From: an uncultured Legionellales bacterium | GTDB lineage: Bacteria; Pseudomonadota; Gammaproteobacteria; Eutrophobiales; Eutrophobiaceae | DNA: 64,000 bases | Assembly (NCBI GenBank): GCA_913045195.1 | Contig: CAJWQR010000002.1 | Location: forward strand, 13,209 to 77,208 | Direction of reading: 5' to 3' | Part shown: positions 1 through 64,000 of the stretch, in pieces | How the letters are laid out: every line of letters starts with the position of its first letter | How positions within the stretch are numbered: the first letter of the stretch is position 1 | Made by a program: the position numbers and the translations under genes | The notes under the pieces: model-generated | Database searches by the model: none | The model's input: only the letters and a program-made list of their open reading frames with translations | Told to the model about the DNA's origin: nothing

Positions 1-318
1 AGTTCTGCGCGTGATGAAATTATAAAAGATAAATTTGTAACTGATGCATTGTTCCCGAGCATAAGAGGTAAAGCAATGACGCGGCAGACTTTCTGGCATA
101 TGATTAAACGCTATACGATAAGTGCTGGTATTAAAAAGTCAATATCCCCGCATATTCTAAGACACGCGTTTGCAACACACTTAATTAATCATGGCGCTGA
201 TCTTAGGGTTGTGCAGATGCTGCTTGGACATAGCGATATATCGACCACTCAAATCTATACGCATGTCGCAAGAGAGCGGCTAAAAGATATACATGCAGAA
301 CATCACCCACGCGGTTAG
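1..318 (+). CDS. xerD: Tyrosine site-specific recombinase XerD, C-terminal part (gene starts upstream of window)
   Basis: Frame 1 is open from base 1. The C-terminal catalytic motifs [37 protein letters not shown] are almost identical to E. coli XerD. It is followed by dsbC, as in enterobacterial xerD-dsbC synteny. Confidence 0.85.
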
Positions 319-445
319 CATTGCACGGAAGACTTCGACTTATTCAGTAATTTTTGGAGCATCATGCAGGTACTGGTGTATAATAAAATAATTCATTAAT
401 ATTAAAATTAATTTTGAAAAAAGTTAAATTAATTAAGGAAAAACT

Positions 446-1168
446 TTGATGAAGTTTAGATTTTATTTTTTGTTTTTAATTTTTATTTCAGCATTTGTTG
501 TTGCTGATGAAGATCTTAGAAATCAGCTTATGTTAGAATTTCACGAATCCTTGTCGAGAATATCTTCCGATTTTGAGATAACGGATGTTAAAAAAACACC
601 TATTGATGGCTTGTATCAAGTTATGATTGGTTCTGATGTGATTTACATGACTCGCGATGGTAATTATGTATTAAAAGGAGAAATTTTGGATATAGGAGAT
701 CGTAAAAATCTAACGGAAGATGCTCTTGCTGAGAATAGAATAAATTTACTGAATACTATTACTAAAGATGAATATATCGAGTTTGCTTCTAATTCAACTG
801 AAAGCTATATCTATGTTTTTACTGATGTTGACTGTGGTTATTGTAGAAAGCTCCATCGCGATGTTCCAGAACTAAATGCAAAAGGAATAGCTGTACGTTA
901 CTTAGCCTACCCACGCGCAGGTATTGACTCAACTGTTGGCGAAGAAATGAGAAATGTTTGGTGTGCGAAAGATAGGCAATCGGCATTAACACGAGCAAAA
1001 AATCGCAAACAAGTAGAATCTAAAATATGTGATGCGCCAATTGCTAGACAGTATGCGCTTGGTAAAGAGCTCGGCGTGACCGGAACCCCCGCTATTTTTT
1101 TAGAGAACGGAAGAAAACTACCGGGCTATATTCCACCAGATGAATTAATTCAGCAAATTTATAATTAA
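446..1168 (+). CDS. dsbC: Thiol:disulfide interchange protein DsbC (periplasmic disulfide isomerase)
   Basis: Signal peptide and an N-terminal dimerisation region, then a thioredoxin fold with the CGYC active site (DVDCGYCRKLH) and a second Cys pair. It sits directly downstream of xerD. Confidence 0.85.
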   Translation: MMKFRFYFLFLIFISAFVVADEDLRNQLMLEFHESLSRISSDFEITDVKKTPIDGLYQVMIGSDVIYMTRDGNYVLKGEILDIGDRKNLTEDALAENRINLLNTITKDEYIEFASNSTESYIYVFTDVDCGYCRKLHRDVPELNAKGIAVRYLAYPRAGIDSTVGEEMRNVWCAKDRQSALTRAKNRKQVESKICDAPIARQYALGKELGVTGTPAIFLENGRKLPGYIPPDELIQQIYN

Positions 1169-1187
1169 ACTAATCAAAGATATAATT

Positions 1188-1925
1188 TTAATCTAACTTA
1201 TCATGGCCATATTTAAATCCCTTTACAGATTTAATAATTGCTTTTGATAAACGACCATCTTTTTCTGTTGTTATTACTTTAATAGGTAAAAAATCTAATT
1301 CATATGCACACCAAAAATATGTTTCTTGCTTATTTTTTTTATAACGTGCAAGTTTTATTGTGTTGAAGTTCCCAAGGGGTGTTTTTATTATTTCGTCTTT
1401 GATTTTTTTAAAAGCGTACTCTTTTATTTTCCCCCCATCAGCAATTATATATTTTTCAGGAATATTCCCTAATTTAAGATCGATCATAATCATAAACTGA
1501 GATAATAATTTATCTAAAATTCCATTTTTTGTTTCCATTTTCCAGATCGAGTCATTAACGCGATTAATTATTTCTTTTTTATTCCATTTGAAATTGATTT
1601 CTACATCTCTGTCTTTTTTGCCACCGGTATGCTGATATTTGTAGAGTAGCGGGATAATATTTGAATTAGAGAAATTCCAGTTACTAACTTCAATAATATG
1701 GTCTTTTCTGAACAATGAAATTAAACCCGTTGTTTTAGTTTCAGAGCGGAAAACATAATTATTTTCTTGATCTTTATAGAAACGTCTTTCCATAAGAGCG
1801 ATTTTAGTATTATCGCTGTATAGCTTGTAGCTAACCTCAAAAAAGGGTGGAATATTATCCTGAGCCACAGAAATTTGCATACAAATGAGTAAGTAAAGTA
1901 GAAATAGATACGTTTTAATCAACAT
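1188..1925 (-). CDS. Hypothetical secreted protein (DUF3108-like?)
   Basis: 245-aa ORF with an N-terminal signal peptide and no recognisable catalytic motif. Confidence 0.35.
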   Translation of the reverse strand: MLIKTYLFLLYLLICMQISVAQDNIPPFFEVSYKLYSDNTKIALMERRFYKDQENNYVFRSETKTTGLISLFRKDHIIEVSNWNFSNSNIIPLLYKYQHTGGKKDRDVEINFKWNKKEIINRVNDSIWKMETKNGILDKLLSQFMIMIDLKLGNIPEKYIIADGGKIKEYAFKKIKDEIIKTPLGNFNTIKLARYKKNKQETYFWCAYELDFLPIKVITTEKDGRLSKAIIKSVKGFKYGHDKLD

Positions 1926-1997
1926 ATTGAATACTATGATAATTATCGTGTGTTAGAATCTGTAATATACATAATATAATCTGAACTCATTTTTTCA

Positions 1998-3431
1998 ATG
2001 CAAGACGTAATTTTTAAAACCATAAATTCGGCCAAAGTATTAGTTGTTGGCGATATTATACTTGATCAATATATTTATGGTGAAACCAATCGAATTTCTC
2101 CTGAAGCTCCTGTACCTATTGTTAGAGTCAAAAATACTGAGGAGAGGCCGGGTGGGGCTGCAAATGTTGCCTTGAATGTCGCGTCACTTGGGCTGAATGT
2201 GCAATTATTAGGTATAACGGGTAATGATGAATCCTCAACGCGTTTAGAAAATATTCTTAAGAAAAAAAAAGTAAATTGTTATTTTATACGCAAAGATAAT
2301 TTTCCAACAATAATCAAAAGAAGAGTGCTTAGTCGGCATCAACAATTAATACGGCTTGATTACGAAAATGATTTAAATACGATAAAAATAAATGGTCTTG
2401 TAGAAAAATATATTGAGTTACTAGAATCAACTGATGTTGTTATTCTTTCTGATTATGCAAAAGGCGGGTTAGCTGAGGTAGAGAGCCTTATAAAACATGC
2501 TAATGAAAAAGAAATTCCTATACTTGTTGATCCAAAATCTAAGGATTTTGGATGCTATAAGAGCGCAAATGTTTTAACTCCAAATGAAAAAGAATTTGAA
2601 GCTATTGTTGGGGATTGCGAAACAGATGATGAATTAATAGAAAAGAGTAAATCACTTCGTGAAGAACTTGAACTGGATGCATTATTAGTAACACGTGGTG
2701 AAAAAGGGATGGCTCTAATACAAAAGAATAAACCAATAATACATCATAAGTCAGCAGCTCACGAAGTTTTTGATGTAACAGGTGCTGGCGATACTGTAAT
2801 CGCTGTATTAGCTGCTTCGATAGCGAGTAAACTACCTCTGGAAATTGCAACCTTATTCGCCAATACCGCAGCAGGCCTTGTTGTCGAAAAACTTGGTACT
2901 GCAACAATTACTACTGATGAAATCAATAAAAATCTTAATACCGAAGGAAATTTATCGGCAATAACAGACAGGAATCAAGCCTTAGAAATTATCAATAAAG
3001 CAAAGGACCGTGGCGATCGGATAATAATGACAAATGGTTGTTTCGACATAATTCATACTGGCCATGTGCGCTATTTATCTCAAGCAAAGTCGCTCGGTAA
3101 CTTTCTCGTTATCGCAATCAATGATGATGATTCTGTAAAGCGATTAAAAGGAAGCAACCGACCTATTAATTCTCTCGAAAACAGAGCGACAGTATTGAGT
3201 GGATTAGCTAGCGTTAATCTGATTGTTCCTTTTACTGAAGATACACCTGAAAAACTCATCAGATTTTTAGAACCAGATACACTTGTAAAAGGCGGGGATT
3301 ATGATGAAGAGCACATTGCCGGGGCTAAATCAGTCAGAGAATCAGGTGGAGATGTCGTAATTGTGCCTTTCGAAGAAGGATATTCGACTTCCCATATATT
3401 GAAAAAAATCAAAGATAAAAAGCAGGATTAG
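1998..3431 (+). CDS. hldE: Bifunctional D-beta-D-heptose 7-phosphate kinase / D-beta-D-heptose 1-phosphate adenylyltransferase
   Basis: 477 aa. The N-terminal half is a ribokinase-like sugar kinase (GAGD motif). The C-terminal half is a cytidylyltransferase (NGCFDIIHTGHVRYL). It lies next to hldD. Confidence 0.9.
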   Translation: MQDVIFKTINSAKVLVVGDIILDQYIYGETNRISPEAPVPIVRVKNTEERPGGAANVALNVASLGLNVQLLGITGNDESSTRLENILKKKKVNCYFIRKDNFPTIIKRRVLSRHQQLIRLDYENDLNTIKINGLVEKYIELLESTDVVILSDYAKGGLAEVESLIKHANEKEIPILVDPKSKDFGCYKSANVLTPNEKEFEAIVGDCETDDELIEKSKSLREELELDALLVTRGEKGMALIQKNKPIIHHKSAAHEVFDVTGAGDTVIAVLAASIASKLPLEIATLFANTAAGLVVEKLGTATITTDEINKNLNTEGNLSAITDRNQALEIINKAKDRGDRIIMTNGCFDIIHTGHVRYLSQAKSLGNFLVIAINDDDSVKRLKGSNRPINSLENRATVLSGLASVNLIVPFTEDTPEKLIRFLEPDTLVKGGDYDEEHIAGAKSVRESGGDVVIVPFEEGYSTSHILKKIKDKKQD

Positions 3432-3432
3432 T

Positions 3433-4374
3433 ATGATTGTTGTTACTGGTGGGGCGGGTTTTATTGGGAGTCATCTTGTTTTAGAACTTAATAAAACAGG
3501 CACAAATAAAATAGTTGTGGTCGACAACCTAAAAAATAAAGAAAAAAATAAGAATTTAATTGAAGCTAAAATTGTAGACTATATCGATAAAATTGATTTT
3601 TTAAAATTAATCGAAAAACGCGATCCATTTTGTGAAGATATTGATTTTGTATTCCATCAAGGTGCATGTACTGTCACCACAGAATGGGATGGTCGATATA
3701 TGTTGGAGAATAATTTTAGATATTCGAAAGTCTTACTTAATTTTTGTCTTGAACGCTCAATCCCTTTTATCTATGCATCAAGCGCAGCAGTTTATGGTAT
3801 TAATTCTAATTTTGCTGAGAAACGGAAAAATGAAGGCCCAGTAAATATATATGGATATTCAAAATGGTTATTTGATCAATATGTGCGTAGCTTGAAAAAT
3901 AAAATTAAATCACAAGTAGTAGGCCTTCGTTATTTTAATGTTTTTGGGCCAGGTGAGGCGCATAAAAATAATATGGCGAGTGTTGTTTATCATTTCGATA
4001 ATCAAATTAATGAAATGGGGGAACTAAAATTATTTAAAGGAAGTCATGGCTATGCTGATGGTGAGCAACGCAGAGACTTTATTTTTGTCGATGATGTTAT
4101 TAAGGTCAATCTATGGATGATGAATAATTCTAATATTTCTGGTATTTATAATGTTGGCACAGGCAAAGCACATAGTTTTAATGATATAGCGAATGCAGTT
4201 ATAAAAAGACGCGAAACAGGAAGAATTAAATATATTCCATTTCCAAAGGAATTAGAGGAAAGTTACCAAAGTTATACTGAAGCTAATTTAGAAAACTTAC
4301 GAACAGCTGGTTACAAGAAAGAATTTATCGGATTAGATGAAGGTGTGATCGCTTATCTTGACGCGATTTATTAA
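3433..4374 (+). CDS. hldD: ADP-L-glycero-D-manno-heptose 6-epimerase
   Basis: Begins MIVVTGGAGFIGSH, an SDR/Rossmann fold about 313 aa long, with the conserved YxxxK region. Classic rfaD placement next to hldE and waaA. Confidence 0.9.
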   Translation: MIVVTGGAGFIGSHLVLELNKTGTNKIVVVDNLKNKEKNKNLIEAKIVDYIDKIDFLKLIEKRDPFCEDIDFVFHQGACTVTTEWDGRYMLENNFRYSKVLLNFCLERSIPFIYASSAAVYGINSNFAEKRKNEGPVNIYGYSKWLFDQYVRSLKNKIKSQVVGLRYFNVFGPGEAHKNNMASVVYHFDNQINEMGELKLFKGSHGYADGEQRRDFIFVDDVIKVNLWMMNNSNISGIYNVGTGKAHSFNDIANAVIKRRETGRIKYIPFPKELEESYQSYTEANLENLRTAGYKKEFIGLDEGVIAYLDAIY

Positions 4375-4410
4375 ACTTTTTTATATTAATAACAATATTT
4401 TTAAAATCAA

Positions 4411-5685
4411 TTGCAATATTTTTATACATCCGTAATTTACTTTTTAATACCATTTGTTCTCATAAGGCTATTATTGATTAGCATTAAATATCCATCTTAT
4501 AGAGCAAAATGGCATGAGAGATTTGGGTTTATTAATTGGAAGAATTCTAATAAACCCCTTATTTGGATTCATGCTGTTTCGGTCGGAGAGGTCAATGCAG
4601 CAAAGCCTATTGTTAGTTTTCTTTTAAAGAAATACCCCCATTACCAAATCATCATCACAACAGTAACACCATCAGGAGCAAATACTGTTTTACAGTGCTA
4701 CGATGACAACGTTAAAAATTTTTATCTACCTTATGACGTACCTTTCTGTGTAAGGAAATTTATACAAAAAATTAACCCTAGTATTTTAATAACAATGGAG
4801 ACTGAAATTTGGCCAAATCTCTATCAAACCTGTCATTACGCTAATGTGCCAATATTTATAGTCAACGCCAGATTAAGCCAAAAATCAATGAAAGGATATC
4901 AATTGGTTTCAACCCTAACAAAGAATACGCTTAAATTTGTGGATAAAATTGCAGCACAAACTGAGGTTGATGCGGAACGCTTTATTGCGCTTGGCGCTCA
5001 ACATGAAAAAGTTTCGGTAGTCGGTAATTTAAAATTTGATATTGCTATTCCTCAAAGCATTAAAGAAGAGGCAGAACCTCTGAGGCATTATTTTTCAGTT
5101 AATCGTCCAGTATGGATGGCTGCAAGCACTCATCCGGGAGAAGAGGAAATTATTCTGAATGCACATAAAAGAATTCTATCTAAATATCCAGACGCAATTC
5201 TAATCTTAGCGCCACGACATCCAGAAAGATCAGAAAAATTATCATTACTGTGTAAAAAGATGAATTTTTCTTTAGTAAGGCGTACCGAAGAAATATCATT
5301 CGATAGCAATCATAATGTTTTTTTGCTAGATACATTGGGAGAGCTCCAACTATATTATGCAGCATCAGAAGTTGCTTTTGTTGGTGGAAGTCTTGTTAAT
5401 ACTGGCGGGCAAAACATGTTAGAGCCCGCTAGCTTGAATTTACCAATTATTACTGGTCCATATACATATAATTTCTTTGAGGTAAGCAGATTACTTTTAG
5501 AAAATGAAGCATTGCTTTTGGCTGCAAATGATGAACAATTAGCTTTAAATGTTATAGAATTATTGAGTGATGCTAATCGAAGACATGTAATGGGGGAACG
5601 GGCAAAAGCCGTTATTCTTGTAAATAGAGGCTCATCTGAGCGAGCTGCCGCATTAATAGAGCCTTATTTATCCAGTTCAATATGA
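4411..5685 (+). CDS. waaA: 3-deoxy-D-manno-octulosonic acid (Kdo) transferase
   Basis: 424 aa with an N-terminal TM anchor and the glycosyltransferase-30 family motifs (HAVSVGE, EIWPN). It sits in the LPS core cluster. Confidence 0.85.
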   Translation: MQYFYTSVIYFLIPFVLIRLLLISIKYPSYRAKWHERFGFINWKNSNKPLIWIHAVSVGEVNAAKPIVSFLLKKYPHYQIIITTVTPSGANTVLQCYDDNVKNFYLPYDVPFCVRKFIQKINPSILITMETEIWPNLYQTCHYANVPIFIVNARLSQKSMKGYQLVSTLTKNTLKFVDKIAAQTEVDAERFIALGAQHEKVSVVGNLKFDIAIPQSIKEEAEPLRHYFSVNRPVWMAASTHPGEEEIILNAHKRILSKYPDAILILAPRHPERSEKLSLLCKKMNFSLVRRTEEISFDSNHNVFLLDTLGELQLYYAASEVAFVGGSLVNTGGQNMLEPASLNLPIITGPYTYNFFEVSRLLLENEALLLAANDEQLALNVIELLSDANRRHVMGERAKAVILVNRGSSERAAALIEPYLSSSI

Positions 5686-5774
5686 ACTTTTTAAGTAGAT
5701 GTCGCTTCTAATGAATTCTAATTGAGCAAATAAATTTCATTTTTAGATATACTAAAACTAAAGAGGTAAAGGTA

Positions 5775-6152
5775 ATGAAAAAAACAGCAATTAGTTTAGC
5801 TATTCTTCTTTTTGGTACGATGCCAAGCATGGCGTATGAATATCCAACAGAAGAAACCATTCGCTATGCACTCAATTGTATGACGACACTCGGCGGACAA
5901 ACGGATCAGAATCTTTATACTTGTTCATGTCGATACGATTCAATCAGAGAGGTTTTACCCTTCGATGATTATGCAGACGGGAAAACATACGAAAGAAATA
6001 GAGCAATGCCCGGCAAAAAAGGTGGCTTTTTTAGGGATAATGAGCGTGGCGAAGAATTATATGGTGTCTTGGTCAGTGCAAGAGAGCAAGCTGATGAACA
6101 GTGTATCGTCGTGAAACAAGTTCAAATGATAGAACCAACCAGCAGTGAATAG
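5775..6152 (+). CDS. Hypothetical small secreted Cys-containing protein
   Basis: 125 aa with a signal peptide (cleavage near SMA-YE) and 5 Cys residues. No family recognised. Confidence 0.35.
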   Translation: MKKTAISLAILLFGTMPSMAYEYPTEETIRYALNCMTTLGGQTDQNLYTCSCRYDSIREVLPFDDYADGKTYERNRAMPGKKGGFFRDNERGEELYGVLVSAREQADEQCIVVKQVQMIEPTSSE

Positions 6153-6211
6153 ACGTATTTGTAATTCATTTTTACAAACAAAAATATAGAGTTTTATATA
6201 TTCTTTATTTT

Positions 6212-7072
6212 CTATGAGTCCAAAGATACCTTGTATGTATCACTGAACGCATTCTTTTTGGTATCTGTGCCTTTTACAAGCATAGTCCCTTCTTTTTCAG
6301 GGACGAAGTAGAAGCGTAAGGCAGGGTCCATACTGACAGAAAATGTTAACGATGCTTTAACGATAAGTTTCCCATTGTAGTTGATCTCAATACTATCGAC
6401 AAAAAAAGCGGGCGGTCTTACTCGTGAACCAATTTTTAACGGAGCCATACCAGTAATATTAGGATGACGTATTTTTAACTGCATCAAATTAGGTTTGCCA
6501 AGCACCAAATCGCCTACCACTTTCATTCTCATCTTTCCAAGTAACTTTTTTGACTCTTCGCTACCTGGCGGAGGTGGTGCAGAGCATGCCCCCTTTGCTT
6601 TTATAAAAGATTTTGTCATGTAAAGTTCACCGGTATTTAATTCAGCAATTGCACGTACATAATTATGAGCATCAACACGTATACGCAACGCTAAATCAGC
6701 TTTACCACTATCGGGCGTGAACTCAAAAGCGCCAACCAACGGAATCGGGTTCTTATCAATGAAGATATGCATTTTCTTTATATAGAGATCGTCCGTCTGT
6801 GGAATTTTAGTGTGTACCGAAATTGGAACAAAGCTTGCATCTTCTGCCAAAATCGGGGCTTTCAGTTCAAGAATTGTTTGTTCTGCACCCTCAATGATTT
6901 CTCTATCTTGGAAAAACTGTTTTCTAATATTTTTTTCCCAGGCTTGGTCAGATAAATTCTGTCTCCAAACAGTTGTGTCTCCGGTTGGCCGAAGATTCGC
7001 TGGAGCGACATCAGCTTGCGCAATTGAAGCAATTAGCAAACTAGTAATTACTGCTAAACTATGAATATTCAT
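6212..7072 (-). CDS. SoxY-SoxZ-like fused sulfur-carrier-type protein (quinoprotein-dehydrogenase-associated SoxYZ-like carrier)
   Basis: 286 aa with a signal peptide. The N-terminal half is SoxY-like and ends in a Cys-bearing swinging-arm-type motif (KAKGACSAPPPPG). The C-terminal half is SoxZ-like (IRHPNITGM...PPAFFVDSIEINYNGK). It is divergently placed next to xoxF. Confidence 0.65.
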   Translation of the reverse strand: MNIHSLAVITSLLIASIAQADVAPANLRPTGDTTVWRQNLSDQAWEKNIRKQFFQDREIIEGAEQTILELKAPILAEDASFVPISVHTKIPQTDDLYIKKMHIFIDKNPIPLVGAFEFTPDSGKADLALRIRVDAHNYVRAIAELNTGELYMTKSFIKAKGACSAPPPPGSEESKKLLGKMRMKVVGDLVLGKPNLMQLKIRHPNITGMAPLKIGSRVRPPAFFVDSIEINYNGKLIVKASLTFSVSMDPALRFYFVPEKEGTMLVKGTDTKKNAFSDTYKVSLDS

Positions 7073-7875
7073 AAAAACTCGCTATTATTTTCATACTTTC
7101 ATTCATATCGATTTTTTAATAATGTAGCTCCGATACTCATGATTATTATCAAAACTATTGATTATTACCAATATTTTCGTTATATATATTACACCAAAAT
7201 AAAGATAAAAATGTTTTATTAATTGGTCATTTTAGTAGCAATAATCCTGTAACGCAAAAATACGCAATAAAACCCAATAAAGCTCATAATCCTATGTATA
7301 GATATTGCCCAATATATTGTTTCTTATGGTAAAAAAAGACCTTGCAAGGGGCGGGAAAATTTCCTACACTCGCATCTGAAGTAATGAGTTTGATGAGCCG
7401 ATTAGGGCTGGGTTTTAAGGAATAAAAAACCCTTAAATTCTTCAATAAGAATTAAAGATTTTTCGGCATCAATAGTACTTACATAAAAAAATTGTTTTGA
7501 CATCTATTTTGATGATAACAATAAAAATAGTTGATGTAGTTTTTCTTTCTTAAAGTTTATATTTTTCGAAAGTTATTTGATAAAACTACCTCGATTGAAC
7601 TGTTAGGGAAAATCCTAATTTCACAAATGGGTAATAGGATTGATAAAACTTAAAAGCATGCGTCTTACTGCAAGTTATTTTTCTTTCTCTATGAGAGCGA
7701 TTAGCAAGTCTAGTCTTAAATTATTTATTCCCCTTTCAAAAGTTCAATCAATTTCTTCTCCATTACATTTACCGATTTTTAAAGCTCAATAGTTCTTTAT
7801 GATCTCGAGGAACTGCTGGGTTGTTTATCACATTATGAGATCACACATGATCAACCAATTATAGAGGAGGAGGTC

Positions 7876-9813
7876 ATGAGTAAATTATCATTAAAGAAAT
7901 GGCTCATAGCTATTTTAGCATTAGGGATTTCTGCATCAGTAGTTGCGAATGATGAAGTTCGTAAACTGAATGCTAACCCTAACTATTGGGCTTTTCCTGG
8001 TGGCGACTACAACAACTGGCGTTATACTGAGTTGAATCAAATCAACACAAAAAATGCTAGCAAGTTAGTTACTGCTTGGACTTTTTCAACTGGCCGTTTA
8101 CAAGGTCATGAAGGTGGACCATTAGTATTACCATCAAGCGCAACTGGCTTAGGTGGCGATACTCTTTATATCCATTCTTCATTCCCTAATGACGTTTTTG
8201 CTATCAGTTTGGATACGCTTGAAATCGTTTGGTATTTCGAGCCACAACAAGACGAAGCAGAAACCGTACCTGTAATGTGCTGCGATATTGTTAATCGCGG
8301 TTTAGGTTACAGTATGGGTCAAATTTATCTTCAACAAGCCGACACAACCTTGGTTGCGTTAGACGCTGGTACCGGTAAAGTAAACTGGACAGCAGAGAAT
8401 GGTCGTGATATCGGTTATGGTCCTGCTGCTGGTGATACCAATACCAACGCTCCACACCCAATTAAAGACAAAGTCTTTACTGGTTGTTCAGGTGCTGAGT
8501 TTGGTGTTCGTTGCTGGATGGCTGCTTTCAATGCGAAAGACGGTTCTCTTGCATGGCGTGCATTTAGCATGGGTCCAGACGAAGATATTCGTTTCGACGC
8601 TAACACCACTTCATTGGGCAAGAAAGTTGGCAAAAATTCTTCACTAAATTCTTGGTGTTCGAATGCTGACTGGAAGGCTCCATCTACTGGTCCTAACAAA
8701 TGTAGTGGACTAAGTGATGCATGGAAGTCTGGTGGTGGTTCAACTTGGGGTTGGTGGCCTGCTGACTTCGACGAAAACTTGATGTACTACGGAAATGGTA
8801 ACCCATCTACGTGGAACCCTGTTGTTCGTCCTGGAGACAACAAATGGTCAATGACTATATTCGCTCGTGATATCGATACCGGTGTTGCGCGTTGGGTATA
8901 TCAAATGACTCCACATGATGAGTGGGATTACGATGGTGTTAACGAAATGATCCTAGCTGACATTAAAGTTAAGGGTAAAATGACCAAAGCTTTAGTTCAC
9001 TTTGATCGTAACGGTTATGGATACACCATGAATCGTGTAAACGGTGCTTTACTTGTAGCTGAAAAGTATGACCCAGCTGTTAACTGGTCAACTCACGTTG
9101 ACATGAAGACGGGTTATCCTCAAACGCTTCCACAGTACTCAACTCATTTTAACGGTGAAGACGTAGTTTCAAAGGATATTTGTCCTGCAGCACTTGGTAC
9201 CAAGGATCAGCAGCCTGCTGCTTTCTCTCCACGTACCAATCTGTTCTATGTTCCAACTAACCACGTATGTATGACCTACGAACCAGTAAGTTATGCTGCA
9301 GGTGGTAACCAATACACAGCTGGTGCGGCTTATGTTAACGCTGCTCTAACTATGTATCCTGCTGGTGCTGTTTGCCCAGATTGTCCAAATAATAATAGTC
9401 AAAAGGACAACATGGGTAACTTCATCGCTTGGGATGCAGGTAAAGGTAAAATTGTTTGGAATATTGTCGAACAATGGTCTGTATGGTCTGGTGTTCTTAC
9501 CACAGCTGGCGATGTAGTGTTCTACGGAACTCTTGACGCTTATGCTAAGGCCGTTGATGCGAAGACTGGTAAATTGCTATGGAAGTTCAAAGCTCCATCA
9601 GGCATTATCGGCAACTTCAACTCTTGGGCTCACAAGGGTAAGCAATACGTTGGTGTTCTTTCGGGCATCGGCGGTTGGGCAGGTGCAGTTGTGTCTATTG
9701 AAGGCCTAGCTGCAGCTCCTGATGATGCTGCTCTTGGTGCTGTTGGTGGTTATCGTAAACTTCTCAATTCTTCACGTAATAGTGGCGTATTGATGGTGTT
9801 TAGCCTACCTTAA
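7876..9813 (+). CDS. xoxF: Lanthanide-dependent PQQ methanol dehydrogenase, XoxF type
   Basis: 645 aa with a signal peptide and an 8-bladed PQQ propeller. It carries the XoxF-diagnostic DYDG (WDYDGVNEM) lanthanide-ligand Asp in place of the MxaF Ala, and a vicinal Cys-Cys (VMCCD). Strong RBS GAGGAGGAGG. Confidence 0.9.
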   Translation: MSKLSLKKWLIAILALGISASVVANDEVRKLNANPNYWAFPGGDYNNWRYTELNQINTKNASKLVTAWTFSTGRLQGHEGGPLVLPSSATGLGGDTLYIHSSFPNDVFAISLDTLEIVWYFEPQQDEAETVPVMCCDIVNRGLGYSMGQIYLQQADTTLVALDAGTGKVNWTAENGRDIGYGPAAGDTNTNAPHPIKDKVFTGCSGAEFGVRCWMAAFNAKDGSLAWRAFSMGPDEDIRFDANTTSLGKKVGKNSSLNSWCSNADWKAPSTGPNKCSGLSDAWKSGGGSTWGWWPADFDENLMYYGNGNPSTWNPVVRPGDNKWSMTIFARDIDTGVARWVYQMTPHDEWDYDGVNEMILADIKVKGKMTKALVHFDRNGYGYTMNRVNGALLVAEKYDPAVNWSTHVDMKTGYPQTLPQYSTHFNGEDVVSKDICPAALGTKDQQPAAFSPRTNLFYVPTNHVCMTYEPVSYAAGGNQYTAGAAYVNAALTMYPAGAVCPDCPNNNSQKDNMGNFIAWDAGKGKIVWNIVEQWSVWSGVLTTAGDVVFYGTLDAYAKAVDAKTGKLLWKFKAPSGIIGNFNSWAHKGKQYVGVLSGIGGWAGAVVSIEGLAAAPDDAALGAVGGYRKLLNSSRNSGVLMVFSLP

Positions 9814-9839
9814 GCAATAAACAGACGTAAGTTTGTTAG

Positions 9840-9872
9840 ATCCCTGGTACTTCGGTATCAGGGATTTTTTTT
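9840..9872 (+). terminator. Rho-independent terminator after xoxF (11-bp stem with UUCG tetraloop plus T8)
   Basis: ATCCCTGGTAC-TTCG-GTATCAGGGAT followed by TTTTTTTT. Confidence 0.7.
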
Positions 9873-9982
9873 AGTGGTTTACGGTTTAATGTATTATTAT
9901 CAGAAAGTATTATTATAAAAAAATAATGAGAATATTTAGGTTCAATTAATAAGAACTTGTTCCAAATTATTAAGTCTTATAT

Positions 9983-10456
9983 ATGAAGATTAAAGGGGTG
10001 ATTGCAATGATAACAACACGATATATCGGAATAATTTTAAGCGCATTGGTGTATATGCTTCCAAATTTAGTTAATGCGGAAGAGCATATAGTGAATGCTG
10101 CTGCAAGAGAATTTAAGCCTGCTATTATTTATGTTCAGCCAGGCGATACTGTGAAATTTACTAATATGACCTCTCATAATTCTGTGACTTACTTAGTGCC
10201 TGAAGGCGGTACAGGTTGGGGTGAAAAAGGAAAAATGGCTGGCGGAACTTTCATAACACCAGCAATAGATGCAGAAGGTATTTATGGGTATGTTTGTGAA
10301 CCGCATATTGGTTTCGGAATGGTTGGGGTTGTCGTTGTTGGCGGTGTTAGTGCCGATGATAAAGCGGCAATGAAGGAAAGAGCGATGGCAGAGTTACAAG
10401 GCCCTTTTAAAAGACTTATTGGTAAAATTAATAAGATTAAACCGACATTAAAATAA
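9983..10456 (+). CDS. Pseudoazurin (type-1 blue copper protein / cupredoxin)
   Basis: Signal peptide. Contains PGDTVKF...SHN and GIYGYVCEPHIGFGMVGVVVVG, which give the Cu ligands His, Cys, His, Met with pseudoazurin spacing. Confidence 0.75.
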   Translation: MKIKGVIAMITTRYIGIILSALVYMLPNLVNAEEHIVNAAAREFKPAIIYVQPGDTVKFTNMTSHNSVTYLVPEGGTGWGEKGKMAGGTFITPAIDAEGIYGYVCEPHIGFGMVGVVVVGGVSADDKAAMKERAMAELQGPFKRLIGKINKIKPTLK

Positions 10457-10494
10457 TTCACTAATCTAAATTTTAGGATAATTATTAACCCACA

Positions 10495-11355
10495 GTGTAT
10501 GTGGGTTTAAAACATTTTATGAACAGAAGAATATTATTTTTACTACTCACATTAATTGCTAGACCAGTTTTAGCTGATGGCCATTTACCTGATTCAGAAT
10601 ATTTTAAGGTATGCGCTGACCCTTATATGTTGCCCATGTCCAATCAAGACGGCGAAGGATATGAGAATAAAATTGCTGAACTTTTAGCCAACAAGCTGGG
10701 TTTAAAACTAAAGTATGAGTTTTTTCCACAACGCATCGGTTTTATCAGAAATACCCTAAGAGCAGAATCAGATAGCGGGTCAGGTTATAAATGCGATATC
10801 GTTATTAACGTTCCTTCCAGTTTTGAGTTAGCCGCTACAACTGACCCTTATTACACAACATCATACGCGCTTATCTACGCAAAGGGACGTAATTTAGATT
10901 CAGTTACAGACCCGATGATGCTATTAGATGTTGTAAAGACAAGTAAAGATAAAATAAAAATTGGATTAAGTGATATAGGCGCTGCTCAATTATGGGTATT
11001 TTATAATGGATTAATGTCTTATATGACTCCTTATCAAGGGCAGCCAGGAGACCCAAAGGCTAATCCTAATAAAAAACTAATTGATGAAGTTGTAGCAGGT
11101 AATATCGATGCAACTGTTGTTATGGGCCAAGCAGCGGGATATTGGGCAAAACAATACAAAGACAAGGTTGAACTGATTGTATTACCCTTGAAAGATGACC
11201 CGAAAAAGAAGTTACGGCTTACCTATAGTTTTTCGATGGCTGTGCGACACAGAGAAAAAGCCTGGAAAGAAACGATTAATAAATTGATTAAAGAAAATAA
11301 AACAGAGATTGATGATATTTTAATTGATTACAACATACCACTAATAAAGCAGTAG
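10495..11355 (+). CDS. xoxJ: Quinoprotein-dehydrogenase-associated periplasmic binding protein (MxaJ/XoxJ family)
   Basis: PBP type-3-like with the conserved KVCADPYMLPMSNQDGEGYENKIAELLANKLG...YKCDIVI pattern of MxaJ/XoxJ. The real start is probably the internal Met at about 10519 (MNRRILFLLL signal peptide). Confidence 0.65.
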   Translation: MYVGLKHFMNRRILFLLLTLIARPVLADGHLPDSEYFKVCADPYMLPMSNQDGEGYENKIAELLANKLGLKLKYEFFPQRIGFIRNTLRAESDSGSGYKCDIVINVPSSFELAATTDPYYTTSYALIYAKGRNLDSVTDPMMLLDVVKTSKDKIKIGLSDIGAAQLWVFYNGLMSYMTPYQGQPGDPKANPNKKLIDEVVAGNIDATVVMGQAAGYWAKQYKDKVELIVLPLKDDPKKKLRLTYSFSMAVRHREKAWKETINKLIKENKTEIDDILIDYNIPLIKQ

Positions 11356-11365
11356 GATTGAATAT

Positions 11366-12184
11366 ATGAAATTTTTAATGAATTTTTTATTTATTGTGAG
11401 CTTATTATTAACATACTCAGTTGAAATTATTGCAGAAGAGGGTGTTGAAGAGGCGCCAGAAAAATCGAATGTAATAAAGGGCGCAAATGCATTAACCGAA
11501 GAAGAATTAAGTAAGAGTATTGGTCGTTATGGCGAAGTTGATGAAATTCCGGAAGATTTTGAATTTGCATCTGCTGAGAATAAATTATGGTTAGATAATC
11601 ACCTTGGCAATATTACTCAGCCAACAAGCCTATACTATGAGTTTGTTAAATCAGGTACATATGAAGAAGGTTTTAGTGATTCAGTTTATTTAAAAATTCT
11701 AGAATTAAATGATGATGGCACTAAAAACACACTATTGGATTTTTTTACAGCCGAGAGAAAACAAACGATACCAGAAGGCAATACTACACATATAAGAGGT
11801 AACCCGGTACTGGGTATTTATATGAATGGTGATGTCTATGAGATGGCGCGAATGACAGGCGGAAAAGCAAATCGATATCGGTATTTTTTAAAACAAATAA
11901 AAGTTGCACTAAGAGAAACTGCAAAAGTCGAAGCCACGACTTTCAGCTACAATGGAAAAGAATATAAAGGAGAAAAGGTATTCTTCACTCCTTATGTTGG
12001 AGACCCACACCGACGTGATTTTGAAATATTTGCAGATAAATACTATGAAATTATATTTTCTGATGAAATTCCGGGTAAGCTCTACCAAATTACAACGATT
12101 ATTCCTGATAAAAGTAATGAATCGGCAGAGCCTTTGGTTATGGAGACTTTAAGACTGGTTGATGTAAAAAATCAAGATTCTTAA
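11366..12184 (+). CDS. Hypothetical secreted protein
   Basis: 272 aa with a signal peptide and no recognised domain. Co-oriented with xoxF and xoxJ. Confidence 0.35.
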   Translation: MKFLMNFLFIVSLLLTYSVEIIAEEGVEEAPEKSNVIKGANALTEEELSKSIGRYGEVDEIPEDFEFASAENKLWLDNHLGNITQPTSLYYEFVKSGTYEEGFSDSVYLKILELNDDGTKNTLLDFFTAERKQTIPEGNTTHIRGNPVLGIYMNGDVYEMARMTGGKANRYRYFLKQIKVALRETAKVEATTFSYNGKEYKGEKVFFTPYVGDPHRRDFEIFADKYYEIIFSDEIPGKLYQITTIIPDKSNESAEPLVMETLRLVDVKNQDS

Positions 12185-12192
12185 ATATAAAA

Positions 12193-15021
12193 CTATGACC
12201 CGTATAGATATTTAACATCCGACACTCTATTTCCCTTATTTTTATTATTAATCAAATCGCCTGGGCGTTGACCTTTTCGTAATTTTACAGCGCAGTATTT
12301 AAATTCTGGAATTTTTCCAATAGGGTCTAATGCTTCGTTTGTAAGCAGATTAGCCGCTGCCTCATTAAATGAAAATGGCATCATGACAACACCTTTTTGC
12401 ATGCCTTCATCTGCACGTGTTGTCGCTGCAATTTTTCCTCTTCGAGACTCAATGACAAGCATATCCCCAGATTTTAGTGAAAATAATTTAAGATCTTCAG
12501 GATTAATTAATATACATGGCCCTGGTTCGATAGCATCAAGCACTCGTGAATGACGAGTCATTGTTCCGGTGTGCCAATGTTCAAGCTGTCTTCCTGTGAT
12601 AAATACAAATGGGAAATCATTATTGGGAAGTTCAGCAGGTTCCGTGTAATCTGCAGCAATAAAACTTCCCTTTCCGTCTTGAGTTGGAAATATACCATCT
12701 TTAAAAATAATGGGTTCACCAGGGTCGCCAACATTGGTTAATGGGTAGGTGAGTGAGTCAACCTTTTCTAGTCTTTCCCAGGTAATTCCAGCCATACTTG
12801 GTGTCGCAACCCTTATCTCATTAAATACATCTTTTGTAGCCTTATAATTCCAATTAAGACCCATACGATTAGCAATTTCTTGAATGATCCATAAATCTTG
12901 TTTTGCCTCACCAGGTGGCTCAACAGCTTGCCTTCCTAATTGAACACGTCGATCAGTATTTGTAAACGTGCCATCTTTTTCAGGAAATGCAGAAGCAGGT
13001 AATATTACATCGGCATAACCACATGTTTCCGTAAAGAAGATATCTTGAACAACCATATGATCAAGTTTTGAGAGTGCATTTCTAGCGTGATTCAGATTAG
13101 GATCAGACATTGCTGGATTCTCACCCATGACATAAAGCCCATTAATATCTTTGTTGTAAATCGCGTGCATAATTTCCACAATTGTTTTTCCATTATTTGG
13201 GTCTAGTTTTTGACCCCAAAGTTTTTCAAATTTCTTTCTAATTGTAGAATCAGTAACAGGTTGGTAGTCGGGGTAGACCATAGGAATTAAACCTACATCA
13301 GACGCTCCTTGAACATTATTTTGTCCTCGTAAGGGATGTAGCCCCGTACTTTCACGACCAATTTGTCCGGTCATCAGCGCAAGTGAAATTAAACAGCGTG
13401 CATTATCAGTACCATGAATATGTTGGGATATACCCATACCCCAAAATATAATTGATGACCCTGATGTTGCATAAAGTCGAGCGACTTCCTTAATTACATT
13501 TACATCAATTCCACAAATCGGAGATACTTTTTCAGGTGAATAATTTTTAACTGTTTCAATAATTTTTTCAAAGCCATTGGTATGTTCATCAATGAATTTT
13601 TTATTGTGTAAGTTTTCATTGATAATAACGTGCATCATTGCATTTAGTAAAAGCACATCTGTGCCTGGTCGTAATTGTAAGAAATGACTTGAGTGCAGGG
13701 CAATATCAGAGTTATAGGGCTCAATAATAATAAGCTTGCTACCGCGTTCAGATGCATTTTTTAAAAATGTTGCAGCTACTGGATGATTTTCGTGCGGTCT
13801 TGCACCAATAACAATAATAACGTCAGCGTATGAACCGTCTGAAACTTGATTTGATACAGCCCCCGAGCCAATAGTTTCTAGCAAAGCAGCAACAGATGAA
13901 GCATGGCATAATCTTGTACAGTGATCGACGTTATTTGTTCCAAAACCTGATCTAACTAATTTCTGCACTAAATAAGCTTCTTCATTACTTCCTTTAGCAC
14001 AACCAAAACCCGCAAGAGATTGCGAGCTTTTATTATTTTTAATTTTATTAAAACCTTCAGCTGCAAAATTTAATGCTTCATCCCATGTTACCTCACGAAA
14101 AAACTTATGCATATTTTCACGCGTAACTAATTCGGATGTTTTTTTAGAATTTTCTCGCCTAATCATTGGTTTCTTTAAACGATCAGGGTGATGGATATAA
14201 TCAAATCCATAGCGTCCTTTAACGCATAATCGACTTTTATTCGCAGGACCATCTCTACCATCCACATATTGAATGCGATTATTTTTTATATTAAACGAGA
14301 GCAAGCAGCCAACACCACAATAAGGACAAACAGAATCAACTTTTTTATCAGTTTTGACCAAACCAACATTTTTTGCAGGCATTAGTGCACCTGTTGGACA
14401 GGCTTGGACGCATTCACCGCAGGCCACACAGGTACTTTCGCCCATAGGCGCATCCATATCAAAAACAATCTTTGAATGTTTGCCTCGAAAAGCATAACCA
14501 ATAACATCATTTACTTGTTCTTCACGGCATGCGCGTACGCAACGGGTACATTGAATACAGGCGTCGAGATTTACAGCAATTGCAGGATGTGACACATCAT
14601 TACGGATTTTCTCTCTTTCTTCGAAACGAGGATTGTAAAGGGAAAGTTTTTCTGCCCAGTGATCTAGCTCTGAATTAATTTTATAGGGTGACTTTCCTTG
14701 TTGTGGCATGTCTGAAAGCAGTAACTCTAATACCATTTTTTGAGATAAACGAGCTCTCTTATTTGCGCTATTAACCTTCATGCCTTCAGTTGGTTTTCGA
14801 CAGCATGATGGTGCTAGAACACGTTCACCTTCAATTTCAACAACACAGGCACGACAATTACCATCAGAGCGATATCCGTTCTTATAACAAAGATGAGGGA
14901 TTTCTACATTATTGCGTTTAGCAGCTTGGAGAATTGTTTCATCACCAAAAGAGGTGATTTCTTTATTGTCTAAACTAAAGCTTATTATTGTTTCGTTTTC
15001 TTGTTCTGGGTTGGCGGCCAC
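12193..15021 (-). CDS. fdsA: NAD-dependent formate dehydrogenase alpha subunit (molybdopterin, FdsA)
   Basis: 942 aa. N-terminal 2Fe-2S and 4Fe-4S NuoG-like domains (HLCY...CRACVVE; CIQCTRCVRAC). Then a molybdopterin oxidoreductase domain and a C-terminal MGD-binding domain. GTG start; overlaps fdsB by 37 nt. Confidence 0.9.
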   Translation of the reverse strand: MAANPEQENETIISFSLDNKEITSFGDETILQAAKRNNVEIPHLCYKNGYRSDGNCRACVVEIEGERVLAPSCCRKPTEGMKVNSANKRARLSQKMVLELLLSDMPQQGKSPYKINSELDHWAEKLSLYNPRFEEREKIRNDVSHPAIAVNLDACIQCTRCVRACREEQVNDVIGYAFRGKHSKIVFDMDAPMGESTCVACGECVQACPTGALMPAKNVGLVKTDKKVDSVCPYCGVGCLLSFNIKNNRIQYVDGRDGPANKSRLCVKGRYGFDYIHHPDRLKKPMIRRENSKKTSELVTRENMHKFFREVTWDEALNFAAEGFNKIKNNKSSQSLAGFGCAKGSNEEAYLVQKLVRSGFGTNNVDHCTRLCHASSVAALLETIGSGAVSNQVSDGSYADVIIVIGARPHENHPVAATFLKNASERGSKLIIIEPYNSDIALHSSHFLQLRPGTDVLLLNAMMHVIINENLHNKKFIDEHTNGFEKIIETVKNYSPEKVSPICGIDVNVIKEVARLYATSGSSIIFWGMGISQHIHGTDNARCLISLALMTGQIGRESTGLHPLRGQNNVQGASDVGLIPMVYPDYQPVTDSTIRKKFEKLWGQKLDPNNGKTIVEIMHAIYNKDINGLYVMGENPAMSDPNLNHARNALSKLDHMVVQDIFFTETCGYADVILPASAFPEKDGTFTNTDRRVQLGRQAVEPPGEAKQDLWIIQEIANRMGLNWNYKATKDVFNEIRVATPSMAGITWERLEKVDSLTYPLTNVGDPGEPIIFKDGIFPTQDGKGSFIAADYTEPAELPNNDFPFVFITGRQLEHWHTGTMTRHSRVLDAIEPGPCILINPEDLKLFSLKSGDMLVIESRRGKIAATTRADEGMQKGVVMMPFSFNEAAANLLTNEALDPIGKIPEFKYCAVKLRKGQRPGDLINNKNKGNRVSDVKYLYGS

Positions 15022-16688
15022 TTTTCAAATTCCTCAGGAAAATATCTAATCGCACATCTAACTGGGTTTGGCGCCGCCTGCCCTAAACCACATATTGATG
15101 CATCACACATCGCGATAGAAAGTTCTTCTAATAAGTCTTTATCCCATTCCTCTTTTTCCATCAATTGTATCGCTTTTGATGTCCCAACGCGACAAGGAGT
15201 GCATTGGCCGCATGATTCATGCTCAAAAAAGCGCATTGAATTAAGGGCCAGCCCTTTAACTTTGTCTTTATCAGAAAGCACGATTATAGCTGCTGAACCA
15301 ATAAAACAGCCATGTTTTTGTAATGTATCAAAGTCCAATGGCTCATCTCCAAGCGATGCTGGCAAAATTCCGCCCGATGCTCCGCCGGGGTAATAGCCAT
15401 AAAATTTCTGACCATCAAGCATTCCGTCACAATATTCATCTATTAGCTCTTTTATACTGATGCCCGCAGGAGCCAGATGGACTCCAGGTTTTTTAACACG
15501 CCCGCTAACTGAAAATGAGCGGAGACCTTTTCGTTCACGACGACCATTAGATGAAAACCAATTTGGACCTTTTTCAATAATATCTCTAATCCAATGCAGG
15601 GTTTCCATATTCTGTTCTAGAGTAGGGCGTCCAAAAAGTCCAACTTCAGCAACATAGGGAGGACGTAAACGAGGCATACCAGGTTTTCCTTCGATAGATT
15701 CAATCATCGCAGATTCTTCACCACATATGTAAGCCCCTGCTCCTCTTCTTAAATGTATTGTTGGTAGTTTACATGGAGGCATCGTTTTAATTTTATCTAA
15801 TTCTTTTTCTAACAACATCCTGCAGCCCGCATATTCATCTCTTAGATAAATATAAATATCATCTGCTTCAATCGCCCAGTGAGCGATTAGCGTTCCTTCA
15901 ATAAAACGATGCGGATCATTTTCAAGGTAATAACGGTCTTTAAAGGTGCCGGGCTCGCCTTCATCAATGTTAATAGCAATCAATTTAGGTGATTTTTTTT
16001 CACTTAAAATGCGCCATTTTTGACCCGTTGGAAAACCCGCACCACCTAAACCTCTTAACGAAGAGTCCTCAAGTAATTTTATTATATCTTCACGTTTATA
16101 TTTTCCGTCAATACAGTCGATAAGTGTTTTATAGCCACCATTATTTTTGTAAGCATCATAATCAATATAAGATTTAGGTAGTGAGTCCGATAATTTATTT
16201 TTACTAAGCGCAGAAAGAACAGTTTTTACCTCAGCATGTTCTACGGGGTATGTTCCAGTAAGAGCAACCGGTGCCGCAGCACATCTTCCAACACAGGGAA
16301 CAGGTTGAACGCGAATTGTTTTTGAATCTGTTGCTAATTTTAATTCCTTTATTAATTTCTTAGCACCAAACATTTCACAAGTAACCGATTCACAAACACG
16401 TATAGTAATATCTGGAGGAGGAGCTTCTTTTTCATTTATGACATCGAAGTGATGATAAAAAGTTGCTGTTTCATAAACTGCTGCCATAGATAAATTCATT
16501 ATTTTTGCAAGCGCCATAATATGACGACTTGATATGTGGTGATAAGTGTCTTGGATTTTATGCAGGTGTTCTATAAGCATATCTCTCTTAATAGACTCAC
16601 TATCAATTAGTTTTTCTAATTGAGAAATACAATTTTTGTCTATGACTCGACCGGAGATACGACCTTTTTTTCCACGAGTTCTTTTCAT
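14985..16688 (-). CDS. fdsB: Formate dehydrogenase diaphorase subunit, fused FdsG (NuoE-like) + FdsB (NuoF-like)
   Basis: 567 aa. N-terminal thioredoxin-like 2Fe-2S domain (CESVTCEM...CVGRCAAAP). Then a NuoF-like NAD/FMN/4Fe-4S domain (GLRGLGGAGFPTG; ESCGQCTPCR). Confidence 0.85.
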   Translation of the reverse strand: MKRTRGKKGRISGRVIDKNCISQLEKLIDSESIKRDMLIEHLHKIQDTYHHISSRHIMALAKIMNLSMAAVYETATFYHHFDVINEKEAPPPDITIRVCESVTCEMFGAKKLIKELKLATDSKTIRVQPVPCVGRCAAAPVALTGTYPVEHAEVKTVLSALSKNKLSDSLPKSYIDYDAYKNNGGYKTLIDCIDGKYKREDIIKLLEDSSLRGLGGAGFPTGQKWRILSEKKSPKLIAINIDEGEPGTFKDRYYLENDPHRFIEGTLIAHWAIEADDIYIYLRDEYAGCRMLLEKELDKIKTMPPCKLPTIHLRRGAGAYICGEESAMIESIEGKPGMPRLRPPYVAEVGLFGRPTLEQNMETLHWIRDIIEKGPNWFSSNGRRERKGLRSFSVSGRVKKPGVHLAPAGISIKELIDEYCDGMLDGQKFYGYYPGGASGGILPASLGDEPLDFDTLQKHGCFIGSAAIIVLSDKDKVKGLALNSMRFFEHESCGQCTPCRVGTSKAIQLMEKEEWDKDLLEELSIAMCDASICGLGQAAPNPVRCAIRYFPEEFEKWPPTQNKKTKQ

Positions 16689-16701
16689 AATTAGTGGTTG
16701 A

Positions 16702-18084
16702 TTATTTAATTACTGAGAGCATCTCTTCGATGTAAGTGTATTTTTCACGAGGTTTACCTTTAGGTTCTCCGAGTTCTACTTCTTTGTCGTCAATCTGTGA
16801 CCACTCAGAAAAATTGACATGGCGTACATTTCTATTGTTTAGTTTTGCATATATTTCTTTAGTGCCATACTTTTTTTCTCCAGTATCTAATTTTTCTATA
16901 TCATTTAGTAGATTTGCAACTGTTTCTACGCTACAAGCACGGTTAGTTCCGATAATGCCACTTGGCCCACGCTTTATCCAGCCACCAGTATAGAGTTGAT
17001 TAACTATAGTACCGTCATTTTCAGTGACTCTTCCTTTTTCATTTGGGATTGTGCCCCAGCTTTCATGGAAGGGTACACCTGATATTGGAACGCCATGATA
17101 GCCAATGCTACGAAATAATATACCTGTATTAATTTCAAATATTTCATTAGTTCCTTTAGCTGATTGCTTAAAAGGTTCACCGGATAATTCATTTTTTTCG
17201 AGGATTAATTTTTCTATTTGAGTATTTCCAATTATTTCTTGCGGCCCCATTAGAAATCTAAAAAAGCATTTTTTTGATTTACTGGAATCTAACTCGCGTT
17301 TAGAAAATTCACAAAATTGATCATAGACTTTTCTATTAGTCCTATTAGTTTTTTCTTCTAATTCTTTTTTGCTTTCATCATTTAACTGTAAATCATCTTC
17401 AAGAATAATTGGATTACAATCAGATAATTCTCCGAATTCACGTAATTCTTTAGGTGTAAATTTTGCTTGCGCAGGTCCGCGACGTCCGATTACATGGATT
17501 TCTTTTAATTTGCTTTCTGCTAAAACATCTAATGCATGTTGTGCAATATCAGTATGCTTTAATTCGTCAACAGTTTTCGAAAGTATTCTACTAACATCAG
17601 CTGCAACATTACCTTGTCCTATTATGACAGCAACATCTTGAGAGAGGTTAAATTTTAATTCTCTATAATCAGGATGACCATTATACCAACCAACAAATTC
17701 TGTTGCGGTGTGACTCCCTTTGAGATCTTCGCCAGGTACACCAAGTTTTCTATCTGTTTCAGCGCCATATGCAAGAATGACTGCATGATGTGTTTTACGT
17801 AATTCTTCAATAGAAATATCTCTTCCGACCGCTACGTTTGCGATAAGATTAAAATGGGGGCTGTCTGCAATTTTTTTATAGAGATTGATAGCGGTTTTTA
17901 GTTTTGGATGATCTGGTGCAACACCACTTCGAACAAGGCCATAAGGGGAGGGGAGACGTTCAATAATATCCACATCTACTTCAAATTCTGATTTTATCAG
18001 TGCTTCTGCGGCATAAAACCCGCTCGGACCAGAACCTACTATCGCTACTAATAATGGATTTTCACTAGTTCCAAGTTTAGCCAT
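16702..18084 (-). CDS. FprA-type (adrenodoxin-reductase family) NADPH:ferredoxin oxidoreductase
   Basis: 460 aa with an N-terminal FAD Rossmann motif VAIVGSGPSGFYAA and a second NADP motif IIGQGNVAADV. Overall similar to mycobacterial FprA / glutamate-synthase-beta-like reductases. Confidence 0.75.
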   Translation of the reverse strand: MAKLGTSENPLLVAIVGSGPSGFYAAEALIKSEFEVDVDIIERLPSPYGLVRSGVAPDHPKLKTAINLYKKIADSPHFNLIANVAVGRDISIEELRKTHHAVILAYGAETDRKLGVPGEDLKGSHTATEFVGWYNGHPDYRELKFNLSQDVAVIIGQGNVAADVSRILSKTVDELKHTDIAQHALDVLAESKLKEIHVIGRRGPAQAKFTPKELREFGELSDCNPIILEDDLQLNDESKKELEEKTNRTNRKVYDQFCEFSKRELDSSKSKKCFFRFLMGPQEIIGNTQIEKLILEKNELSGEPFKQSAKGTNEIFEINTGILFRSIGYHGVPISGVPFHESWGTIPNEKGRVTENDGTIVNQLYTGGWIKRGPSGIIGTNRACSVETVANLLNDIEKLDTGEKKYGTKEIYAKLNNRNVRHVNFSEWSQIDDKEVELGEPKGKPREKYTYIEEMLSVIK

Positions 18085-18087
18085 AAC

Positions 18088-18335
18088 TTAGAAATCCACC
18101 CATAGAAAAGCGATTTCATTAATACTAAAACTTAAAGTTATTATTTTACTTTTTTGTTGTGAATTGGCGGCCATTTATAAATTTCCAAAAAAATTTTAGA
18201 TTGTACATTATCGGTTTGGCGCCGCCTGTCCTAAACCGAAAATTAATGTTTCAAATTATTATGATTGATGGTTCTTTTATACGGTATTCCTTTATTTTTT
18301 CATTAATTGTATCGCTTTTGATGTTTGAACGCGAC
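18088..18335 (-). pseudogene. Decayed remnant of an fdsB 3' end plus fdsA 5' end (duplicate of the 14985-15200 junction)
   Basis: Nucleotide blocks TTGGCGGCCA, GGTTTGGCGCCGCCTGyCCTAAACC and AATTGTATCGCTTTTGATGT..AACGCGAC are shared with 15001-15200. The minus-strand translation gives RVQTSKAIQLMKK* / GLGQAAPNR* (compare FdsB RVGTSKAIQLMEKE / GLGQAAPNPVR) and MAANSQQKSKIITLSFSINEI...* (compare FdsA MAANPEQENETIISFSLDNKEI). Several in-frame stops. Confidence 0.6.
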
Positions 18336-18336
18336 T

Positions 18337-18642
18337 TTATAAACCTAGTTCTGCTTTACGTTCCTCGGCCCCAGGCAAAGGGTCCATTTGTTCTTCAATG
18401 ACCGGAAGTTCTGCTGCCTTTTGAGCATTGATTTCTATCCAGTGTTCTTGATCCTCAGGGATATCATCACCCTCATAAATCGCCTCAACGGGGCATTCTG
18501 GAACACATGCACTACAGTCAATACAAACTTCTGGGTCAATGTATAACATCTCGTCATCATAGTGAAAGCAAGCAACCGGACACACAGATACACAATCAGT
18601 GAATCGACAGCCTTTACAATTATCAGTTACGATTGTTGTCAT
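18337..18642 (-). CDS. fdxA: 7Fe ferredoxin ([3Fe-4S][4Fe-4S], FdxA/FdI type)
   Basis: 101 aa. The motifs TDNCKGCRFTDCVSVCPVACF and CIDCSACVPECP match Azotobacter FdI-type ferredoxins. Confidence 0.8.
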   Translation of the reverse strand: MTTIVTDNCKGCRFTDCVSVCPVACFHYDDEMLYIDPEVCIDCSACVPECPVEAIYEGDDIPEDQEHWIEINAQKAAELPVIEEQMDPLPGAEERKAELGL

Positions 18643-18692
18643 CGTTTCCTCCTCTACCTCATTGGGTAGTTCCTCTAGGTGATAGTACTATT

Positions 18693-19511
18693 TTATTTGC
18701 TTTTATTTGTTGATAAAAGGATTTCTCCACGATTTAATTCAACTGAATCACCGCTCCAACGCTCAAAGGAATTATTCAAATATGACGAATCAATTGAAAA
18801 ACCATTTTTTTCTAGATAACTAACATAAAATTTAATAAATGAAGGCTGGTATTCACAATTACGAGAAAATGTGGGAAGTAATTTGGCTTTATTAAAACTA
18901 ATAATAGAACCACGCTTCATTCCAGCCCCCGTCCGTATACCCATCCTACCTAAAACAATGATTGTCCCAGCCAACATGTTAACTCCTGTGAAATCACCGG
19001 AATCTCCTCCAACAGCAATCAAACCTCGACGCATAACATGACCGGTTTCATTTTTCACATTACCATGAACAATGATTTCGCCTCCTTGCATACCAATGGC
19101 GCTTCCACGGTATCCACTACCAGTCATATGACCTGCATTTCCTTTAACTACAATTTTTCCACCTTGCATTTCTGCAGCTAACCAATCAGAAGCATTACCC
19201 TCAATTATAATTTCACCACCCCGCATTCCAGCTCCAGTATGCAAACCAATATTACCTTCCACTGTAATTTTACCAAATGACATTGAAGCACCCACATGTT
19301 TAATATTTGATAAATCACCATCAATATTTATCTCGCCATCGAAGCTTCCATTACATTCAAAAAATTCACCGAGTTCTACTTGTCGATTTCCATGAAAAAC
19401 AGTCATAGCAGTGATTTCATTATTTTTCAAAGATTGTACTATGTCAGGACAAATACAGTCAGCTTCTAATGGTACTTCGGGTTGGGTATGTAATTTAAGA
19501 TGAAGTGGCAT
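18693..19511 (-). CDS. fhcC: Formyltransferase/hydrolase complex subunit C (FwdC homologue)
   Basis: 272 aa of repeated GxxG / G-rich beta-helix repeats (GNIGLHTGAGMRGGEIIIEGNASDW...), typical of FwdC/FhcC and the glutamate-synthase C-terminal domain. Confidence 0.85.
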   Translation of the reverse strand: MPLHLKLHTQPEVPLEADCICPDIVQSLKNNEITAMTVFHGNRQVELGEFFECNGSFDGEINIDGDLSNIKHVGASMSFGKITVEGNIGLHTGAGMRGGEIIIEGNASDWLAAEMQGGKIVVKGNAGHMTGSGYRGSAIGMQGGEIIVHGNVKNETGHVMRRGLIAVGGDSGDFTGVNMLAGTIIVLGRMGIRTGAGMKRGSIISFNKAKLLPTFSRNCEYQPSFIKFYVSYLEKNGFSIDSSYLNNSFERWSGDSVELNRGEILLSTNKSK

Positions 19512-20413
19512 TAGTTTTGACTCTTTTTCATTAATTCGTGTAAGTGAATTTGATACTGACCCAATCCACCACCGTAATTTCCTGCAGTAATTTTTTTAAC
19601 ACCAGGTTTTATGGCAGCTTTAATACCAGCATGCATTGCTTCTTCAACAGCTTGTAATGTTAATCCGTCAATGACTATCTCAAGAACACTATTTATATCA
19701 GCATCAATTTCTGTTTTTTCAACTATACTGGTTAGCGTCGGGCAATAAGCATCATTAGTTGACGCAATCAATGCCTTATATTTGGAGCCAACTTTACTTC
19801 CACTCCTGACGACGCCATTAGGAAAGGGTAATATTATATTTGGTATCTCCCTCATTGCTTTGACAGCTGACTTTGCTGCTTTTAATGCGGTATTTTGATC
19901 TGTTGCCAGAATTAGTATATTACCTCCACCGACTGCTTCTTTTGATTTGAAAATGTCATCAACCAGAAATTCACCGTCCATAACTGGTATACGCCACAAT
20001 CTTTTGTCAGCTATTTTCTTACTGATTTGATAACCATCACCAAAATACCGTAGCTGACCACCAACCACGATTTCACTACCCTCATCTATTCCGCTGTAGC
20101 ATGCCGTACTTGGACAAGTCATAACGCATTGACCAATTCGTTCCACCAAACGCTTTCCTAAATTGTCACTATCCATAGCAAAGAATAAAACGCTGACACC
20201 AGGCCTTAGATCTGGTGAATCTTCTGATGGAATTTCTGTTTCAATACCAGCTTCACATTTACAACCTATTACGGAAGTTGCAAAACCAGTAACAGATTGC
20301 GCAGCCGCCATTGCCCACTCTTTTGTTTCAGCAGTTATAATGATTCGACTTCCGTGCATTTTGAATGCTTCAGCAAATGTGTCGACAATCTCGGTTGATT
20401 TTATCTTCATCAT
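19511..20413 (-). CDS. fhcD: Formylmethanofuran:tetrahydromethanopterin formyltransferase (Ftr/FhcD)
   Basis: 300 aa. Near-colinear match to Ftr (VDTFAEAF, TSVIGC, KYFGDG, VAGGN, PFPGG..SGSK, CPT, GVKKITAGNYGG.LG.Y). Confidence 0.9.
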   Translation of the reverse strand: MMKIKSTEIVDTFAEAFKMHGSRIIITAETKEWAMAAAQSVTGFATSVIGCKCEAGIETEIPSEDSPDLRPGVSVLFFAMDSDNLGKRLVERIGQCVMTCPSTACYSGIDEGSEIVVGGQLRYFGDGYQISKKIADKRLWRIPVMDGEFLVDDIFKSKEAVGGGNILILATDQNTALKAAKSAVKAMREIPNIILPFPNGVVRSGSKVGSKYKALIASTNDAYCPTLTSIVEKTEIDADINSVLEIVIDGLTLQAVEEAMHAGIKAAIKPGVKKITAGNYGGGLGQYQIHLHELMKKSQN

Positions 20414-20418
20414 TAAAT

Positions 20419-22062
20419 TTAACCTGTTTTAATAATTTCGTGATGATCATGTAAATAACGATCATCAACGGCATAATTGGAGAATTCAATCGAATAATAA
20501 CTTTCAAAGAAAGGTTTGAGGGTCTCTTCAATTTTATTATCATATTCTGGTGTTATGTGATAAACCTTACCTTTAGAATCAGTTTTAAATTCATGATTTT
20601 CAATCATTGTATTTCCAGATTTAATGACATAACGAGGTGTGCTGAACATCATTTCCTTGTCATCCATTACATCGTAGATTGTGATATCGGCATCAGCACC
20701 CACACCTAGGTGACCTTTTGTTTCTAGTCCTAAAGCTTTGGCAGGACCCGCTCTTGTAATAATTGCAATTTCATTTAATGTATATTCTCGTTTTAATTCG
20801 GGTAGTGAACACTTCAATAGGGCTTTTTGATTTACTCGCTTCATTTCTTCATGACGAAATTTTTCATCCATTAGGAGTTTAATAAGTTTAGGGTAGGCCA
20901 TAAAAGAACCACCATTCGGATGATCTGTTGATAAAATTATTCTCCAAGGATCTTCCGACAGTAAAAATAATTCCAATCCAATTGCCCATTGAAGCGTGTG
21001 CATATAAATATGTTCCTGATAGGCGAAAGGTAAAATTCCACAACCACTTTCACATTCTGTATCAGCGTTGACCCATTTACCTTTAGAGTGACCCCTTAGA
21101 AGATAGGCTAAGGGAGCATCGGCAGTCATAATTGTTGAGTTACCGAACATTACTTGCCCAACATCACAGGTGATATTTGGATGATTATTTACATACTCAG
21201 CAATTTCAGCAGCCTTTGAGATCGGATTTTTACCAAGCTCTCCCCCATAACTATGAAATTGAATATGGGCAATATGTGCACGTAGGTCGCCTGCTGTTTT
21301 CATAGTCTCAAGTGTTGTCTTATAATTGCCGCTGTGCCCAAGGTTATTACAATGGATGTGGGGCGGATGAGGGTAACCCTGTTTGTTTACGGTTTTTACA
21401 AAAGCTTCAATTATTTGTCGCGGTGATAAATCACCTGCTTCACCAGTTTTTTCATCAATATCAGATACATTGGAATTTCTTTCTCCTTTCCATGGTTCAT
21501 CACCGCCTGGGTTAACTAGTTTAACGGTATATGCTTTGGTAGCGCATACCCACCAAGCAACCGCTTGTTCGAATTCTTCCATGCGCTTCTCACGTATTAA
21601 ATTATGAAGAAAGATATTGTTCCCTAAAAGAACATAAAAGCCCTTATCAATAATTGGTGTGTCCTCGAATTCTTCTAATACATGGCGTGCACCAATTGGC
21701 GAGACAGCTGCTTCCATTGCCGTGGTGTATCCCAATGTTGCATAACGGTAACCCGCAGCAAATGTTGAAGGCGTTGTTCCACCGGAACCCGAACGGGTAA
21801 AAGGAGTTGATGGATGAACATCATGACGACGAGCTTCGGGCATTAATTTTCTAGCGAGATTGACCTTAGGTCCTGCAATATGGCAGTGAATATCAACACC
21901 ACCAGGCATAATAGCCATGCCTTTAGCATCAATAATTGTTGCTTCGTCTGATACAGAATCAACAATCTTTCCGTTTTCTATGCAAATTTCTTTTATTTCA
22001 CCGTTAATATTGTTTTTTGGATCGTATACTTCGCCATTAACGATGCGCATTGACGCAGACAT
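20419..22062 (-). CDS. fhcA: Formyltransferase/hydrolase complex subunit A (FwdA-like amidohydrolase)
   Basis: 547 aa metal-dependent amidohydrolase fold (GGVDIHCHIAGPKVN; HxH and downstream His/Asp ligands), the FwdA/FhcA family. Confidence 0.85.
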   Translation of the reverse strand: MSASMRIVNGEVYDPKNNINGEIKEICIENGKIVDSVSDEATIIDAKGMAIMPGGVDIHCHIAGPKVNLARKLMPEARRHDVHPSTPFTRSGSGGTTPSTFAAGYRYATLGYTTAMEAAVSPIGARHVLEEFEDTPIIDKGFYVLLGNNIFLHNLIREKRMEEFEQAVAWWVCATKAYTVKLVNPGGDEPWKGERNSNVSDIDEKTGEAGDLSPRQIIEAFVKTVNKQGYPHPPHIHCNNLGHSGNYKTTLETMKTAGDLRAHIAHIQFHSYGGELGKNPISKAAEIAEYVNNHPNITCDVGQVMFGNSTIMTADAPLAYLLRGHSKGKWVNADTECESGCGILPFAYQEHIYMHTLQWAIGLELFLLSEDPWRIILSTDHPNGGSFMAYPKLIKLLMDEKFRHEEMKRVNQKALLKCSLPELKREYTLNEIAIITRAGPAKALGLETKGHLGVGADADITIYDVMDDKEMMFSTPRYVIKSGNTMIENHEFKTDSKGKVYHITPEYDNKIEETLKPFFESYYSIEFSNYAVDDRYLHDHHEIIKTG

Positions 22063-22139
22063 CTAATACCCCTCTAGTGATTACTTGCTTATATAAACTA
22101 ATTATTTTCTTAATGCAGTTTAACGCTGGTACATAAGAC

Positions 22140-23540
22140 TTAGAGCGGGTTTACTGCTGCTACTTTTGCTTCGCCAGAAGCACCTCCTGGATGAATTTTC
22201 TTTAAAGTTAATTCGTGCACACGTTTTTTTATTTTTTTAAGTATTGTTTCATCATCAGGGAAAGGTGATTCGAACGCAGGCCTCAATGTAATTGAGACAT
22301 CATCCATACGGTACACCGTTCCACCAGTATTAATACCATAGGTCGCAGTTTTAAATGCGACGTGTGACAATTTTGAAGTTACGGTACTTTTGGTGTCAAG
22401 AGTAATTACAGGAATATTTTTTAAGTGATCGATTGCTTTTTTAGGAAAATTTGATCCTGGATCGCTTGCAATAATTAATGCTGCATCAGCATCACCATTG
22501 GACAGTGTATCAACTGTTGTAAATTCGCCCGGATTAAAACGTGGATAGCCGCGACTAAAATTTACACCAAAAGGATACCCTGTTTGCCAGGCGACCACAT
22601 TATCAGCGCCCGTAACATTCCCATGCCCACGAACTGGTTTTGCTACAAAATGCGTATACTTATTTAGATCAGTAGCAAGTGCGAGCAGGGCGCCTGAGTT
22701 GAAGTGACGTCCTCGGGTCATTGTTAGTCCCATTCCAAAAAACAATACGCCAAAACGACAATTTTTCATACGTTCTGCTAAGTCAGTTAATGTTTCGAGT
22801 GAAACACCAGTTTCTTCTTCTATATTGACACCCCAAAACCATTCTCCTTCATTAGCTGACAATTTATTTCCTTTAACCAAGGCGCGAAGTGCCCAGAGTA
22901 TTTCAAAGTCTTTTCCAGGCTTTGGACGTATTAAAATATCCGCAACACCTGCACTTTTTGTTTTTCTAACATCAACCAATACAACAGTTCGATCTTTTTT
23001 TCCGTTTGGTGTGAACATACCTTTTGGGGTAACTGCATAACGCCCAAAATGCCGAGGATGTGATTCGGCTGGATTACCTCCCCAGTAGATAACTAGATCT
23101 GCACGATTTTTCACTTCTCCTAATGTGCTTGTACTTTCACCGACACCTTGAAAAGCAAGGCCGCTTGGCCCATGACAGACCGAGGTAGTGGTATCAATAT
23201 TACCTTTAATATAGTCCGTGATTGCAACTGCTTCTCGTTGCGCTTCAGAAGTAGTGTCGCTCAGACCATAGGTTATTGGAAATTTCGCTTTTACTAAAGT
23301 TTGCGCAGCTTCTTCAATCGCTTCTTCTATTGTGACTTCTTTACCGTCAATCATTGCAGCAGGCGCATCTTCAATTGTGTGTTCAGCAAACCAAGCACGA
23401 CCTAGAACACAAGCATTTTTAGCTTTTGTGATTCTTTTTTCATCTAGATCAACGTGAAGTTCCATGTCATCACAAACACAACCACAAAATGTACAAGTTG
23501 CATCCTTAACAATCTTAATATTTTCGTTTTCATTTGCCAT
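22140..23540 (-). CDS. fhcB: Formyltransferase/hydrolase complex subunit B (FwdB homologue, molybdopterin-oxidoreductase fold)
   Basis: 466 aa with an N-terminal Cys cluster CTFCGCVCDD, then a molybdopterin oxidoreductase-like fold lacking the MGD C-terminal domain. Confidence 0.85.
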   Translation of the reverse strand: MANENENIKIVKDATCTFCGCVCDDMELHVDLDEKRITKAKNACVLGRAWFAEHTIEDAPAAMIDGKEVTIEEAIEEAAQTLVKAKFPITYGLSDTTSEAQREAVAITDYIKGNIDTTTSVCHGPSGLAFQGVGESTSTLGEVKNRADLVIYWGGNPAESHPRHFGRYAVTPKGMFTPNGKKDRTVVLVDVRKTKSAGVADILIRPKPGKDFEILWALRALVKGNKLSANEGEWFWGVNIEEETGVSLETLTDLAERMKNCRFGVLFFGMGLTMTRGRHFNSGALLALATDLNKYTHFVAKPVRGHGNVTGADNVVAWQTGYPFGVNFSRGYPRFNPGEFTTVDTLSNGDADAALIIASDPGSNFPKKAIDHLKNIPVITLDTKSTVTSKLSHVAFKTATYGINTGGTVYRMDDVSITLRPAFESPFPDDETILKKIKKRVHELTLKKIHPGGASGEAKVAAVNPL

Positions 23541-23573
23541 TAAGCGATCTACCTTTAATAATCCTATCTTTTA

Positions 23574-23918
23574 TTATTTAACTTTTTCAATTTCAACCAT
23601 CATATGTTTTGATAATGGCATACCAGTTCCAGCTGTATCACTTGCCATTAACTGACTTGAGGGCGGCCCATAAGGAATAAACAACAACCCCGCGGATAAA
23701 TCTTCGGGTTTTTTACCAACGCAACTTACTATTGTTTCGCCAATTTCATTCCACATTCGCACTTTATCACCATCAACTAGATCCCTTTTAGCCATATCAT
23801 CTTTATTCATCTCTAATGTTGAGGTGATCTTTTGATACTCATCTTTGAGTTTACCTTGATTCAGAGATGTTCCTTGTTTGCTTGAACGTCCCGGTATAAG
23901 CATCATTTTATCTACCAC
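23574..23918 (-). CDS. FwdD-like small molybdopterin-dinucleotide-binding-domain protein
   Basis: 114 aa. LIPGRS.KQG...GK...Y....LEMNKDDMAKRDLVDGDKV......GE....C......L..GLLFIPYGP......A.DT.GTGMP..K matches the FwdD / MopB C-terminal barrel pattern. It lies immediately upstream of fhcB on the same strand. Confidence 0.6.
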   Translation of the reverse strand: MVDKMMLIPGRSSKQGTSLNQGKLKDEYQKITSTLEMNKDDMAKRDLVDGDKVRMWNEIGETIVSCVGKKPEDLSAGLLFIPYGPPSSQLMASDTAGTGMPLSKHMMVEIEKVK

Positions 23919-24027
23919 AAAGAGCTCTCCTTAATGTCTGTTATTATAACTTCGGTATCTCAATGCCACAACATTCTGTATAATAAGGATTTTTTCTGCT
24001 GAGACTGAGAGTCTCTAATTATATCTT

Positions 24028-25062
24028 ATGGTTACCGATAATAGAAAATTAAATGCTAAATCAAGATATGTCAGCGTAAGAGCTCCAGCACGCCTACATT
24101 TAGGTTTTTTGGATATGCATGGTGGTTTGGGTAGGAAATTTGGTAGTTTAGGTTTATCTATTACCAACGTAGAAACATCAGTTACTGCTAATTATTCCGA
24201 TAACATTGATATTACGGGAATTTTTTTAAAAAGAGCTGAAAATTATGCGGAACAAATCTTATCTCATTTTGGTATTGATGGTGGCGTAGGATTATCGATT
24301 CATTCTGCTATTCCTGAACATGTGGGTCTTGGTTCAGGCACGCAATTATCATTAGCTATTGCAAATGCAATTGTTCATTTGTATCAATTACCAGACTACC
24401 ATCCAGCACATTTAGCAGCAATATTGCATCGGGGTGCCAGATCCGGAATTGGTATTGGTACTTTTATGTATGGCGGATTTGTTGTTGATGGTGGACGAGG
24501 CGAAAAGACCGAAGTTCCGCCAGTAGTCACTCATTTATCTTTTCCTGAGCATTGGAGAATTATCTTAGCGTTTGATGATGGAGTTGAGGGAATTAATGGA
24601 GCGGAAGAGAGACGAGCGTTTAATACACTACCAACAATGAAAAAAGATATATCAGCAACCTTATGCAGACTTACAATGATGAGGGCACTCCCAGCAATTG
24701 CTGAACAAGATTGCAGTCAATTCGGTAGTGCTATAACAGAAATTCAAAATATTATTGGTGATTATTTTTCTATTGCTCAAGGAGGCCGTTACACTTCGCC
24801 ATTTTTAAAATCAATATTAGATGCTATGGGAAATATGGGCGCAACAGGTATGGGGCAAAGCTCATGGGGACCAACTGGTTTTGCAATCTTTCCTAATGAG
24901 ACGATTGCATTTCGGGCACTTAAAAAAATTCGCGATAAATGGAAAGCAGAACCACGTTTGCGGTTTGTTTTAAGTGAAGGGTTTAACCGTCAGGCAGAAA
25001 TTTCCGTAAGTGAGCAACAACCATCTATAAAAAATGAAAATATGAAGGTAAAAAATTTATAG
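24028..25062 (+). CDS. mptG: Beta-ribofuranosylaminobenzene 5'-phosphate synthase (H4MPT biosynthesis, GHMP-kinase-like)
   Basis: 344 aa with a GHMP-kinase-like fold (VRAPARLHLGFLDM...GSLGLSI) typical of beta-RFAP synthase. Lies in the H4MPT gene cluster. Confidence 0.7.
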   Translation: MVTDNRKLNAKSRYVSVRAPARLHLGFLDMHGGLGRKFGSLGLSITNVETSVTANYSDNIDITGIFLKRAENYAEQILSHFGIDGGVGLSIHSAIPEHVGLGSGTQLSLAIANAIVHLYQLPDYHPAHLAAILHRGARSGIGIGTFMYGGFVVDGGRGEKTEVPPVVTHLSFPEHWRIILAFDDGVEGINGAEERRAFNTLPTMKKDISATLCRLTMMRALPAIAEQDCSQFGSAITEIQNIIGDYFSIAQGGRYTSPFLKSILDAMGNMGATGMGQSSWGPTGFAIFPNETIAFRALKKIRDKWKAEPRLRFVLSEGFNRQAEISVSEQQPSIKNENMKVKNL

Positions 25063-25136
25063 CAACCAAAGAACAATATAATAATGGACTTAATGAGCGT
25101 ATTGAATACCTCATAATTGCTAGTTCTGGCAGGGCA

Positions 25137-26219
25137 TTGGCAAATTCTGCAAAAAAAGCAGGCTACAAAGTAGGTGTTATTGATGCATTTCTTGACGAAG
25201 AAACTGTTTCTGTATCTTCATTAGCATTCAAAGCAACTTATAGTTATCAATTTGGTTTTGATATAGTTGAACTTGAAAGGCTAATCAAACAAAAATTCTT
25301 GGATTCTATCGTTGTTGTTGGTTCTGGCTTTGAAATAAATCCAGGACAAATTGACTATATTAGCAAATACGCCTCTGTATTAAGTAATAGCACTGAAACA
25401 ATTAATACTGTTAAGCACCCAAAGTCTTTGGAAAATTTATTAAATGAGGAATTTATTCGCTATCCATTTACAACTTTTCAACGAAATGAATGCGGCGATA
25501 ATAAAACATTCCTATTAAAAGAGATTGGAGCAATGGGAGGTGGACATGTTCAAAGAAAATCTCGACTGTCAAATATACAACCCTTAGTAAATAAAAATTT
25601 TTATTATCAGAAATTTATTGAGGGCAATGTTTTTAGCGCTGTCTTTTTAGCAAATAGAGATAGAGCATCACTAATAGGGCTAAATCAACATTTAAAGTCA
25701 AACCAGTTTTCTGATCAGCCATTTTTGTATGAAGGCGCTATTAGTGTTGTTTTAAAGAATCAAAAAGATGTTAATAAAGTTAATGCAATTATCAATAAAA
25801 TAACAAAAAAAATAAGTTTGGTTGGTCTATGTGGTGTCGATTTTATTATCGATGAGTATGGTGTTATGTTTGTGATTGACGTGAATCCACGCCCGCCATC
25901 AACATTTGAGCTGCATGAATCCAAACAGTCTTTATTTGCAGCGCACCTTGCGTGTTTTCAGGGGGATTTAATTCATTATCTTTCTGATAATAATAAGTAT
26001 TCGAGGGGGCATGCAATTTATTATGCAAAGGAAGATACAATAATTAATGAAGAACTTAATTGGCCGGAATGGGTTAAAGACAGGCCATTAAGAAAGCAAA
26101 CAATAGCTGCCAAAAATCCAATATGCAGTATATTTGCTGAAGGTGATTCAGAAACTCAAGTTGAAAATATACTATATAAACGTTTAGAGGAAATCGAACT
26201 CTTTGTGAAATCAAGATAG
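25137..26219 (+). CDS. ATP-grasp domain protein (H4MPT/methylofuran pathway-associated); 5' boundary uncertain
   Basis: ATP-grasp fold. The annotated TTG start truncates a conserved pre-ATP-grasp N-terminal motif (..EYLIIASSGRALANSAKKAGYKV) that is open in the same frame back to 25038 with no ATG. An ATG at 25084 is in the +1 frame. Confidence 0.6.
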   Translation: MANSAKKAGYKVGVIDAFLDEETVSVSSLAFKATYSYQFGFDIVELERLIKQKFLDSIVVVGSGFEINPGQIDYISKYASVLSNSTETINTVKHPKSLENLLNEEFIRYPFTTFQRNECGDNKTFLLKEIGAMGGGHVQRKSRLSNIQPLVNKNFYYQKFIEGNVFSAVFLANRDRASLIGLNQHLKSNQFSDQPFLYEGAISVVLKNQKDVNKVNAIINKITKKISLVGLCGVDFIIDEYGVMFVIDVNPRPPSTFELHESKQSLFAAHLACFQGDLIHYLSDNNKYSRGHAIYYAKEDTIINEELNWPEWVKDRPLRKQTIAAKNPICSIFAEGDSETQVENILYKRLEEIELFVKSR

Positions 26220-26264
26220 AATAGGATGTAATAGTAATTAAATTTAATTTTTGAGGGACATTAG

Positions 26265-27236
26265 GTGAGTCAACATTTAAATCCAAGCCTTAATAAATTA
26301 ACAGTACCATTAGTTGAAAATCTAATTGCAAATGCAAAATCATTGCGATTGGCAGTATCAAATCTTGATAATGATGTCTGTGTAATTGACGCAGGCATTA
26401 ATACAAAAGGCGGTATTGAGGCAGGGCGGTTAATTGCAGAGATATGCATGGGCGGCCTCGGGACTGTTAAATTACGCGCATCAACAAATTTTCGTCATTG
26501 GTCATGGCATATAGATGTGTATAGTTCTAACCCAGTCCTTGCGTGTCTTGCAAGCCAATATGCGGGATGGAGTCTGAATTATGGGAAAGGTGAGCAGGCA
26601 TTTAATGCATTGGGTTCTGGGCCTGCTCGAGCTTTAGGTAGTAATGAGCCCTTGTTCGATGAACTTGGATATCGTGATTCAGCTAACAGCGCATGCATAG
26701 TTGTCGAGGTTGATAAAGTGCCGCCAATTGAAGTGACCACGAAGATAGCTGAAATGTGCGGCATAGCAAATAAGAAACTAACAGTTATTCTTACTCCAAC
26801 ATCGAGCTTAGCCGGGGCTGTTCAAATTGTTAGTCGAGTTCTAGAAACATCATTACATAAAGCGCATGCATTACATTTTCCCTTGAATAAAATTATTGAT
26901 GGCACTGGAAGCGCACCTTTATGCCCGCCGTCACATGATTTTTTAACTGCGATGAGTCGCAGTAATGATGCAATATTATTTGCGGGTCAAATTCAATTAT
27001 TTGTTGAGGCAAGCGATGAAGATACACAAGAGCTTGCTAATGCCTTGCCAAGTAGCGCCTCTAAAGATTACGGCAAACCCTTCGGTGAAATATTTAAAGA
27101 CGTTGAATATGACTTTTATAAGATTGATCCTATGTTATTTAGTCCGGCTTGTGTTGCGGTAACTTCTTTAACAACAGGGCATACATTCCATGCAGGTAAA
27201 ATAGATCTTGATCTATTAGATGAATCATTTAATTAG
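26265..27236 (+). CDS. mch: Methenyltetrahydromethanopterin cyclohydrolase
   Basis: 323 aa. N-terminal LNKLTVPLVENLIANAKSLRLAV...DAGINTKGGIEAGRLIAEICMGGLG is colinear with Mch. Confidence 0.9.
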   Translation: MSQHLNPSLNKLTVPLVENLIANAKSLRLAVSNLDNDVCVIDAGINTKGGIEAGRLIAEICMGGLGTVKLRASTNFRHWSWHIDVYSSNPVLACLASQYAGWSLNYGKGEQAFNALGSGPARALGSNEPLFDELGYRDSANSACIVVEVDKVPPIEVTTKIAEMCGIANKKLTVILTPTSSLAGAVQIVSRVLETSLHKAHALHFPLNKIIDGTGSAPLCPPSHDFLTAMSRSNDAILFAGQIQLFVEASDEDTQELANALPSSASKDYGKPFGEIFKDVEYDFYKIDPMLFSPACVAVTSLTTGHTFHAGKIDLDLLDESFN

Positions 27237-27241
27237 AACTT

Positions 27242-28165
27242 GTGGATGATATTTTTAGAAAAGTTGCAATAATTACAGACGATCCTGGCTGGCATGGTAA
27301 ACAACTAACCACCTCCCTTAAGGACCGCGGGCTGGAGAGTTGTTATTTGTCACTGACTGATTGTTTAATAGAAATAACTGAAGATGCTTGTGATATTAGT
27401 CTGCCAGGATTTGAAAATCTTCCTTTGGGTATATTTGTTCGAGGAATTCCGGGGGGTAGCTTAGAGCAGGTTATTTTTCGACTTGATGTATTACATGCGC
27501 TACAGGACTTAGGAATTGCTATTTATAATTCACCAAAAGCAATTGAACGGACTGTTGATAAACCACTAACAAGTCTTTTGTTAGGCCGATCAGGTTTACC
27601 CACCCCAAAAACATGGATTTGTGAGACAACAAAACGCGCAAATGAAATCCTTGAAAATGAATCTAGTAATAGTAAAAAATTAGTACTCAAACCATTATTT
27701 GGCTCGCAAGGCATTGGTATACATCTGGTCAATAAAGCAACCGGTCTTGTGCATGATGAGAAATTTGCGGGTATTTATTACTTGCAAGAATTTATCGAAC
27801 GTAAAAATAATGATTTTTCTGATATACGCGTTCTTGTGATTGATGGAATCGCAAAGGCGGCAATGACAAGACGTAGTGAAAGCTGGATTACAAATCGTGC
27901 TCAAGGCGCTAACTGTGAATTTTTAGAACTTAATCAAGATTTATCTTCTCTCAGTGAAGCAGCATGTAAAATTCTAGATATTAACTATGCTGGTGTTGAT
28001 ATTATCCAAGATAAGCATGGTTTGTTTTATGTTATAGAGGTAAATAGTATTCCTGCCTGGTATGGCCTGCAGAAGGTAGTGAGTTTTAATATTGCTGATT
28101 GTCTGGTTGAGTCATTTATTAAAAATATTGCTAAGAATAACGCTCTATTGGCCTGTTCGAATTAA
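27242..28165 (+). CDS. RimK-family ATP-grasp ligase (likely H4MPT:alpha-L-glutamate ligase, MptN-like)
   Basis: 307 aa RimK-like ATP-grasp with a GTG start. It sits directly downstream of mch, as orf5 does in methylotroph H4MPT clusters. Confidence 0.6.
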   Translation: MDDIFRKVAIITDDPGWHGKQLTTSLKDRGLESCYLSLTDCLIEITEDACDISLPGFENLPLGIFVRGIPGGSLEQVIFRLDVLHALQDLGIAIYNSPKAIERTVDKPLTSLLLGRSGLPTPKTWICETTKRANEILENESSNSKKLVLKPLFGSQGIGIHLVNKATGLVHDEKFAGIYYLQEFIERKNNDFSDIRVLVIDGIAKAAMTRRSESWITNRAQGANCEFLELNQDLSSLSEAACKILDINYAGVDIIQDKHGLFYVIEVNSIPAWYGLQKVVSFNIADCLVESFIKNIAKNNALLACSN

Positions 28166-28168
28166 ATT

Positions 28169-29008
28169 ATGAGAAAAAAAGTGATTGAGAGTGCTGTAAT
28201 GGCAAGTTTTATCGGGGAAATTGAAGCATTTAAACCAGGTAATGTTAGCTCTTATGCCGATGGACATAATATGACTGCCGAAGATTTTCTCATTAGTGCA
28301 GAAGTTTCAGCCCCACTATTATGTGAAAAAAACTGTAGTTTAGGCGCGCGCGTCCTAAATTGCGTCAAAGCAACAAAGAAATCTGTTGCCTGCAATACAA
28401 ATTTAGGGATGTTACTTCTTTTTACCCCAATTATCATGGCGGCAGAGTTAGGTTTTGAGAGTATTGAGAAATTAAAGAAAAACCTCGAAATTACTTTAAC
28501 TTCATTAACTAAAAATGATGCTAATCAGGTATTTGAAGCGATTTTTATTGCTAATCCTGGTGGGTTAGGAAAAACAGCGGAGCAGGACGTAACCCATCAA
28601 CCTGATTGTTCATTGCTACATGCTATGGAGCTTGCGAGCCATAGGGATTCCGTTGCATTACAATATTCAAACAACTTTAGTGAGGTATTTAAGCTAGGTT
28701 TTCCAGCCATTAAAGACTTTGACAAACGCTGGAATAGTGTAAAATGGTCAACCGTTTCGTGTTATCTGACTTTTATGGCGTCAATTAAGGACTCTCATAT
28801 TGAGCGGAAGTATGGAAGTGAGATAGCCGAACAGATAAAAATAAAAAGCGGGATTATTGTTGAAAAATTTAATAATTCTATAGACCCCGAAGCATCAGTA
28901 GAGCTATTGCGGGGTTTTGATAGGGAACTTAAGGCAAGAAACTATAACCCGGGTACAAGTGCTGATTTAACAGCAACAAGTCTCTTGGTGTACAACTTAA
29001 TTAACTAA
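28169..29008 (+). CDS. Triphosphoribosyl-dephospho-CoA synthase (CitG/MdcB)-like protein of H4MPT clusters
   Basis: 279 aa. KPGNVS...D motif and an all-helical CitG-like pattern. Conserved neighbour of mch and fae in methylotrophs (orf9-like). Confidence 0.65.
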   Translation: MRKKVIESAVMASFIGEIEAFKPGNVSSYADGHNMTAEDFLISAEVSAPLLCEKNCSLGARVLNCVKATKKSVACNTNLGMLLLFTPIIMAAELGFESIEKLKKNLEITLTSLTKNDANQVFEAIFIANPGGLGKTAEQDVTHQPDCSLLHAMELASHRDSVALQYSNNFSEVFKLGFPAIKDFDKRWNSVKWSTVSCYLTFMASIKDSHIERKYGSEIAEQIKIKSGIIVEKFNNSIDPEASVELLRGFDRELKARNYNPGTSADLTATSLLVYNLIN

Positions 29009-29170
29009 GAGTCTACATAGTATGCAGTTGATGAGATTCATTTAGTCTCTCAGCGGTATTTAGAGTGAGGTTGAGGTAACTCTCTACCTTTAGAAATTAA
29101 CCTTAGCAAACACAGGGTGGCAGAAATGTCGATATTAGGAAAACTCTTTGGCTTTTTAGGAGGAGATAAA

Positions 29171-29683
29171 ATGGCGGTCATTGACAGAGTATTAGTAGGT
29201 GAATCATTGGTGGGTGATGGGAATGAAGTTGCTCACGTTGATTTGATTATGGGCCCACGTGGCAGCGCAGCTGAATCAGCATTTTGCAATGCATTAACAA
29301 ATAATAAAGATGGTTTTACGTCTTTATTGGCAGTTGTCGCACCAAATCTAGCATGTAAACCAAACACAATACTTTTTAATAAAGTAACGATAAAAGGGTC
29401 TAAGCAGGCCGTTCAGATGTTTGGTCCAGCACAGCGTGCCGTATCTATGGCGGTTATGGATTGCGTAGAAGACGGTACAATTCCTGCGAATGAAGCTGAC
29501 GATATCTTTATTTCGGTTGGTGTTTTCATTCATTGGCTTGCTGAAGATGATGCCAAGATTCAGGATTACAATTATCAAGCAGTGAAGGAATCAATTCAAC
29601 GAGCCGTAGCTCGTGAACCAAAAGCTGCTGAAGTTGTTAGTCAGAAAGGTTCAGCATCACATCCATTTGCAGCACACGATTAA
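29171..29683 (+). CDS. fae: Formaldehyde-activating enzyme
   Basis: 170 aa from the RBS-supported ATG (AGGAGGagataaaATG). About 70% identical by eye to Methylobacterium Fae ([24 protein letters not shown]..., FGPAQ, VGVFIHW, PFAA). The ORF-track start at 29117 adds an unsupported 18-aa extension. Confidence 0.9.
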
Positions 29684-29732
29684 TTAAGAAAAGTGTCTGC
29701 TGAAGCTGAATCTTGATTCAGCAATAAACTAA

Positions 29733-29761
29733 ATGCCTCGGATCTCGGGGCATTTTTTTTA
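29733..29761 (+). terminator. Rho-independent terminator after fae (shared with convergent HisA-like gene)
   Basis: ATGCCTCGG-ATC-TCGGGGCAT stem-loop followed by TTTTTTTT. Confidence 0.65.
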
Positions 29762-30463
29762 TCTGTTAAAAAATAAATTTAATTCTTTTTTAGTAATTTT
29801 TTGTTGATGTAGAGCGGTTGCTATTAAACATCCTTTAATATTTTTCGAATTTAGAATTTTAATGTCATTGGAATTTTTTATGCCTCCTGCAACATAAATT
29901 TCAGAATTTTTATTAAGAGCTACAATATTTTCAAGATGTTTTGTATCGACACCATCATTTGAGCCAACTCTATGCAGCATCATCACGATCACTTTTTTTG
30001 GCCAAATAGATGAGTTATTAAGTAGATAAGAGTTATTAATTAATCCATTTTCATTAAAATCTAGTGATAATAATATGCTTGGGTTACTCTTTATTGTTTC
30101 TTCATAGTCATGTAACGCAATATTATTTTCGGAGCCTAAAATATATTTTATGTTTTTACTCATGTCATCTAATTTTCTGGTTAATATTTGCTGGATTCCA
30201 GCGTCTACCCAGAATTCACATTCTTTATATTTTGTGGCGAATTTATTTATTAATTTTGATTGATTTCCATTTCCTTGAATGGCATCGAGATCAGCAATAT
30301 AAATAATTTTAAAAGGATATAATTTAAAAAAAGCAGACAAGATTGTTTCTGGTTTACAATTACTTGATATTGCAGATGTAATTGGCTGATATGATTTACG
30401 TTTACCGCGAATAGCGCGAACAACTATACCTTGACTAAGATCTATTACAGGAATTATTAACAT
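29759..30463 (-). CDS. HisA/HisF-family TIM-barrel protein (H4MPT/methylofuran-cluster associated)
   Basis: 234 aa. N-terminal IIPVIDL..G.VVRA..G and C-terminal VAGGI...D phosphate-binding motifs of the HisA/HisF family. Confidence 0.55.
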   Translation of the reverse strand: MLIIPVIDLSQGIVVRAIRGKRKSYQPITSAISSNCKPETILSAFFKLYPFKIIYIADLDAIQGNGNQSKLINKFATKYKECEFWVDAGIQQILTRKLDDMSKNIKYILGSENNIALHDYEETIKSNPSILLSLDFNENGLINNSYLLNNSSIWPKKVIVMMLHRVGSNDGVDTKHLENIVALNKNSEIYVAGGIKNSNDIKILNSKNIKGCLIATALHQQKITKKELNLFFNR

Positions 30464-30470
30464 TTAATCT

Positions 30471-31448
30471 ATGAATCATTTTTTATTTGAGTTTATCACA
30501 GGGGGCGGGTTAATCAGAGAAACTTTACCCGATTCCTTAGCACGAGAAGCAAGAACTATGGTTCAAACGTTAATAAAAGAACTTATCGCGTGTGGCCATC
30601 ATAAAATTACTATTACAAGAGATAGTAGAGTTGATTTATTTGGCTCTGATGTTGTACAACATATTATCAACACTCCATGTAAAAAAGTTCTTCCAAAACT
30701 TATCCGAAAAGCTGATGTATGCTGGCTGATTGCTCCTGAAACAGAGAATTGTCTTTATAATTTAACAGATTTATTTATGCAAAATGCCAGTATATTTATT
30801 GGATCTGATTTAAATGCAGTACATGCTACATCAAGAAAATTAATAACGTTTGATATTTTAGAAAATGCAAATATTTGTACGCCTGAAACAAAATTACTCA
30901 AAGATGTAATTCCTGATAGTAAATCTGGGTGGATAATAAAACCGGATGATGGTGTAGGCGCAGAAAATTGTATTTACGTTTCTGACAGATTTGCGTTACG
31001 AGAGAATATGGAAATAAAAGAAAATGATAATTATATAATTCAGCCTTTTATTGAAGGAGAACATATGAGTATGTCTTTATTTGTATATAATAAAAATATA
31101 CAGCTTCTTTCATGTAATAAACAAGAAATAACATTAAAGAACAATTTAATCAGTTTAACAGGTATTGGTGTCAATGAATTTTTATTGCATAAGGATCAAA
31201 TGAGAGAATTAGCTGAAAGCATCGTATCAGCAATACCTGGTTTTTCCGGTTATATAGGCATTGATTTGATTAGATCTAATAATAAATTTTTTGTAATAGA
31301 TATAAATCCTAGGTTTACAACATCTTATGCAGGAATTTCTGAGTCATTAGGAATCAATATAACCGAAAAGATATTGGATACATTTTTAAGGAAAGAAATA
31401 CAAGATATTAATTTAAAAAAGGCAGTACCAATAAAATTAAAATTTTAA
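30471..31448 (+). CDS. ATP-grasp ligase, candidate tyramine-glutamate ligase (MfnD-like)
   Basis: 325 aa. N-terminal FLFEFITGGG and an ATP-grasp core (IIKPDDGVGAENC...). Lies in the cofactor-biosynthesis block. Confidence 0.5.
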   Translation: MNHFLFEFITGGGLIRETLPDSLAREARTMVQTLIKELIACGHHKITITRDSRVDLFGSDVVQHIINTPCKKVLPKLIRKADVCWLIAPETENCLYNLTDLFMQNASIFIGSDLNAVHATSRKLITFDILENANICTPETKLLKDVIPDSKSGWIIKPDDGVGAENCIYVSDRFALRENMEIKENDNYIIQPFIEGEHMSMSLFVYNKNIQLLSCNKQEITLKNNLISLTGIGVNEFLLHKDQMRELAESIVSAIPGFSGYIGIDLIRSNNKFFVIDINPRFTTSYAGISESLGINITEKILDTFLRKEIQDINLKKAVPIKLKF

Positions 31449-31455
31449 TAGAAAA

Positions 31456-32505
31456 ATGAATATATCTAATTTCATAGGATGGGATATTGGCGGAGCACAT
31501 CTTAAATTTGCCAATATAAATAATAATGGGAAAATTTTATCGGTTGGCCAATGGGCAACTCCACTTTGGAAGGGATTATCAATACTTGAAAATGCACTTA
31601 TAAATGCCATGAGAAGAATTTCAATGAAAAAGCAATCTCACGCATTAACGATGACTGCTGAATTAATTGATATTTTTAAAGATAGAGAAGAGGGTGTTAA
31701 TTCAATAATTGGCTTATGCCATGATATTTTAGGAAACAATATCTCATTCTATACAATGGATCATGGGCTAAAAAAAATAAATATTAAGGAATTGGATTTC
31801 AGTCAAATTGCTTCTGCAAATTGGCATGCAACAAGTACATACACAGCATCATTGGTTAAATCTGGATTATTTATCGATGTGGGTAGTACTACAACAGATA
31901 TTATTCCATTTTATGATCATAAAATTCACGCGCGTGGTATTAATGATCAAACTAGATTACGTTTTGATGAATTAGTTTATACAGGCGTTATTAGAACGCC
32001 AATTATGGCATTAACGTCGAAAGCAATTTTCAATGATCAACTACAAAATATCGTTGCTGAAAATTTTGCAACTACTGCGGATATTTATCGTATTCTCGGT
32101 TATTTAAAAGACTCAAATGATTTGATGGAAACTCCAGATGGCGAAGATAAGAGTATATCAAGTAGTATCCGCCGTCTTGCTAGAATGTTAGGCGCTGATT
32201 CAAACACTGACAACAAAAAAAATAATTGGCATGAACTTGCCAAATATTTTCATGAAGCACAAATAGGAATACTGACAAATGCTACTAAAAGAGTGCTATC
32301 AACATTGCCAAATAGTAATAATAATGTACTAATTGGTGCGGGTGTGGGACGATTTTTAGTTGAAATAATTGCGCGAAGAATGAATATTGCCTATACCGAA
32401 TTTAGTGAATTATTTGAATGTGACAATATATCTCAAAATGGTAGTAATGTCTGCGCACCGGCAATTGCAATTGCACAATTAAATCGTCTTTCAAAAATCA
32501 AATGA
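31456..32505 (+). CDS. H4MPT-linked C1-transfer-pathway protein (hydantoinase/ASKHA-like fold)
   Basis: 349 aa. N-terminal GWDIGGAHLKFA and a later DVGSTTTD (ASKHA-like phosphate loops). This family is conserved in H4MPT clusters. Confidence 0.5.
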   Translation: MNISNFIGWDIGGAHLKFANINNNGKILSVGQWATPLWKGLSILENALINAMRRISMKKQSHALTMTAELIDIFKDREEGVNSIIGLCHDILGNNISFYTMDHGLKKINIKELDFSQIASANWHATSTYTASLVKSGLFIDVGSTTTDIIPFYDHKIHARGINDQTRLRFDELVYTGVIRTPIMALTSKAIFNDQLQNIVAENFATTADIYRILGYLKDSNDLMETPDGEDKSISSSIRRLARMLGADSNTDNKKNNWHELAKYFHEAQIGILTNATKRVLSTLPNSNNNVLIGAGVGRFLVEIIARRMNIAYTEFSELFECDNISQNGSNVCAPAIAIAQLNRLSKIK

Positions 32506-33866
32506 AAATATCAAAACTACCATATAATCGCGATTCAGAAAAATTATTTTCTTTTGTAGTTAACGAGCCTTGGAGTATTTTTCTTGATAGCGGATATCCT
32601 AGGATTGATACGGGGCGTTACGATATTATTACTGCAAAACCATCGGTAACGTTAGAGACATATGGTAAAAAAACCTATATTACATCTACCAATGGAAAAA
32701 TTATTTCAGAAGATGATCCATTTTACTTGGTAAGAGAATATCTGGGAAAAAAGATATCTAATTTAAGTGGATTACCATTTTGTGGCGGCGCGCTAGGTTA
32801 TTTTTCATATGACCTAAGTCGAAGATTAGAAAATATAGTTGATAGCACAAAACAAACAATTGGTATGCCTGACATGGCAATTGGCATATATGATTGGGCA
32901 GTAATAATTGATCATCATATACAAAAAACATGGTTAGTTAGTTTCAATCGGTTTGATACAACAAAAATAATATGGCAAGAATTACATGACTTATTTTTAG
33001 GTGTTCCAATAAATAATGATAAAATTTTTAAAATCAAGTCAAAATTAAAATCAAATCTATCAAAAGACGAATATGCAAAAGCATTTAATCGTATAAAAAA
33101 CTACATTCATGATGGCGACTGCTACCAAGTTAATTTTGCACAACACTTTTCTGCAGAATTTGAAGGCGACACATGGTCTGTATATAAAAAATTAAGAGAA
33201 TTTAACCCGGCCCCTTTTTCTGCCTATATTAATCTTCCAACTGGCGCAATATTAAGCTCATCACCAGAACGTTTCTTATGTCTAACAGGAAATCAAGTTG
33301 AAACAAAACCCATAAAAGGAACTAAACATCGTTCTGTGTTTGCCTACGAAGACAAGGAGCTTGCAGTTTCATTACTTGAAAGCGAAAAAGATCGTGCTGA
33401 AAATTTGATGATTGTGGATTTATTAAGAAATGATATCAGTAAATCATGTGAATCAGGCTCTGTTAATGTTCCAAAATTATTTGCATTGGAGACTTATTCA
33501 ACCGTACACCACTTAGTAAGCACAATTTCCGGTACATTAGCTAAAAATAAAGATGGCATTGATCTGATCCGAGAATGTTTCCCTGGGGGATCTATAACAG
33601 GAGCCCCAAAATTAAGATCTATGGAGATTATAGAGGAATTAGAGCCTGATAGGCGTTCCATATATTGCGGTTCCATAGCCTATATTGGATTTGATGGAAA
33701 TATGGATAGTAGTATATGTATAAGAACATTAATTTATTCCAAGAATAAAATTCACTTTTTTGTAGGAGGTGGAATTGTATGGGATTCAACCGTAGATGCT
33801 GAGTATAAGGAATGCTTTGACAAAGCCTCAGCAATGTTAAAGATATTTGAACGAAAGAGCAGTTAA
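32502..33866 (+). CDS. Chorismate-utilising enzyme, aminodeoxychorismate synthase component I-like (PabB family)
   Basis: 454 aa. Motifs SPERF, NLMIVDLLRND, PGGSITGAPK and GG(I/V)VWDS of the anthranilate / pABA synthase component I family. pABA is the precursor of the methanopterin arylamine moiety. Confidence 0.75.
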   Translation: MKISKLPYNRDSEKLFSFVVNEPWSIFLDSGYPRIDTGRYDIITAKPSVTLETYGKKTYITSTNGKIISEDDPFYLVREYLGKKISNLSGLPFCGGALGYFSYDLSRRLENIVDSTKQTIGMPDMAIGIYDWAVIIDHHIQKTWLVSFNRFDTTKIIWQELHDLFLGVPINNDKIFKIKSKLKSNLSKDEYAKAFNRIKNYIHDGDCYQVNFAQHFSAEFEGDTWSVYKKLREFNPAPFSAYINLPTGAILSSSPERFLCLTGNQVETKPIKGTKHRSVFAYEDKELAVSLLESEKDRAENLMIVDLLRNDISKSCESGSVNVPKLFALETYSTVHHLVSTISGTLAKNKDGIDLIRECFPGGSITGAPKLRSMEIIEELEPDRRSIYCGSIAYIGFDGNMDSSICIRTLIYSKNKIHFFVGGGIVWDSTVDAEYKECFDKASAMLKIFERKSS

Positions 33867-34448
33867 TTGCCTGTAATTGTATTAAAGCTTGGCGGAAGCC
33901 TTATGCAGAGCGAAGAGTTATTTTTTTGGCTTGATAATATTTTTTCTCGCCCCAAAGAAAGTATTTGTATTGTTGTTCCAGGTGGCGGCAAATTTGCAGA
34001 GCATATTCGAGTAAGTCAGAAGCATTTTAATTTTAGTGATGAAGTTGCCCATAAAATGGCGTTATTGGCAATGTCACAATATGGGTATTTTTTAACAGGG
34101 ATTAATAAGAATATAAATATTATTAAAAATATAAAAAAAATATATGAAAATAAAAATAAAAACTCATTTTTATGGTTACCAGATAATTCGTTAGAAAATA
34201 ATATTGAACTGCCACAAACCTGGGATTTTACATCTGATAGTATTGCCCTGTGGCTGGCTACATTCTTGCAAGCAGATAAACTAATCATGGTTAAGTCAAA
34301 AAAGATTATTTTTAATCGATCTAATATAGACGATCATATTAATAAAAATGATATAGATAAAGGGTTTAAAGAATTAATTGATATGTATAAAGGGGAATTA
34401 ATTTTCCTAGAGAAGAAACAGTATAATAAATTAAAAGAAATAATGTAA
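33867..34448 (+). CDS. Amino-acid-kinase-family protein (MfnE-like small kinase); low-complexity Asn/Lys-rich insertion
   Basis: 193 aa. N-terminal VLKLGGSL...VVPGGG is the aspartate/glutamate/uridylate kinase family P-loop region. Confidence 0.55.
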   Translation: MPVIVLKLGGSLMQSEELFFWLDNIFSRPKESICIVVPGGGKFAEHIRVSQKHFNFSDEVAHKMALLAMSQYGYFLTGINKNINIIKNIKKIYENKNKNSFLWLPDNSLENNIELPQTWDFTSDSIALWLATFLQADKLIMVKSKKIIFNRSNIDDHINKNDIDKGFKELIDMYKGELIFLEKKQYNKLKEIM

Positions 34449-34551
34449 ACCCGGATCAAATGATATCGATGTATAAGGCAATCGAGGTAATGGTCTTAAT
34501 TTTCTTTAGAATAAAAACAAATTAGATCAGGTAATAAACTAGGTAGTCTCT

Positions 34552-34596
34552 AAAAAAAATAAAAACTGATCCAGACTCTTTTTTAGAGTCTGGATC
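34552..34596 (-). terminator. Rho-independent terminator for nrdAB (12-bp perfect stem GATCCAGACTCT / AGAGTCTGGATC, U-run on minus strand)
   Basis: Perfect inverted repeat 34568-34579 / 34585-34596 with an A-run 34552-34567 on the plus strand, which is a U-run for minus-strand transcripts. Confidence 0.6.
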
Positions 34597-34694
34597 TTTC
34601 AGAATAAGAAGGCCTGGTATCCGGAAGAGGCTGGAGATACCAGGCAATAGTCGAGCGTCCAGCTCGACTTCCGCTTACGCGGTCACTAAAATCT

Positions 34695-35876
34695 TTAATC
34701 CCAATTTAGCGCGCCTCCTGCTTGATACTCAGTCACGCGCGTCTCGAAGAAGTTCTTCTCTTTTCTTAAGTTAGCTTGCTCATCTAACCAGGGCAAAGTT
34801 AATTCAGCACCAGGAAATGGTTCTTCATCTAAACCAAGTTGTGCTGCACGCCTATTAGCAATAAATTGAAATTGACCTAAGTGCATTTCTGCAGAGTAAC
34901 CAAGTATAGGATCGCGTAATATATAATTTGCATATGTTTTTTCAGCCTCATACGCCTCATCCCACATATTACGAATATCTTTTTTATTTATTTTTAAATT
35001 CTCTTCTTGAATAATTTGTTTTACGACGCGTATACCAAAGGCTGCATGCATTACTTCATCTCGCATAATGTATTGAAATTGCTCAGCAGTTCCTTTCATA
35101 AGCCCTCTGCGTTGCAATGCAAATACAGGACTGAAGCCATTGTAGAACCAACATCCTTCAAATATTGCAGCAAAAAAGATATAAGAAATGACAAAATTAT
35201 GAAGTACATCAGGATCTTTTAAGTCAATATCTGAGCGTAAGATAGAGTCTAAACGTTGATTAGCCATAGCTATTTTTTGGTTAATTTCTGGTACTACACG
35301 ATAACGATTATAAATTTCACTTTGGTTGAGTCCTAAGGTTTCAATACAATGTTGATAAGTCCAGGTATGTAATGATTCTTCGTAAACTTGGCGTGCTTGA
35401 TAAATTTGTAATTCTGGCGCGCTCATTTTTTCCATTACAGCAAGTCCTATATTACGCATAGCCAAAATATCTGAAGTTGTTAAATAGGATAGTACATTCT
35501 CATAAACATGCTTTTCTTCTAATGTAAGTTTATGTCGATAGTCCGTTACATCTTGAGCCATATTGATATCTAAAGGCGTCCAGTGATTTTTATTTGCATT
35601 AAGAAAGAAAGCCCATGCCCACGGGTATTTAAAAGGCGCAAGTTGGTTGATATCAGTTTGTCCATTTACAACACGTTTATCATCCGGATTAACTGGGGTG
35701 AATTTATCTGAAACTACTTTTAATTTTGTAGCAGATGATTCGCCATGATGAGTGTCTGTTATTGTTTCATTATTATTTTTTAATGATGTTTCTTTTAAGG
35801 ACTGACTAACAACAGTAAGTTCCATATCATCTCTATTGTTATTTTGATTTTCTAGCGGGTTGTCCCAGTTTAACAT
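34695..35876 (-). CDS. nrdB: Ribonucleotide reductase class Ia beta subunit (with about 80-aa N-terminal extension)
   Basis: 393 aa with the ferritin-like di-iron ligands and radical Tyr region (EE..H pattern, FFAAIFEGCWFYNGF). Confidence 0.9.
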   Translation of the reverse strand: MLNWDNPLENQNNNRDDMELTVVSQSLKETSLKNNNETITDTHHGESSATKLKVVSDKFTPVNPDDKRVVNGQTDINQLAPFKYPWAWAFFLNANKNHWTPLDINMAQDVTDYRHKLTLEEKHVYENVLSYLTTSDILAMRNIGLAVMEKMSAPELQIYQARQVYEESLHTWTYQHCIETLGLNQSEIYNRYRVVPEINQKIAMANQRLDSILRSDIDLKDPDVLHNFVISYIFFAAIFEGCWFYNGFSPVFALQRRGLMKGTAEQFQYIMRDEVMHAAFGIRVVKQIIQEENLKINKKDIRNMWDEAYEAEKTYANYILRDPILGYSAEMHLGQFQFIANRRAAQLGLDEEPFPGAELTLPWLDEQANLRKEKNFFETRVTEYQAGGALNWD

Positions 35877-35911
35877 TATGGTTATTACCTCACTTAAAAT
35901 TTATATGTAAT

Positions 35912-38845
35912 TTACTGACATGCTTCACAGTCAGGATCGATAATTGAGCAAGCTTTTTGCCCATTTTCAAACTCATTATTTATTTCTTCTTTAGTATTAT
36001 TTGCGTTTTTTTCCATATGTGTTGCGCCCAATGAGCGTAAGTAATAAGTTGTTTTCAAACCGCGGACCCAGGCAAGCTTGTAAAGGTTGTCTAATTTTTT
36101 ACCGCTAGGCTCAGCCATATAAAGATTTAATGATTGCCCCTGATCGATCCATTTTTGTCTTCGAGCTGCGGATTCAACCAACCATCGCGGATCGATTTCA
36201 AATGCTGTGGCATATATTTCTTTTAATTCATCAGGTATCCGATCAATTTCTTGGACACTGCCATCGAAGTACTTGAGATCATTAACCATGACCTCATCCC
36301 AAACTCCTCGCTCTTTAAGATCTCTTACAAGATAGGGGTTAACAACCGTAAATTCTCCGGAAAGATTAGATTTTACGAATAGGTTTTGGTATGTAGGTTC
36401 TATTGATTGGCTAACACCACAGATATTTGAGATTGTTGCTGTTGGCGCAATTGCCATACAGTTTGAATTACGCATACCTGTTTTGATTACACGATCTCGT
36501 AAGTCATCCCAATCCATCGTAGTGTCGTAATTAACTTGCAGGTAATCTCCACGCTCATCCCCTAATATACGTAATGAATCGATTGGCAGAATTCCCTGAC
36601 TCCATAACGAGCCATTATATGTTGAGTAGACACCTCTTTCTTCGGCTAAGTTAGTTGATGCTTTAATAGCAAAATAACTTATTGTCTCCATGCTCGTGTC
36701 TGCAAAGCTAACCGCTTCCAGAGAAGTATAGGGCAAGCGTAATTTATATAAACTATCCTGAAAACCCATAACACCAAGCCCAACAGGTCTATGCCGTAGA
36801 TTAGAGCGTCTTGCTTTAGCAACACTATAATAATTGTAGTCAATTACGTTATCTAACATTCGCATTGCAGTGTTGATCGTTTTTTCTAGTTTTTCTAAAT
36901 TTAAACCTTCATTATTTAGATGCTTAGGAAGATTAATCGATCCTAAATTACAAACAGCAATTTCATCTTCCGACGTATTTAACGTTATTTCGGTACAAAG
37001 ATTTGATGAGTGAACTACACCAGCATGTGATTGAGGGGAACGAATATTACAAGGGTCCTTAAATGTTATCCATGGGTGGCCTGTCTCAAATAACATCGAT
37101 AGCATTTTACGCCATAACTCAACAGCCTGAATAATTTTGAAATTTTTAATACTACCATCAGTAGTTTTGTGCTCATATTCAGAATAACGTTGTTCAAATT
37201 TATCGCCGTAAAGATCATGGAGATCACTAGTTTCGTGGGGCGAGAATAATGTCCATTGACCATCCTCAGCAACACGTTTCATGAAAAGATCTGGTATCCA
37301 ATTAGCAGTATTCATGTCGTGGGTACGTCGTCGTTCATCACCAGTGTTCTTTCGTAAATCTAGAAATTCTTCAATATCTAGGTGCCAAGTTTCAAGGTAA
37401 GCGCACATTGCGCCTTTACGTTTTCCGCCTTGATTCACAGCCACGGCAGTATCATTTGCTACTTTAAGAAAAGGGACAACACCTTGAGATTTCCCGTTAG
37501 TGCCTTTTATATGAGTTCCTAAAGCACGAACTGGTGTCCAGTCATTACCTAATCCTCCAGCAAATTTAGATAACAAAGCATCATCTTTGATAGCTGAAAA
37601 AATACCATCAAGATCATCTGGGACGGTTGTTAGGTAGCAGCTTGATAATTGTGGACGACGAGTGCCAGAATTAAATAATGTAGGAGTTGAGCTCATGAAA
37701 TTAAATGATGAAAGTAATTCATAGAATTCTATAGCGCGTCGATTGCGATCTAACTCATTGATAGCTAAACCCATAGCAACACGCATAAAAAAAGCCTGCG
37801 GTAACTCAAAACGAATATCCGTCGAATGAATAAAGTAACGGTCATAAAGTGTCTGTAAACCAAGATAGGTAAATTGTCGATCCCCATCGGGATTTAGTGC
37901 TTTACTTAGACGATTTAAATCATATTTTGTTAACTCTCGATCGAGTAGTTCTAATTCTGCGCCGCGCTCAATATATTTTTGAAAATAATCTTGGTAACGC
38001 TCTTTCATTTCCTTTTGAGTTGCTTGTGTTTTCTCACCCTCAATAAAAGTCAAGGCTTCTTGACGTAATTGATCCATTAACAAACCCGCTGCCACATAAC
38101 TATAGTCCGGATCTTGCTCGATCAATGTTCTGGCGCTCATCACTAATGCTTTCGCAACATCTATTTCATCAATACCATCAAATAGGTTATTTTGTATTTC
38201 TTTAATAACAGCTTTTGTTTCAACCCCAGGAAAACCTTCGCAGGCTTCTGTAACTATTAAATTTAAACGCGCCATGTCTAATGGTCTTTTCGCGCCATCT
38301 ACTCGAGTCACACTTAAGTTAAGGGGGTCAGTTTTCTCCTGATTCTCTAAATTTATTTTTGTATCAGCAGCACGTTCCCGTGATCTTTCTTCACGATATA
38401 GCACATATGCTCTAGCTACTTTCTGCTCACCATTACGCATCAAGGCGAGTTCAACCTGATCTTGGATGTCTTCGATGTGCAAAGTCCCGCCATCTGGCAT
38501 GCGACGTGTAAATGCATTTAAAACAAGTTCGGTAAGTGATTCAACAGCCTGGTGTATACGGGTAGAGGCAGCTGCAGTGCCGCCTTCAACGCTAATAAAA
38601 GCTTTGGTTAGGGCAATTGAGATTTTACTGGTGTCAAACGCTGTGACCTTCCCGTTACGGCGAATGATTTGGTAGTTGTTGAGCTGACTTGATAAAAATT
38701 CTTTTTGAACGTGATCAGCTGCAGTTTTTGCAAAAATTTCTTCTTGGGAAACTAGGTCTTCTTTACTGTCATTTTTGATCGCATCTTCTAATTCACTGAT
38801 TGCAGACTCAATATCCGTTGTTGCTTCAGTTGTTTCTGCTCCCAT
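35912..38845 (-). CDS. nrdA: Ribonucleotide reductase class Ia alpha subunit (duplicated N-terminal ATP-cone)
   Basis: 977 aa with N-terminal ATP-cone repeats, the active-site Cys/Asn/Glu region (SNLCTEI) and a C-terminal CxxC redox tail (CEAC). Confidence 0.9.
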   Translation of the reverse strand: MGAETTEATTDIESAISELEDAIKNDSKEDLVSQEEIFAKTAADHVQKEFLSSQLNNYQIIRRNGKVTAFDTSKISIALTKAFISVEGGTAAASTRIHQAVESLTELVLNAFTRRMPDGGTLHIEDIQDQVELALMRNGEQKVARAYVLYREERSRERAADTKINLENQEKTDPLNLSVTRVDGAKRPLDMARLNLIVTEACEGFPGVETKAVIKEIQNNLFDGIDEIDVAKALVMSARTLIEQDPDYSYVAAGLLMDQLRQEALTFIEGEKTQATQKEMKERYQDYFQKYIERGAELELLDRELTKYDLNRLSKALNPDGDRQFTYLGLQTLYDRYFIHSTDIRFELPQAFFMRVAMGLAINELDRNRRAIEFYELLSSFNFMSSTPTLFNSGTRRPQLSSCYLTTVPDDLDGIFSAIKDDALLSKFAGGLGNDWTPVRALGTHIKGTNGKSQGVVPFLKVANDTAVAVNQGGKRKGAMCAYLETWHLDIEEFLDLRKNTGDERRRTHDMNTANWIPDLFMKRVAEDGQWTLFSPHETSDLHDLYGDKFEQRYSEYEHKTTDGSIKNFKIIQAVELWRKMLSMLFETGHPWITFKDPCNIRSPQSHAGVVHSSNLCTEITLNTSEDEIAVCNLGSINLPKHLNNEGLNLEKLEKTINTAMRMLDNVIDYNYYSVAKARRSNLRHRPVGLGVMGFQDSLYKLRLPYTSLEAVSFADTSMETISYFAIKASTNLAEERGVYSTYNGSLWSQGILPIDSLRILGDERGDYLQVNYDTTMDWDDLRDRVIKTGMRNSNCMAIAPTATISNICGVSQSIEPTYQNLFVKSNLSGEFTVVNPYLVRDLKERGVWDEVMVNDLKYFDGSVQEIDRIPDELKEIYATAFEIDPRWLVESAARRQKWIDQGQSLNLYMAEPSGKKLDNLYKLAWVRGLKTTYYLRSLGATHMEKNANNTKEEINNEFENGQKACSIIDPDCEACQ

Positions 38846-38991
38846 TTATTTTCCTCTAAATTATTGTTTTTATTATGAATAATTATTAGCTTTCAATAAC
38901 TATTTCTTCTAGAGCTATCTTCAAGTATTACAAATCCGTGAAAATAGCTCGAAATTTGTTTAAATTTTTCTCGTAAACGAATGTATAACAC

Positions 38992-39039
38992 CACAATAAG
39001 ATGTGGTCAAGCGCTAATTAAACCACAATATCTTGTGGA
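38992..39039. promoter_or_regulatory. Tandem NrdR boxes upstream of nrdA
   Basis: CCACAATAAGATGTGG (38992-39007) and CCACAATATCTTGTGG (39024-39039) are two 16-bp imperfect palindromes. Their centres are 32 bp (3 helical turns) apart, about 150-190 bp upstream of the nrdA start. Confidence 0.55.
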
Positions 39040-39326
39040 ATGTGCTGTGATTTTATTTTGGATATCTTGTGGATAAGATGTGAGAAATTTAAAAATTGAT
39101 TAGAATTATAAATAATATTTTTTATATTCAATGCCTTAGAGAGTAATAGTTCTTTCACGGATATTTGATTTTTAAGCTAATCGTCGAATATGCTATATAT
39201 TTGATTTTACTATAATTTGTGAGATATATTTTCATTGTATTTTTGTGAGTTTGGTTGATAGCTAATGTATAATCGGCAGCCCACATTAGATGTAAATCAA
39301 TAATTTTGGAGTTTTTGTGATCTCTT

Positions 39327-40247
39327 ATGAAGAAGAAGTATCTTAACGTTGCATTTTATAAGTTTGTTCGTCTCTCTAATTACACTTCGTATCAGTCAAA
39401 AATATTAAATTTTTGTATTGAGAGAAATATAAAAGGAACAATATTGCTGGCTGAAGAAGGAATTAATGGAGCGGCTGCAGGCACAAAGAAAAATATTTAT
39501 GAATTACTAAACTTTCTAAAAATAGATAATAAATTTTCTGATATTGGGCATAAAGAATCATACTCAGAAGAGATTCCTTTTCATCGCATGAGGGTGAAAT
39601 TGAAAAAAGAGATTGTGAGTTTAGGGCAACCAAATATAAATCCGTGCGAGCGTTCAGGGATTCGCGTCGACCCCAAAAACTGGAATATTTTATTAGCCGA
39701 CCCAGATGTAGTGCTAGTTGATACACGGAATGACTATGAATATCAAATAGGAACGTTTAAGAATGCGATTTCACCAAAAACTACAAATTTTCGTGAATTT
39801 CCCGCTTTTATTAAAGAAAAGTTAAATACAAAGAAAAATAAAAAGATTGCTATCTTTTGTACAGGCGGTATTCGCTGCGAGAAAGCAAGTTCCTACATGC
39901 TTAGTAAGGGGTTTGAAAATGTGTATCAGTTAAATGGTGGTATTTTAAAATATATAGAGGAAATTGAAACAGATAAAAGTCTTTGGGAAGGTGAGTGCTT
40001 TGTTTTTGATTCTCGAGTGGCGGTAGATTCTGAACTGGCGGAAGGAAACTACGAGCAGTGTTATGCTTGTCGACGACCATTATCAGAACAAGATCTACTA
40101 TCAAACTTATATCAAAAGGGTGTTTCCTGCCCATACTGCATAAATGAGACAAGCGATGCTCAACGTGCCAGTTTTCGTGAACGTCAGCATCAAGTTGAGT
40201 TAGCCGAAAAGCGCAATGAAAAACATATTGGCATTAGAATAAATTAA
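39327..40247 (+). CDS. trhO: Rhodanese-domain tRNA uridine(34) hydroxylase (UPF0176/YceA)
   Basis: 306 aa with a rhodanese domain carrying the active-site CTGGIRCEKAS and a C-terminal Cys-rich tail. Immediately upstream of cmoA-cmoB. Confidence 0.8.
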   Translation: MKKKYLNVAFYKFVRLSNYTSYQSKILNFCIERNIKGTILLAEEGINGAAAGTKKNIYELLNFLKIDNKFSDIGHKESYSEEIPFHRMRVKLKKEIVSLGQPNINPCERSGIRVDPKNWNILLADPDVVLVDTRNDYEYQIGTFKNAISPKTTNFREFPAFIKEKLNTKKNKKIAIFCTGGIRCEKASSYMLSKGFENVYQLNGGILKYIEEIETDKSLWEGECFVFDSRVAVDSELAEGNYEQCYACRRPLSEQDLLSNLYQKGVSCPYCINETSDAQRASFRERQHQVELAEKRNEKHIGIRIN

Positions 40248-40281
40248 TAAGGCTTTTACTAATCGAGCGTTTAAAGCAGTA

Positions 40282-41004
40282 ATGAAAGACACTATATACC
40301 GATCAAATAATATTTCTATCCAGCCATTTGAATTCAATGAAGGAGTTGTGGGTGTTTTTCCGGACATGATAGAGCGTTCTATTCCCGGATATCCTCTTAC
40401 AATTTCTATGATTAGTGTAATGGGCGACAAATTTGTTCAAGCCAATAGTAATATTTATGATCTAGGGTGTTCTCTCGGAGCAGTAAGCTTTGCTATTCAG
40501 CAGACAATTCAGAATAAAAAATGCAGGATCGTAGCTGTTGATAATTCAGAAGCAATGATTAAAAAATGCTGTAAAAATAATGCTCATAAGAAAGAAAGCA
40601 TTGAAATTGATTTTGTTTTGAATGATATATTAAATATAAAAATTATTAATGCGTCAGTTATTGTTATGAATTTTACTTTACAATTTATTCCATTAGAAGA
40701 ACGTAAACGGTTAATAAAAAGAATATACGAAGGATTGTTGCCTGGAGGCGTACTTATTTTGTCGGAAAAAGTTTTTTTTAATGATAAGAATGAAGATGAA
40801 GCAATGATCAAGTTACATCACCATATGAAGGAGTTAAATGGATATGAAAAGCTCGAAATTGCAGGAAAAAGAAAGTCGTTGGAGAATGTGCTAGTTCCTG
40901 AAAAAATTGAATCACATCTTGACCGATTAAAGAAAGCTGGTTTCGAAAATACATTAATTTGGTTAAAATGCTTTAATTTCGTCTCAATGATTGCCTTTAA
41001 ATAA
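40282..41004 (+). CDS. cmoA: Carboxy-S-adenosyl-L-methionine synthase
   Basis: 240 aa, colinear with E. coli CmoA (VFPDMIERS.PGY, YDLGCSLGA, DNS.AMI, NFTLQF). Confidence 0.85.
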   Translation: MKDTIYRSNNISIQPFEFNEGVVGVFPDMIERSIPGYPLTISMISVMGDKFVQANSNIYDLGCSLGAVSFAIQQTIQNKKCRIVAVDNSEAMIKKCCKNNAHKKESIEIDFVLNDILNIKIINASVIVMNFTLQFIPLEERKRLIKRIYEGLLPGGVLILSEKVFFNDKNEDEAMIKLHHHMKELNGYEKLEIAGKRKSLENVLVPEKIESHLDRLKKAGFENTLIWLKCFNFVSMIAFK

Positions 41005-41013
41005 ATTTTTAAC

Positions 41014-41988
41014 TTGATGCAGTACCAGAAGCTATTAGAAAGCCTTAATGAAAATTCGATGGGCAATTGGTCTAACTTACTCAAAAAACAAATCCCCGAT
41101 CTTTTTAAGAACATTAATCATGGTGATTTTTCTAAATGGTTAAATGTTATTCGTAATTTGCCTTTTATTTCTGCTTCTGAAATTCATTTGGATTTAGAGA
41201 GTGTCACTATTGGCAATAAAATTGATTGTAACGATGAAGAGCGTGGGTATATAAAAAGACAATTAAAACGTCTAATGCCCTGGCGGAAAGGACCCTATAA
41301 TTTATTTGGTTTAGTTTTAGATGCTGAATGGCGGTCTAATATGAAGTGGGCACGACTTGAGGGGCAGATTAAACCACTTAAAGATAAATTAGTACTGGAT
41401 ATCGGCTGCGGTAATGGCTACTACTGTTGGCGGATGTTAGGGAAAAAAGCAAAATATGTTGTTGGCATTGATCCATCGCTCTTATTTTATTCTCAATTTA
41501 GGGCAATTAAAAAATATTCACCAAATTGTAATATTGATTTGATACCTTTTGGAATTGAATCATTGCCAGATAAGGACTTGTATTTTGATACTGTCTTTTC
41601 TATGGGCGTCATATACCATCGCCGTGAGCCAATTGAGCATTTAAGGCGATTATCAAAATGCCTTAAATCTGGTGGGGAGATAATTATTGAATCTCTTGTA
41701 ATCGATTCTGATAATCTCGATGCATTGATCCCAAGTACACGTTATGCAAAAATGAATAATGTTTGGTCTATTCCAAGCATCAAATTATTAGTCAAGTGGA
41801 TCACTGATGCCGGTTTTAAAAATACTAAAATTATTGATACAACTCAAACAACAATAAGAGAGCAGCGTGTAACAGAATGGATGCAGTTTGAGTCTCTTGA
41901 GAATTTTTTAAATCAAAGCGATATTAATAAAACAATTGAGGGTTATCCTGCCCCAATACGAGCAATAGTTACTTCCGAAAAACCTTAG
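41014..41988 (+). CDS. cmoB: tRNA U34 carboxymethyltransferase
   Basis: 324 aa with the CmoB-family motifs (MPWRKGP, DIGCGNGYY..RM, GVIYHRR.P). Confidence 0.85.
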   Translation: MMQYQKLLESLNENSMGNWSNLLKKQIPDLFKNINHGDFSKWLNVIRNLPFISASEIHLDLESVTIGNKIDCNDEERGYIKRQLKRLMPWRKGPYNLFGLVLDAEWRSNMKWARLEGQIKPLKDKLVLDIGCGNGYYCWRMLGKKAKYVVGIDPSLLFYSQFRAIKKYSPNCNIDLIPFGIESLPDKDLYFDTVFSMGVIYHRREPIEHLRRLSKCLKSGGEIIIESLVIDSDNLDALIPSTRYAKMNNVWSIPSIKLLVKWITDAGFKNTKIIDTTQTTIREQRVTEWMQFESLENFLNQSDINKTIEGYPAPIRAIVTSEKP

Positions 41989-42008
41989 AATTTTATTTAA
42001 TTTGGAGT

Positions 42009-42902
42009 TTGTTAATGGTATTAAAAAAAATGAAATACGATATTTGTTTTTTGCTTCTATCTGTAGTGTTAATTCATTCGGTTAATGCTGATCCAAGTAG
42101 TCTTCAATTAAATTGGGAGCTTGAGGGCCTAAGTAATCCAGAATCAGTTATCTATGATAAAAAACTTAATCATCTTTACATATCTAATGTTAATGGTTCA
42201 CCGGTTGAAAAAGATGGCAATGGTTTTATTTCGATTATTTCATTAGACGGAAAAATGATTCAAGAAAAATGGGTGATTGGATTGAATGCTCCGAAAGGGC
42301 TTGCGATTTTCGGTCGAACGTTATTCGTATCAGATATTGATGAATTGATTGCTATTGATATTGATAGCGGACGTGTTACTAATAGATTCAAAGTTAGTGA
42401 CGCAAAATTCTTAAATGATGTGGCGGTTAGTAGAAATGGTGATGTTTATGTTTCAGATATGGTGCTTAACAGAATTCATCGTTTAACTGAAGATAATTTT
42501 AGCGTATGGCTAGAAAATGAAAAATTAGAATCGCCTAATGGTTTGCTGGTTATAGGGGACGACATTATTCTTGGTAGTTGGGGTAAGATGACCGATGGAT
42601 TTGCCACTGAAATTCCAGGCCATTTAAAACGAATCTCGATTAAAGATAAAACTATTAAATCTATTGGTGATGGATCTTCAGTTGGAAACCTTGATGGAGT
42701 GGAAATGGATAACGATGGTGATTTCTATGTTACCGACTGGATGAATGGAAAATTACTGCACATAGAATATTCAGGGGAAGTATCAGTTTTATTGGATTTG
42801 CCACAAGGAAGCGCTGATCATGAATTTATTATTGAGAAAAGCCTAATTTTCATACCATTAATGATAGATAACAAACTACTTTCTTATACGGTTCAGCATT
42901 AG
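42009..42902 (+). CDS. Secreted six-bladed beta-propeller protein (SMP-30/gluconolactonase/NHL-like)
   Basis: 297 aa with a signal peptide. Repeated ...GLA/...VSD(I/M) strand motifs suggest a propeller. Family uncertain. Confidence 0.4.
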   Translation: MLMVLKKMKYDICFLLLSVVLIHSVNADPSSLQLNWELEGLSNPESVIYDKKLNHLYISNVNGSPVEKDGNGFISIISLDGKMIQEKWVIGLNAPKGLAIFGRTLFVSDIDELIAIDIDSGRVTNRFKVSDAKFLNDVAVSRNGDVYVSDMVLNRIHRLTEDNFSVWLENEKLESPNGLLVIGDDIILGSWGKMTDGFATEIPGHLKRISIKDKTIKSIGDGSSVGNLDGVEMDNDGDFYVTDWMNGKLLHIEYSGEVSVLLDLPQGSADHEFIIEKSLIFIPLMIDNKLLSYTVQH

Positions 42903-42907
42903 GTTAA

Positions 42908-44038
42908 ATGAAAATTCCATCAACGAATAAAAAAATAATTACATTAATTTTTCTATTTTCTCTTTTTAATTTTGTTTTTGCCGATGAGATTTATAGATCG
43001 GAAAAACATTCATTCTCAATCGAGACAGTAGTTGATGGATTAGAGTACCCGTGGTCAATGGAATTTGCTTCTGACGGAAAAATATTGATTACAGAACGTC
43101 CTGGCAGATTAAGAATCTTTGAGAATGGCGAATTGTCTGCCCCAGTAAAAGGGTTACCTAAAATCAAGAGCGAGGGACAAGGAGGGTTGCTAGATATTGC
43201 ACTCGATGCTGATTTTATCAATAACAAGATTCTTTTTCTTTCGTATACCGCTGGAAATTTTTCAGGAATTGGTACGGAGGTATCTTCAGCAAAATTAGTT
43301 AATAATCAACTGAGAGAACTCAAGCTTTTGTTCAAGGCTTTGCCAAAATCAAGGGGTGGCCGTCACTTTGGCTCACGTCTTTTGTTAACAAATGATAATA
43401 GTCTTTATATAACTTTGGGCGATCGCGGTGAAATGAAACGTGCTCAAAACATCAATGATCATGCAGGTTCGCTAATTCGAATTGGTAAAGACGGCGAAAT
43501 CCCTAACGATAATCCTTTTATTAAACGCTCAGACGCAAAAAAAGAAATCTATACTTATGGGAATCGTAATATTCAAGGTATAGCTTTAAATCCAGCGACA
43601 CATGATATTTGGACGGTTGAGCATGGCCCGCAAGGCGGAGATGAGCTTAATTTAATGAAGTCTGGCACTAATTATGGTTGGCCGGTTATCACTTATGGTG
43701 TTAATTATGGCACTGGCACCCAGATTGGCGAAGGAACTCATAAGGACGGAATGGTTCAACCTGTTTATTATTGGATACCTTCAATTGCGACATCAAGCCT
43801 ACTATTTTATAGCGGTAAAAAATTTCCCAACTGGAAGGAGAATATTTTTGTTAGTTCTTTAAAATTTGGCCAACTAGCCAGACTTGTAATGACTGACAAT
43901 ATTGTAATGATAGAGGAAAGACTGATAAATGGCGCTTTTGGCCGAATCAGAGAGATAAAAGAGGGGCCTGATGGGCTACTTTATATTCTTATAGACGACG
44001 CAAACGGTAAAATACTAAAACTTAAACCTGTTGAATAA
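42908..44038 (+). CDS. PQQ-dependent soluble sugar (glucose/sorbosone) dehydrogenase
   Basis: 376 aa with a signal peptide and the sGDH-family motifs (GLEYPWSMEF, HFGSRL, EHGPQGGDELN, NYGWPVITYG). Confidence 0.8.
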   Translation: MKIPSTNKKIITLIFLFSLFNFVFADEIYRSEKHSFSIETVVDGLEYPWSMEFASDGKILITERPGRLRIFENGELSAPVKGLPKIKSEGQGGLLDIALDADFINNKILFLSYTAGNFSGIGTEVSSAKLVNNQLRELKLLFKALPKSRGGRHFGSRLLLTNDNSLYITLGDRGEMKRAQNINDHAGSLIRIGKDGEIPNDNPFIKRSDAKKEIYTYGNRNIQGIALNPATHDIWTVEHGPQGGDELNLMKSGTNYGWPVITYGVNYGTGTQIGEGTHKDGMVQPVYYWIPSIATSSLLFYSGKKFPNWKENIFVSSLKFGQLARLVMTDNIVMIEERLINGAFGRIREIKEGPDGLLYILIDDANGKILKLKPVE

Positions 44039-44128
44039 ATAAAGTTATTCAATATTAATTATTTACATTAGATATTTAATTTAAGTATTTGATTATAATA
44101 GAATATATCTAGTTCGCTTTTTAGAATA

Positions 44129-45259
44129 TCAATGCCAGGCATATTGCCAGCCAATCGTTACAACGTAATCATTTTCCATTTGCGGACCATTTAGGTCCTG
44201 ATGTATTGGGATAGCTGCTTCAAGAGCAAGTCGATGCCCTTGAAAGATACCTGTTTGCCCCGCTAAATTTAATCCTAAATAGAGATTTACCGTATTTCCT
44301 CCATAATTATTTGGATCTGCAGTTTGAACGGGAAGGGAAATTCTCTCATCTATGCCATCTATTCTATCTTCGTGCTTATAAGCTGCTCTTGCAGATACAC
44401 TAATTGCGGGGCGTGGTTGATAGCTTAACCATGAGGTAACTTCATGGATATCACCTAAGCTATACCCTTTGTGATCATTAACCCGAAGTATACTCATATA
44501 TTGCCCGCCCCAACTCACCTTATCTAGTTTTCCGGTATAGGTAACCCCTGGTAGTAGATCGAAAGTGCCAGAACCTAATTGCATACTATAAGGTAAAATG
44601 ACGTTTGATCTTGCGCCAGCGGGCGTAAGAATAGTATCTCTTTTATTGGTGTCGCCAGTAGGTAGACTTACGCCTGCATTAATATGTATTTTATGCGTAT
44701 TATTTTTTGATAACCGAAACATGCCAGCGATCTTTGTATCTCCCATACCGCTTGATGTTGTTGTAAATATACCTCTTCTAGTAGTACCCGTGCCGCCTTG
44801 AAAGGTTATATGATCCATGGATTTTTCCATATACATACCCATAAACATTAGCGTCAACCAATCAGTAGGCGCATACATTGTTCCAAGCATATGCATATTC
44901 ATTGTCATTTTAGTCGGAACAACGCGTAATGTTGCTGGCGGTGAAAATCGATTTGCAATATTTGTAACGATAAATTCTGGCGATACTTTAGTTGTTCCGA
45001 TTCGATTGCCTTCCATACTCATATGCTGAAAACGATAAGATGCCATCCATCCGCCTTGGCTATGCATATGTTCACCCATTACACCAATAGGCGCATGAGC
45101 ACTCGCATTGATTCGTTTCAATTTACCGTTTTCTAGATTAAGACTAATATTATTATGATTCTCATCGGCAAAAACATTAGCCCAGAGCAATAATAATGCG
45201 AATGTATAGATAAATTTTTTATTATTTAAAAACATATAATTTCCCAAAAATAAAAACAC
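44129..45259 (-). CDS. Outer-membrane beta-barrel protein with Met/His-rich N-terminal region (MetA-pathway/'transporter' OMP family-like)
   Basis: 376 aa with a signal peptide. Alternating amphipathic beta strands end in the C-terminal aromatic ...GWQYAWH. There are clusters of HM/MxM (GEHMHSQGGWM, KMTMNMHMLGTMY, MFMGMYMEKSMDH) and GDT motifs. Confidence 0.5.
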   Translation of the reverse strand: MFLFLGNYMFLNNKKFIYTFALLLLWANVFADENHNNISLNLENGKLKRINASAHAPIGVMGEHMHSQGGWMASYRFQHMSMEGNRIGTTKVSPEFIVTNIANRFSPPATLRVVPTKMTMNMHMLGTMYAPTDWLTLMFMGMYMEKSMDHITFQGGTGTTRRGIFTTTSSGMGDTKIAGMFRLSKNNTHKIHINAGVSLPTGDTNKRDTILTPAGARSNVILPYSMQLGSGTFDLLPGVTYTGKLDKVSWGGQYMSILRVNDHKGYSLGDIHEVTSWLSYQPRPAISVSARAAYKHEDRIDGIDERISLPVQTADPNNYGGNTVNLYLGLNLAGQTGIFQGHRLALEAAIPIHQDLNGPQMENDYVVTIGWQYAWH

Positions 45260-45314
45260 AAATAGATCAAATCAGCAGATTTTGATCTGAATTAAGAATG
45301 TAAAAAATGTGAAA

Positions 45315-45716
45315 TTAAATTAGGGTAGGGGGTGCGCGTGCATACTGCGATGCATGCATAAAAGAGGTATCGAATGAACCTTTATATAAAATCAATTCAC
45401 CATCTGAAAATTGATTCTTATAATCTAGAACAAATTGCTCAATAACAAGAGACGTGCTGCTTGATGTCCATAAGTTGCAATTTGTTTGTTTTTTATGGTC
45501 GCTAGATACAGGTTCGTTAAGTTTATTAGGTTTTTCAAGGCCCGGTAATTGATTGATATTGTTCGGGCCATGACATAGCGTAACTGCAAACAAATTACCA
45601 TTTGTAGTTTTTGTATTAAGCATAAAACCAGGCGCGACAAAAGATCGCGCTAGCATGCCCAACGCAATAATACAAACGTATAGGTACTGTTTATGGAGTT
45701 GACGAAAATAATTCAT
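45315..45716 (-). CDS. Hypothetical secreted protein
   Basis: 133 aa with a signal/TM segment and two Cys. No family recognised. Confidence 0.3.
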   Translation of the reverse strand: MNYFRQLHKQYLYVCIIALGMLARSFVAPGFMLNTKTTNGNLFAVTLCHGPNNINQLPGLEKPNKLNEPVSSDHKKQTNCNLWTSSSTSLVIEQFVLDYKNQFSDGELILYKGSFDTSFMHASQYARAPPTLI

Positions 45717-45737
45717 ATGAGCCCTAATAATGTCTAT

Positions 45738-46985
45738 TTATTTTAGTGTTGAATTTATAATTAATTTAGTTGTATTTCTTGAAGTTGTTGAAACTGCATC
45801 AACCACACCTATTATATCTCCTTTTTCAGATTTAGCATTACCACTTTTAGAGATTCTTGCCGAAACTTGAACAGACTTATAATCAGACAGCTTATTAGAT
45901 GGAAGCATAGACATTGAATCATCCATTTCCACCAATAATGGTAGGTCAGCGACTATTTTACGCAAAACAATAATTGGCATGTTGTTTGAGCCATGCATCG
46001 GTTTCGCATAGATAAATATTACATTATTTTTATCTATATCAGTAAAATTAGGTGATAATTCAATACTTAATTTAAGTGAGTATTCAGTTTCTTCTTGCGT
46101 AATCGAATTATTGTTTTGAATTGAAATATTATTATTTTCTTTAGCAAATTGTATATATTTTCTTATATTTTTTTCTTCCTCGGATCCTATTTCTAATTTA
46201 GGCAGCACATTTTGCCAATAATTAATGGCCTTATTTATTTTGCCCTCTTCGTAAGCCACTAGACCGGCTAGCCAAAGGCCCATTGTATTTTGAGGATCTA
46301 ACTGTAGTGCTTTTTTGATTAGTTCAGAGGGCTTACCAGCAAAAATTCCAGAATTTGCCATGGCTAAAACATCTGCATATCGAAATAAAAGTAACGGATC
46401 ATCGCCTTTTAGACGGTATAGATTGTCAAACGCCCTAATTGCTTCAGGATAGCGTTTGAGTACAACATAAGAATTAGCCAACATTAACCAATCATCGCTA
46501 TTATTCGGATCATCAAGCAATCGTTTTTCAACACGGTTTAGCATTTGCTTCACAGAAACTAGTTTTTCGTTATTGTTTTTTGTATTTTTTAAGTCTGAAA
46601 CTAGGACTAATTTTTCTATTGAATTAGGATGACCAATAAAACTGTATACAGATATAACAAAAACAGGAATAACCAATACAAGAATTACCGAAATAGTTTT
46701 TTTTGATTTTAGATTTGAGAAGTATAGTTTTGAGTTTAGTATATCTATATTTTTATTATCCTTAATTAATGAATGTTCTAATTCCTTGGTAGTATTGTTG
46801 GCTTCATTTTCTGTAATTAAGTGATTTTCAATATCGAAATTAATCTCATTTAACTTTTGATTATAGATGTCCATACTATTTTGATTAGAATTTATTCCCT
46901 CATTATTTTTTTTCAACAATGTTTTTATTATCACAATAATAGATATTAGCAATAAAGATGATGCTGATAGTAAGAATAAAGTCAT
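45738..46985 (-). CDS. ccmI: Cytochrome c-type biogenesis protein CcmI (TPR-containing)
   Basis: 415 aa. N-terminal TM segments and C-terminal TPR-like repeats. Terminal position in the ccm operon. Confidence 0.6.
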   Translation of the reverse strand: MTLFLLSASSLLLISIIVIIKTLLKKNNEGINSNQNSMDIYNQKLNEINFDIENHLITENEANNTTKELEHSLIKDNKNIDILNSKLYFSNLKSKKTISVILVLVIPVFVISVYSFIGHPNSIEKLVLVSDLKNTKNNNEKLVSVKQMLNRVEKRLLDDPNNSDDWLMLANSYVVLKRYPEAIRAFDNLYRLKGDDPLLLFRYADVLAMANSGIFAGKPSELIKKALQLDPQNTMGLWLAGLVAYEEGKINKAINYWQNVLPKLEIGSEEEKNIRKYIQFAKENNNISIQNNNSITQEETEYSLKLSIELSPNFTDIDKNNVIFIYAKPMHGSNNMPIIVLRKIVADLPLLVEMDDSMSMLPSNKLSDYKSVQVSARISKSGNAKSEKGDIIGVVDAVSTTSRNTTKLIINSTLK

Positions 46986-47037
46986 TAGTTTTTTTTATAT
47001 TTATTTATAATTATTTGAAATAATTTTGTCTTAGTGA

Positions 47038-47454
47038 TTAATTATCAATAGTATTATTTTGAGATTGTTTTTTTATAAAAATGATTGCTGTGGTTATGGC
47101 TATTATTAAAAATAGAAAAGGGCCAAACCAGAGCAACCAAGTATTATCATTTAAGGGGGGGCGATACAGAACAAAGTCACCATATCGCTCTACTAGGAAT
47201 TCTGTAATCTGATTATTACTCTTTTCTGATTTAATCATTTTAAAAATTTCATTCCTTAAATCTTGGGCTAGCGGAGCATTAGAATCAGCAAGCGATTGGT
47301 TTTGACAAACTAAACATCTAATTTCTTCAATTAGTAAATAGTAGCGTTGTTCCTGATTTTTATCGGTAAAATATACAGGCTCATCATTTGGATAACTTTT
47401 ATGTGTAGTGAGTATGACTAAAGCGAACACTATAGATTGATATAATATTTTCAT
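47038..47454 (-). CDS. ccmH: Cytochrome c-type biogenesis protein CcmH
   Basis: 138 aa with a signal peptide, the LRCLVCQNQS CxxC motif and a C-terminal TM. Confidence 0.8.
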   Translation of the reverse strand: MKILYQSIVFALVILTTHKSYPNDEPVYFTDKNQEQRYYLLIEEIRCLVCQNQSLADSNAPLAQDLRNEIFKMIKSEKSNNQITEFLVERYGDFVLYRPPLNDNTWLLWFGPFLFLIIAITTAIIFIKKQSQNNTIDN

Positions 47455-47456
47455 AA

Positions 47457-47987
47457 TTATTTTTCTTGTTCTAATTCTTTTATGAGCGGCATAATAATAT
47501 CATCAAGCTGCCTTTTATCAATTGGGCCAATATGTTTGTAGCGAATAACCCCTTTTTTATCAAGAAGGAATGTTTCTGGCACACCATAAACACCATAATC
47601 TATACCAGTATTTCCATACTCATCGTATGCGCTTTCTATATATGGATTTCCTAAGTTCTCAAGCCATATAAGCGCATTAGTTCTTTTATCTTTATAGTTA
47701 AGCCCATACAGAGTTAGGTGATATTTTTTTACTGCTTCATTAAGTACGGAGTGCTCAAGCCGGCATGCTATACACCAGGAAGCCCATACATTTATTAGCG
47801 ATACTGTGCCTTTGATATCATTTATACTAATATTAGATTCTGGGTTATGAAGGGTCGGCAGAGTAAATTTAGGAGCTATTTTATTTATTAGTGGTGAGGG
47901 AACATATCTCGGATCATTTTGTAGTCCATAAATAAATAGTACTGTGAGTCCAATAAAAATTGTAAGCGGAAATAGATAACGGATCAT
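47457..47987 (-). CDS. ccmG: Thiol:disulfide interchange protein DsbE/CcmG
   Basis: 176 aa with an N-terminal anchor and a thioredoxin fold carrying WASWCIACR. Confidence 0.85.
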   Translation of the reverse strand: MIRYLFPLTIFIGLTVLFIYGLQNDPRYVPSPLINKIAPKFTLPTLHNPESNISINDIKGTVSLINVWASWCIACRLEHSVLNEAVKKYHLTLYGLNYKDKRTNALIWLENLGNPYIESAYDEYGNTGIDYGVYGVPETFLLDKKGVIRYKHIGPIDKRQLDDIIMPLIKELEQEK

Positions 47988-47992
47988 TTAAT

Positions 47993-49966
47993 TTATGGGA
48001 TAGCTTCATTATTGATAGTAATTATTTTCTTTTTTAATATTCTTAGGCGATAACGCTTATCTAAAACAGCTAACAAACCTCCAATTGCCATTAATATTGC
48101 ACCAAGCCATATCCAGCGCACAAAGGGTTTGTGGTAAAGTCTCACGCTCCAAGATTCATTATCTAGCGGCTCACCTAAAGCCATATAAATATCTCTAGTA
48201 AATCCCGCGTCTATTCCTGCTTCCGTCATAGGCATGTTACGAACAGTATAGGTTCTTTTTTGCGAGCGAAGCGTTGTAATAAGACTTTCGTTTTTTATTA
48301 CATCAACGATTGCTTCAGTTGCTTCATAGTTTGGTCCCGATACTGCCTTTAAGTCTTTAAGATGAAATTGGTAATTAGAGAATTCAATAACATCACCAAT
48401 TTTCATACGTTGATGAATATCGACACTATGTTGACTCGTTATAGTTATTCCCACAATACAAACCGCAAAACCTATATGAGCAACTAACATTCCATAGAAA
48501 CTACGGGAAATAATTCGCATTGCTGCGAGTTTATTTTTTTTATTTTTTATCTTAACGAATAATGAATAAAGACTAGTAGTACTTATCCATAAGGCAGCAA
48601 CGATTCCCGCAATGCTTTTTAATTGATTATTCTCAAAGAATATTAATCCTATACTGATACCAATGAATAAACTTGCAATTAATAAATTACGTAATTGTTT
48701 TAGTAATAATGAAAAGTCGTCTTGTTTCCATTTTGTAAGAACTCCCAACCCAAGGAATATTATGAGTGGGGCCATTATTGGAACAAATACCGCATTAAAG
48801 TAGGGGGCACCTACAGATAATTTACCAAGATTAAGTGCTTCTATAATCAAAGGATAAATAGTTCCAAGCAGTACTGTTAACATTGCCACTAGAAATAAAA
48901 TACTATTAAATAGCAGAAATGTTTCACGAGATAATAATTTGAACTTGCCTCCGCTTTTGGTTGATGGCGCACGAAATGCATAAAGCACTAGTGAACCACC
49001 AACAAAGATTGCTAATAAGGCAAGAATAAAAATTCCACGTGTTGGATCTGTCGCAAATGCATGAACTGAAGTTATCACACCTGAACGCACCAAGAACGTG
49101 CCTAATAAACTAAGCGCAAATGCACAAATAGCGAGAAGAATCGTCCAATTTTTAAAAATTTCTCTTTTGTCTGTTGCGGCAAGCGAATGAATTAATGCGG
49201 TTCCAATTAGCCAGGGCATAAACGATGCATTTTCAACAGGGTCCCAAAACCACCAACCACCCCAACCTAATTCATAGTAAGCCCACCAACTACCTAGTGC
49301 GATCCCTATTGTTAGGAATATCCAGGCAAGTAATGTCCATGGCCGAGACCATCTAGCCCAGGTTGTATCTAAATTACCCCCCAATAAAGCAGCTATAGCA
49401 AAGCCAAAGGCCACAGAAAACCCCACATACCCCATATATAATATTGGCGGGTGAATAATCAATCCGGGGTCTTGTAATAGTGGATTTAAATCTGCACCAT
49501 CTAATGGAATAGGGAAGATGCGCTCAAAGGGATTAGAAGTGAATAGCATAAAAAGTAGAAAACCAATACTTACCAATCCCATCACCCCAATAACACGAGA
49601 TAAAAAATATTCAGGTAAGCGATGACTAAAATAAGTCACAGCTATTGTCCAAATACTCAAAATTAATATCCATAATAATAAAGAGCCTTCATGTGCGCCC
49701 CACACAGCTGAAAATCGATATATCCAGGGAAGGAGTGTATTTGAGTTATTAGCGACATAAGATATAGAAAAATCATTAATTAGAAATGAATAAACTAAAA
49801 TTCCAAAAGAAATAGACACAAATAGAAATTGTAGACGTGCCGCAGGCCGGGCTAACGACATGTATGTTAGATTTCCCATGGCTGCACCCATAATTGGAAA
49901 GGTACTTTGTATGATTGCCATCGCCAAAGCTAAAACTAATGAGAAGTGTCCTAATTCTGCTATCAT
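47993..49966 (-). CDS. ccmF: Cytochrome c-type biogenesis protein CcmF (haem lyase)
   Basis: 657 aa polytopic membrane protein with a WGGWWFWDPVEN Trp-rich motif. Confidence 0.9.
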   Translation of the reverse strand: MIAELGHFSLVLALAMAIIQSTFPIMGAAMGNLTYMSLARPAARLQFLFVSISFGILVYSFLINDFSISYVANNSNTLLPWIYRFSAVWGAHEGSLLLWILILSIWTIAVTYFSHRLPEYFLSRVIGVMGLVSIGFLLFMLFTSNPFERIFPIPLDGADLNPLLQDPGLIIHPPILYMGYVGFSVAFGFAIAALLGGNLDTTWARWSRPWTLLAWIFLTIGIALGSWWAYYELGWGGWWFWDPVENASFMPWLIGTALIHSLAATDKREIFKNWTILLAICAFALSLLGTFLVRSGVITSVHAFATDPTRGIFILALLAIFVGGSLVLYAFRAPSTKSGGKFKLLSRETFLLFNSILFLVAMLTVLLGTIYPLIIEALNLGKLSVGAPYFNAVFVPIMAPLIIFLGLGVLTKWKQDDFSLLLKQLRNLLIASLFIGISIGLIFFENNQLKSIAGIVAALWISTTSLYSLFVKIKNKKNKLAAMRIISRSFYGMLVAHIGFAVCIVGITITSQHSVDIHQRMKIGDVIEFSNYQFHLKDLKAVSGPNYEATEAIVDVIKNESLITTLRSQKRTYTVRNMPMTEAGIDAGFTRDIYMALGEPLDNESWSVRLYHKPFVRWIWLGAILMAIGGLLAVLDKRYRLRILKKKIITINNEAIP

Positions 49967-50421
49967 TTAGCTACTTTATTTTCTTGATAGGGATTTAGAG
50001 CGCCTGCATCTTCAAGAGCTTTTGCTACTTCCGGTGGCATATAATTTTCATCATGCTTAGCTAATACTTCATCAGCAACGAAGACATTGTCAGGCTTCAT
50101 TTTTCCATTAGCAACTATACCCTGACCCTCGCGAAATAGGTCAGGAAGAATTCCATCATATATTACTTTAATTTCATTAACTGTATCAGTTAGTACAAAA
50201 GTAACTTTAAGATCATTAGGATTTCGTTTAACACTATTGGTTAATACTAGTCCGCCAATACGAAATGCACGGACTTTTGGCGCTTCGCCATTAGCAATTT
50301 CTGTTGGGCTATAAAAGTACATTAAATTTTCTTCAAATGCTGTCAAAATTAATGTTGCAGCAATACTTATACCAATTAGAATGAAACTAACAATAAGTAT
50401 ACGTTTTTTTCTCGAAGTCAT
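49963..50421 (-). CDS. ccmE: Cytochrome c-type biogenesis haem chaperone CcmE
   Basis: 152 aa with an N-terminal anchor and the conserved haem-binding region ...VLAKHDENYMPPE. Confidence 0.85.
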   Translation of the reverse strand: MTSRKKRILIVSFILIGISIAATLILTAFEENLMYFYSPTEIANGEAPKVRAFRIGGLVLTNSVKRNPNDLKVTFVLTDTVNEIKVIYDGILPDLFREGQGIVANGKMKPDNVFVADEVLAKHDENYMPPEVAKALEDAGALNPYQENKVAK

Positions 50422-50433
50422 TGTTATTTATGC

Positions 50434-50586
50434 TTACTCTTTAATCTTTTTTAATTCATCTATTGTTTTGCGTTCATTTCTAATGGCCAGATAAATATTT
50501 AGAAATAGAACAATGAAGCTAATACCGTATGCCGACCAAACATAAGCTGCGTAACCGCCCATTGAGAAAAAATTATTTAATATCAT
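50434..50586 (-). CDS. ccmD: Haem exporter protein CcmD (50 aa; below ORF-track size cut-off)
   Basis: Minus-strand ORF MILNNFFSMGGYAAYVWSAYGISFIVLFLNIYLAIRNERKTIDELKKIKE with a single TM. It sits exactly between ccmC and ccmE. Confidence 0.6.
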   Translation of the reverse strand: MILNNFFSMGGYAAYVWSAYGISFIVLFLNIYLAIRNERKTIDELKKIKE

Positions 50587-50591
50587 ATATT

Positions 50592-51326
50592 TTAATTACC
50601 TAATATTTTTTTTACCCATGAAGAATTACATTCATATTTAAGTATTTCACTTCTTGTCTTAATCAGAACTGTCGTAATGTAAAAAGTTTTAAATGCTATT
50701 ACCATTAATATTAAAGGGATTAACATAGTGAAATGAATTGAGGGTTTGTCTAACTTTGTAATTGTTGGGCCCTGATGTAGTGTGCTCCACCATTCGACTG
50801 AATAATGAATTATCGGTATATTTATTATACCTATTAATGCAAGTACTGCTCCTGCGCGTGCCGCAATTCTTTTATCATCAAAAGCTGATTGTAGTGCCAT
50901 ATAGCCTAGATATAAAAATAACAATATTAGTTCTGACGTTAATCTTGCATCCCATACCCAGTAGGTACCCCACATAGGCTTTCCCCAGATAGCGCCTGTC
51001 GATAAGGCTAAAAAAGTATATGATGCGCCAATTGGCGCGCTAACTCTTGCTATGATATCTGAAATCTTAATGTGCCAAATAAGACTAATTGCGCCTGAAG
51101 CGGCAAGGACTATATATATAAAAAGAGACATCCATGCAGCAGGCACATGCACATAAATAATTCTAAAACTATCTCCTTGTTGATAATCTGCTGGCGCTAA
51201 AACTAGGCCTCCATAAAGCCCACTTATAAAGCAAACAATGCAGACAATAGTGACCCATTTAGATAAGCATAAGGAAATATCATAAAAATATTTAGGTGAG
51301 CCAAATTGATGAATCCACTTGTACAT
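50592..51326 (-). CDS. ccmC: Haem exporter protein CcmC
   Basis: 244 aa membrane protein with the WGxxWxWD motif (GKPMWGTYWVWDARL). Confidence 0.85.
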   Translation of the reverse strand: MYKWIHQFGSPKYFYDISLCLSKWVTIVCIVCFISGLYGGLVLAPADYQQGDSFRIIYVHVPAAWMSLFIYIVLAASGAISLIWHIKISDIIARVSAPIGASYTFLALSTGAIWGKPMWGTYWVWDARLTSELILLFLYLGYMALQSAFDDKRIAARAGAVLALIGIINIPIIHYSVEWWSTLHQGPTITKLDKPSIHFTMLIPLILMVIAFKTFYITTVLIKTRSEILKYECNSSWVKKILGN

Positions 51327-51330
51327 TTTA

Positions 51331-52005
51331 TTAACTTAATCGTATTCTCAAAGCAGCAGCGGTTGCTAATGGCGCTAAGGTGATTGTTAGTACAAGTATA
51401 CCGGCTAGAAAATAGACCTCGGCAATCATGGATTGGTTTGATGCTGCATTTTGTATTGCAACTGTAGAAAAAATAAGAACAGGCATTGATAAAGGCAGAA
51501 TCAAAAGATTAAGTAGCATACCACCACGTAAACCAATTGTTAAGGCAACCATAACAGATCCAAGGAGACTTAAGATTGGCGTTCCAAGAATCAATGTAAT
51601 GAAAAGCGCCATTATTATTTCATTTGATAATGAAAGAAGTATACCCATCAGTAATGAAATTATTATTAGAGGTATACCAAATGTTATCCAATGTGCAAAT
51701 ATTTTTGCCGACACAAGTAATGTAAGAGGATAGCGAGATAAAGTTAGTTGCTCGATGCTGCCGTCTTCAAAATCAGAACGAAAAATCGTTTCAAGCGTTA
51801 GACAGGTTGCTAATAAAGCGCTAATCCAGATCATTCCAGGTATTATTTCATTTACTATTGTTGATTTTGTGCCGAAGGATAATGGGAATAGCGTAATGAC
51901 AATAATAAAAAAAAATAATGAATTAATAAAATCTGTTTTATCTCGAAAAGCGAGAATTAGATCACGCCTTAAAATAACATTAAAAATATTTATATATTCA
52001 GACAT
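51331..52005 (-). CDS. ccmB: Haem exporter permease CcmB
   Basis: 224 aa, 6-TM ABC-2-type permease. Position in the operon. Confidence 0.8.
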   Translation of the reverse strand: MSEYINIFNVILRRDLILAFRDKTDFINSLFFFIIVITLFPLSFGTKSTIVNEIIPGMIWISALLATCLTLETIFRSDFEDGSIEQLTLSRYPLTLLVSAKIFAHWITFGIPLIIISLLMGILLSLSNEIIMALFITLILGTPILSLLGSVMVALTIGLRGGMLLNLLILPLSMPVLIFSTVAIQNAASNQSMIAEVYFLAGILVLTITLAPLATAAALRIRLS

Positions 52006-52627
52006 TATTATTTCCTAGATTAATGCTTTGTAATGGACGACCATTAATTTCCATTCTTTGGTGCGTAGTAAAGATAGTTATCCCACCATTATCGCAATGA
52101 CTAATAATTAAATTTTCAATTATTTTTTTTCCTTCTTTATCTAATGCATTAAACGGTTCATCAAGGAACCATAATTTTGACTTTGCCATAAATAATCTTA
52201 TAAGTCCTAAACGTCTTTTTTGTCCAGCAGACATATTGTATGCAAATATTTTGTTCATGCCCGACATACCAATTTTTTTAAGAATTGCAGAATAATTAAT
52301 TTTTGATTTTGATCCTGTTAAAGAATGAATAATTGTCATATTTTCTTCTACAGTTAACGTTGCTTTTATGGCATTAGCATGACCAATATATAAAATATTA
52401 CTTTGGAACTCATAACGCTGTTGATTAATATTTATATTATTCCATAATACTTCACCAGTGGTTATCTGTATTAGTCCAGCACAAATCTGTAATAAACTAC
52501 TTTTTCCACTGCCGTTTGCACCGTTAATCTGAAGTAACGCGCCATCTTCCATAGTCAGGCTCAGCCCTTTAAATAGAATATTATTTTGGCGGACGCATTC
52601 AAGATTATTGATACTAAATTTCGACAT
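51998..52627 (-). CDS. ccmA: Haem exporter ATP-binding protein CcmA
   Basis: 209 aa ABC ATPase with Walker A GANGSGKSSLL, the signature LSAGQKRR and Walker B LWFLDEP. Confidence 0.85.
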   Translation of the reverse strand: MSKFSINNLECVRQNNILFKGLSLTMEDGALLQINGANGSGKSSLLQICAGLIQITTGEVLWNNININQQRYEFQSNILYIGHANAIKATLTVEENMTIIHSLTGSKSKINYSAILKKIGMSGMNKIFAYNMSAGQKRRLGLIRLFMAKSKLWFLDEPFNALDKEGKKIIENLIISHCDNGGITIFTTHQRMEINGRPLQSINLGNNNV

Positions 52628-52698
52628 TTGTTTATTGTTTAATTATATTATTTTATTATAGTCGATATTCTACAGAATCTATGTAAGCTTATAAAATT

Positions 52699-53613
52699 AT
52701 GAAATCTTTATTTCTCATATTTTGCTTTATAATTTTTATTTCTGCTTGCGGCCAATCAAATTATGAACTAGCAAATACCGCTTATATGGCAGGCGATTAT
52801 GAGAAAGCATTTAGAGGATTCACTTTTCTGGCTAATGATGGTGATGCCAAGGCGCAATATTATATAGGTTTTATGCATGAAAATGGATTACATATAAACC
52901 AGGATTTTCAAGAAGCAGCTAAATGGTATAAGAAGTCTGCAAAAAAAGGTTATCCTAATTCTCAAATCAGGCTAGCTCAATTATATATTCAAGGAGCAGG
53001 AGTTGAGAGAGATTATTTGATGGCAATGAAATGGTCTCGCATGGCGGCAGTTCAGGGCAACGAAGAAGCAGAAGCAAGTATCGGTTATATGTTTCATGAT
53101 GGGATAGGCGTTAACCAGAATTACAGTGAAGCAGTAAAATGGTATAGAAAAGCTGCGGAAAAAGGATGGGCTAGGGCACAGCATGATCTTGGCGTTATGT
53201 TTCAAAATGGACGTGGCTTAGAAAAAAATAACAATAAGGCTATAGAATGGTATCGAAAAGCATCTGATCAAGGTTTTTTAGCCTCACAAGCCAATTTAAT
53301 TAATATGTATCATGAAGGAATTGGTGTACCAAAGGAGGATTTAAAAGCAATAGAATGGTTTTATGATTTAGCTGAAAACAAACATATTATGGCTCAATAC
53401 AAACTTGCTGAAATCTATTACTTAGGAACTAAAACTAAGCAAGATTATACGCAAGCCTACGCCTGGGCAGGTATTGCGGCAGCCCGAGGATTTAAGCCTG
53501 CTCAAGAAATTCGAGATAATGTGGAAATCAAATTAAACGCAAAGGAATTGGAAAAAGCTCGAAAATTAGCGAGAGAATACTGGAGTAAATATGGAAAGCC
53601 TAAAGAGGAATAA
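52699..53613 (+). CDS. Sel1-repeat (TPR-like) lipoprotein
   Basis: 304 aa. Signal peptide with a lipobox (ISAC) and about 7 Sel1 repeats (AQYxxGxMxxxGxGVxQDxxEAxKWYRKAAEQG...). Confidence 0.8.
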   Translation: MKSLFLIFCFIIFISACGQSNYELANTAYMAGDYEKAFRGFTFLANDGDAKAQYYIGFMHENGLHINQDFQEAAKWYKKSAKKGYPNSQIRLAQLYIQGAGVERDYLMAMKWSRMAAVQGNEEAEASIGYMFHDGIGVNQNYSEAVKWYRKAAEKGWARAQHDLGVMFQNGRGLEKNNNKAIEWYRKASDQGFLASQANLINMYHEGIGVPKEDLKAIEWFYDLAENKHIMAQYKLAEIYYLGTKTKQDYTQAYAWAGIAAARGFKPAQEIRDNVEIKLNAKELEKARKLAREYWSKYGKPKEE

Positions 53614-53994
53614 GCATTTACAAACAAGTCCTATAGAATTTTATGGTCGAATTATTAATGTACAAAATGAAAAAATAATAGAGAAATTAAGCTGAGAGTT
53701 GACCCGATTCGCTAATTGATAATAAAGGCAATGATTGGCGATTCGAACATTTTGAACTTTCTCTCTAATTAAAGGACTAAATGGTAGAAAAACCTAGAAA
53801 TTTTTAGTTATCTAGTAGTAAATGACTTGACATTAATTTGAAATACGAGGAGTATCGCGCACCCATGATTCTAAATTATATGACAAAACAGGTATTTATA
53901 TGGCACCGCAACGACCTATGCGGTAGCTACAGGCACCTGTGCGTCAATGGATTTTTAATGATCTAATAGTTTAAGAAACAAATATACCAATCCA

Positions 53995-54032
53995 AAAAGG
54001 CCGTAGGTGATTCACCAGCGGCCTTTTTTTTT
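53995..54032 (+). terminator. Strong intrinsic terminator (GC stem plus T9) with no upstream ORF
   Basis: AAAAAGGCCGTAGGTGATTCACCAGCGGCC followed by TTTTTTTTT. It lies about 380 nt beyond the Sel1 gene stop. Confidence 0.6.
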
Positions 54033-54077
54033 GCTTAAACATAACTGGAGGCTCATAAGAAAACATGAGATATTAAA

Positions 54078-54461
54078 ATGAGAAGTTTAATTGTCTATTC
54101 AATATGGTGGTTTATAGTATTATCTAAACCAATTGAGGTTTTGGCTAATGATTATACGACTAGAACCTATCCGGCACATTCTTGCGAATTATTTGCTGAG
54201 GATGCGTATCAGGCTGCTGATACTTATCGTCGAGGCGTTATACTAAAAGATATTCTCGATCTAATCGAGAATGCGTCTGTTGCTGACAGCATGAAGCATC
54301 GTGCATTTCAAGCAGTACAATTAGTTTGGAAAAATCAATTAGACAATCCTGCTTTGGCTTATAGTTTAGCTTTGGGTTTATGTTTGAAACCAAAGCAAGA
54401 GATGGCGCCTATTGATGACTTATGGGTGACCTCTCCAAGGACAAGTAGGGAATTCTTTTAA
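54078..54461 (+). CDS. Hypothetical secreted protein
   Basis: 127 aa with a signal peptide. No family recognised. Confidence 0.35.
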   Translation: MRSLIVYSIWWFIVLSKPIEVLANDYTTRTYPAHSCELFAEDAYQAADTYRRGVILKDILDLIENASVADSMKHRAFQAVQLVWKNQLDNPALAYSLALGLCLKPKQEMAPIDDLWVTSPRTSREFF

Positions 54462-54504
54462 TTAAAAATTAATTTTACACACGGACGTGTAATATTAAGT
54501 TTGG

Positions 54505-57500
54505 TTAATTATTATCTGGGGTATAACCGAGATTCGGAGAAAGCCATTTTTCGATGCTTTTTAAATTTAATCTTTTTCTTTGTGCATAGTTTTTAATTTG
54601 GTCACGGTTAATTTTTCCTAATCCAAAATATCTAGAATCAGGATGTGAAAAATACCATCCTGATACAGCGGCCGTTGGATGCATCGCAAATGACTCAGTA
54701 AGTTTTATTCCTGTATTTTCTTCAACGTCTATTAATTTCCATAGTAGTTCTTTTTCGGTGTGATCAGGACATGCTGGGTACCCTGGGGCAGGACGAATAC
54801 CCTTGTAAGATTCACTGATTAATTTCTCATGACTAAGTGATTCGTTGGGAGCGTACCCCCAATATTCTTTGCGAACCAATTCATGTAATCGTTCAGCAAA
54901 AGCTTCAGCGAAACGATCTGCCAACGCCTTTAGCATTATTGAGCTATAATCATCATGGTCATTTTCAAACTGTTTTATACGTTCTTCCATACTAAAACCA
55001 GCTGCAACAGCGAATGCGCCAATGTAATCATTCTTTTTGGTTTCTTTTGGAGCAATAAAATCGGCTAGAGCAAAATTACATTGTCCAGGTGGTTTTTGGG
55101 TTTGCTGTCTCAGAGAATGTATTGTAGTTAATAGATTATTTCTTTTTTCATTAGTATAGATTTCAATATCATCATAATTTACCGAATTTGCTGGAAATAA
55201 ACCGTAGACGCCTTTAGCAGTAAACCATTTTTCATTGATAATTTTTGATAACATAATTTGAGCATCATCATAAAGACGAGTAGCTTCTAGACCGACTATT
55301 TTATTGCTTAATATTTTTGGAAATTTTCCCGCAAGTTCCCATGCAACAAAAAATGGTGTCCAGTCGATATATTCTACTAACGCATTTAGTGGGTAATCAT
55401 GAAAAGCATTAATACCAAGTCTATTTGGTGTTATTGGCGAATAATCAGGCCATGTAATTTTTTTATGATTATTACGAGCTTCTTCGATTGTTAGCCAATT
55501 TATTTTAGCTTGTTTTCCTTTATGACGTTCCCGTAATATATTGTATTCCGATTGTATTTCTTTTGAGTAAGATTTTTTCATATCGGTATTAAGTAATTTT
55601 GTTGAAACACCAACAGCACGTGAAGCATCTTTTACATGAACGACAAGATAATCATAGTCAGGATCGATTTTAACGGCAGTGTGAGTTCTTGACGTAGTAG
55701 CCCCGCCAATCATTAACGGAATTTGGAATTCCTGGCGTTTCATTTCTTTTGCCACATGAACCATCTCATCAAGCGACGGAGTAATTAAACCACTTAAACC
55801 AATAATGTCTGCATTTTGCTCACGCGCAGTATCTAAAATTTTTTGTGCTGGCACCATAACCCCGAGGTCAATGATTTCATAATTATTACATTGCAATACA
55901 ACCCCAACTATATTCTTACCGATATCGTGCACATCACCTTTTACTGTCGCTAATACAATTTTGCCGTTACTTTTAATTTTTTCTCCACCTTTCTCAGCTT
56001 CAATAAAAGGGATGAGATAACCAACCGCTTTTTTCATTACACGCGCACTTTTCACCACTTGCGGTAAAAACATTTTACCGGCACCAAATAAATCACCCAC
56101 AACATTCATTCCATCCATTAATGGCCCTTCAATTACCTCAATTGGTTTTTTCACTTGTTTTCGTGCTTCTTCCGTATCTTCTACTATGTAATCCGTAATT
56201 CCTTTTACTAAAGCATGAATTAATCTTTTAGTAACCGTATCTTCACGCCATCTAGTATTCGTCTTCCTTTGTTTTGCTTTTCCAGTTGTTACTGTTTCAG
56301 CAAAGTCAACTAAGCGTTCAGTTGAATCATCACGACGATTTAATACAACATCTTCAATGTATTCGAGTAATTCTGTTGGTATTTCATCATATATACCCAA
56401 CTGACCAGCATTTACAATCCCCATATCCATACCTGATTGAATGCCATGGAATAAAAAAGCTGTATGCATTGCTTCACGAACAGGATTATTTCCACGAAAT
56501 GAAAATGACACATTACTTAGCCCCCCACTAACTAACGCATAGGGCAAATGTTTTTTTATCATTCGTGTTGCCTCAAAAAATGAAACCGCATAGTTGTTGT
56601 GTTCTTCCATGCCGGTAGCAATAGTTAAAATATTTGGATCAAAGATAATGTCTTCCGGTGGAAAGTTAACTTTATTTACTAAGATATTATATGAGCGCTT
56701 GCAAACCTCAAATCGTCTTTCAGTTGTATCTGCCTGACCTTTTTCATCGAATGCCATCACAACGGTTGCAGCACCGTAGCGTTTTACTAGTTTTGCATGC
56801 TTAATGAATACTTCTTCACCTTCTTTTAGACTTATTGAATTAACAATTCCTTTGCCTTGTATACATTGCAACCCAGCTTCAATTACACTCCATTTTGAAG
56901 AGTCAATCATAATTGGTACTCGACTAATATCAGGTTCTGAGCTAATTAATTTTAAAAAGTCAGCCATTAGGTGCTCTGATTCAAGCATACCTTCATCCAT
57001 ACAGATATCGATAATTTGCGCACCATTCTCAACTTGTTGACGTGCAATATCGAGGGCGGCCTCCATGTTCTCGTCTTCTTTAATTAATTTTAGAAATTTT
57101 GGAGAGCCAGCAACATTTGTTCTTTCTCCAATATTGATAAAATTAACATTACTTGTGATATTAAATGCCTCAAGACCACTTAATCGTTGCGAAATTTGCA
57201 CATTTGGGGGTTTTCTGGGGTTAATTCTTCCGACAGTCCCAGATATTTTTCTTATGTGATCCGGTGTAGTACCACAGCACCCGCCAACAATATTTAAGAA
57301 TCCTGAATTAGCCCATTCCTCAATATGTTTTGCCATTGAATCGGCATCCAAATCATATTCGCCAAACTCATTTGGTAGTCCAGCATTAGGATGGGCGCTT
57401 ATAAAGCAACTTGAAAAGCTAGAAAGCTCTTCAATATATTGACGTAAGTCATTAGGACCTAAGGCACAATTAAGTCCAACTGAAAGAGGTTTTGCGTGCT

Positions 57501-58203
57501 TAACTGAATTCCAAAAAGCTTCTGTAGTTTGGCCTGTTAGTGTACGCCCAGAAGCATCAGTTATTGTGCCTGAAATCATAATGGGGAGATTAATACTATT
57601 TTTTTCAAAATATTCGTCAATAGCAAATAATGCAGCCTTTGCATTCAACGTATCAAAAATAGTTTCCACTAAAATCAAATCGGCTTGACCATCAATAAGT
57701 CCTTTTAACGCCTCTGTGTATGTTGAAACAAGTTCCTCGAAATTTATATTTCGGTAGCCTGGATTATTAACATCTGGAGATATTGAGCAAGTTCGGTTTG
57801 TTGGACCAAGAACTCCTGCCACAAAGCGAGGTTTTGCATCATTTTCTTCGAAGTCATCAGCGACATATCGGGCTAGGGCAGCACCCTGCTTATTTAACTC
57901 GTAGACTAAATCTTCCATTTGGTAGTCAGCCATAGCAATAGAAGTAGAATTAAATGTATTGGTTTCTACAATGTCTGCACCGGCTTCAAAATATGCGCTA
58001 TGAATTGCTTTGATAATATCTGGCTGTGTTACTGAGAGCAGGTCATTATTGCCCTTTAAATCACATGGGTGTTTTTTAAATCGTTCTCCACGATAGTCTG
58101 CTTCTTCTAATTTGTAAGACTGTATCATTGTACCCATCGCACCGTCTAAAACTAGAATTCGCTCATTCATAAGCTCTTTTATTTGTTTAGATTTATTAAC
58201 CAT
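54505..58203 (-). CDS. metH: Cobalamin-dependent methionine synthase
   Basis: 1232 aa. Homocysteine-binding, pterin-binding, B12-binding (DxHxx[11 protein letters not shown]) and AdoMet-activation domains in canonical order. Confidence 0.92.
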
Positions 58204-58375
58204 GGTTTTTTATAATTTGATTTATCTTGATTTTAGTTGAGCTGCAATAGGATATCAGTTTCAAACATGAACTGTTAAGAGTTGTCTCATTTGGATATTT
58301 GTTGATACCGCGCTACGACAACACCATAACTGAGAAGTGCGGCTAAAGAAATTTTATTTTACTAGCTATTCAGGG

Positions 58376-58639
58376 TTATTCGACAATTGCGTGTGAGCTT
58401 TTTGGCCTAAGCGCAAACCAACCAATATAACCAACAGGCCAAGCAATCAGTGCTATTATTATACCCTTGGTTAACGCTAGTGCTGCCGCAATTACAAATA
58501 TAAGAGGCAGGATAGTTCCCTTTATTCCCATATCTCGGGTAGCTGCGTCACCATATATCCACAATATACTGCAGACGTAAACCGAACAAAGAATTATAAA
58601 AATAAAAACTTCTGTTGAATTGCCAAATGAAATAGACAC
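58376..58639 (-). CDS. Small two/three-TM membrane protein downstream of the MFS transporter
   Basis: 87-aa hydrophobic ORF, 17 bp downstream of and co-oriented with the OFA transporter. Confidence 0.4.
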   Translation of the reverse strand: MSISFGNSTEVFIFIILCSVYVCSILWIYGDAATRDMGIKGTILPLIFVIAAALALTKGIIIALIAWPVGYIGWFALRPKSSHAIVE

Positions 58640-58656
58640 GTAAATCTCCTTAGAAG

Positions 58657-60342
58657 TTATTCTTTCATATGATGTTTAGCATCAACAGGACGCATTGTTG
58701 CGTTCATTATTAATGCCACAAATAGGACTACCGCCATTAAATACATTGTCGTATTGTAGAGCCCCGAAGTTGGATCGACAGTGCCCGAAGGCGCTATTTC
58801 CATTAATTTATTTATGGTTACTGTTTTTGCAGTAACTAACTGGTCAAGCTGATTTACACCTGCTCCGAATTTTTCTTGAAATGTAGCTGGGTCAATTTTT
58901 CCCACCAGATCATCAATTGCATTTTTAACTGATATTTCTCTTAGGGATGTTATGGCAAGCGGCCCAAAAACTCCAGCGCTTGCCCATGCGGTTAATAGTC
59001 GACCATGTATACCGCCAACATACTTAGTGCCAAAAATATCAGCGAGATATGCAGGTATTGTAGCAAAACCGCCACCGTACATAGTGAATATCAGCATGGT
59101 TGCAGCGTAAAAATAAACTAACCAGACAACGCTAGGATTTACGCTGACTTGTTGTGCTGTATAGGGTATTGAGCAGTACAAAATAATCCCTAGTGTAAAA
59201 AATATCCAATAGGTATTTCTACGTCCAAGATAGTCAGAGGAGCTTGCCCAGAAGATACGACCGATCATATTGAAAAGGCTAATCATTAATACATAAGTTG
59301 ATGCAAAGGCAGCATCCACAATATGGGGGAGGGTGCTACCAAAAATCTCACTCATCATTGTTTTAGCTACACCTAAAACACCGATACCTGCCGTTACGTT
59401 AAAACATAAAATGACCCATAATTGATAAAATTGACGAGTTTTTAATGCCTCATCGATATGCACATGATGTTGAGTAATCATACTTTTCTGTTTATCTTCG
59501 GTTGGTGGTTCCCATCCTGCGGGCTTCCACCCTTCACGTGGAATACGATAACCAAATGCGGCACACAACATAATAACGAAGTAGATAGCGCCCAATGTAA
59601 AGAAAGCCTGAGCAACACCAACAGTGCCTGTACCAACAAGGTAGACTCCTTCAGGTCCGGGGGCATACATACCAGCCAGATCATTAGCTCCAACCACAAC
59701 AACTTCTCGTAGTTCTCCAGCAATTTCAACAAGACGTCTACCGCTCTCTGTAATTAATTCAACAGCATCAACAGCACCAAGATATTCTGGAGCTTTGTAA
59801 TATATTTTAATAAATGGCTCGATCATAAATTTAGCTATCATGGCGCCACCACCAAAACCCATAATAGCGATCCCCGTTGCCATTCCACGTCTGTCAGGAA
59901 ACCATCTGATTAGTGTTCCAACTGGCGAAACATAACCAAGCCCCAGCCCACAACCTCCAATCACACCGTAACCAAGGTACAATAACCAAAGTTCCCCGGT
60001 TAATATACCTATACCCCCAACAATAAAACCACCACCCCAACAAATGGCAGACACAGTTCCAACCATGCGAGGACCAACTTTTTCAAGCCATTTACCCCCA
60101 ACGGCGGCAGATAATCCGAGGAATACAATTGCAACAGTAAAAATCCAAACGACACTTTTTAATGTCCAATCATCAGCGGCGCTTGTGACAACACCAAGAC
60201 GTTTTATTAATGCAGGATTAAATAGGCTCCAGGCGTAAACAGAGCCTATACATAAATGAATGCCTAATGCAGCAGGGGCAATCAACCAACGATTGAAGCC
60301 TTCTTTGGCTACGATATGCTTTTTTGACAAAATATCTAGCAT
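58657..60342 (-). CDS. MFS transporter, oxalate/formate antiporter (OFA) family, with large central loop insertion
   Basis: 561 aa with 12 predicted TM segments and OFA-like N-terminal motifs (RWLIAPAALGIHLCIGSVYAWS). There is an insertion of about 130 aa between the two 6-TM halves. Confidence 0.7.
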   Translation of the reverse strand: MLDILSKKHIVAKEGFNRWLIAPAALGIHLCIGSVYAWSLFNPALIKRLGVVTSAADDWTLKSVVWIFTVAIVFLGLSAAVGGKWLEKVGPRMVGTVSAICWGGGFIVGGIGILTGELWLLYLGYGVIGGCGLGLGYVSPVGTLIRWFPDRRGMATGIAIMGFGGGAMIAKFMIEPFIKIYYKAPEYLGAVDAVELITESGRRLVEIAGELREVVVVGANDLAGMYAPGPEGVYLVGTGTVGVAQAFFTLGAIYFVIMLCAAFGYRIPREGWKPAGWEPPTEDKQKSMITQHHVHIDEALKTRQFYQLWVILCFNVTAGIGVLGVAKTMMSEIFGSTLPHIVDAAFASTYVLMISLFNMIGRIFWASSSDYLGRRNTYWIFFTLGIILYCSIPYTAQQVSVNPSVVWLVYFYAATMLIFTMYGGGFATIPAYLADIFGTKYVGGIHGRLLTAWASAGVFGPLAITSLREISVKNAIDDLVGKIDPATFQEKFGAGVNQLDQLVTAKTVTINKLMEIAPSGTVDPTSGLYNTTMYLMAVVLFVALIMNATMRPVDAKHHMKE

Positions 60343-60490
60343 GGCTAGAGAACCCCCTAAAAAATATATTGAAGATTTTTATTATTTATTATGTTTTTTT
60401 GAATCAGTTCTAATTGTTGTATATTAAATGACCGAGAAAGCACTTTATTTGATTGGAGATAGGATAAACAGTATTATCATTAATTGAAAG

Positions 60491-60700
60491 CACTAGGTGC
60501 CAACTGTTTTTTTAAATATGACAGTTGTGTTAAACGGGAAGTCAGTCAAATCCTGACGCTGCCCCCGCAACGGTAGACGAGTTAAAAATCATTCAAAATG
60601 TCACTGTACTAGTTGAAGTAAGAGAGTATGGGAAGACGAATGATTTATGTAAAACATACTCGTAAGCCCGGAGACCGGCCTTAAATTTCAGAAAAAACAT
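60491..60700 (+). promoter_or_regulatory. Cobalamin (B12) riboswitch
   Basis: AAACGGGAAGTCAGTCAAATCCTGACGCTGCCCCCGCAACGGTAGAC matches the conserved core (GGGAA...AAaTCC...GCnGnCCCCGCnAC.GTA). AAGCCCGGAGACCGGCC matches the B12 box (AGCCAGGAGACCTGCC) with compensatory changes. It sits in the 5' leader of a TonB-dependent receptor. Confidence 0.75.
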
Positions 60701-60837
60701 TCTGCGGGCGGCAGTATGGGATCTACTTATAAATTCTAGCAATAGACAATAGATTCAATACCTACCAGATTCTACTTATACCCGCATTAAATATCTACTT
60801 AACATTACACGGGCGGTGTATAGGAGAAGTTTTAAAC

Positions 60838-62907
60838 ATGTCGTCTCCAAGTTATTTTGTTTTATTTATATTCGTATATTTTATTTCTTATAATACTTTT
60901 GCTGTGAATCTAAAACGATTTGAAGGGTTGATTGTCAATGGTACAAGATTAAATCAAAATAATATTGAGGATTTACCATTAAATATTTCCATTATAACCG
61001 CTGAAGAAATTAAATTAAGTTCAGCACAAACACTCCCCGAGTTACTTTCACAGGAACCAGGTATTCAGAAAAGTAGTCAATTTGGTAATCATGCCGTTAG
61101 AAGCGATATTGACATTCGGGGGTTTGGAGCAAGAGGCACTCAAAATACGTTAATTTTATTGGATGGCAAACGTCTTAACGATAATGATCAATCGACAATT
61201 AATTTTAGTGCCATACCGATGGAGAATATTGAGAGAATAGAGATTATAAAAAGTGCAGGCGGTGTGCTCTACGGCGATGGCGCAGTAGGTGGCGCTATTA
61301 ATATCATTACCAAAACACCATCTTATAAAACTAAGAAATATTTAATTGAGCAAAGAGTGGGTTCGTACGATTCAATCAAGACAGATGTGGCAGCTGAATA
61401 CAGTAACGAGAAAATTTCACTTAATCTCTTTAGTAATCTTATTCATTCAGATGGTTATCGAGTTAATAATAAATTAGAGCAACGGTCTTTATCTACAAAT
61501 TTCAGTTATTTTATTAGCAATACAGAAATATTTCTAAAATTTGGAATATCTGAGCAAAATTTAAGACTTCCTGGTGATAGGGCGGTTAATTTTGTTACAG
61601 GTGTAGATGAATTTTCTTCTGATAGGAAAGGAACAGATGACCCGTTTGATTTTGCTATCGAAGTGGGATCTTTCTTAACGTTAGGCTTCATACATTCTTT
61701 TGCAGATAATATCGAATTACTAGTAGATGGCGGATATAAAACCAAAGAAAGCGATATTTTTGTAGAGAATAGCCAAGAATTTCGAAATACAAATCATGCA
61801 AATCTATATTTTAGCCCCCAGCTAAAATGGAAATTTGACTTATTTCATAGTGAACACAATATTGATATAGGCTTTGATCTTTACCATTATCAGTTTGATT
61901 TAGATATCGAAAATACCACCGCAGCTGATACAAATCATGTGATAGTTCAACCACAGCATAGACTTGATATCGAACAGGAAAACTATTCATTTTATTTAAA
62001 TGATTTTGTCAATATAAACCCTAACACTTCATTCCAGGTAGGAGCTCGTATACAACATAGCAATGTAGATGCATTTGATCAGTTTGATTCGACTGCTAGA
62101 ACTGCTGGTTTCGCGAGCAGCCAAAGGCCTTCACTTAATAAATCGGACAAAGGGTATATGGCTAACTTTGGAATTAAACAGCGGTTTAATCGAAATATTT
62201 CTGGCTATGTAACAACAGGTCAAAGTATGCGTTTTGCAAATAATGATGATTTTAATCAATTAGACGCAACTTTTGCGCCTAGTTTTTCTAATATAAAACC
62301 ACAGCGCGGCAGATATTTTGATGGTGGGGTTATATATTCTAGCGAATATCTTAATACTTCGCTGAGCGTATATTTAATGGAAATGACAAATCAAATTGAT
62401 TTTGATCCAGCACGTTCTACAAATAGAAATTTTGAACCAATTAAAAGAGAGGGGCTAGAGTATAGTATTTTACTTAAACCCACTGACGAAATTACAACAA
62501 ATTTTAATTATGCCTTAACTAAAGCAGTTTTTGATGAAGGATTAAATAAAGGCAATGACGTTCCACTTGTTGCGAAACATACAGCAAATTTTATTTTTAA
62601 TTATAATCTGTTTAGGAGTATGAATTTATCGGCAACATGGAATTATGTTGGAGATAAAGTTTTTGATAATGATCAGGATAATACATTTTTTGCCAAAATT
62701 CCTTCGCACTCGTCCATTGATATGAAATTGGGTTATGAGCGAGGTAATTTTGATGTAAATTTTTCAGTTAACAATTTGTTAAATAAAGAATATTTCGAGA
62801 CCGGAACCACTAATAGCCTGCTTTTTGATACCGCACATACGCGATTTAATGCATCACCCATGCCAGAGAGAAACTTTTCATTTACAATACGATATAAGTT
62901 TGACTAA
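60838..62907 (+). CDS. TonB-dependent outer-membrane receptor (BtuB-like, B12-riboswitch controlled)
   Basis: 689 aa with a signal peptide, a TonB-box / plug domain (DLPLNISIITAEEI) and a 22-strand barrel ending in the terminal aromatic ...IRYKFD. Confidence 0.8.
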   Translation: MSSPSYFVLFIFVYFISYNTFAVNLKRFEGLIVNGTRLNQNNIEDLPLNISIITAEEIKLSSAQTLPELLSQEPGIQKSSQFGNHAVRSDIDIRGFGARGTQNTLILLDGKRLNDNDQSTINFSAIPMENIERIEIIKSAGGVLYGDGAVGGAINIITKTPSYKTKKYLIEQRVGSYDSIKTDVAAEYSNEKISLNLFSNLIHSDGYRVNNKLEQRSLSTNFSYFISNTEIFLKFGISEQNLRLPGDRAVNFVTGVDEFSSDRKGTDDPFDFAIEVGSFLTLGFIHSFADNIELLVDGGYKTKESDIFVENSQEFRNTNHANLYFSPQLKWKFDLFHSEHNIDIGFDLYHYQFDLDIENTTAADTNHVIVQPQHRLDIEQENYSFYLNDFVNINPNTSFQVGARIQHSNVDAFDQFDSTARTAGFASSQRPSLNKSDKGYMANFGIKQRFNRNISGYVTTGQSMRFANNDDFNQLDATFAPSFSNIKPQRGRYFDGGVIYSSEYLNTSLSVYLMEMTNQIDFDPARSTNRNFEPIKREGLEYSILLKPTDEITTNFNYALTKAVFDEGLNKGNDVPLVAKHTANFIFNYNLFRSMNLSATWNYVGDKVFDNDQDNTFFAKIPSHSSIDMKLGYERGNFDVNFSVNNLLNKEYFETGTTNSLLFDTAHTRFNASPMPERNFSFTIRYKFD

Positions 62908-62935
62908 ATAGGCATATTACTCGGAGTTTAGAATT

Positions 62936-63487
62936 ATGTTTAACCAAAATATAAAAGTAGATAAGAATATTACGATCATTTTAAGTTTGATTTTATTTGC
63001 TATTGTCTTAAGGTTACTTCCTCATCCGCCAAATTTCTCACCTATAGGCGCAATTGGTTTATTTGCCGGATGCTATCTAAGTTTAAAAAGATTCTGGTTA
63101 ATACCTATTGCTGCGCTATTTGTTAGTGATTTTGTACTGGGTTTTTATCATCCAATTTCAATGCTTAGTGTTTATTTTTCCTTTGGGATATCGGCACTAT
63201 TGGGTAGCTTTTTTTTAAAAGATAAAATAACACCATTCAGAATTACTGGGACTGCAATTTTCTCCGCTACACAATTTTTTATTCTCAGTAATTTAGGTGT
63301 TTGGATTTCAGGATTAATTTACCCAATAAATATTACGGGTCTTATTAGTTGCTATGTAATGGCAATTCCATTTTATGGAAATACACTATTAAGCGAGCTC
63401 TTTTATGCATTTATTCTTTTTGCAACTTATTATTTTCTAACTAATTTTGTCAAAAAGGGTAATACACATAATACAAAAAGTATTTAG
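62936..63487 (+). CDS. Small polytopic inner-membrane protein, candidate BtuM / ECF-S-component-like cobalamin transporter
   Basis: 183 aa with about 6 TM segments and conserved-looking His30 / Cys46 (LLPHPPNF...GLFAGCY). It lies between the riboswitch-controlled TonB receptor and the pduO-type adenosyltransferase. Confidence 0.45.
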   Translation: MFNQNIKVDKNITIILSLILFAIVLRLLPHPPNFSPIGAIGLFAGCYLSLKRFWLIPIAALFVSDFVLGFYHPISMLSVYFSFGISALLGSFFLKDKITPFRITGTAIFSATQFFILSNLGVWISGLIYPINITGLISCYVMAIPFYGNTLLSELFYAFILFATYYFLTNFVKKGNTHNTKSI

Positions 63488-63565
63488 TAATATTTCTTAA
63501 TTCTATTCTTTAGATTTTCTCAAATATTATTAAAATATCTATATGCAATTTAAGTGATATAAATA

Positions 63566-64000
63566 ATGTCTAATCGTTTAACAAAAATTTATACACGTAC
63601 TGGCGATGATGGAACGACGGGGCTCGCGAATTCCAATCGAATTGATAAGTTCAGCACACGAATAGAAGCCATGGGTGAGATAGATGAGCTTAATAGTCTA
63701 ATCGGTGTTCTTGTGGCGAATGAACTACCTAACGATATTTCAGGGTATTTATTAAATATTCAACATAGATTGTTTGATGTTGGCGCAGAATTGGCAATAC
63801 CGGGAAATGCTTTAATATCGCCAGATTGCGTAAAAAGATTAGAAGATTTAATTGATTCTTATAACAATGAACTTCCAGTACTTAAGGAATTTGTTTTACC
63901 TGGAGGTTCGATGCCTGCCTCGCTATGTCACCTCAGTAGAACAGTTTGTCGTCGCGCCGAAAGGACGCTTGTTAAATTAGCACGAAACGAATCTTTTAAT
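63566..64000 (+). CDS. PduO-type ATP:cob(I)alamin adenosyltransferase (3' end beyond window)
   Basis: MSNRLTKIYTRTGDDGTTGL...EAMGEIDELNS matches the canonical PduO/MMAB N-terminus. Confidence 0.85.
   Translation, partial: MSNRLTKIYTRTGDDGTTGLANSNRIDKFSTRIEAMGEIDELNSLIGVLVANELPNDISGYLLNIQHRLFDVGAELAIPGNALISPDCVKRLEDLIDSYNNELPVLKEFVLPGGSMPASLCHLSRTVCRRAERTLVKLARNESFN

What the first reader, a model, noticed from the sequence alone, without database searches (positions are those of the whole stretch)
18088..18335. Decayed duplicate of the fdsB-3'/fdsA-5' junction between the ferredoxin gene and the FprA-type reductase gene
The 250-bp spacer between fdxA (stop 18337) and the fprA-like gene (start 18084) is not random sequence. 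It is a diverged copy, roughly 70% identical in blocks, of the region 14985-15200 where live fdsGB ends and fdsA begins. Translating the minus strand gives recognisable but stop-riddled FdsB C-terminus (RVQTSKAIQLMKK*, GLGQAAPNR*) and FdsA N-terminus (MAANSQQKSKIITLSFSINEI...*). Homology ends exactly at the ferredoxin stop codon on one side and 3 nt before the fprA-like start on the other. This marks an old recombination, insertion or replacement event that placed the fdx/fprA/fdsGBA block here, most simply by homologous recombination within an ancestral fdsB-fdsA. In the remnant the FdsA start is ATG and directly follows the FdsB stop. In the live copy it is GTG with a 37-nt overlap, so the remnant also independently supports the unusual live fdsA start.
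Basis: seen in the sequence. Interest (0 to 1): 0.65.

Follow-up and report, generated by a model that had tools for sequence, protein, structure and literature searches.

The report
Gene-junction relic reused as fprA leader
The 250-bp spacer really is an old partial copy of the fdsB/fdsA gene junction, but parts of it have been kept by selection, most likely as a short upstream reading frame that feeds ribosomes into the neighbouring fprA-like gene.

Summary
Window 18335-18112 (minus strand) aligns to the live fdsGB-3'/fdsA-5' junction at 15193-14956 with score 137, against 19.5±2.4 for shuffles. Nothing else in the window matches, so it is not a generic repeat.

In about 60 relatives fdxA-fprA already sits between fhc and fds, separated by 10-60 nt, so the copy did not place that block here. 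It was inserted once, on the stem of a small clade of uncultured marine gammaproteobacterial methylotrophs. That same branch also lost a second fwd/fhc-like BADC gene set between fprA and fdsGB.

The copy is not simply decaying. Across nine diverged remnants, three nucleotide blocks are nearly invariant while 4-fold sites in flanking genes are near saturation. The fdsB' half is full of stops. The fdsA' half stays open for 26-33 codons from the old fdsA ATG, with no peptide conservation, and stops 3 nt before or 8 nt into the fprA start.

The best reading is an exapted, translationally coupled leader ORF that carries a copy of the fdsA initiation module. The mechanism is inferred, not shown. 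The live GTG start of fdsA is supported by homology to ATG in remnants, sister lineages and outgroups.

The parts
18085..18336 (-). Whole fdxA-fprA spacer (252 nt). It is a partial duplicate of the fdsGB-3'/fdsA-5' junction, inserted into an ancestral spacer of about 25 nt.
   Evidence: Searches give the alignment and shuffle control. Searches show orthologous remnants of 196-263 nt in L001/L171, L081/L164, L161/L175-178, L162, L163, L172, L173 and L174.
18175..18335 (-). fdsB'-derived half. It is no longer coding, with stops and frameshifts in every lineage.
   Evidence: in the ancestral frame the first stop falls at codons 3-19 in all nine remnants; stops occur in all three frames.
18306..18336 (-). 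Conserved block 1 (AGTCGCGTT..N..AAAAGCGATACAAT), directly after the fdxA stop.
   Evidence: columns are about 90-100% identical across nine remnants, whereas 4-fold sites are 47-50% identical in deep pairs; the same conserved/variable pattern appears at synonymous sites of the live copy.
18213..18237 (-). Conserved block 2 (GGTTTAGGACAGGCGGCGCCAAACC). It can form a local hairpin GGUUU/AAACC, and its loop GGCGGC is complementary to GCCGCC in block 3.
   Evidence: pairing holds in 100% of cells in 13 sequences, with two G-C to A-U compensatory changes. This is suggestive only.
18166..18179 (-). Conserved block 3 (TATAAATGGCCGCC), covering the old fdsA start codon and codons 2-3.
18088..18174 (-). 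Upstream ORF derived from the fdsA 5' end. It has 28 codons (MAANSQQKSKIITLSFSINEIAFLWVDF) plus TAA, and its stop lies 3 nt before the fprA ATG.
   Evidence: no premature stops in 262 codons over nine remnants, against 52 in 512 codons in the other frames; 6-11 stop-creating substitutions expected, none seen; no codon-position periodicity.
18095..18101 (-). G-rich Shine-Dalgarno-like element (GGGTGGA) for fprA, lying inside the 3' end of the uORF.
   Evidence: the equivalents in other lineages are GGAGG, GGGGGG, AGAGA and GGGTAGG, placed 10-16 nt upstream of the fprA start.
16702..18084 (-). FprA-like NAD(P)-binding flavoprotein gene, the gene served by the leader.
18337..18642 (-). fdxA (7Fe-type ferredoxin), the upstream neighbour.
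   Evidence: NF045490, E = 1.9e-34.
16689..16701 (-). fprA-fdsGB junction (13 nt). This is the scar of the deletion of the second fwd/fhc-like BADC gene set (about 4.8 kb in relatives).
14956..15193 (-). Live source segment: the last ~70 codons of fdsGB and the first ~22 codons of fdsA. The fdsA start is GTG at 15021, overlapping fdsGB by 37 nt.
   Evidence: 4-fold sites in fdsGB are 71% invariant in the last 63 codons, against 4-38% elsewhere in the gene (Fisher p = 1e-5, codons 497-567 vs the rest).

Best explanation
Origin (shown). About 240 nt spanning the end of fdsGB and the start of fdsA were copied once into the short ancestral fdxA-fprA spacer. This happened on the stem of one small clade of uncultured marine gammaproteobacterial methylotrophs. 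On the same branch a second fwd/fhc-like BADC gene set between fprA and fdsGB was deleted.

Fate (shown). The fdsB' half lost its reading frame. Three nucleotide blocks and the openness of the fdsA'-derived frame have been kept by purifying selection through a divergence that has nearly saturated synonymous sites.

Function (inferred). The copy works in cis on the polycistronic fhc-fdxA-fprA-fds mRNA as a transplanted translation-initiation module.
1. Ribosomes start at the old fdsA ATG, which keeps a remnant of the old SD.
2. They read a 26-33-codon leader whose peptide is irrelevant.
3. They terminate 3 nt before, or 8 nt inside, the fprA start.
4. This couples fprA translation to the leader. 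In the window, L161 and L162 the coupling would be by termination-reinitiation. In L001, L173, L172/174 and L081 it would also work by melting a hairpin that buries the fprA SD and start codon.

Shared control (more speculative). Blocks 2 and 3 (GGCGGC / GCCGCC) can form the same helix in the live junction. The tail of fdsGB there shows strong synonymous-site constraint. The module may therefore put fprA under the same translational control as fdsA.
For: Homology and uniqueness.

Single origin:
- All remnants share their boundaries and derived states (CAAACA, TATAAATG).
- Remnant-bearing loci are monophyletic in the FhcC, FprA and FdsGB trees.

Ancestral layout without the remnant: about 60 relatives.

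Selection on the blocks:
- Deep pairs are 0.47-0.50 identical at 4-fold sites (random expectation 0.32), while block columns are 0.9-1.0 identical. Inter-block sequence is 0.5 or lower, or deleted as in L081.

Selection on the open frame:
- No premature stops in 262 codons, against 52 of 512 in the other frames.
- 6-11 stop-creating substitutions are expected on the tree, giving P(none) of 2e-3 to 1e-5.
- uORF length differences within each stop class are multiples of 3 (84/90 nt; 85/91/94 nt).
- The fdsB' half of the same age is stop-riddled in every lineage.

Not a peptide: identity at codon positions 1/2/3 is 0.81/0.71/0.79, against 0.74/0.83/0.67 in the live fdsA N-terminus.

Coupling geometry:
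- The uORF stop is at -3 or +8 relative to the fprA start in 9 of 9 remnants.
- An SD- and AUG-sequestering hairpin lies inside the uORF 3' end in 5 of 9 remnants, z = -1.4 to -2.9.
- L172 and L174 even use GTG for fprA.

Helix: GGCGGY:GCYGYC and GGUUU:AAACC pair in 100% of cells in 13 sequences, against 18-54% when slid, with two compensatory changes.

Live copy: 14 of 23 4-fold sites in the fdsGB tail are invariant, against 23 of 148 in the rest of the gene (Fisher p = 1e-5).

Precedent: uORF-mediated coupling is described in PMC5574718, and the steep distance dependence of reinitiation in PMC10666635.
Against: - There are no expression data, so translation of the uORF and its effect on FprA are untested.
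- The SD in front of the uORF is weak in the window (GGAAA) and absent in L161 (GAAAA).
- The SD-masking hairpin is not predicted in the window, L161, L162 or L163 (z about 0).
- The opening energy of the fprA initiation region is not clearly higher than in one type I control, L169.
- The whole-spacer fold is not better than shuffles (z = -0.8).
- Helix support rests on two compensatory changes and several G·U changes in about 9 lineages. 10 of 500 shuffles reach the observed value, and this is not a probability.
- An 8-nt overlap is not the commonest (-4/-1) reinitiation geometry.
- Block 1 has no explanation in this model.
- The lineages are related, so the stop-count statistics overstate independence. 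The tree-based estimate partly corrects for this.
Confidence: 0.6

Rival explanations
1. Neutral relic. The spacer is a non-functional pseudogene fragment that is simply decaying, and its similarity between genomes reflects shared ancestry only.
For: The fdsB' half is stop-riddled and indel-rich. GC has dropped to 29%, against 40% in the source. L081 has lost about 55 nt of it. There is no Rfam family and no promoter or terminator consensus.
Against: - The blocks are nearly invariant while 4-fold sites in the flanking genes of the same genomes are near saturation.
- The uORF is open in 9 of 9 remnants, although 6-11 stop gains are expected.
- The remnant is retained in every type II lineage of an AT-rich genome with very short spacers elsewhere in the operon.
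- The L081 deletion removes exactly the inter-block stretch and spares blocks 1-3.
Confidence: 0.08
2. Gene conversion. The remnant is kept similar to the live junction by recurrent conversion from the live copy 3 kb away, not by selection on the remnant itself.
For: The conserved blocks coincide with the most conserved parts of the live copy. Homologous recombination is clearly active in this population.
Against: - Remnant-specific states next to or inside the blocks are shared by the remnants and differ from every live copy: CAAACA against GGGACA, TATAAATG against AAAA(A/G)TG, and a 1-nt deletion.
- Remnants do not track their own genome's live copy. For example the window remnant has GGA and its live copy GGG.
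- Identity tracts are only about 25-30 nt long.
Confidence: 0.04
3. Small protein. The fdsA'-derived ORF encodes a functional 26-33-aa peptide.
For: The ORF is open in all lineages and starts with a conserved MAA followed by a lysine-rich stretch. One gene caller annotated it in L163.
Against: There is no codon-position periodicity. Amino-acid identity between deep lineages is 33-58%. Length varies from 26 to 33 codons. The C-terminus is set by where the fprA start lies.
Confidence: 0.06
4. Binding-site or RNA-element module without uORF coupling. Blocks 1-3 would be sites for a trans-acting regulator, or a structured RNA that acts on stability or processing of the fdxA-fprA mRNA. A CsrA-type protein is one possibility: a GGA sits in the block-2 hairpin loop and another at the leader SD. 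In this model the open frame is a side effect.
For: Blocks are conserved in both the live and the remnant copies. Pairing is consistent across sequences. GGG has become GGA in the block-2 loop in 8 of 9 remnants. Block 1 is unexplained by the coupling model.
Against: It does not explain why the frame stays open and always ends at the fprA start. The CsrA idea rests on remembered consensus only and was not tested. No known RNA family matches.
Confidence: 0.2
5. One reading: the remnant is the scar of the recombination or replacement that brought the fdx/fprA/fdsGBA block to this position.
For: A partial duplicate of a junction is what such an event could leave behind (inference only).
Against: - fdxA-fprA lies between fhcBADC and the fds genes in essentially all relatives, with a short spacer and no remnant.
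- The window's FhcC, FprA and FdsGB group with the same relatives.
- The remnant's sequence is derived from the clade's own live copy, sharing 7-10 of 18 ingroup-specific states.
Confidence: 0.02

Closest known systems
Short gene relics (pseudogene fragments) in bacterial intergenic spacers, as described for reduced genomes such as Rickettsia (from my own knowledge; no paper checked here)
   Same: It is a truncated paralogous copy of coding sequence sitting between two live genes. It has lost its frame (the fdsB' half), is AT-enriched, and has suffered indels and a partial deletion.
   Different: Half of it keeps an open frame, and three blocks are under purifying selection across lineages that are saturated at synonymous sites. 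It is a local partial duplicate of a gene that is still intact 3 kb away, not the residue of a lost gene.
uORF-mediated translational coupling in bacterial leaders: the iraD leader ORF controlled by CsrA (PMC5574718), the mgtA intergenic small ORF (PMC8092293) and S. meliloti uRBS/uORFs (PMC13285730)
   Same: A short ORF whose stop overlaps or abuts the main start codon. The peptide is not conserved. In 5 of 9 lineages an RNA structure masks the main gene's SD and would be opened by uORF translation.
   Different: Here the uORF sits inside an operon, between two cistrons, rather than in a 5' leader. It is demonstrably derived from the 5' end of another gene of the same operon together with that gene's upstream sequence. 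No experiment supports it.
Termination-reinitiation at overlapping or closely spaced cistrons (PMC10666635)
   Same: The uORF stop lies within -8 to +3 nt of the fprA start, the range where reinitiation is efficient. The ancestral 25-nt gap, and still more a 250-nt insert, would abolish coupling to fdxA according to that paper.
   Different: The usual overlaps are -4 or -1. Here the geometry is a +3 gap or a -8 overlap. In this case the upstream partner is a leader and not a subunit gene.
Leader-ORF plus pseudoknot activation of rep genes in IncI-alpha/IncB plasmids (repY-repZ) (from my own knowledge; not checked here)
   Same: A hairpin loop rich in GGCG that can pair with a downstream CGCC-type sequence near a start codon, combined with an obligatory leader ORF.
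   Different: The sequence, context and origin are unrelated. In this case the pairing partner is codons 2-3 of the leader itself, not the region upstream of the main gene. The resemblance is mechanistic only.
Leader-peptide transcription attenuators (trpL type)
   Same: A short non-conserved leader ORF upstream of a regulated gene.
   Different: There is no run of regulatory codons and no terminator or antiterminator pair. The leader's stop is tied to the next start codon, which points to translational rather than transcriptional control.

Membership tests
Partial gene duplicate / gene relic | Statistically significant nucleotide homology to a live gene in the same genome | tested here: met
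   Score 137 against 19.5 ± 2.4 for shuffles; blastn E = 5e-22
Partial gene duplicate / gene relic | Loss of the parental reading frame (stops and frameshifts) | tested here: met
   The fdsB' half has stops in the ancestral frame in 9 of 9 remnants. The fdsA' half is truncated but still open.
Partial gene duplicate / gene relic | Neutral evolution after inactivation | tested here: not met
   The blocks and the uORF frame are conserved far above the 4-fold-site baseline.
Dispersed repeat (REP/MITE-like) | Multiple copies at unrelated sites | tested here: not met
   The only other copy in the 64-kb window is the live junction. Long spacers in other relatives are unrelated.
Translationally coupled upstream/leader ORF | Start codon with a ribosome-binding site | tested here: inconclusive
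   ATG is invariant in 9 of 9 remnants. A G-rich SD remnant (GAGGG, GAGGT, GGGAA, AAGGA, GGGGG) is present in most, but it is weak in the window (GGAAA) and absent in L161.
Translationally coupled upstream/leader ORF | Stop codon overlapping or within a few nt of the downstream start | tested here: met
   The stop ends 3 nt before the fprA start in the window, L161 and L162. It ends 8 nt inside fprA in L163, L001, L173, L172, L174 and L081.
Translationally coupled upstream/leader ORF | Frame conserved but peptide not | tested here: met
   No premature stops in 262 codons, with P(none) of 2e-3 to 1e-5 on the tree. There is no codon periodicity and amino-acid identity is 33-58%.
Translationally coupled upstream/leader ORF | Downstream initiation region masked by structure that uORF translation would open | tested here: inconclusive
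   A hairpin burying the fprA SD and AUG is predicted in 5 of 9 lineages (z = -1.4 to -2.9) but not in the window's subgroup.
Translationally coupled upstream/leader ORF | Demonstrated translation of the uORF and dependence of the downstream gene on it | not testable with these tools
   This needs Ribo-seq, toeprinting or reporter fusions.
Known cis-regulatory RNA families (Rfam 15) | Covariance-model match | tested here: not met
   No match at E ≤ 1 in window 14500-19000 apart from a chance miRNA hit elsewhere.
Structured RNA element (conserved helix) | Base pairs supported by compensatory changes beyond phylogenetic expectation | tested here: inconclusive
   100% of cells pair in 13 sequences. 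There are two compensatory pairs and five G·U one-sided changes. 10 of 500 shuffles reach the observed value. There are too few independent lineages.
Independent transcription unit (sRNA or antisense RNA) | Own promoter and terminator | tested here: not met
   No sigma-70-like promoter or intrinsic terminator inside the spacer on either strand. This is a consensus scan only.

The most novel reading that the evidence does not exclude
A complete translational-control module was duplicated from the fdsGB/fdsA junction to the front of fprA and then kept for a long time. The module comprises a structured RNA element embedded in the last ~65 codons of fdsGB, plus the fdsA ribosome-binding site, start codon and first codons. 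As a result two genes of one operon obey the same post-transcriptional switch, possibly through a trans-acting RNA-binding regulator or through ribosome-dependent unfolding. This would be a clean natural case of cis-regulatory module duplication by partial gene duplication in bacteria, with coding sequence turned into regulatory RNA.
Probability: 0.3. Interest if true: 0.7.

Novelty: new variant of a known kind. Interest (0 to 1): 0.55.

Why it matters
Gene relics are normally treated as junk on its way out, especially in compact AT-rich marine genomes. Here, one half of a relic has decayed while the other half has been kept as an open, non-peptide-conserving reading frame locked onto the next gene's start, together with three invariant nucleotide blocks.

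If the coupling model holds, it shows how a rearrangement scar can be turned at once into working translational 'wiring'. It would also reveal that the 3' end of fdsGB carries an RNA-level signal controlling fdsA.

For annotation, there are three practical points:
- The live fdsA start (GTG, with a 37-nt overlap) is fixed by homology.
- The unannotated 28-codon ORF should be flagged.
- This clade has lost a second formylmethanofuran-dehydrogenase-like gene set, which bears on how these methylotrophs route C1 electrons through FdxA and FprA.

Tried and rejected
1. Generic repeat. Rejected: there are no other copies in the window.
2. Rejected by the comparative layout and gene trees.
3. Gene conversion as the cause of block conservation. 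Rejected because of remnant-specific shared states.
4. Type III loci (L165/L166: short spacer, no BADC2) as the evolutionary intermediate between the ancestral and remnant-bearing layouts. Rejected: L165 is a recombinant. Its fprA nt 1-1000 is L167-like, nt 1001 to the deletion junction is L171-like, and fdsGB is L167-like again. The order of 'BADC2 deletion' and 'copy insertion' therefore stays unresolved.
5. Known RNA family. None found.
6. Internal promoter, terminator or antisense unit. None found by consensus scan.
7. Whole-spacer RNA stability. Not better than shuffles (z = -0.8).
8. Functional small protein. No coding periodicity.
9. Recurrent insertion hotspot. Long fdxA-fprA spacers in distant relatives are unrelated to fds/fhc genes, and some hold inverted repeats.
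10. Block-1 hairpin (GUCGC/GCGAU). It is broken in L161-163 and L081, so it is not supported (seen).
11. Mechanism of the duplication. Tandem duplication followed by deletion, and one-step templated insertion, give the same product. Junction microhomology (possibly 'GT') is too short and too decayed to decide between them.
Full report
**1. The observation**

On the minus strand the window reads fhcB-A-D-C (23540-18693), fdxA (18642-18337), a 252-nt spacer (18336-18085), an FprA-like flavoprotein gene (18084-16702), the NuoE/NuoF-fusion fdsGB (16688-14985) and fdsA (15021-12193).

- A local alignment pairs spacer 18335-18112 with 15193-14956, the last ~70 codons of fdsGB and the first ~22 of fdsA. 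It has 179 matches, 41 mismatches and 22 gap columns. The score is 137, against 19.5 ± 2.4 (maximum 32) for 500 dinucleotide shuffles.
- blastn of the spacer against the whole window finds only that site (E = 5e-22; next best E = 0.018), so it is not a generic repeat.
- The spacer is AT-enriched: 29% GC, against 40% in the source segment and 36% in the window.

**2. Comparative context**

I used the FprA-like protein to fetch loci from genome representatives, from metagenome contigs and, through 12 homologues, from a larger assembly collection.

*Ancestral layout.* In roughly 60 relatives with enough flank, the layout is fhcBADC, fdxA, a 10-60 nt gap, fprA, a second and divergent fwd/fhc-like BADC set (25-53% identical to Fhc proteins), then fdsGB and fdsA. 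The pair fdxA-fprA is therefore ancestral at this position.

*Three layouts among the closest relatives (FprA ≥81% identical):*

| Type | Layout | Loci |
|---|---|---|
| I | Ancestral: 25-nt spacer, BADC2 present | L082=L167, L168, L169, L170 |
| II | Remnant of 196-263 nt; fprA followed after 11-17 nt by fdsGB; no BADC2 | window, L161, L162, L175-178, L163, L171, L173, L081/L164 (L001, L172 and L174 carry the remnant but their contigs end before the fprA-fdsGB junction) |
| III | 26-nt spacer, no remnant, no BADC2 | L165, L166 |

*Order of events.* In NJ trees of FhcC, FprA and the FdsGB N-terminus, all type II loci form one clade. Its sister clade holds types I and III. L165 is a recombinant. 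Its fprA nt 1-1000 is 89-99% identical to type I L167. From nt 1001 through the deletion junction it is 89-98% identical to type II L171, and its fdsGB is L167-like again. So the BADC2 deletion happened once and was later carried into a type I background by homologous recombination, without the remnant. The copy insertion and the BADC2 loss both map to the type II stem, and their order cannot be resolved.

**3. Age and source of the copy**

- All remnants begin 1-2 nt after the fdxA stop with AGTCGC.
- They share states that differ from every live copy. Examples are CAAACA where live copies have GG(G/A/T)AC(A/G/T), TATAAATG where live copies have AAAA(A/G)TG, and a 1-nt deletion before the ATG.
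- Of 18 sites fixed differently between ingroup and outgroup live copies, the remnants carry the ingroup state at 7-10 and the outgroup state at 3-5. The latter are all A/T where the ingroup live copies have G/C.

The copy was therefore made from the clade's own live junction, late on the stem, before the type II lineages radiated.

**4. The live fdsA start**

- Outgroup live copies read ...GAATAATGG: the FdsGB stop TAA overlaps the fdsA ATG.
- All ingroup live copies have lost that stop. FdsGB runs 11 codons further, which creates the 37-nt overlap.
- L161, L162, L173 and L175-178 still have ATG. The window, L167 and L081 have GTG.
- The remnants have ATG.

The window's GTG at 15021 is therefore the homologue of an ATG start everywhere else. 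Whether the remnant's TAA is the ancestral stop is undecidable.

**5. The copy is not decaying neutrally**

*Blocks.* Between deep type II lineages, 4-fold degenerate sites in fdxA and fprA are 0.47-0.50 identical, and composition alone gives 0.32. In the same genomes three blocks of the spacer are almost invariant:
- block 1 AGTCGCGTT...AAAAGCGATACAAT (18336-18306);
- block 2 GGTTTAGGACAGGCGGCGCCAAACC (18237-18213);
- block 3 TATAAATGGCCGCC (18179-18166).

The stretches between them are 0.5 identical or lower, full of indels, and in L081/L164 deleted outright.

*Gene conversion is excluded.* The remnant-specific states sit next to or inside the blocks, and remnants do not follow their own genome's live copy.

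*Recent exchange of the spacer is excluded.* Conserved and decayed stretches alternate on a 25-60-nt scale.

**6. The fdsA' half is a conserved open frame**

- In all nine distinct remnants an ORF starts at the old fdsA ATG and runs 26, 26, 28, 30, 30, 30, 32, 33 or 33 codons. It stops either 3 nt before the fprA start (window, L161, L162) or 8 nt inside it (L163, L001, L173, L172, L174, L081). In the second case it uses the TAA created by fprA codons 2-3.
- There are no premature stops in 262 codons, against 52 in 512 codons in the other two frames.
- On an NJ tree of the uORF region, 117-168 substitutions are inferred, and 5.4-6.7% of possible substitutions would create a stop. That gives 6-11 expected stop gains and none observed, so P is about 2e-3 to 1e-5.
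- The distance from the uORF ATG to the fprA start takes the values 84, 85, 90, 91 and 94 nt. Within each stop class the differences are multiples of 3.
- The fdsB' half has the same age and origin, yet it has stops in its ancestral frame in every lineage.
- The uORF shows no coding periodicity. Identity at codon positions 1/2/3 is 0.81/0.71/0.79, against 0.74/0.83/0.67 for the live fdsA N-terminus. Amino-acid identity between deep lineages is 33-58%.

What is conserved is the act of reading through to the fprA start, not a peptide.

**7. How it most likely works**

There is no promoter or terminator consensus in the spacer on either strand and no Rfam family. The spacer is therefore probably part of the fhc-fdxA-fprA-fds mRNA.

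*Why a leader would matter.* A 250-nt insert would uncouple fprA from fdxA. Experimental work shows that reinitiation collapses at gaps of about 20 nt (PMC10666635). A leader ORF that ends at -3 or +8 restores a terminating ribosome at the fprA start.

*Structure around the fprA start.* In L001, L173, L172/L174 and L081 the last ~45 nt of the uORF fold into a two-tier hairpin. It pairs the fprA SD (GGAGG, GGGGGG or AGAGA) and the start codon with upstream pyrimidine-rich sequence (z = -1.4 to -2.9). Translation of the uORF would necessarily open it. L172 and L174 even have a GTG start for fprA. This is the design shown experimentally for the iraD leader ORF (PMC5574718). In the window's own subgroup no such hairpin is predicted (z about 0), and only the termination-reinitiation geometry applies.

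These steps are inferred. Nothing here shows translation.

**8. Blocks 2-3 and the live copy**

- Block 2 can form a local hairpin (GGUUU/AAACC). Its loop GGCGGC is complementary to GCCGCC, which is codons 2-3 of the leader and, in the live copy, of fdsA.
- In 13 sequences (9 remnants and 4 live copies) all 143 cells pair, against 18-54% when the partner is slid. There are two G-C to A-U compensatory changes (L081, L163). The one-sided changes in the GGCGGC:GCCGCC helix are all C to U (four independent), giving G·U; the local stem adds an A to G (L081) and a C to U (L001), also G·U. 10 of 500 shuffles reach the observed value.
- An alternative 13-bp long-range helix pairs in 94.7% of cells.
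- This is consistent with structure but is not proof. The whole spacer does not fold better than shuffles.
- More telling is that the live fdsGB gene shows nucleotide-level constraint in exactly the segment that was copied. Among four deep lineages, 4-fold sites are invariant at 14 of 23 positions in codons 497-567, against 23 of 148 in the rest of the gene (Fisher p = 1e-5). These positions use rare G/C-ending codons (GCG GCG, GCC GCC), and the conserved/variable pattern matches that of the remnants.

This suggests the 3' end of fdsGB carries an RNA-level signal for fdsA initiation, and that the remnant is a retained copy of that module. Block 1 remains unexplained.

**9. How the copy arose**

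Two routes give the observed product:
- a tandem duplication of fprA(-BADC2)-fdsGB-fdsA', followed by deletion of the first fprA through most of fdsGB;
- a one-step templated insertion during repair.

The junctions are too decayed to discriminate, apart from a possible 'GT' microhomology at the left edge. No intermediate (remnant plus BADC2, or a tandem duplicate) was found in the loci available.

**10. Comparison with known systems, and novelty**

Gene relics, uORF-mediated coupling and termination-reinitiation are each well known. I found no report of a leader ORF derived from a duplicated gene junction. Literature searches for gene remnant or pseudogene together with translational coupling returned only generic uORF papers. 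That is a limited search of open-access text, not proof of absence.

I rate this a new variant of a known kind. The origin and the selection are well supported. The mechanism is plausible but untested.

**11. Verdict**

- Observation confirmed.
- Confidence: about 0.95 for the origin, about 0.85 for purifying selection on the blocks and the frame, about 0.55-0.6 for leader-ORF coupling of fprA, and about 0.3 for a shared regulatory module with fdsA.
- Interest: 0.55.

Noticed in passing
window 15800-14700 (3' half of fdsGB and start of fdsA), compared with L082/L167: Nucleotide identity to the type I locus L082/L167 rises to 90-98% here, against about 75-84% over the rest of the shared locus. 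L081 stays at about 80% throughout. This looks like a recent homologous-recombination tract between lineages with different layouts.
   Followed up: partly
L165:7001-8862 and L166: These are mosaic loci. fprA nt 1-1000 is L167-like (type I), nt 1001 to the fprA-fdsGB junction is L171-like (type II), and fdsGB is L167-like again. The BADC2 deletion allele was transferred by recombination without the remnant.
   Followed up: yes
window 16689-16701; relatives such as L167:3220-8058: The window's clade has lost a whole second fwd/fhc-like BADC gene set (about 4.8 kb, 25-53% identical to FhcBADC). In nearly all relatives this set sits between fprA and fdsGB. The metabolic consequence for FdxA/FprA was not examined.
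   Followed up: partly
window 14985-15021: The FdsGB stop codon present in outgroups (TAATG) is lost in the whole ingroup. FdsGB gains 11 codons (WPPTQNKKTKQ) and overlaps fdsA by 37 nt. The fdsA start is ATG in L161, L162, L173 and L175-178, but GTG in the window, L167 and L081.
   Followed up: yes
window 14985-15175 (last ~63 codons of fdsGB): There is strong local synonymous-site constraint. 71% of 4-fold sites are invariant in four deep lineages, against 4-38% in other parts of fdsGB, and rare GCG/GCC codons are used. This points to an RNA-level signal inside the coding sequence.
   Followed up: partly
window 18643-18692 (fhcC-fdxA spacer): This 50-nt spacer is 45/50 identical to L001, although 4-fold sites are only 49% identical. 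It contains the repeated motifs CCTAGAGGAACTACC and GGTAGAGGAGG, possibly a structured ribosome-binding region for fdxA.
   Followed up: no
L172:4001 and L174:1465: In these two lineages the fprA-like gene starts with GTG instead of ATG, with the leader ORF stop overlapping it.
   Followed up: no
L171:4083-4124 (protein P0027): A gene caller extended FprA by 14 codons, to 474 aa, from an in-frame ATG inside the remnant. Other lineages lack that ATG, so it is probably an annotation artefact.
   Followed up: partly
L013:6602-7000, L023, L084 and L031 (fdxA-fprA spacers of distant relatives): These spacers are long (160-400 nt) and contain internal inverted repeats. Some are shared between L011, L013, L014, L016 and L023. 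They are unrelated to fds/fhc genes.
   Followed up: no
window 60478-60697 (+): Cobalamin riboswitch aptamer (RF00174, 93.7 bits, E = 5e-22). It is the only Rfam family above gathering score in the window, and no tRNA genes were found.
   Followed up: no
window 10495-11355 (+) and L161:15252-15383: The neighbourhood carries methanol/PQQ-dehydrogenase-associated genes, including a MoxJ-like periplasmic binding protein. In relatives there is also a PQQ-repeat dehydrogenase and a cupredoxin. This is consistent with a methylotrophy island in an uncultured marine gammaproteobacterium. The nearest MAGs are labelled Thiotrichaceae or Legionellales by their depositors.
   Followed up: no

What the first reader, a model, noticed from the sequence alone, without database searches (positions are those of the whole stretch)
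23574..23918. FwdD-like molybdopterin-dinucleotide-binding-domain protein heading an Fhc (hydrolytic, Mo-free) operon
The 114-aa ORF has the FwdD/MopB C-terminal beta-barrel signature (L.PGR...QG...GK, EMNKDDMAKRDLVDGDKV, FIPYGP, DT.GTGMP). In methanogens FwdD is part of the Mo/W formylmethanofuran dehydrogenase. The Fhc complex as characterised in Methylobacterium has only four subunits (A to D) and no pterin cofactor. A fifth, FwdD-like subunit immediately upstream of fhcB is therefore a candidate extra Fhc component, or a relic of a redox-active ancestor.
Basis: partly seen in the sequence, partly recalled or inferred. Interest (0 to 1): 0.5.

Follow-up and report, generated by a model that had tools for sequence, protein, structure and literature searches.

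The report
Intact formylmethanofuran dehydrogenase in marine methylotroph
The small gene is a genuine FwdD, but its operon is not a metal-free Fhc: the neighbouring B subunit keeps every catalytic and iron-sulfur residue of archaeal formylmethanofuran dehydrogenase, so this uncultured methylotroph probably oxidises the formyl group straight to CO2.

Summary
ORF 23918-23574 (minus strand, 114 aa) is a FwdD / MopB domain-IV protein by Pfam, by sequence match to solved FwdD chains, and by predicted fold (TM 0.83 to M. wolfeii FwdD). It lies 33 nt upstream of the B-subunit gene.

The 466-aa B subunit is not the degenerate FhcB scaffold of Methylorubrum. It keeps the CxxCxxxC…C iron-sulfur motif and Cys122-His123 and Arg304, which are M. 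wolfeii FwdB Cys118, His119 and Arg288. It also keeps 83% of the positions invariant in five solved archaeal FwdB chains. Classic FhcBs keep 38-56% and lack FwdD.

In 79 species-level gammaproteobacterial MAGs the block fwdD-fwdB-fwdA-ftr-fwdC-fdxA-fprA is nearly invariant, and fwdD has dN/dS of 0.03-0.08. More than half of the informative relatives carry a separate classic fhcB set directly downstream, so the two systems are old paralogues.

Best reading: a Mo/W-pterin formyl-methylofuran dehydrogenase with docked formyltransferase. I infer that electrons pass to a 7Fe-type ferredoxin and an FprA-type reductase and end on NADP+. No biochemistry exists for this. It is a new variant of a known kind, partly anticipated by automated annotation and by an actinobacterial fwdDBA-ftr-fwdC report.

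The parts
23574..23918 (-). fwdD: 114-aa MopB domain-IV subunit that caps the pterin site (the finding itself)
   Evidence: Pfam PF01568 above the gathering score. Matches solved FwdD chains at 1e-13. AlphaFold2 model and Foldseek give TM 0.83 to 5t5m_D. dN/dS 0.03-0.08. 477 homologues, the top 120 at 69-91% identity.
22140..23540 (-). fwdB: 466-aa catalytic Mo/W-bisPGD subunit with an N-terminal [4Fe-4S] motif. Cys16/19/23/44 are at 23495-23409. Cys122-His123 are at 23177-23172. Arg304 is at 22631-22629.
   Evidence: TIGR03129 at 503.9 bits. Matches FwdB chains 9sfi_Q 9e-113 and 5t5i_B 6e-103, against FhcB 6s6y_B at 7e-12. The alignment maps C122/H123/R304 onto M. wolfeii C118/H119/R288, and 72 of 87 archaeal-invariant columns are kept. 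Weak point: Pfam PF00384 scores only 17 bits.
20419..22062 (-). fwdA: 547-aa amidohydrolase subunit (formyl-MFR/MYFR hydrolase/synthase site)
   Evidence: TIGR03121 at 688 bits. Matches archaeal FwdA at 1.5e-143 and M. extorquens FhcA at 2.5e-97. The metal-ligand motifs HCH, VKLVNPGG, HIHCN, HIQFHSYGG and STDHPNGG are present.
19511..20413 (-). ftr/fhcD: 300-aa formylmethanofuran:H4MPT formyltransferase, embedded in the operon as in Fhc
   Evidence: Pfam FTR + FTR_C and TIGR03119. The best solved match is M. extorquens FhcD at 3.9e-92.
18693..19511 (-). fwdC/fhcC: 272-aa beta-helix subunit whose C-terminal region resembles FhcC
   Evidence: TIGR03122. Alignments to archaeal FwdC stop at about aa 205-227. 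FhcC 6s6y_C aligns over 20-268, which includes the region that docks FhcD (PMC6926001).
18337..18642 (-). fdxA: 101-aa ferredoxin of the Azotobacter 7Fe type; proposed electron acceptor
   Evidence: NF045490 FdxA at 118 bits, below the 135-bit cutoff. Motifs CxxCxxxxCxxxCP and CxxCxxCxxxCP are present. It follows fwdC in 55 of 57 related loci.
16702..18084 (-). fprA-like: 460-aa NADPH:ferredoxin (adrenodoxin-reductase-type) reductase; proposed link to NADP+
   Evidence: Matches M. tuberculosis FprA 1lqt_A at 1.2e-99 and adrenodoxin reductase 1cjc_A at 2.5e-94. It follows fdxA in 53 of 53 related loci.
12193..16688 (-). Context, not part of the conserved block: a NuoE/F-fusion gene (14985-16688) and the formate dehydrogenase alpha subunit (12193-15021). 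These encode an NAD-type Mo/W-FDH directly downstream.
   Evidence: NCBIfam nuoF/nuoE and Fdh-alpha at 771 bits. This neighbour is seen only in the window's closest relatives, 4 of 50 informative loci.
23919..24027 (.). 109-nt divergent intergenic region between fwdD and the beta-RFAP synthase gene (24028-25062, +). This is the presumed promoter region of the operon.
   Evidence: ORF map. The consensus promoter scan was not informative.

Best explanation
The 114-aa protein is the FwdD subunit, the detached fourth domain of a MopB enzyme. It caps and helps hold a molybdo- or tungsto-bis-pyranopterin cofactor bound by an intact FwdB.

Together with FwdA, FwdC and an operon-encoded formyltransferase it forms a five-subunit complex. 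This complex combines the redox module of archaeal Fwd/Fmd with the Ftr-docked architecture of bacterial Fhc.

The proposed path has five steps:
1. Ftr moves the formyl group from formyl-H4MPT to methylofuran/methanofuran.
2. FwdA hydrolyses it to formate.
3. Formate is oxidised to CO2 at the FwdB/FwdD metal site.
4. The two electrons leave through the FwdB [4Fe-4S] cluster to the co-encoded 7Fe-type ferredoxin FdxA.
5. The electrons pass via the FprA-type flavoprotein to NADP+.

Shown here: the identities of the subunits, retention of all catalytic and cluster residues, strong purifying selection, and near-invariant seven-gene synteny. Inferred: cofactor occupancy, direction of the reaction, Ftr docking, and the FdxA-to-FprA-to-NADP+ route. 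Whether the metal is Mo or W cannot be told from sequence.
For: - FwdD identity rests on Pfam, sequence matches to solved FwdD chains, and fold.
- FwdB matches genuine FwdB at 9e-113 to 1.5e-98 but M. extorquens FhcB only at 7e-12.
- The alignment places window C122/H123/R304 on M. wolfeii C118/H119/R288, the residues that PMC6926001 reports as lost in FhcB.
- 72 of 87 archaeal-invariant FwdB columns are kept. Six classic FhcBs keep 33-49 of 87. Nineteen positions shared by archaea and the window type are lost in every classic FhcB.
- Across the related loci, CxFCGxxC is present in 79 of 79, SVCHGP in 79 of 79, and RGHGNV in 74 of 74 where the position is covered.
- fwdD has dN/dS of 0.03-0.08.
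- Synteny counts are D->B 78/79, B->A 69/69, A->ftr 60/61, ftr->C 59/59, C->fdxA 55/57 and fdxA->fprA 53/53, while the flanking genes vary.
- The 460-aa protein belongs to the FprA family (1e-99).
- The C subunit aligns with FhcC through the FhcD-docking region, and Ftr is closest to FhcD.
- A classic fhcB-A-D set with no Cys-His and no Arg lies directly after fprA in 26-28 of 50 informative relatives. These include the closest one (L001) and a 2.85-Mb MAG chromosome. This argues for two non-redundant complexes.
- The adjacent FDH shows that the organism makes bis-PGD cofactor.
- Thermodynamics from established values: formyl-MFR/CO2 is about -530 mV (PMC11656701), which is downhill to NADP+.
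Against: - There are no biochemical, expression or metal data.
- Window-type FwdB scores only 16-17 bits on Pfam PF00384, whereas M. wolfeii FwdB scores 69.6 bits. The general MopB signature is therefore weakened.
- FwdD is below the NCBIfam FwdD cutoff, and FdxA is below its cutoff.
- The FdxA/FprA link rests on gene neighbourhood within one clade only. Planctomycete fwdD clusters lack these genes.
- A complete NAD-type FDH sits next to the operon in this window. That would seem redundant if no free formate were made.
- Archaeal Fwd/Fmd enzymes are oxygen-sensitive, while these organisms look aerobic (a XoxF-type PQQ methanol/ethanol-family dehydrogenase is present).
- Co-transcription is inferred from short gaps, and the promoter/terminator scan was uninformative.
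Confidence: 0.55

Rival explanations
1. The operon encodes a hydrolytic, metal-free Fhc. FwdD is then either an extra structural (fifth) subunit or a decaying relic with no cofactor role.
For: The gene order B-A-ftr-C is that of fhcBADC, and the C subunit and Ftr are Fhc-like. The Pfam MopB signal of the B subunit is weak. An FDH that could consume released formate lies next door.
Against: The B subunit keeps the Fe-S cysteines and Cys-His-Arg, and 83% of archaeal-invariant positions. These are exactly the features lost in classic FhcB. FwdD is under strong purifying selection. Classic Fhc clusters never carry FwdD, and many relatives carry a classic set in addition.
Confidence: 0.1
2. The FwdB/FwdD module is cofactor-loaded but works differently from the proposed route. 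One option is a formate dehydrogenase or CO2 reductase acting on free formate as a valve between formate and CO2. Another is operation in the reductive direction, CO2 to formyl-MYFR, under some conditions.
For: Fwd/Fmd chemistry is reversible and proceeds via formate in an internal tunnel (PMC6926001 and PMC11656701). FDH and an oxalate/formate-family MFS transporter are in the window. M. acetivorans FwdDBAC has been linked to formate production, as cited in PMC7325909.
Against: The only conserved redox partners are an FprA-type NADPH reductase and a simple ferredoxin. NADPH at about -320 mV cannot drive CO2 reduction at about -530 mV without bifurcation, and no such module is present. The surrounding island is built for oxidative H4MPT-linked C1 metabolism: Fae, Mch and a XoxF-type PQQ dehydrogenase are present.
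Confidence: 0.15
3. The complex is redox-active, but FdxA and FprA are not its partners. They would be housekeeping neighbours, and electrons would go to another acceptor such as a quinone-linked system, another ferredoxin, or the neighbouring NuoEF-like diaphorase.
For: The neighbourhood evidence comes from one clade only. Planctomycete fwdD clusters and locus L051 lack fdxA-fprA. The window has a 252-nt gap between fdxA and fprA. The NuoEF-like gene starts 13 nt after fprA.
Against: fdxA follows fwdC in 55 of 57 loci and fprA follows fdxA in 53 of 53, while both flanks of the seven-gene block vary. NuoEF/FDH follows in only 4 of 50 loci.
Confidence: 0.2

Closest known systems
Archaeal tungsten/molybdenum formylmethanofuran dehydrogenase FwdABCD(FG), e.g. 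Methanothermobacter wolfeii (PDB 5T5I)
   Same: FwdD is a separate domain-IV subunit. FwdB has the N-terminal [4Fe-4S] motif and Cys118/His119/Arg288 equivalents. FwdA has the binuclear-metal ligands and FwdC is a beta-helix. The HMMER E-value to FwdB is about 1e-103, and A-subunit identity is about 45%.
   Different: There is no FwdE, FwdF or FwdG polyferredoxin. A formyltransferase gene is embedded in the operon, and the C subunit has an Fhc-like C-terminus. The predicted partners are FdxA and FprA. The host is a bacterium that appears aerobic, and the direction is presumably oxidative.
Formyltransferase/hydrolase complex FhcABCD of Methylorubrum extorquens (PDB 6S6Y) and classic fhcBADC clusters of cultured Proteobacteria
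   Same: The gene order is B-A-ftr-C, inside an H4MPT/methylofuran gene island. Ftr is closest to FhcD, and the C subunit aligns with FhcC to its end. In an NJ tree the A subunits group with bacterial FhcA against three archaeal FwdA sequences (100% bootstrap for the split).
   Different: Classic FhcB has lost Cys-His, Arg and (in M. extorquens) the Fe-S domain, and classic clusters have no FwdD. Here all of these are kept. The two types share only 26-30% (B) and about 45% (A) identity, and they coexist in tandem in many relatives.
F420-reducing formylmethanofuran dehydrogenase of Candidatus Ethanoperedens thermophilum (PDB 8RJA)
   Same: This is a Fwd/Fmd core working in the oxidative direction, with a non-canonical and thermodynamically favourable electron outlet (PMC11656701). 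Its A and B subunits are among the window's best solved matches.
   Different: The outlet there is an electronically connected F420 reductase in an anaerobic archaeon. Here it would be a soluble ferredoxin plus an NADPH reductase. This is an inference from synteny only.
fwdDBA-ftr-fwdC operon reported in anaerobic Actinobacteria single-cell genomes (Merino et al. 2020, PMC7325909)
   Same: The five-gene order is the same. An N-terminal [4Fe-4S] domain and catalytic Cys118 were noted there in a bacterial FwdB.
   Different: Those genomes lacked methanopterin biosynthesis genes and were discussed in a Wood-Ljungdahl/CO context. Here the operon sits in a complete H4MPT/methylofuran methylotrophy island. 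It carries fdxA-fprA and is often paired with a classic Fhc.
Mycobacterium tuberculosis FprA (PDB 1LQT) with 7Fe ferredoxin
   Same: The 460-aa protein matches FprA at 1.2e-99 over its full length. The adjacent ferredoxin has the Azotobacter/mycobacterial 7Fe-type cysteine pattern. That FprA uses a 7Fe ferredoxin is from my own recollection of the literature and was not checked here.
   Different: FprA is known as an NADPH-to-ferredoxin donor for P450-type systems. Here the pair would run from ferredoxin to NADP+, downstream of a C1 dehydrogenase.

Membership tests
FwdD / MopB domain IV (molybdopterin dinucleotide-binding domain) | Match to Pfam PF01568 above the gathering score | tested here: met
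   40.9 bits against a 26.8-bit cutoff, residues 6-91.
FwdD / MopB domain IV (molybdopterin dinucleotide-binding domain) | Match to the curated NCBIfam FwdD model NF042908 above its cutoff | tested here: not met
   73.1 bits against a 175-bit cutoff, although E is 2e-20 over nearly the whole model. The model is an 'exception' type built for archaeal tungsten FwdD.
FwdD / MopB domain IV (molybdopterin dinucleotide-binding domain) | Double-psi beta-barrel fold superposable on solved FwdD | tested here: met
   AlphaFold2 model with pLDDT 80.8. Foldseek TM 0.83 and E 3.7e-10 to 5t5m_D, and FwdD chains take the top seven ranks.
FwdD / MopB domain IV (molybdopterin dinucleotide-binding domain) | Encoded next to a FwdB that supplies domains I-III and the metal ligand | tested here: met
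   33-nt gap to fwdB. FwdB keeps Cys122/His123/Arg304. Adjacency holds in 78 of 79 genomes.
FwdD / MopB domain IV (molybdopterin dinucleotide-binding domain) | Contacts a bis-pyranopterin guanine dinucleotide cofactor | not testable with these tools
   Needs metal and cofactor analysis or a structure of the complex.
Formylmethanofuran dehydrogenase (Fwd/Fmd) | FwdB N-terminal [4Fe-4S] cysteine motif | tested here: met
   C16-x2-C19-x3-C23 ... C44 aligns with the M. wolfeii motif. CxFCGxxC is present in 79 of 79 relatives.
Formylmethanofuran dehydrogenase (Fwd/Fmd) | Catalytic Cys/Sec118, His119 and Arg288 (M. wolfeii numbering) | tested here: met
   Window C122, H123 and R304 map to these residues. 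They are invariant in the relatives.
Formylmethanofuran dehydrogenase (Fwd/Fmd) | FwdA amidohydrolase with binuclear metal ligands, plus a FwdC beta-helix | tested here: met
   TIGR03121 at 688 bits and TIGR03122 at 259 bits. Ligand motifs are conserved in the alignment to 5t5i_A.
Formylmethanofuran dehydrogenase (Fwd/Fmd) | Dedicated polyferredoxin or other electron-input subunits (FwdF/FwdG) | tested here: not met
   No such genes are in the operon. FdxA and FprA-like genes are there instead.
Formylmethanofuran dehydrogenase (Fwd/Fmd) | Redox interconversion of CO2 + MFR and formyl-MFR | not testable with these tools
   Needs an enzyme assay.
Formyltransferase/hydrolase complex (Fhc) | Gene order fhcB-A-D-C with the formyltransferase embedded | tested here: met
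   The order B-A-ftr-C follows fwdD. The classic clusters in L081, L082 and L084-L086 have the same order.
Formyltransferase/hydrolase complex (Fhc) | B subunit is a scaffold without pterin or metal ligands (Cys118 replaced by Ser, His119 and Arg288 lost) | tested here: not met
   All three residues are retained. The feature is as described in PMC6926001.
Formyltransferase/hydrolase complex (Fhc) | Absence of the fourth MopB domain (no FwdD) | tested here: not met
   FwdD is present and conserved. It is absent from every plasmid/chromid record, including those that carry fhc genes.
Formyltransferase/hydrolase complex (Fhc) | FhcC C-terminal helix-loop-helix that docks FhcD | tested here: inconclusive
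   Sequence aligns with 6s6y_C through chain residue 264, whereas archaeal FwdC alignments end at about 205-227. No structural test of docking was done.
Formyltransferase/hydrolase complex (Fhc) | Releases free formate and has no dehydrogenase activity | not testable with these tools
   Needs an enzyme assay.
FprA/adrenodoxin-reductase-type NADPH:ferredoxin reductase with 7Fe FdxA | Full-length homology of the 460-aa protein to FprA/AdR | tested here: met
   1lqt_A at 1.2e-99 over residues 10-457, and 1cjc_A at 2.5e-94.
FprA/adrenodoxin-reductase-type NADPH:ferredoxin reductase with 7Fe FdxA | Ferredoxin meets the curated FdxA model | tested here: inconclusive
   NF045490 scores 118.1 bits against a 135-bit cutoff. 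The cysteine pattern of the 7Fe type is present.

The most novel reading that the evidence does not exclude
A broad, uncultured clade of gammaproteobacterial methylotrophs has kept a working Mo/W-pterin formyl-methylofuran dehydrogenase. The clade includes abundant low-GC marine lineages, sponge-associated MAGs and the atmospheric-methane oxidiser USC-gamma. The enzyme is fused functionally to the formyltransferase and wired through FdxA and FprA to make NADPH. It often sits beside the classic Fhc. If so, it would be the first Fwd/Fmd-type enzyme of aerobic bacteria. It would be a second, formate-free exit of the H4MPT pathway. It would also be a living intermediate showing that Ftr docking came before loss of the dehydrogenase on the way from archaeal Fwd to bacterial Fhc.
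Probability: 0.4. Interest if true: 0.8.

Novelty: new variant of a known kind. Interest (0 to 1): 0.6.

Why it matters
Textbook bacterial methylotrophy ends the H4MPT pathway with Fhc. Fhc is described as a cofactor-less relative of archaeal formylmethanofuran dehydrogenase that releases formate, and as the only known bacterial enzyme using methylofuran (PMC6926001).

An intact dehydrogenase version in environmentally abundant methylotrophs would change three things. It would alter carbon and redox bookkeeping, giving direct CO2 and NADPH instead of formate and NADH. It would add a Mo/W requirement to these organisms' C1 oxidation. It would also supply an extant intermediate for the proposed Fwd-to-Fhc evolutionary path, which makes the order of those steps testable.

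The tandem occurrence of both complexes in single genomes offers a natural system for asking why both are kept.

Tried and rejected
- The promoter and terminator consensus scan of 12000-24200 gave counts no different from shuffles and only intragenic minus-strand terminator-like sites. I did not use it.
- The first attempt to scan genomes with a 17-sequence FwdD alignment failed because it had no conserved stretch. I repeated it with 8 sequences.
- I looked for cultured organisms that carry the FwdD-type cluster and found none. The 80 best of 204 genome hits are all MAGs, and the plasmid/chromid database has no FwdD. Papers on Methylocaldum and Methylophaga list only fwdABC/fhcABCD. The other 124 genome hits were not visible, so an isolate may exist.
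- Literature searches for fwdD/fhcB, Fhc plus molybdopterin, USC-gamma, UBA4486 and related terms found no description of this gammaproteobacterial system.
- The most relevant evolutionary survey (Adam, Borrel and Gribaldo 2019, Nat Microbiol) is not held. It may already list FwdD in bacteria.
- I considered selenocysteine in the window FwdB and rejected it, because the codon is TGT.
- I considered recent duplication as the origin of the two sets in relatives and rejected it. The A copies share only 46% identity and fall in different, well-supported groups.
- No Moco-biosynthesis or Mo/W-transport genes are in the 64-kb window. Nothing can be concluded from that.
- I did not attempt a B-subunit tree, because classic FhcB is too divergent to place reliably.
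Full report
**1. The observation**

The minus strand carries an ORF at 23918..23574 of 114 aa with a GTG start. An AAGGAG ribosome-binding site lies 8 nt upstream (sequence).

- The protein passes the Pfam gathering score for the molybdopterin dinucleotide-binding domain PF01568: 40.9 bits against 26.8.
- It matches the NCBIfam FwdD model over almost its whole length (E 2e-20). At 73 bits it is below that model's strict 175-bit cutoff.
- Its best solved relatives are all FwdD chains: 9sfi_S at 1e-13, then 2ki8_A, 5t5i_D, 8rja_D and 7bkb_J.
- An AlphaFold2 model (mean pLDDT 80.8) superposes on M. wolfeii FwdD with TM 0.83. Domain IV of formate dehydrogenases, DMSO reductases and nitrate reductases comes only after the FwdD chains.

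**2. The operon**

Downstream on the same strand lie, in order:

| Gene | Size | Gap to previous gene |
|---|---|---|
| B subunit | 466 aa | 33 nt |
| A subunit | 547 aa | 77 nt |
| formyltransferase | 300 aa | 5 nt |
| C subunit | 272 aa | 1-nt overlap |
| ferredoxin | 101 aa | 50 nt |
| flavoprotein | 460 aa | 252 nt |

After these come a NuoE/F-fusion gene and a 942-aa formate dehydrogenase alpha subunit.

The other strand holds the H4MPT/methylofuran island: beta-RFAP synthase, ATP-grasp ligases, Mch, MptN-like, Fae, MfnD/E/F-like and PabB. A XoxF-type PQQ dehydrogenase cluster lies further on. The window has 35.8% G+C. The exact FwdD protein occurs on at least 22 metagenomic contigs, including Tara Oceans assemblies. 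The source is therefore an uncultured marine methylotroph.

**3.

The B subunit does not fit that assumption.

- It matches genuine FwdB/FmdB chains at 9e-113 to 1.5e-98 over its full length. It matches M. extorquens FhcB (6s6y_B) only at 7e-12, and only over residues 251-410.
- Hemmann et al. (PMC6926001) define the loss of dehydrogenase function in FhcB by four features. Cys118 is replaced by Ser. His119 and Arg288 are lost. The N-terminal [4Fe-4S] domain is lost. [quoted passage not shown]
- In my alignment, window residues C122, H123 and R304 fall exactly on M. wolfeii C118, H119 and R288. The motif C16-x2-C19-x3-C23…C44 is also present.
- Of 87 columns invariant in five solved archaeal FwdB chains, the window protein keeps 72 (83%). 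Six classic FhcBs keep 33-49 (38-56%).
- Nineteen positions invariant in archaea and in all eight window-type sequences are lost in every classic FhcB. These include C, H, G and P of the active-site loop, and R304/H306.

One caution applies. The window-type FwdB scores only about 17 bits on Pfam PF00384, whereas M. wolfeii FwdB scores 69.6. The general family signature is weakened even though the specific residues are kept.

**4. Comparators**

- Thirty-eight plasmid/chromid records carry fhcA-like genes. Hosts include Azospirillum, Paraburkholderia, Thiodictyon, Azoarcus, Aquabacterium, Methylocystis and Rhizobium. None of the 72,556 records has a FwdD match.
- Of six annotated regions inspected, five show classic fhcB-A-D-C with no fwdD, fdxA or fprA. 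The Methylocystis record lists only an fhcA gene there.
- Their FhcBs have replaced SVCHGPS by sequences such as AADALFRN, and RGHxNV by LAGTLG or LGGGDG.
- Published genome descriptions of cultured gammaproteobacterial methylotrophs list only fwdABC/fhcABCD.

**5. Distribution and conservation**

- FwdD has 477 database homologues. The best 120 are 69-91% identical, and JGI already labels several 'formylmethanofuran dehydrogenase subunit D'.
- A scan of one genome per GTDB species found 204 relatives. The best 80 are all MAGs, nearly all labelled as Gammaproteobacteria (two carry other phylum labels). They include a USC-gamma genome, UBA4486 and sponge-associated bins.
- Gene-order counts are fwdD->fwdB 78/79, fwdB->fwdA 69/69, fwdA->ftr 60/61, ftr->fwdC 59/59, fwdC->fdxA 55/57 and fdxA->fprA 53/53.
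- The Fe-S motif (79/79), SVCHGP (79/79) and RGHGNV (74/74 covered) are invariant.
- fwdD has dN/dS of 0.03-0.08 against relatives where dS could be estimated.
- The flanks vary. After fprA comes a classic fhcB in 26-28 of 50 informative loci, the NuoEF/FDH pair in 4 (the window's nearest kin), and other genes in the rest.

The seven genes therefore behave as one module.

**6. Two systems in one genome**

In a 2.85-Mb MAG chromosome (L087) the module is followed at once by fhcB (424 aa), fhcA (551 aa) and fhcD. The second fhcB copies of six relatives that I translated lack Cys-His and Arg. The two A subunits share 46% identity.

In an NJ tree:
- All bacterial A subunits separate from three archaeal FwdA sequences (100% bootstrap for the split).
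- The classic FhcA sequences form a 100% clade.
- The window type is sister or basal to that clade, with monophyly supported at only 38%.

The FwdD-containing set is therefore an old bacterial lineage of the Fwd/Fhc family that never lost the redox module. It is not a recent archaeal import or a recent duplicate. This tree is small and distance-based, so it is only indicative.

**7. Fhc-like traits**

- Ftr is encoded between A and C, as in fhcBADC.
- Its best solved match is M. extorquens FhcD at 3.9e-92, against about 1e-85 for archaeal Ftr.
- Alignments of the C subunit with archaeal FwdC end at about residue 205-227. FhcC aligns to residue 268, across the region that in the crystal structure forms the helix-loop-helix platform for FhcD (PMC6926001).

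I infer, but have not shown, that Ftr is docked as in Fhc.

**8. Electron outlet**

- The 460-aa protein is an FprA/adrenodoxin-reductase-type NADPH:ferredoxin reductase (1lqt_A at 1.2e-99).
- The ferredoxin has the Azotobacter 7Fe cysteine pattern and nearly reaches the FdxA model cutoff, at 118 bits against 135.
- The formyl-MFR/CO2 couple lies near -530 mV (PMC11656701). Electron flow from the FwdB cluster through FdxA and FprA to NADP+ would therefore be strongly downhill. The reverse direction would not be feasible without bifurcation.
- The closest functional precedent is the F420-reducing Fmd of Ca. Ethanoperedens, a Fwd core with a non-canonical, favourable outlet in an oxidative pathway.
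- This route rests on synteny alone. Planctomycete fwdD clusters lack these two genes.

**9. Prior knowledge**

- Wells et al. 2023 counted 149 bacterial FwdB representatives without functional analysis (PMC10100899).
- Merino et al. 2020 described fwdDBA-ftr-fwdC with Cys118 in anaerobic Actinobacteria that lack methanopterin genes (PMC7325909).
- I found no description of the gammaproteobacterial module, of its fdxA-fprA extension, or of its tandem pairing with classic Fhc.
- I could not read Adam et al. 2019, which may cover part of this.

**10. Verdict**

The ORF is FwdD. Together with an intact FwdB it marks a probably redox-active formyl-methylofuran dehydrogenase/formyltransferase complex, not a fifth wheel on a metal-free Fhc. 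It is a new variant of a known kind. It is of real interest to C1 biochemistry and evolution, but so far it rests on sequence and synteny only.

Noticed in passing
L093 9692-11056 (TGA at 10070-10072); L092 9682-11019 (TGA at 10027-10029): In Planctomycete-type contigs, which carry PSCyt/PSD-domain genes, a more distant FwdD (42-43% identity) precedes a fwdB that gene callers split into two ORFs. The split is an in-frame TGA exactly at the catalytic Cys118 position (…DSHTSL-TGA-HGPTEIAAQLGG…). A conserved hairpin, GC(C/U)GCCC-AGUU-GGGUGG(U/C), begins about 21 nt downstream. This looks like a selenocysteine FwdB with a bacterial SECIS. Read through, the protein keeps 72 of 87 archaeal-invariant positions.
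   Followed up: partly
L087 17147-20336; also L001, L008-L010, L012-L014, L017, L018, L020 and others: A complete classic fhcB-fhcA-fhcD… set, with no Cys-His, no Arg and no fwdD, lies directly after fprA in 26-28 of 50 informative relatives. Many genomes therefore carry both complexes in tandem. The 64-kb window has only the FwdD type, with an FDH in that position.
   Followed up: partly
L081 4287-5585, L082 4724-6001, L084 3626-4978, L085 3514-4992, L086 3712-5001: Classic FhcBs of cultured alpha-, beta- and gammaproteobacteria are 425-492 aa and still carry the N-terminal CPFCxxxCDD…C motif, although the catalytic residues are gone. M. extorquens FhcB (361 aa) lacks the whole N-terminal domain. 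A non-catalytic scaffold may therefore still hold an Fe-S cluster in many bacteria.
   Followed up: no
window 6212-12184: The PQQ methanol/ethanol-family dehydrogenase cluster has four notable genes: a SoxYZ-like 'quinoprotein dehydrogenase-associated carrier' (6212-7072, -), the dehydrogenase (7876-9813), a 157-aa cupredoxin/pseudoazurin-like protein (9983-10456) where a XoxG cytochrome c is usual, and a MoxJ/XoxJ-like protein (10495-11355).
   Followed up: no
window 24028-26219 compared with L087 7809-8726: A relative has a PF09176 (methylene-H4MPT dehydrogenase N-terminal domain) gene between the RFAP synthase and the ATP-grasp gene. The window and its near-identical contigs have no such gene there, and none was seen among the ORFs I annotated in the 64 kb.
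   Followed up: no
window 22830-22880 (FwdB residues about 227-237): Window FwdB has an 11-residue insertion (SANEGEWFWGV) relative to M. wolfeii FwdB and to the classic FhcBs in the same alignment. Its role is unknown; it could be a partner-docking surface.
   Followed up: no
window 12193-16688: The NuoE/F-fusion gene (567 aa) starts 13 nt after fprA and overlaps the 942-aa FDH alpha subunit gene by 37 nt. In this lineage an NAD-type Mo/W formate dehydrogenase is therefore packed directly behind the fwd-fdxA-fprA block.
   Followed up: partly
window 58657-60342: A 561-aa MFS transporter of the oxalate/formate antiporter or L-lactate transporter family lies in the window. It is possibly relevant to formate exchange.
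   Followed up: no
L051 (MAG labelled Anaerolineae) and L031 (labelled Gemmatimonadota): Two loci with 67-71% FwdD identity to the window carry non-gammaproteobacterial MAG labels. L051 has mch instead of fdxA-fprA after fwdC. The cause could be mis-binning or lateral transfer.
   Followed up: no

What the first reader, a model, noticed from the sequence alone, without database searches (positions are those of the whole stretch)
60491..63487. B12 riboswitch-controlled salvage module: TonB receptor, small BtuM-like membrane protein, PduO adenosyltransferase, next to metH
A cobalamin riboswitch lies in the leader of a TonB-dependent receptor. Next comes a 183-aa 6-TM protein with no recognisable ABC components (no BtuCDF), then a PduO-type adenosyltransferase. 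The small membrane protein matches the size and topology expected of BtuM/ECF-S-type solitary B12 transporters and has conserved-looking His and Cys near the first TM hairpin. B12-dependent MetH is 2.5 kb away, so the locus looks like the B12 supply line for an auxotroph.
Basis: partly seen in the sequence, partly recalled or inferred. Interest (0 to 1): 0.6.

Follow-up and report, generated by a model that had tools for sequence, protein, structure and literature searches.

The report
Riboswitch-controlled B12 uptake operon, BtuM-like DUF6580
A vitamin-B12-sensing RNA switch controls an operon for an outer-membrane receptor, a small uncharacterised membrane protein (DUF6580) predicted to fold like the B12 transporter BtuM, and a B12-activating enzyme; the same small protein sits in B12 loci across many bacterial phyla, so it is probably an unrecognised family of inner-membrane B12 importers.

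Summary
There is a cobalamin riboswitch at 60478-60697 (Rfam RF00174, 93.7 bits, E 5e-22). It is followed by a TonB-dependent receptor (60838-62907), a 183-aa six-helix protein (62936-63487) and a PduO-type adenosyltransferase (63566 to the window end). A five-domain B12-dependent MetH lies 2.3 kb away on the other strand.

In 80 genomes of different species, 42 have a cobalamin riboswitch upstream on the same strand. In two, the riboswitch directly precedes the DUF6580 gene. About 50 loci carry B12 genes: receptor, PduO or CobO, MetH, NrdJ-like reductase, or transcobalamin-like binders. ABC ATPases are almost never adjacent.

Best reading: DUF6580 is a BtuM-like inner-membrane corrinoid importer, with adenosylation as a trap. 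This function is inferred, not shown.

The parts
60449..60477 (+). Promoter-like site (TTGATT, 17 nt, TATTAT) ending one base before the riboswitch
   Evidence: Consensus scan. Such sites are no more frequent in the region than in shuffles, so this alone is weak. Both hexamers are conserved in the leaders of related loci L001-L004 (alignment A2).
60478..60697 (+). Cobalamin riboswitch aptamer (Rfam RF00174)
   Evidence: cmscan 93.7 bits, gathering score 31.5, E 5.2e-22, complete model. The aptamer is nearly invariant in four related loci.
60698..60837 (+). Expression platform, with conserved CTGCGGGCGGC (60702-60712), ACCCGC (60780-60785) and CGGGCGG (60810-60816) elements and the Shine-Dalgarno GGAG at 60823-60826
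   Evidence: No terminator-like hairpin on the + strand in the leader. The minimum-free-energy fold pairs the GGAG region with upstream sequence, but the z-score is only -1.08. The elements are conserved in L001-L003. Translational control is inferred, not shown.
60838..62907 (+). TonB-dependent outer-membrane receptor (689 aa), inferred to take up corrinoids
   Evidence: Plug and barrel domains. It scores far below the BtuB equivalog cut-offs: TIGR01779 107.5 against 599.7 bits. PDB similarity is confined largely to the plug domain and is not BtuB-specific. B12 specificity is inferred from the riboswitch. Homologous receptors lie immediately upstream of DUF6580 on the same strand in 36 of 80 loci.
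62936..63487 (+). DUF6580 protein (183 aa, six helices), candidate inner-membrane corrinoid transporter with a BtuM / ECF-S-like fold
63566..64000 (+). PduO-type ATP:cob(I)alamin adenosyltransferase, cut by the window end
   Evidence: PF01923, E 2.1e-46, profile positions 1-145 of 171. A homologue follows DUF6580 on the same strand in 14 related loci. No terminator is predicted in the 78-nt gap.
54505..58203 (-). B12-dependent methionine synthase MetH, the nearby consumer of the cofactor; not part of the operon
   Evidence: S-methyl_trans, Pterin_bind, B12-binding_2, B12-binding and Met_synt_B12 domains. MetH homologues occur in 22 of 80 DUF6580 loci and are directly downstream in Ignavibacteria.

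Best explanation
The region is one riboswitch-controlled operon for scavenging vitamin B12.

How it is regulated (inferred): when coenzyme B12 is plentiful it binds the leader RNA. The switch then probably hides the ribosome-binding site of the first gene, because no terminator is present.

How it works when B12 is scarce (inferred):
1. The TonB-dependent receptor brings corrinoid across the outer membrane.
2. The 183-aa DUF6580 protein, which has the six-helix fold of ECF S-components and most resembles BtuM, binds the corrinoid in a pocket on the periplasmic face. That pocket is lined by the family's invariant residues: Arg26, His30 and Asn33 in loop 1; Asp65 and Gly69 at loop 3; Asn119, Trp123 and Tyr129 at loop 5.
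3. DUF6580 carries the corrinoid across the inner membrane, probably by the toppling motion proposed for BtuM.
4. The PduO-type adenosyltransferase converts it to adenosylcobalamin. This traps it in the cell and makes the riboswitch ligand, closing a feedback loop. MetH nearby is a consumer.

What is shown: the riboswitch, the domain identities, the predicted fold, and the conserved genomic association.

What is inferred: corrinoid binding, transport, the role of His30, independence from an ECF ATPase module, and the mode of riboswitch control.
For: - Riboswitch: 93.7 bits.
- Gene identities.
- Sequence links to the S-component family of CbrT: hhalign E 1.7e-4, with shared R..PN..P and S[DN]..GF motifs. 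Two of 50 family members hit PF12822, best E 1e-4.
- Riboswitch association: 42 of 80 species-level loci have a same-strand upstream cobalamin riboswitch. Twenty are confirmed by Rfam and 22 by an nhmmer profile.
- In L040 and L066 the riboswitch ends 57 and 107 nt before DUF6580 itself.
- Neighbours in other loci: TonB receptor in 38, PduO in 15, CobO in 9, MetH in 22, class II ribonucleotide reductase-like protein in 5, DUF4430 or transcobalamin-like binders in 12 and 7.
- Only 5 of 81 loci have any ABC-ATPase-like ORF within 6 kb.
- In the loci labelled Patescibacteria (assumed here to lack an outer membrane; not tested), the operon is riboswitch, DUF4430 binder, DUF6580, next to CobO and the reductase.
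- BtuM genes likewise co-localise with an adenosyltransferase, for which metabolic trapping was proposed (PMC6072759).
- Lys and Arg lie only in the N-terminus, the even-numbered loops and the C-terminus (read directly from the sequence; helix boundaries). This places loops 1, 3 and 5, and the invariant residues, on the periplasmic side.
Against: - No experiment exists for any DUF6580 protein.
- No sequence match to BtuM, and no invariant cysteine. The best-conserved Cys (position 139) reaches 78%.
- About 30 of 80 loci (Bacteroidales, Eisenbacteria, Brevundimonas and others) show no riboswitch or B12 neighbour, although the conserved residues are the same.
- In L068 a riboswitch-controlled btuD-btuC-cobO-btuF operon lies next to the DUF6580 operon. 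In L051 a FecCD-type ABC system is adjacent. DUF6580 therefore co-exists with a BtuCDF-type system in at least one genome.
- Absence of an ECF module or of btuCDF elsewhere in this genome cannot be checked.
- The receptor is not BtuB-like beyond the generic plug domain.
- The fold of the expression platform is no more stable than shuffles.
Confidence: 0.65

Rival explanations
1. DUF6580 is a conventional substrate-binding S-component for B12, like CbrT. It works only together with an ECF ATPase module (EcfA, EcfA', EcfT) encoded elsewhere in the genome.
For: - The fold is that of ECF S-components.
- The only detectable sequence links are to PF12822, the family of CbrT.
- Group II S-components are normally encoded away from their module (established knowledge of ECF transporters).
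- Many DUF6580 hosts are labelled Patescibacteria or Actinomycetes.
Against: - No ABC ATPase pair lies next to DUF6580 in any of 81 loci.
- The window's own ABC ATPase belongs to the ccm cluster.
- The closest structural match is BtuM, which works without a module (PMC6072759).
- The BtuM paper found no ECF module in E. coli, in T. denitrificans or in nearly all BtuM hosts, which are mostly Proteobacteria. The closest relatives of the window's locus are labelled Gammaproteobacteria.
Confidence: 0.15
2. DUF6580 is not the importer. It is a membrane-bound corrinoid-handling accessory, for example a decyanase, reductase or hand-over protein, that works alongside another transporter such as BtuCDF.
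For: - It co-exists with a full riboswitch-controlled btuCDF-type operon in L068 and lies next to a FecCD/ABC pair in L051.
- BtuM itself chemically modifies its substrate (PMC6072759).
- A leaderless BtuF-like protein follows DUF6580 in 10 loci.
Against: - In the window-type loci and the loci labelled Patescibacteria, DUF6580 is the only polytopic membrane protein in the riboswitch-controlled operon.
- The fold is that of transporter S-components.
Confidence: 0.1
3. DUF6580 transports a different B12-related compound, not a corrinoid: cobalt, or a lower-ligand precursor such as dimethylbenzimidazole or alpha-ribazole. Other riboswitch-controlled S-components such as CbiM or CblT do this.
For: - Cobalamin riboswitches also control cobalt and lower-ligand transporters (established comparative genomics of B12 regulons).
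- A CobC-like histidine phosphatase neighbours DUF6580 in L035 and L043. This identity was read from the sequence and was not tested with an HMM.
Against: - The conserved neighbours act on complete corrinoids: TonB receptor, transcobalamin-like and DUF4430 binders, adenosyltransferases, MetH and the class II reductase-like protein.
- No cob/cbi biosynthesis genes are among the conserved neighbour clusters.
- BtuM scores well above CbiM.
Confidence: 0.07

Closest known systems
BtuM (BtuM_Td of Thiobacillus denitrificans; PDB 6FFV, 8C7P, 8OVV)
   Same: - Small six-helix inner-membrane protein with the ECF S-component fold.
- Encoded next to a riboswitch-controlled TonB-dependent receptor and an adenosyltransferase (BtuM context from PMC6072759).
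- No ATPase encoded in the locus.
   Different: - No detectable sequence similarity; 16-17% identity in the structural alignments.
- BtuM's invariant cobalt-ligating Cys80 in loop 3 has no counterpart. DUF6580's loop 3 has no Cys, and no Cys column is invariant.
- DUF6580 instead has a near-invariant His30 in loop 1.
- Different adenosyltransferase type here (PduO rather than BtuR).
- Far wider taxonomic spread than the mostly proteobacterial BtuM list.
CbrT, the B12-specific S-component of ECF-CbrT (PDB 6FNP; Pfam PF12822)
   Same: - Same fold class and same inferred substrate.
- The DUF6580 profile's top PDB sequence hit is a 182-residue chain of 6FNP (E 0.95). That chain is in PF12822.
- hhalign E 1.7e-4 over 109 columns. 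The aligned motifs are R..PN..P in loop 1 and S[DN]..GF before loop 3.
- Two DUF6580 members hit PF12822 directly, best E 1e-4.
   Different: - CbrT needs the EcfAA'T module (PMC5997447). No such module lies near DUF6580 in 81 loci.
- The similarity is marginal: hhalign probability 49%.
- The CbrT-like homologues recovered here carry Lactobacillus/Bacillus-type source names. DUF6580 here sits in a TonB-receptor operon whose closest relatives are labelled Gammaproteobacteria.
BtuB-BtuCDF pathway of E. coli
   Same: A cobalamin riboswitch in the leader of a TonB-dependent receptor gene, followed by inner-membrane uptake and adenosylation.
   Different: - The receptor is not a BtuB equivalog: 107.5 against 599.7 bits.
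- There is no periplasmic binding protein, permease or ATPase in the window's locus.
- In L068 a BtuCDF-type operon exists alongside DUF6580.

Membership tests
Cobalamin riboswitch (Rfam RF00174) | Covariance-model score at or above the curated gathering score, over the full model | tested here: met
   93.7 bits against 31.5; model positions 1-189 of 189; E 5.2e-22.
Cobalamin riboswitch (Rfam RF00174) | Located in the 5' leader, on the same strand as a B12-related gene | tested here: met
   The aptamer ends 140 nt before the receptor start codon at 60838. The same arrangement occurs in related loci.
Cobalamin riboswitch (Rfam RF00174) | Ligand-dependent control of expression | not testable with these tools
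   Only a non-significant fold of the expression platform is available.
TonB-dependent receptor | N-terminal plug domain plus C-terminal beta-barrel | tested here: met
   PF07715 E 1.5e-25 and PF00593 E 1.7e-29.
BtuB (vitamin B12 receptor equivalog) | Score above the NCBIfam equivalog cut-off (TIGR01779 / NF007926) | tested here: not met
   107.5 against 599.7 bits, and 92.2 against 836 bits. The PDB BtuB match covers residues 31-209 only.
Pfam DUF6580 (PF20221) | Score above the Pfam gathering threshold | tested here: met
   153 bits against 27; E 1.1e-44; profile positions 4-157 of 162.
BtuM | Six-helix ECF S-component fold | tested here: met
BtuM | Invariant cobalt-ligating cysteine (Cys80) in loop 3 | tested here: not met
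   No Cys in loop 3 (residues 69-72). No Cys column is invariant among 81 homologues. Cys46 is mostly Ala, Val or Ser. Cys139 is 78% conserved. Residue-by-residue superposition on BtuM could not be done.
BtuM | Detectable sequence homology to BtuM_Td | tested here: not met
   Neither phmmer nor a 50-sequence profile finds any BtuM chain in the PDB at E up to 10.
BtuM | Co-localisation with a btuB-like receptor and an adenosyltransferase | tested here: met
   Receptor upstream and PduO downstream in the window and in relatives. The criterion comes from PMC6072759.
BtuM | Host genome lacks an ECF module | not testable with these tools
   Only 64 kb of the genome is available. No ECF-type ATPase was seen in the window.
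BtuM | Supports B12 uptake in an E. coli strain lacking BtuCDF | not testable with these tools
   This is an experiment.
ECF S-component (PF12822, CbrT-type) | Sequence or profile similarity to the family | tested here: inconclusive
   The window protein itself has no PF12822 hit. Two of 50 family members hit PF12822, best E 1e-4. hhalign gives E 1.7e-4, probability 49%.
ECF S-component (PF12822, CbrT-type) | Works with an EcfAA'T module | not testable with these tools
   No ABC ATPase pair lies within 6 kb in 81 loci. Modules can be encoded elsewhere.
PduO-type adenosyltransferase (PF01923) | Score above the Pfam gathering threshold | tested here: met
   158.5 bits against 24. The gene is cut by the window end.
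MetH (cobalamin-dependent methionine synthase) | Five-module architecture including the B12-binding and activation domains | tested here: met
   All five Pfam domains are present in order.

The most novel reading that the evidence does not exclude
DUF6580 is a large, previously unrecognised family of solitary, S-component-type corrinoid importers. It is distinct from BtuM and uses the invariant loop-1 histidine rather than a cysteine at the cobalt. It supplies the missing inner-membrane B12 transporter in many lineages that lack BtuCDF, from marine Gammaproteobacteria and Ignavibacteria to genome-reduced Patescibacteria.
Probability: 0.5. Interest if true: 0.7.

Novelty: new variant of a known kind. 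Interest (0 to 1): 0.6.

Why it matters
The BtuM paper (PMC6072759) states that BtuCDF is predicted in only about half of B12-auxotrophic bacteria, and that the inner-membrane transporters of the rest are mostly unidentified. BtuM covers only a limited, mostly proteobacterial set of organisms.

DUF6580 has about 4,900 sequence clusters at 50% identity with E up to 1e-10. It occurs in many phyla, including marine MAGs and candidate-phyla-radiation bacteria. These are groups in which B12 cross-feeding is thought to shape communities (general knowledge, not checked here).

Assigning DUF6580 to B12 uptake would:
- improve auxotrophy and cross-feeding predictions from metagenomes;
- give a second, chemically different example of a transporter that works as a lone S-component, with no cysteine ligand;
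- offer a simple test system, namely complementation in E. coli.

Tried and rejected
- BtuM by sequence: phmmer of the protein and hmmsearch with a 50-sequence profile against all PDB chains found no BtuM chain at E up to 10. Sequence membership in BtuM is rejected.
- BtuM sequence: I could not obtain it. The paper's supplements hold only figures and an organism list. Residue-level superposition, His30 against Cys80, was therefore not done.
- AlphaFold-database fold search: the afdb50 library was not available.
- Plasmids: tblastn against plasmids found no match.
- Literature: searches for DUF6580 and PF20221 found nothing relevant. Searches for related predictions also found nothing.
- Gene calling: a first greedy ORF caller lost the DUF6580 ORF in 17 high-GC loci. 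It was replaced by clustering all ORFs. Several resulting clusters (c3, c10, c20, c21, c27, c28) are antisense artefacts of high-GC DNA and were ignored.
- Transcription attenuation: no terminator-like hairpin lies in the leader, so attenuation is not supported. The RBS-sequestering fold is not statistically better than shuffles.
- SAH riboswitch: relatives have one beside metH. None is detectable in window 58100-58700, even at E up to 1.
- First nhmmer riboswitch hit in L008 (E 7e-7): not confirmed by Rfam, so not counted.
Full report
**1. Observation**

- A scan of the whole window against Rfam gives a single hit above threshold. It is the cobalamin riboswitch RF00174 at 60478-60697 on the + strand, with 93.7 bits against a gathering score of 31.5, E 5.2e-22, covering the whole model.
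- The next ORF, 60838-62907, is a 689-aa TonB-dependent receptor with Plug and barrel domains.
- A 183-aa ORF follows after 28 nt, at 62936-63487.
- After a further 78 nt, an ORF starts at 63566 and is cut by the window end. It matches the PduO-type adenosyltransferase family PF01923 with E 2.1e-46.
- On the other strand, 54505-58203 encodes a methionine synthase with all five MetH domains, including the two B12-binding domains and the activation domain.
- No ABC transporter parts occur in the locus. The only ABC ATPase I found in the 64 kb lies beside CcmB.

**2. The leader**

- A promoter-like TTGATT-17-TATTAT ends at 60477, one base before the aptamer. Such sites are no more frequent in the region than in shuffles. 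However, both hexamers, the aptamer and three short G+C-rich elements downstream are conserved in the leaders of the closest related loci.
- Those elements are CTGCGGGCGGC at 60702-60712, ACCCGC at 60780-60785 and CGGGCGG at 60810-60816. The last sits just before the GGAG at 60823-60826.
- There is no terminator-like hairpin on the + strand of the leader.
- The minimum-free-energy fold pairs the Shine-Dalgarno region, but it is not more stable than shuffles, with z -1.08.
- I therefore infer translational control, as in btuB-type leaders. This is not shown.

**3. The receptor**

- It is a generic TonB-dependent receptor by sequence. It scores far below the curated BtuB cut-offs, 107.5 against 599.7 bits.
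- Its PDB matches are confined largely to the plug domain. Siderophore receptors score above BtuB.
- Its B12 specificity rests on the riboswitch and the context.

**4. The 183-aa protein by sequence**

- It belongs to Pfam DUF6580 (PF20221), with E 1.1e-44.
- It has no NCBIfam model.
- Public sources give its relatives only non-informative or mistaken names.
- The paper library contains nothing on DUF6580 or PF20221.
- Neither the protein nor a 50-sequence profile finds BtuM among PDB sequences at E up to 10.
- The profile's top, non-significant hit (E 0.95) is a 182-residue chain of 6FNP. That entry is the ECF-CbrT vitamin B12 transporter (PMC5997447).
- That chain belongs to Pfam PF12822, the ECF S-component family.
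- A profile-profile comparison of DUF6580 with CbrT-like proteins gives E 1.7e-4, probability 49%, over 109 columns. It aligns the families' conserved motifs R..PN..P (loop 1) and S[DN]..GF (before loop 3).
- Two of 50 DUF6580 members hit PF12822 directly, best E 1e-4.
- DUF6580 is therefore probably a distant member of the S-component superfamily.

**5. The 183-aa protein by structure**

- An AlphaFold2 model built from the 50-sequence alignment is confident, with pLDDT 91.1 and pTM 0.85. It has six helices.
- Foldseek against the PDB ranks two BtuM entries first (8c7p and 8ovv; TM 0.66/0.68, probability 1.0). FolT, ThiT, PanT and RibU follow.

**6. What is conserved**

- Among 81 homologues the following are invariant or nearly so: Arg26, Pro29, His30, Asn33, Phe34, Pro36, Pro57, Asp65, Gly69, Tyr80, Gly90, Asn119, Trp123, Tyr129, Gly135 and Pro145.
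- All Lys and Arg outside the helices lie in the N-terminus, the loops after helices 2 and 4, and the C-terminus. This is read directly from the sequence, with helix boundaries.
- By the positive-inside rule, loops 1, 3 and 5 face the periplasm.
- The invariant polar residues cluster in those loops or at the adjoining helix ends. That is where S-components and BtuM bind substrate (PMC6072759).
The best-conserved Cys (139) reaches 78%. His30 reaches 98%.
- BtuM is defined by an invariant Cys80 in loop 3 that ligates cobalt and is essential. DUF6580 has no Cys there.
- It is therefore not a BtuM family member, although it may work like one.

**7. Comparative genomics**

A scan of one genome per species found at least 577 loci encoding a relative. 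The 80 best were kept. They span Gammaproteobacteria (including MAGs labelled Legionellales), Alphaproteobacteria, Ignavibacteria/Chlorobi, Bacteroidota, Binatia, Acidobacteriota, Actinomycetes, Armatimonadota and several Patescibacteria.

Riboswitch association:
- Rfam found a same-strand upstream cobalamin-type riboswitch in 9 of 13 loci chosen to span the taxonomy.
- It found one in 11 of 15 further loci chosen for a weak or missing nhmmer riboswitch hit; most of these also showed B12-related neighbours.
- An nhmmer profile built from the confirmed aptamers brings the total to 42 of 80, the added hits having E of 6e-8 or lower.
- In two Chitinophagaceae loci (L040, L066) a riboswitch ends 57 and 107 nt before DUF6580 itself, and a second riboswitch precedes the receptor downstream. 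DUF6580 is thus regulated in its own right.

Neighbours, from clustering of all ORFs with Pfam checks:
- A homologous receptor occurs in 38 loci. It lies upstream on the same strand in 36 cases, at a median distance of 44 nt.
- PduO in 15 loci, and CobO/BtuR-type adenosyltransferase in 9.
- MetH in 22, directly downstream in Ignavibacteria.
- DUF4430 proteins in 12, and proteins with a transcobalamin-like architecture (alpha-toroid plus DUF4430) in 7.
- DUF5074 lipoproteins in 6.
- A class II ribonucleotide-reductase-like protein in 5 Patescibacteria loci. This identity was read from the sequence and not tested with an HMM.

Typical gene orders:
- Gammaproteobacteria, including the window: riboswitch, receptor, DUF6580, then in some loci a Dph6-like protein and a leaderless BtuF-like protein, then PduO.
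- Ignavibacteria: riboswitch, DUF5074, receptor, DUF6580, MetH.
- Patescibacteria: reductase, CobO, riboswitch, DUF4430, DUF6580.

Other points:
- Only 5 of 81 loci have any ORF with Walker A plus LSGGQ motifs within 6 kb.
- About 30 loci show no B12 context, yet their conserved residues are the same.
- The family is large. It has 6,643 representatives of 50%-identity clusters at E up to 1e-3 and 4,903 at E up to 1e-10. Nearly all of the 150 listed are 167-241 aa, and one is 337 aa.

**8. Complication**

- In Thalassomonas (L068) a second riboswitch on the other strand drives an ABC ATPase, a FecCD permease, CobO and a signal-bearing BtuF-like protein. This operon converges on the riboswitch-receptor-DUF6580 operon.
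- In Brevundimonas (L051) an ABC ATPase and a FecCD-like permease lie next to DUF6580.
- DUF6580 therefore co-exists with a BtuCDF-type system in at least one genome. This is compatible with redundant uptake systems. It keeps open an accessory role.

**9. Mechanism**

Best explanation, confidence 0.65:
- The operon is a B12-repressed scavenging line. The receptor brings corrinoid into the periplasm.
- DUF6580 binds it at the periplasmic pocket and carries it inwards, in the way proposed for BtuM: toppling of a lone S-component.
- PduO adenosylates it. This traps it and produces the riboswitch ligand. MetH is a local consumer.
- The BtuM paper describes the same logic with a different, non-homologous adenosyltransferase, BtuR.

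Rivals:
- A CbrT-like S-component that needs an ECF module encoded elsewhere (0.15).
- A corrinoid-handling accessory rather than the importer (0.10).
- A transporter for cobalt or a lower-ligand precursor (0.07).

**10. Novelty and limits**

- The riboswitch, the receptor, PduO and MetH are ordinary.
- The notable element is DUF6580. I found no published or database functional assignment for it.
- The evidence here points to a second family of BtuM-like B12 transporters, lacking BtuM's cysteine chemistry and much more widely distributed than BtuM.
- I classify it as a new variant of a known kind.
- Everything about binding and transport is inference from the fold prediction and gene context.
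- Auxotrophy, and the absence of btuCDF or an ECF module in this genome, cannot be judged from 64 kb.

Noticed in passing
L068:7454-11122 (- strand): In Thalassomonas sp. M1454 a second cobalamin riboswitch (10961-11122, 60.1 bits) drives an ABC ATPase, a FecCD permease, CobO and a signal-bearing Peripla_BP_2 protein. This complete btuCDF-type operon converges on the riboswitch-receptor-DUF6580 operon, so the two systems co-exist.
   Followed up: partly
L006, L007, L009, L010, L011, L015, L023, L050, L052, L068 (for example L011:6492-8090): In many gammaproteobacterial relatives, a Peripla_BP_2 (BtuF-like) protein of about 308 aa lies between DUF6580 and PduO. It has no signal peptide and starts MRIVSLLPSATE. 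A Dph6-like ATP pyrophosphatase (PF01902) often accompanies it. Both are absent from the window. A cytoplasmic BtuF-like protein in a B12 operon is unexplained.
   Followed up: partly
L040:5808-6731 and L066:3070-3992: Two Chitinophagaceae loci carry two cobalamin riboswitches in tandem operons. One lies directly before DUF6580 and one directly before the downstream TonB receptor.
   Followed up: yes
L027:2268-3840 (and L028): Two Rfam cobalamin hits in series (66 and 49.8 bits) lie upstream of the receptor in Binatia loci. The second is a partial model match (positions 45-169). This may be a tandem or degenerate riboswitch.
   Followed up: no
L004:1248-1326, L011:1404-1477, L008:1376-1456 (- strand); window 58100-58700: Relatives have an SAH riboswitch on the minus strand beyond the conserved 87-aa ORF, on the side where metH lies in the window. 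The window has none at the equivalent place, even at E up to 1.
   Followed up: yes
window 58376-60342 (- strand): A 561-aa MFS transporter (close to the L-lactate and oxalate/formate family cut-offs) and an 87-aa membrane ORF with no family are transcribed divergently from the riboswitch. The pair is conserved in the same position in 11 related loci. Any link to B12 is unknown.
   Followed up: partly
window 7876-34448: The window looks like part of a methylotroph genome with 35.8% G+C. It carries a PQQ-dependent dehydrogenase (7876-9813), a formate dehydrogenase alpha subunit (12193-15021), an Fhc-like amidohydrolase (20419-22062) and, judged only from the ORF list and gene order, tetrahydromethanopterin-pathway genes up to about 34 kb.
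   Followed up: partly
window 35912-38845 (- strand): A class I ribonucleotide reductase large subunit with an ATP cone, a B12-independent enzyme. MetH is therefore the only B12-dependent enzyme seen in the window.
   Followed up: partly
L024, L046, L053, L060, L061 (for example L053:785-6500): Patescibacteria loci have the order: class II ribonucleotide-reductase-like gene, CobO, cobalamin riboswitch, DUF4430 protein, DUF6580. This looks like a minimal B12 acquisition unit with no ABC transporter or TonB-dependent receptor in the locus. The reductase identity was read from the sequence only.
   Followed up: partly
P0028: One source names a DUF6580 protein 'predicted membrane-bound dolichyl-phosphate-mannose-protein mannosyltransferase'. 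This is probably a mis-annotation arising from weak similarity between membrane proteins.
   Followed up: no
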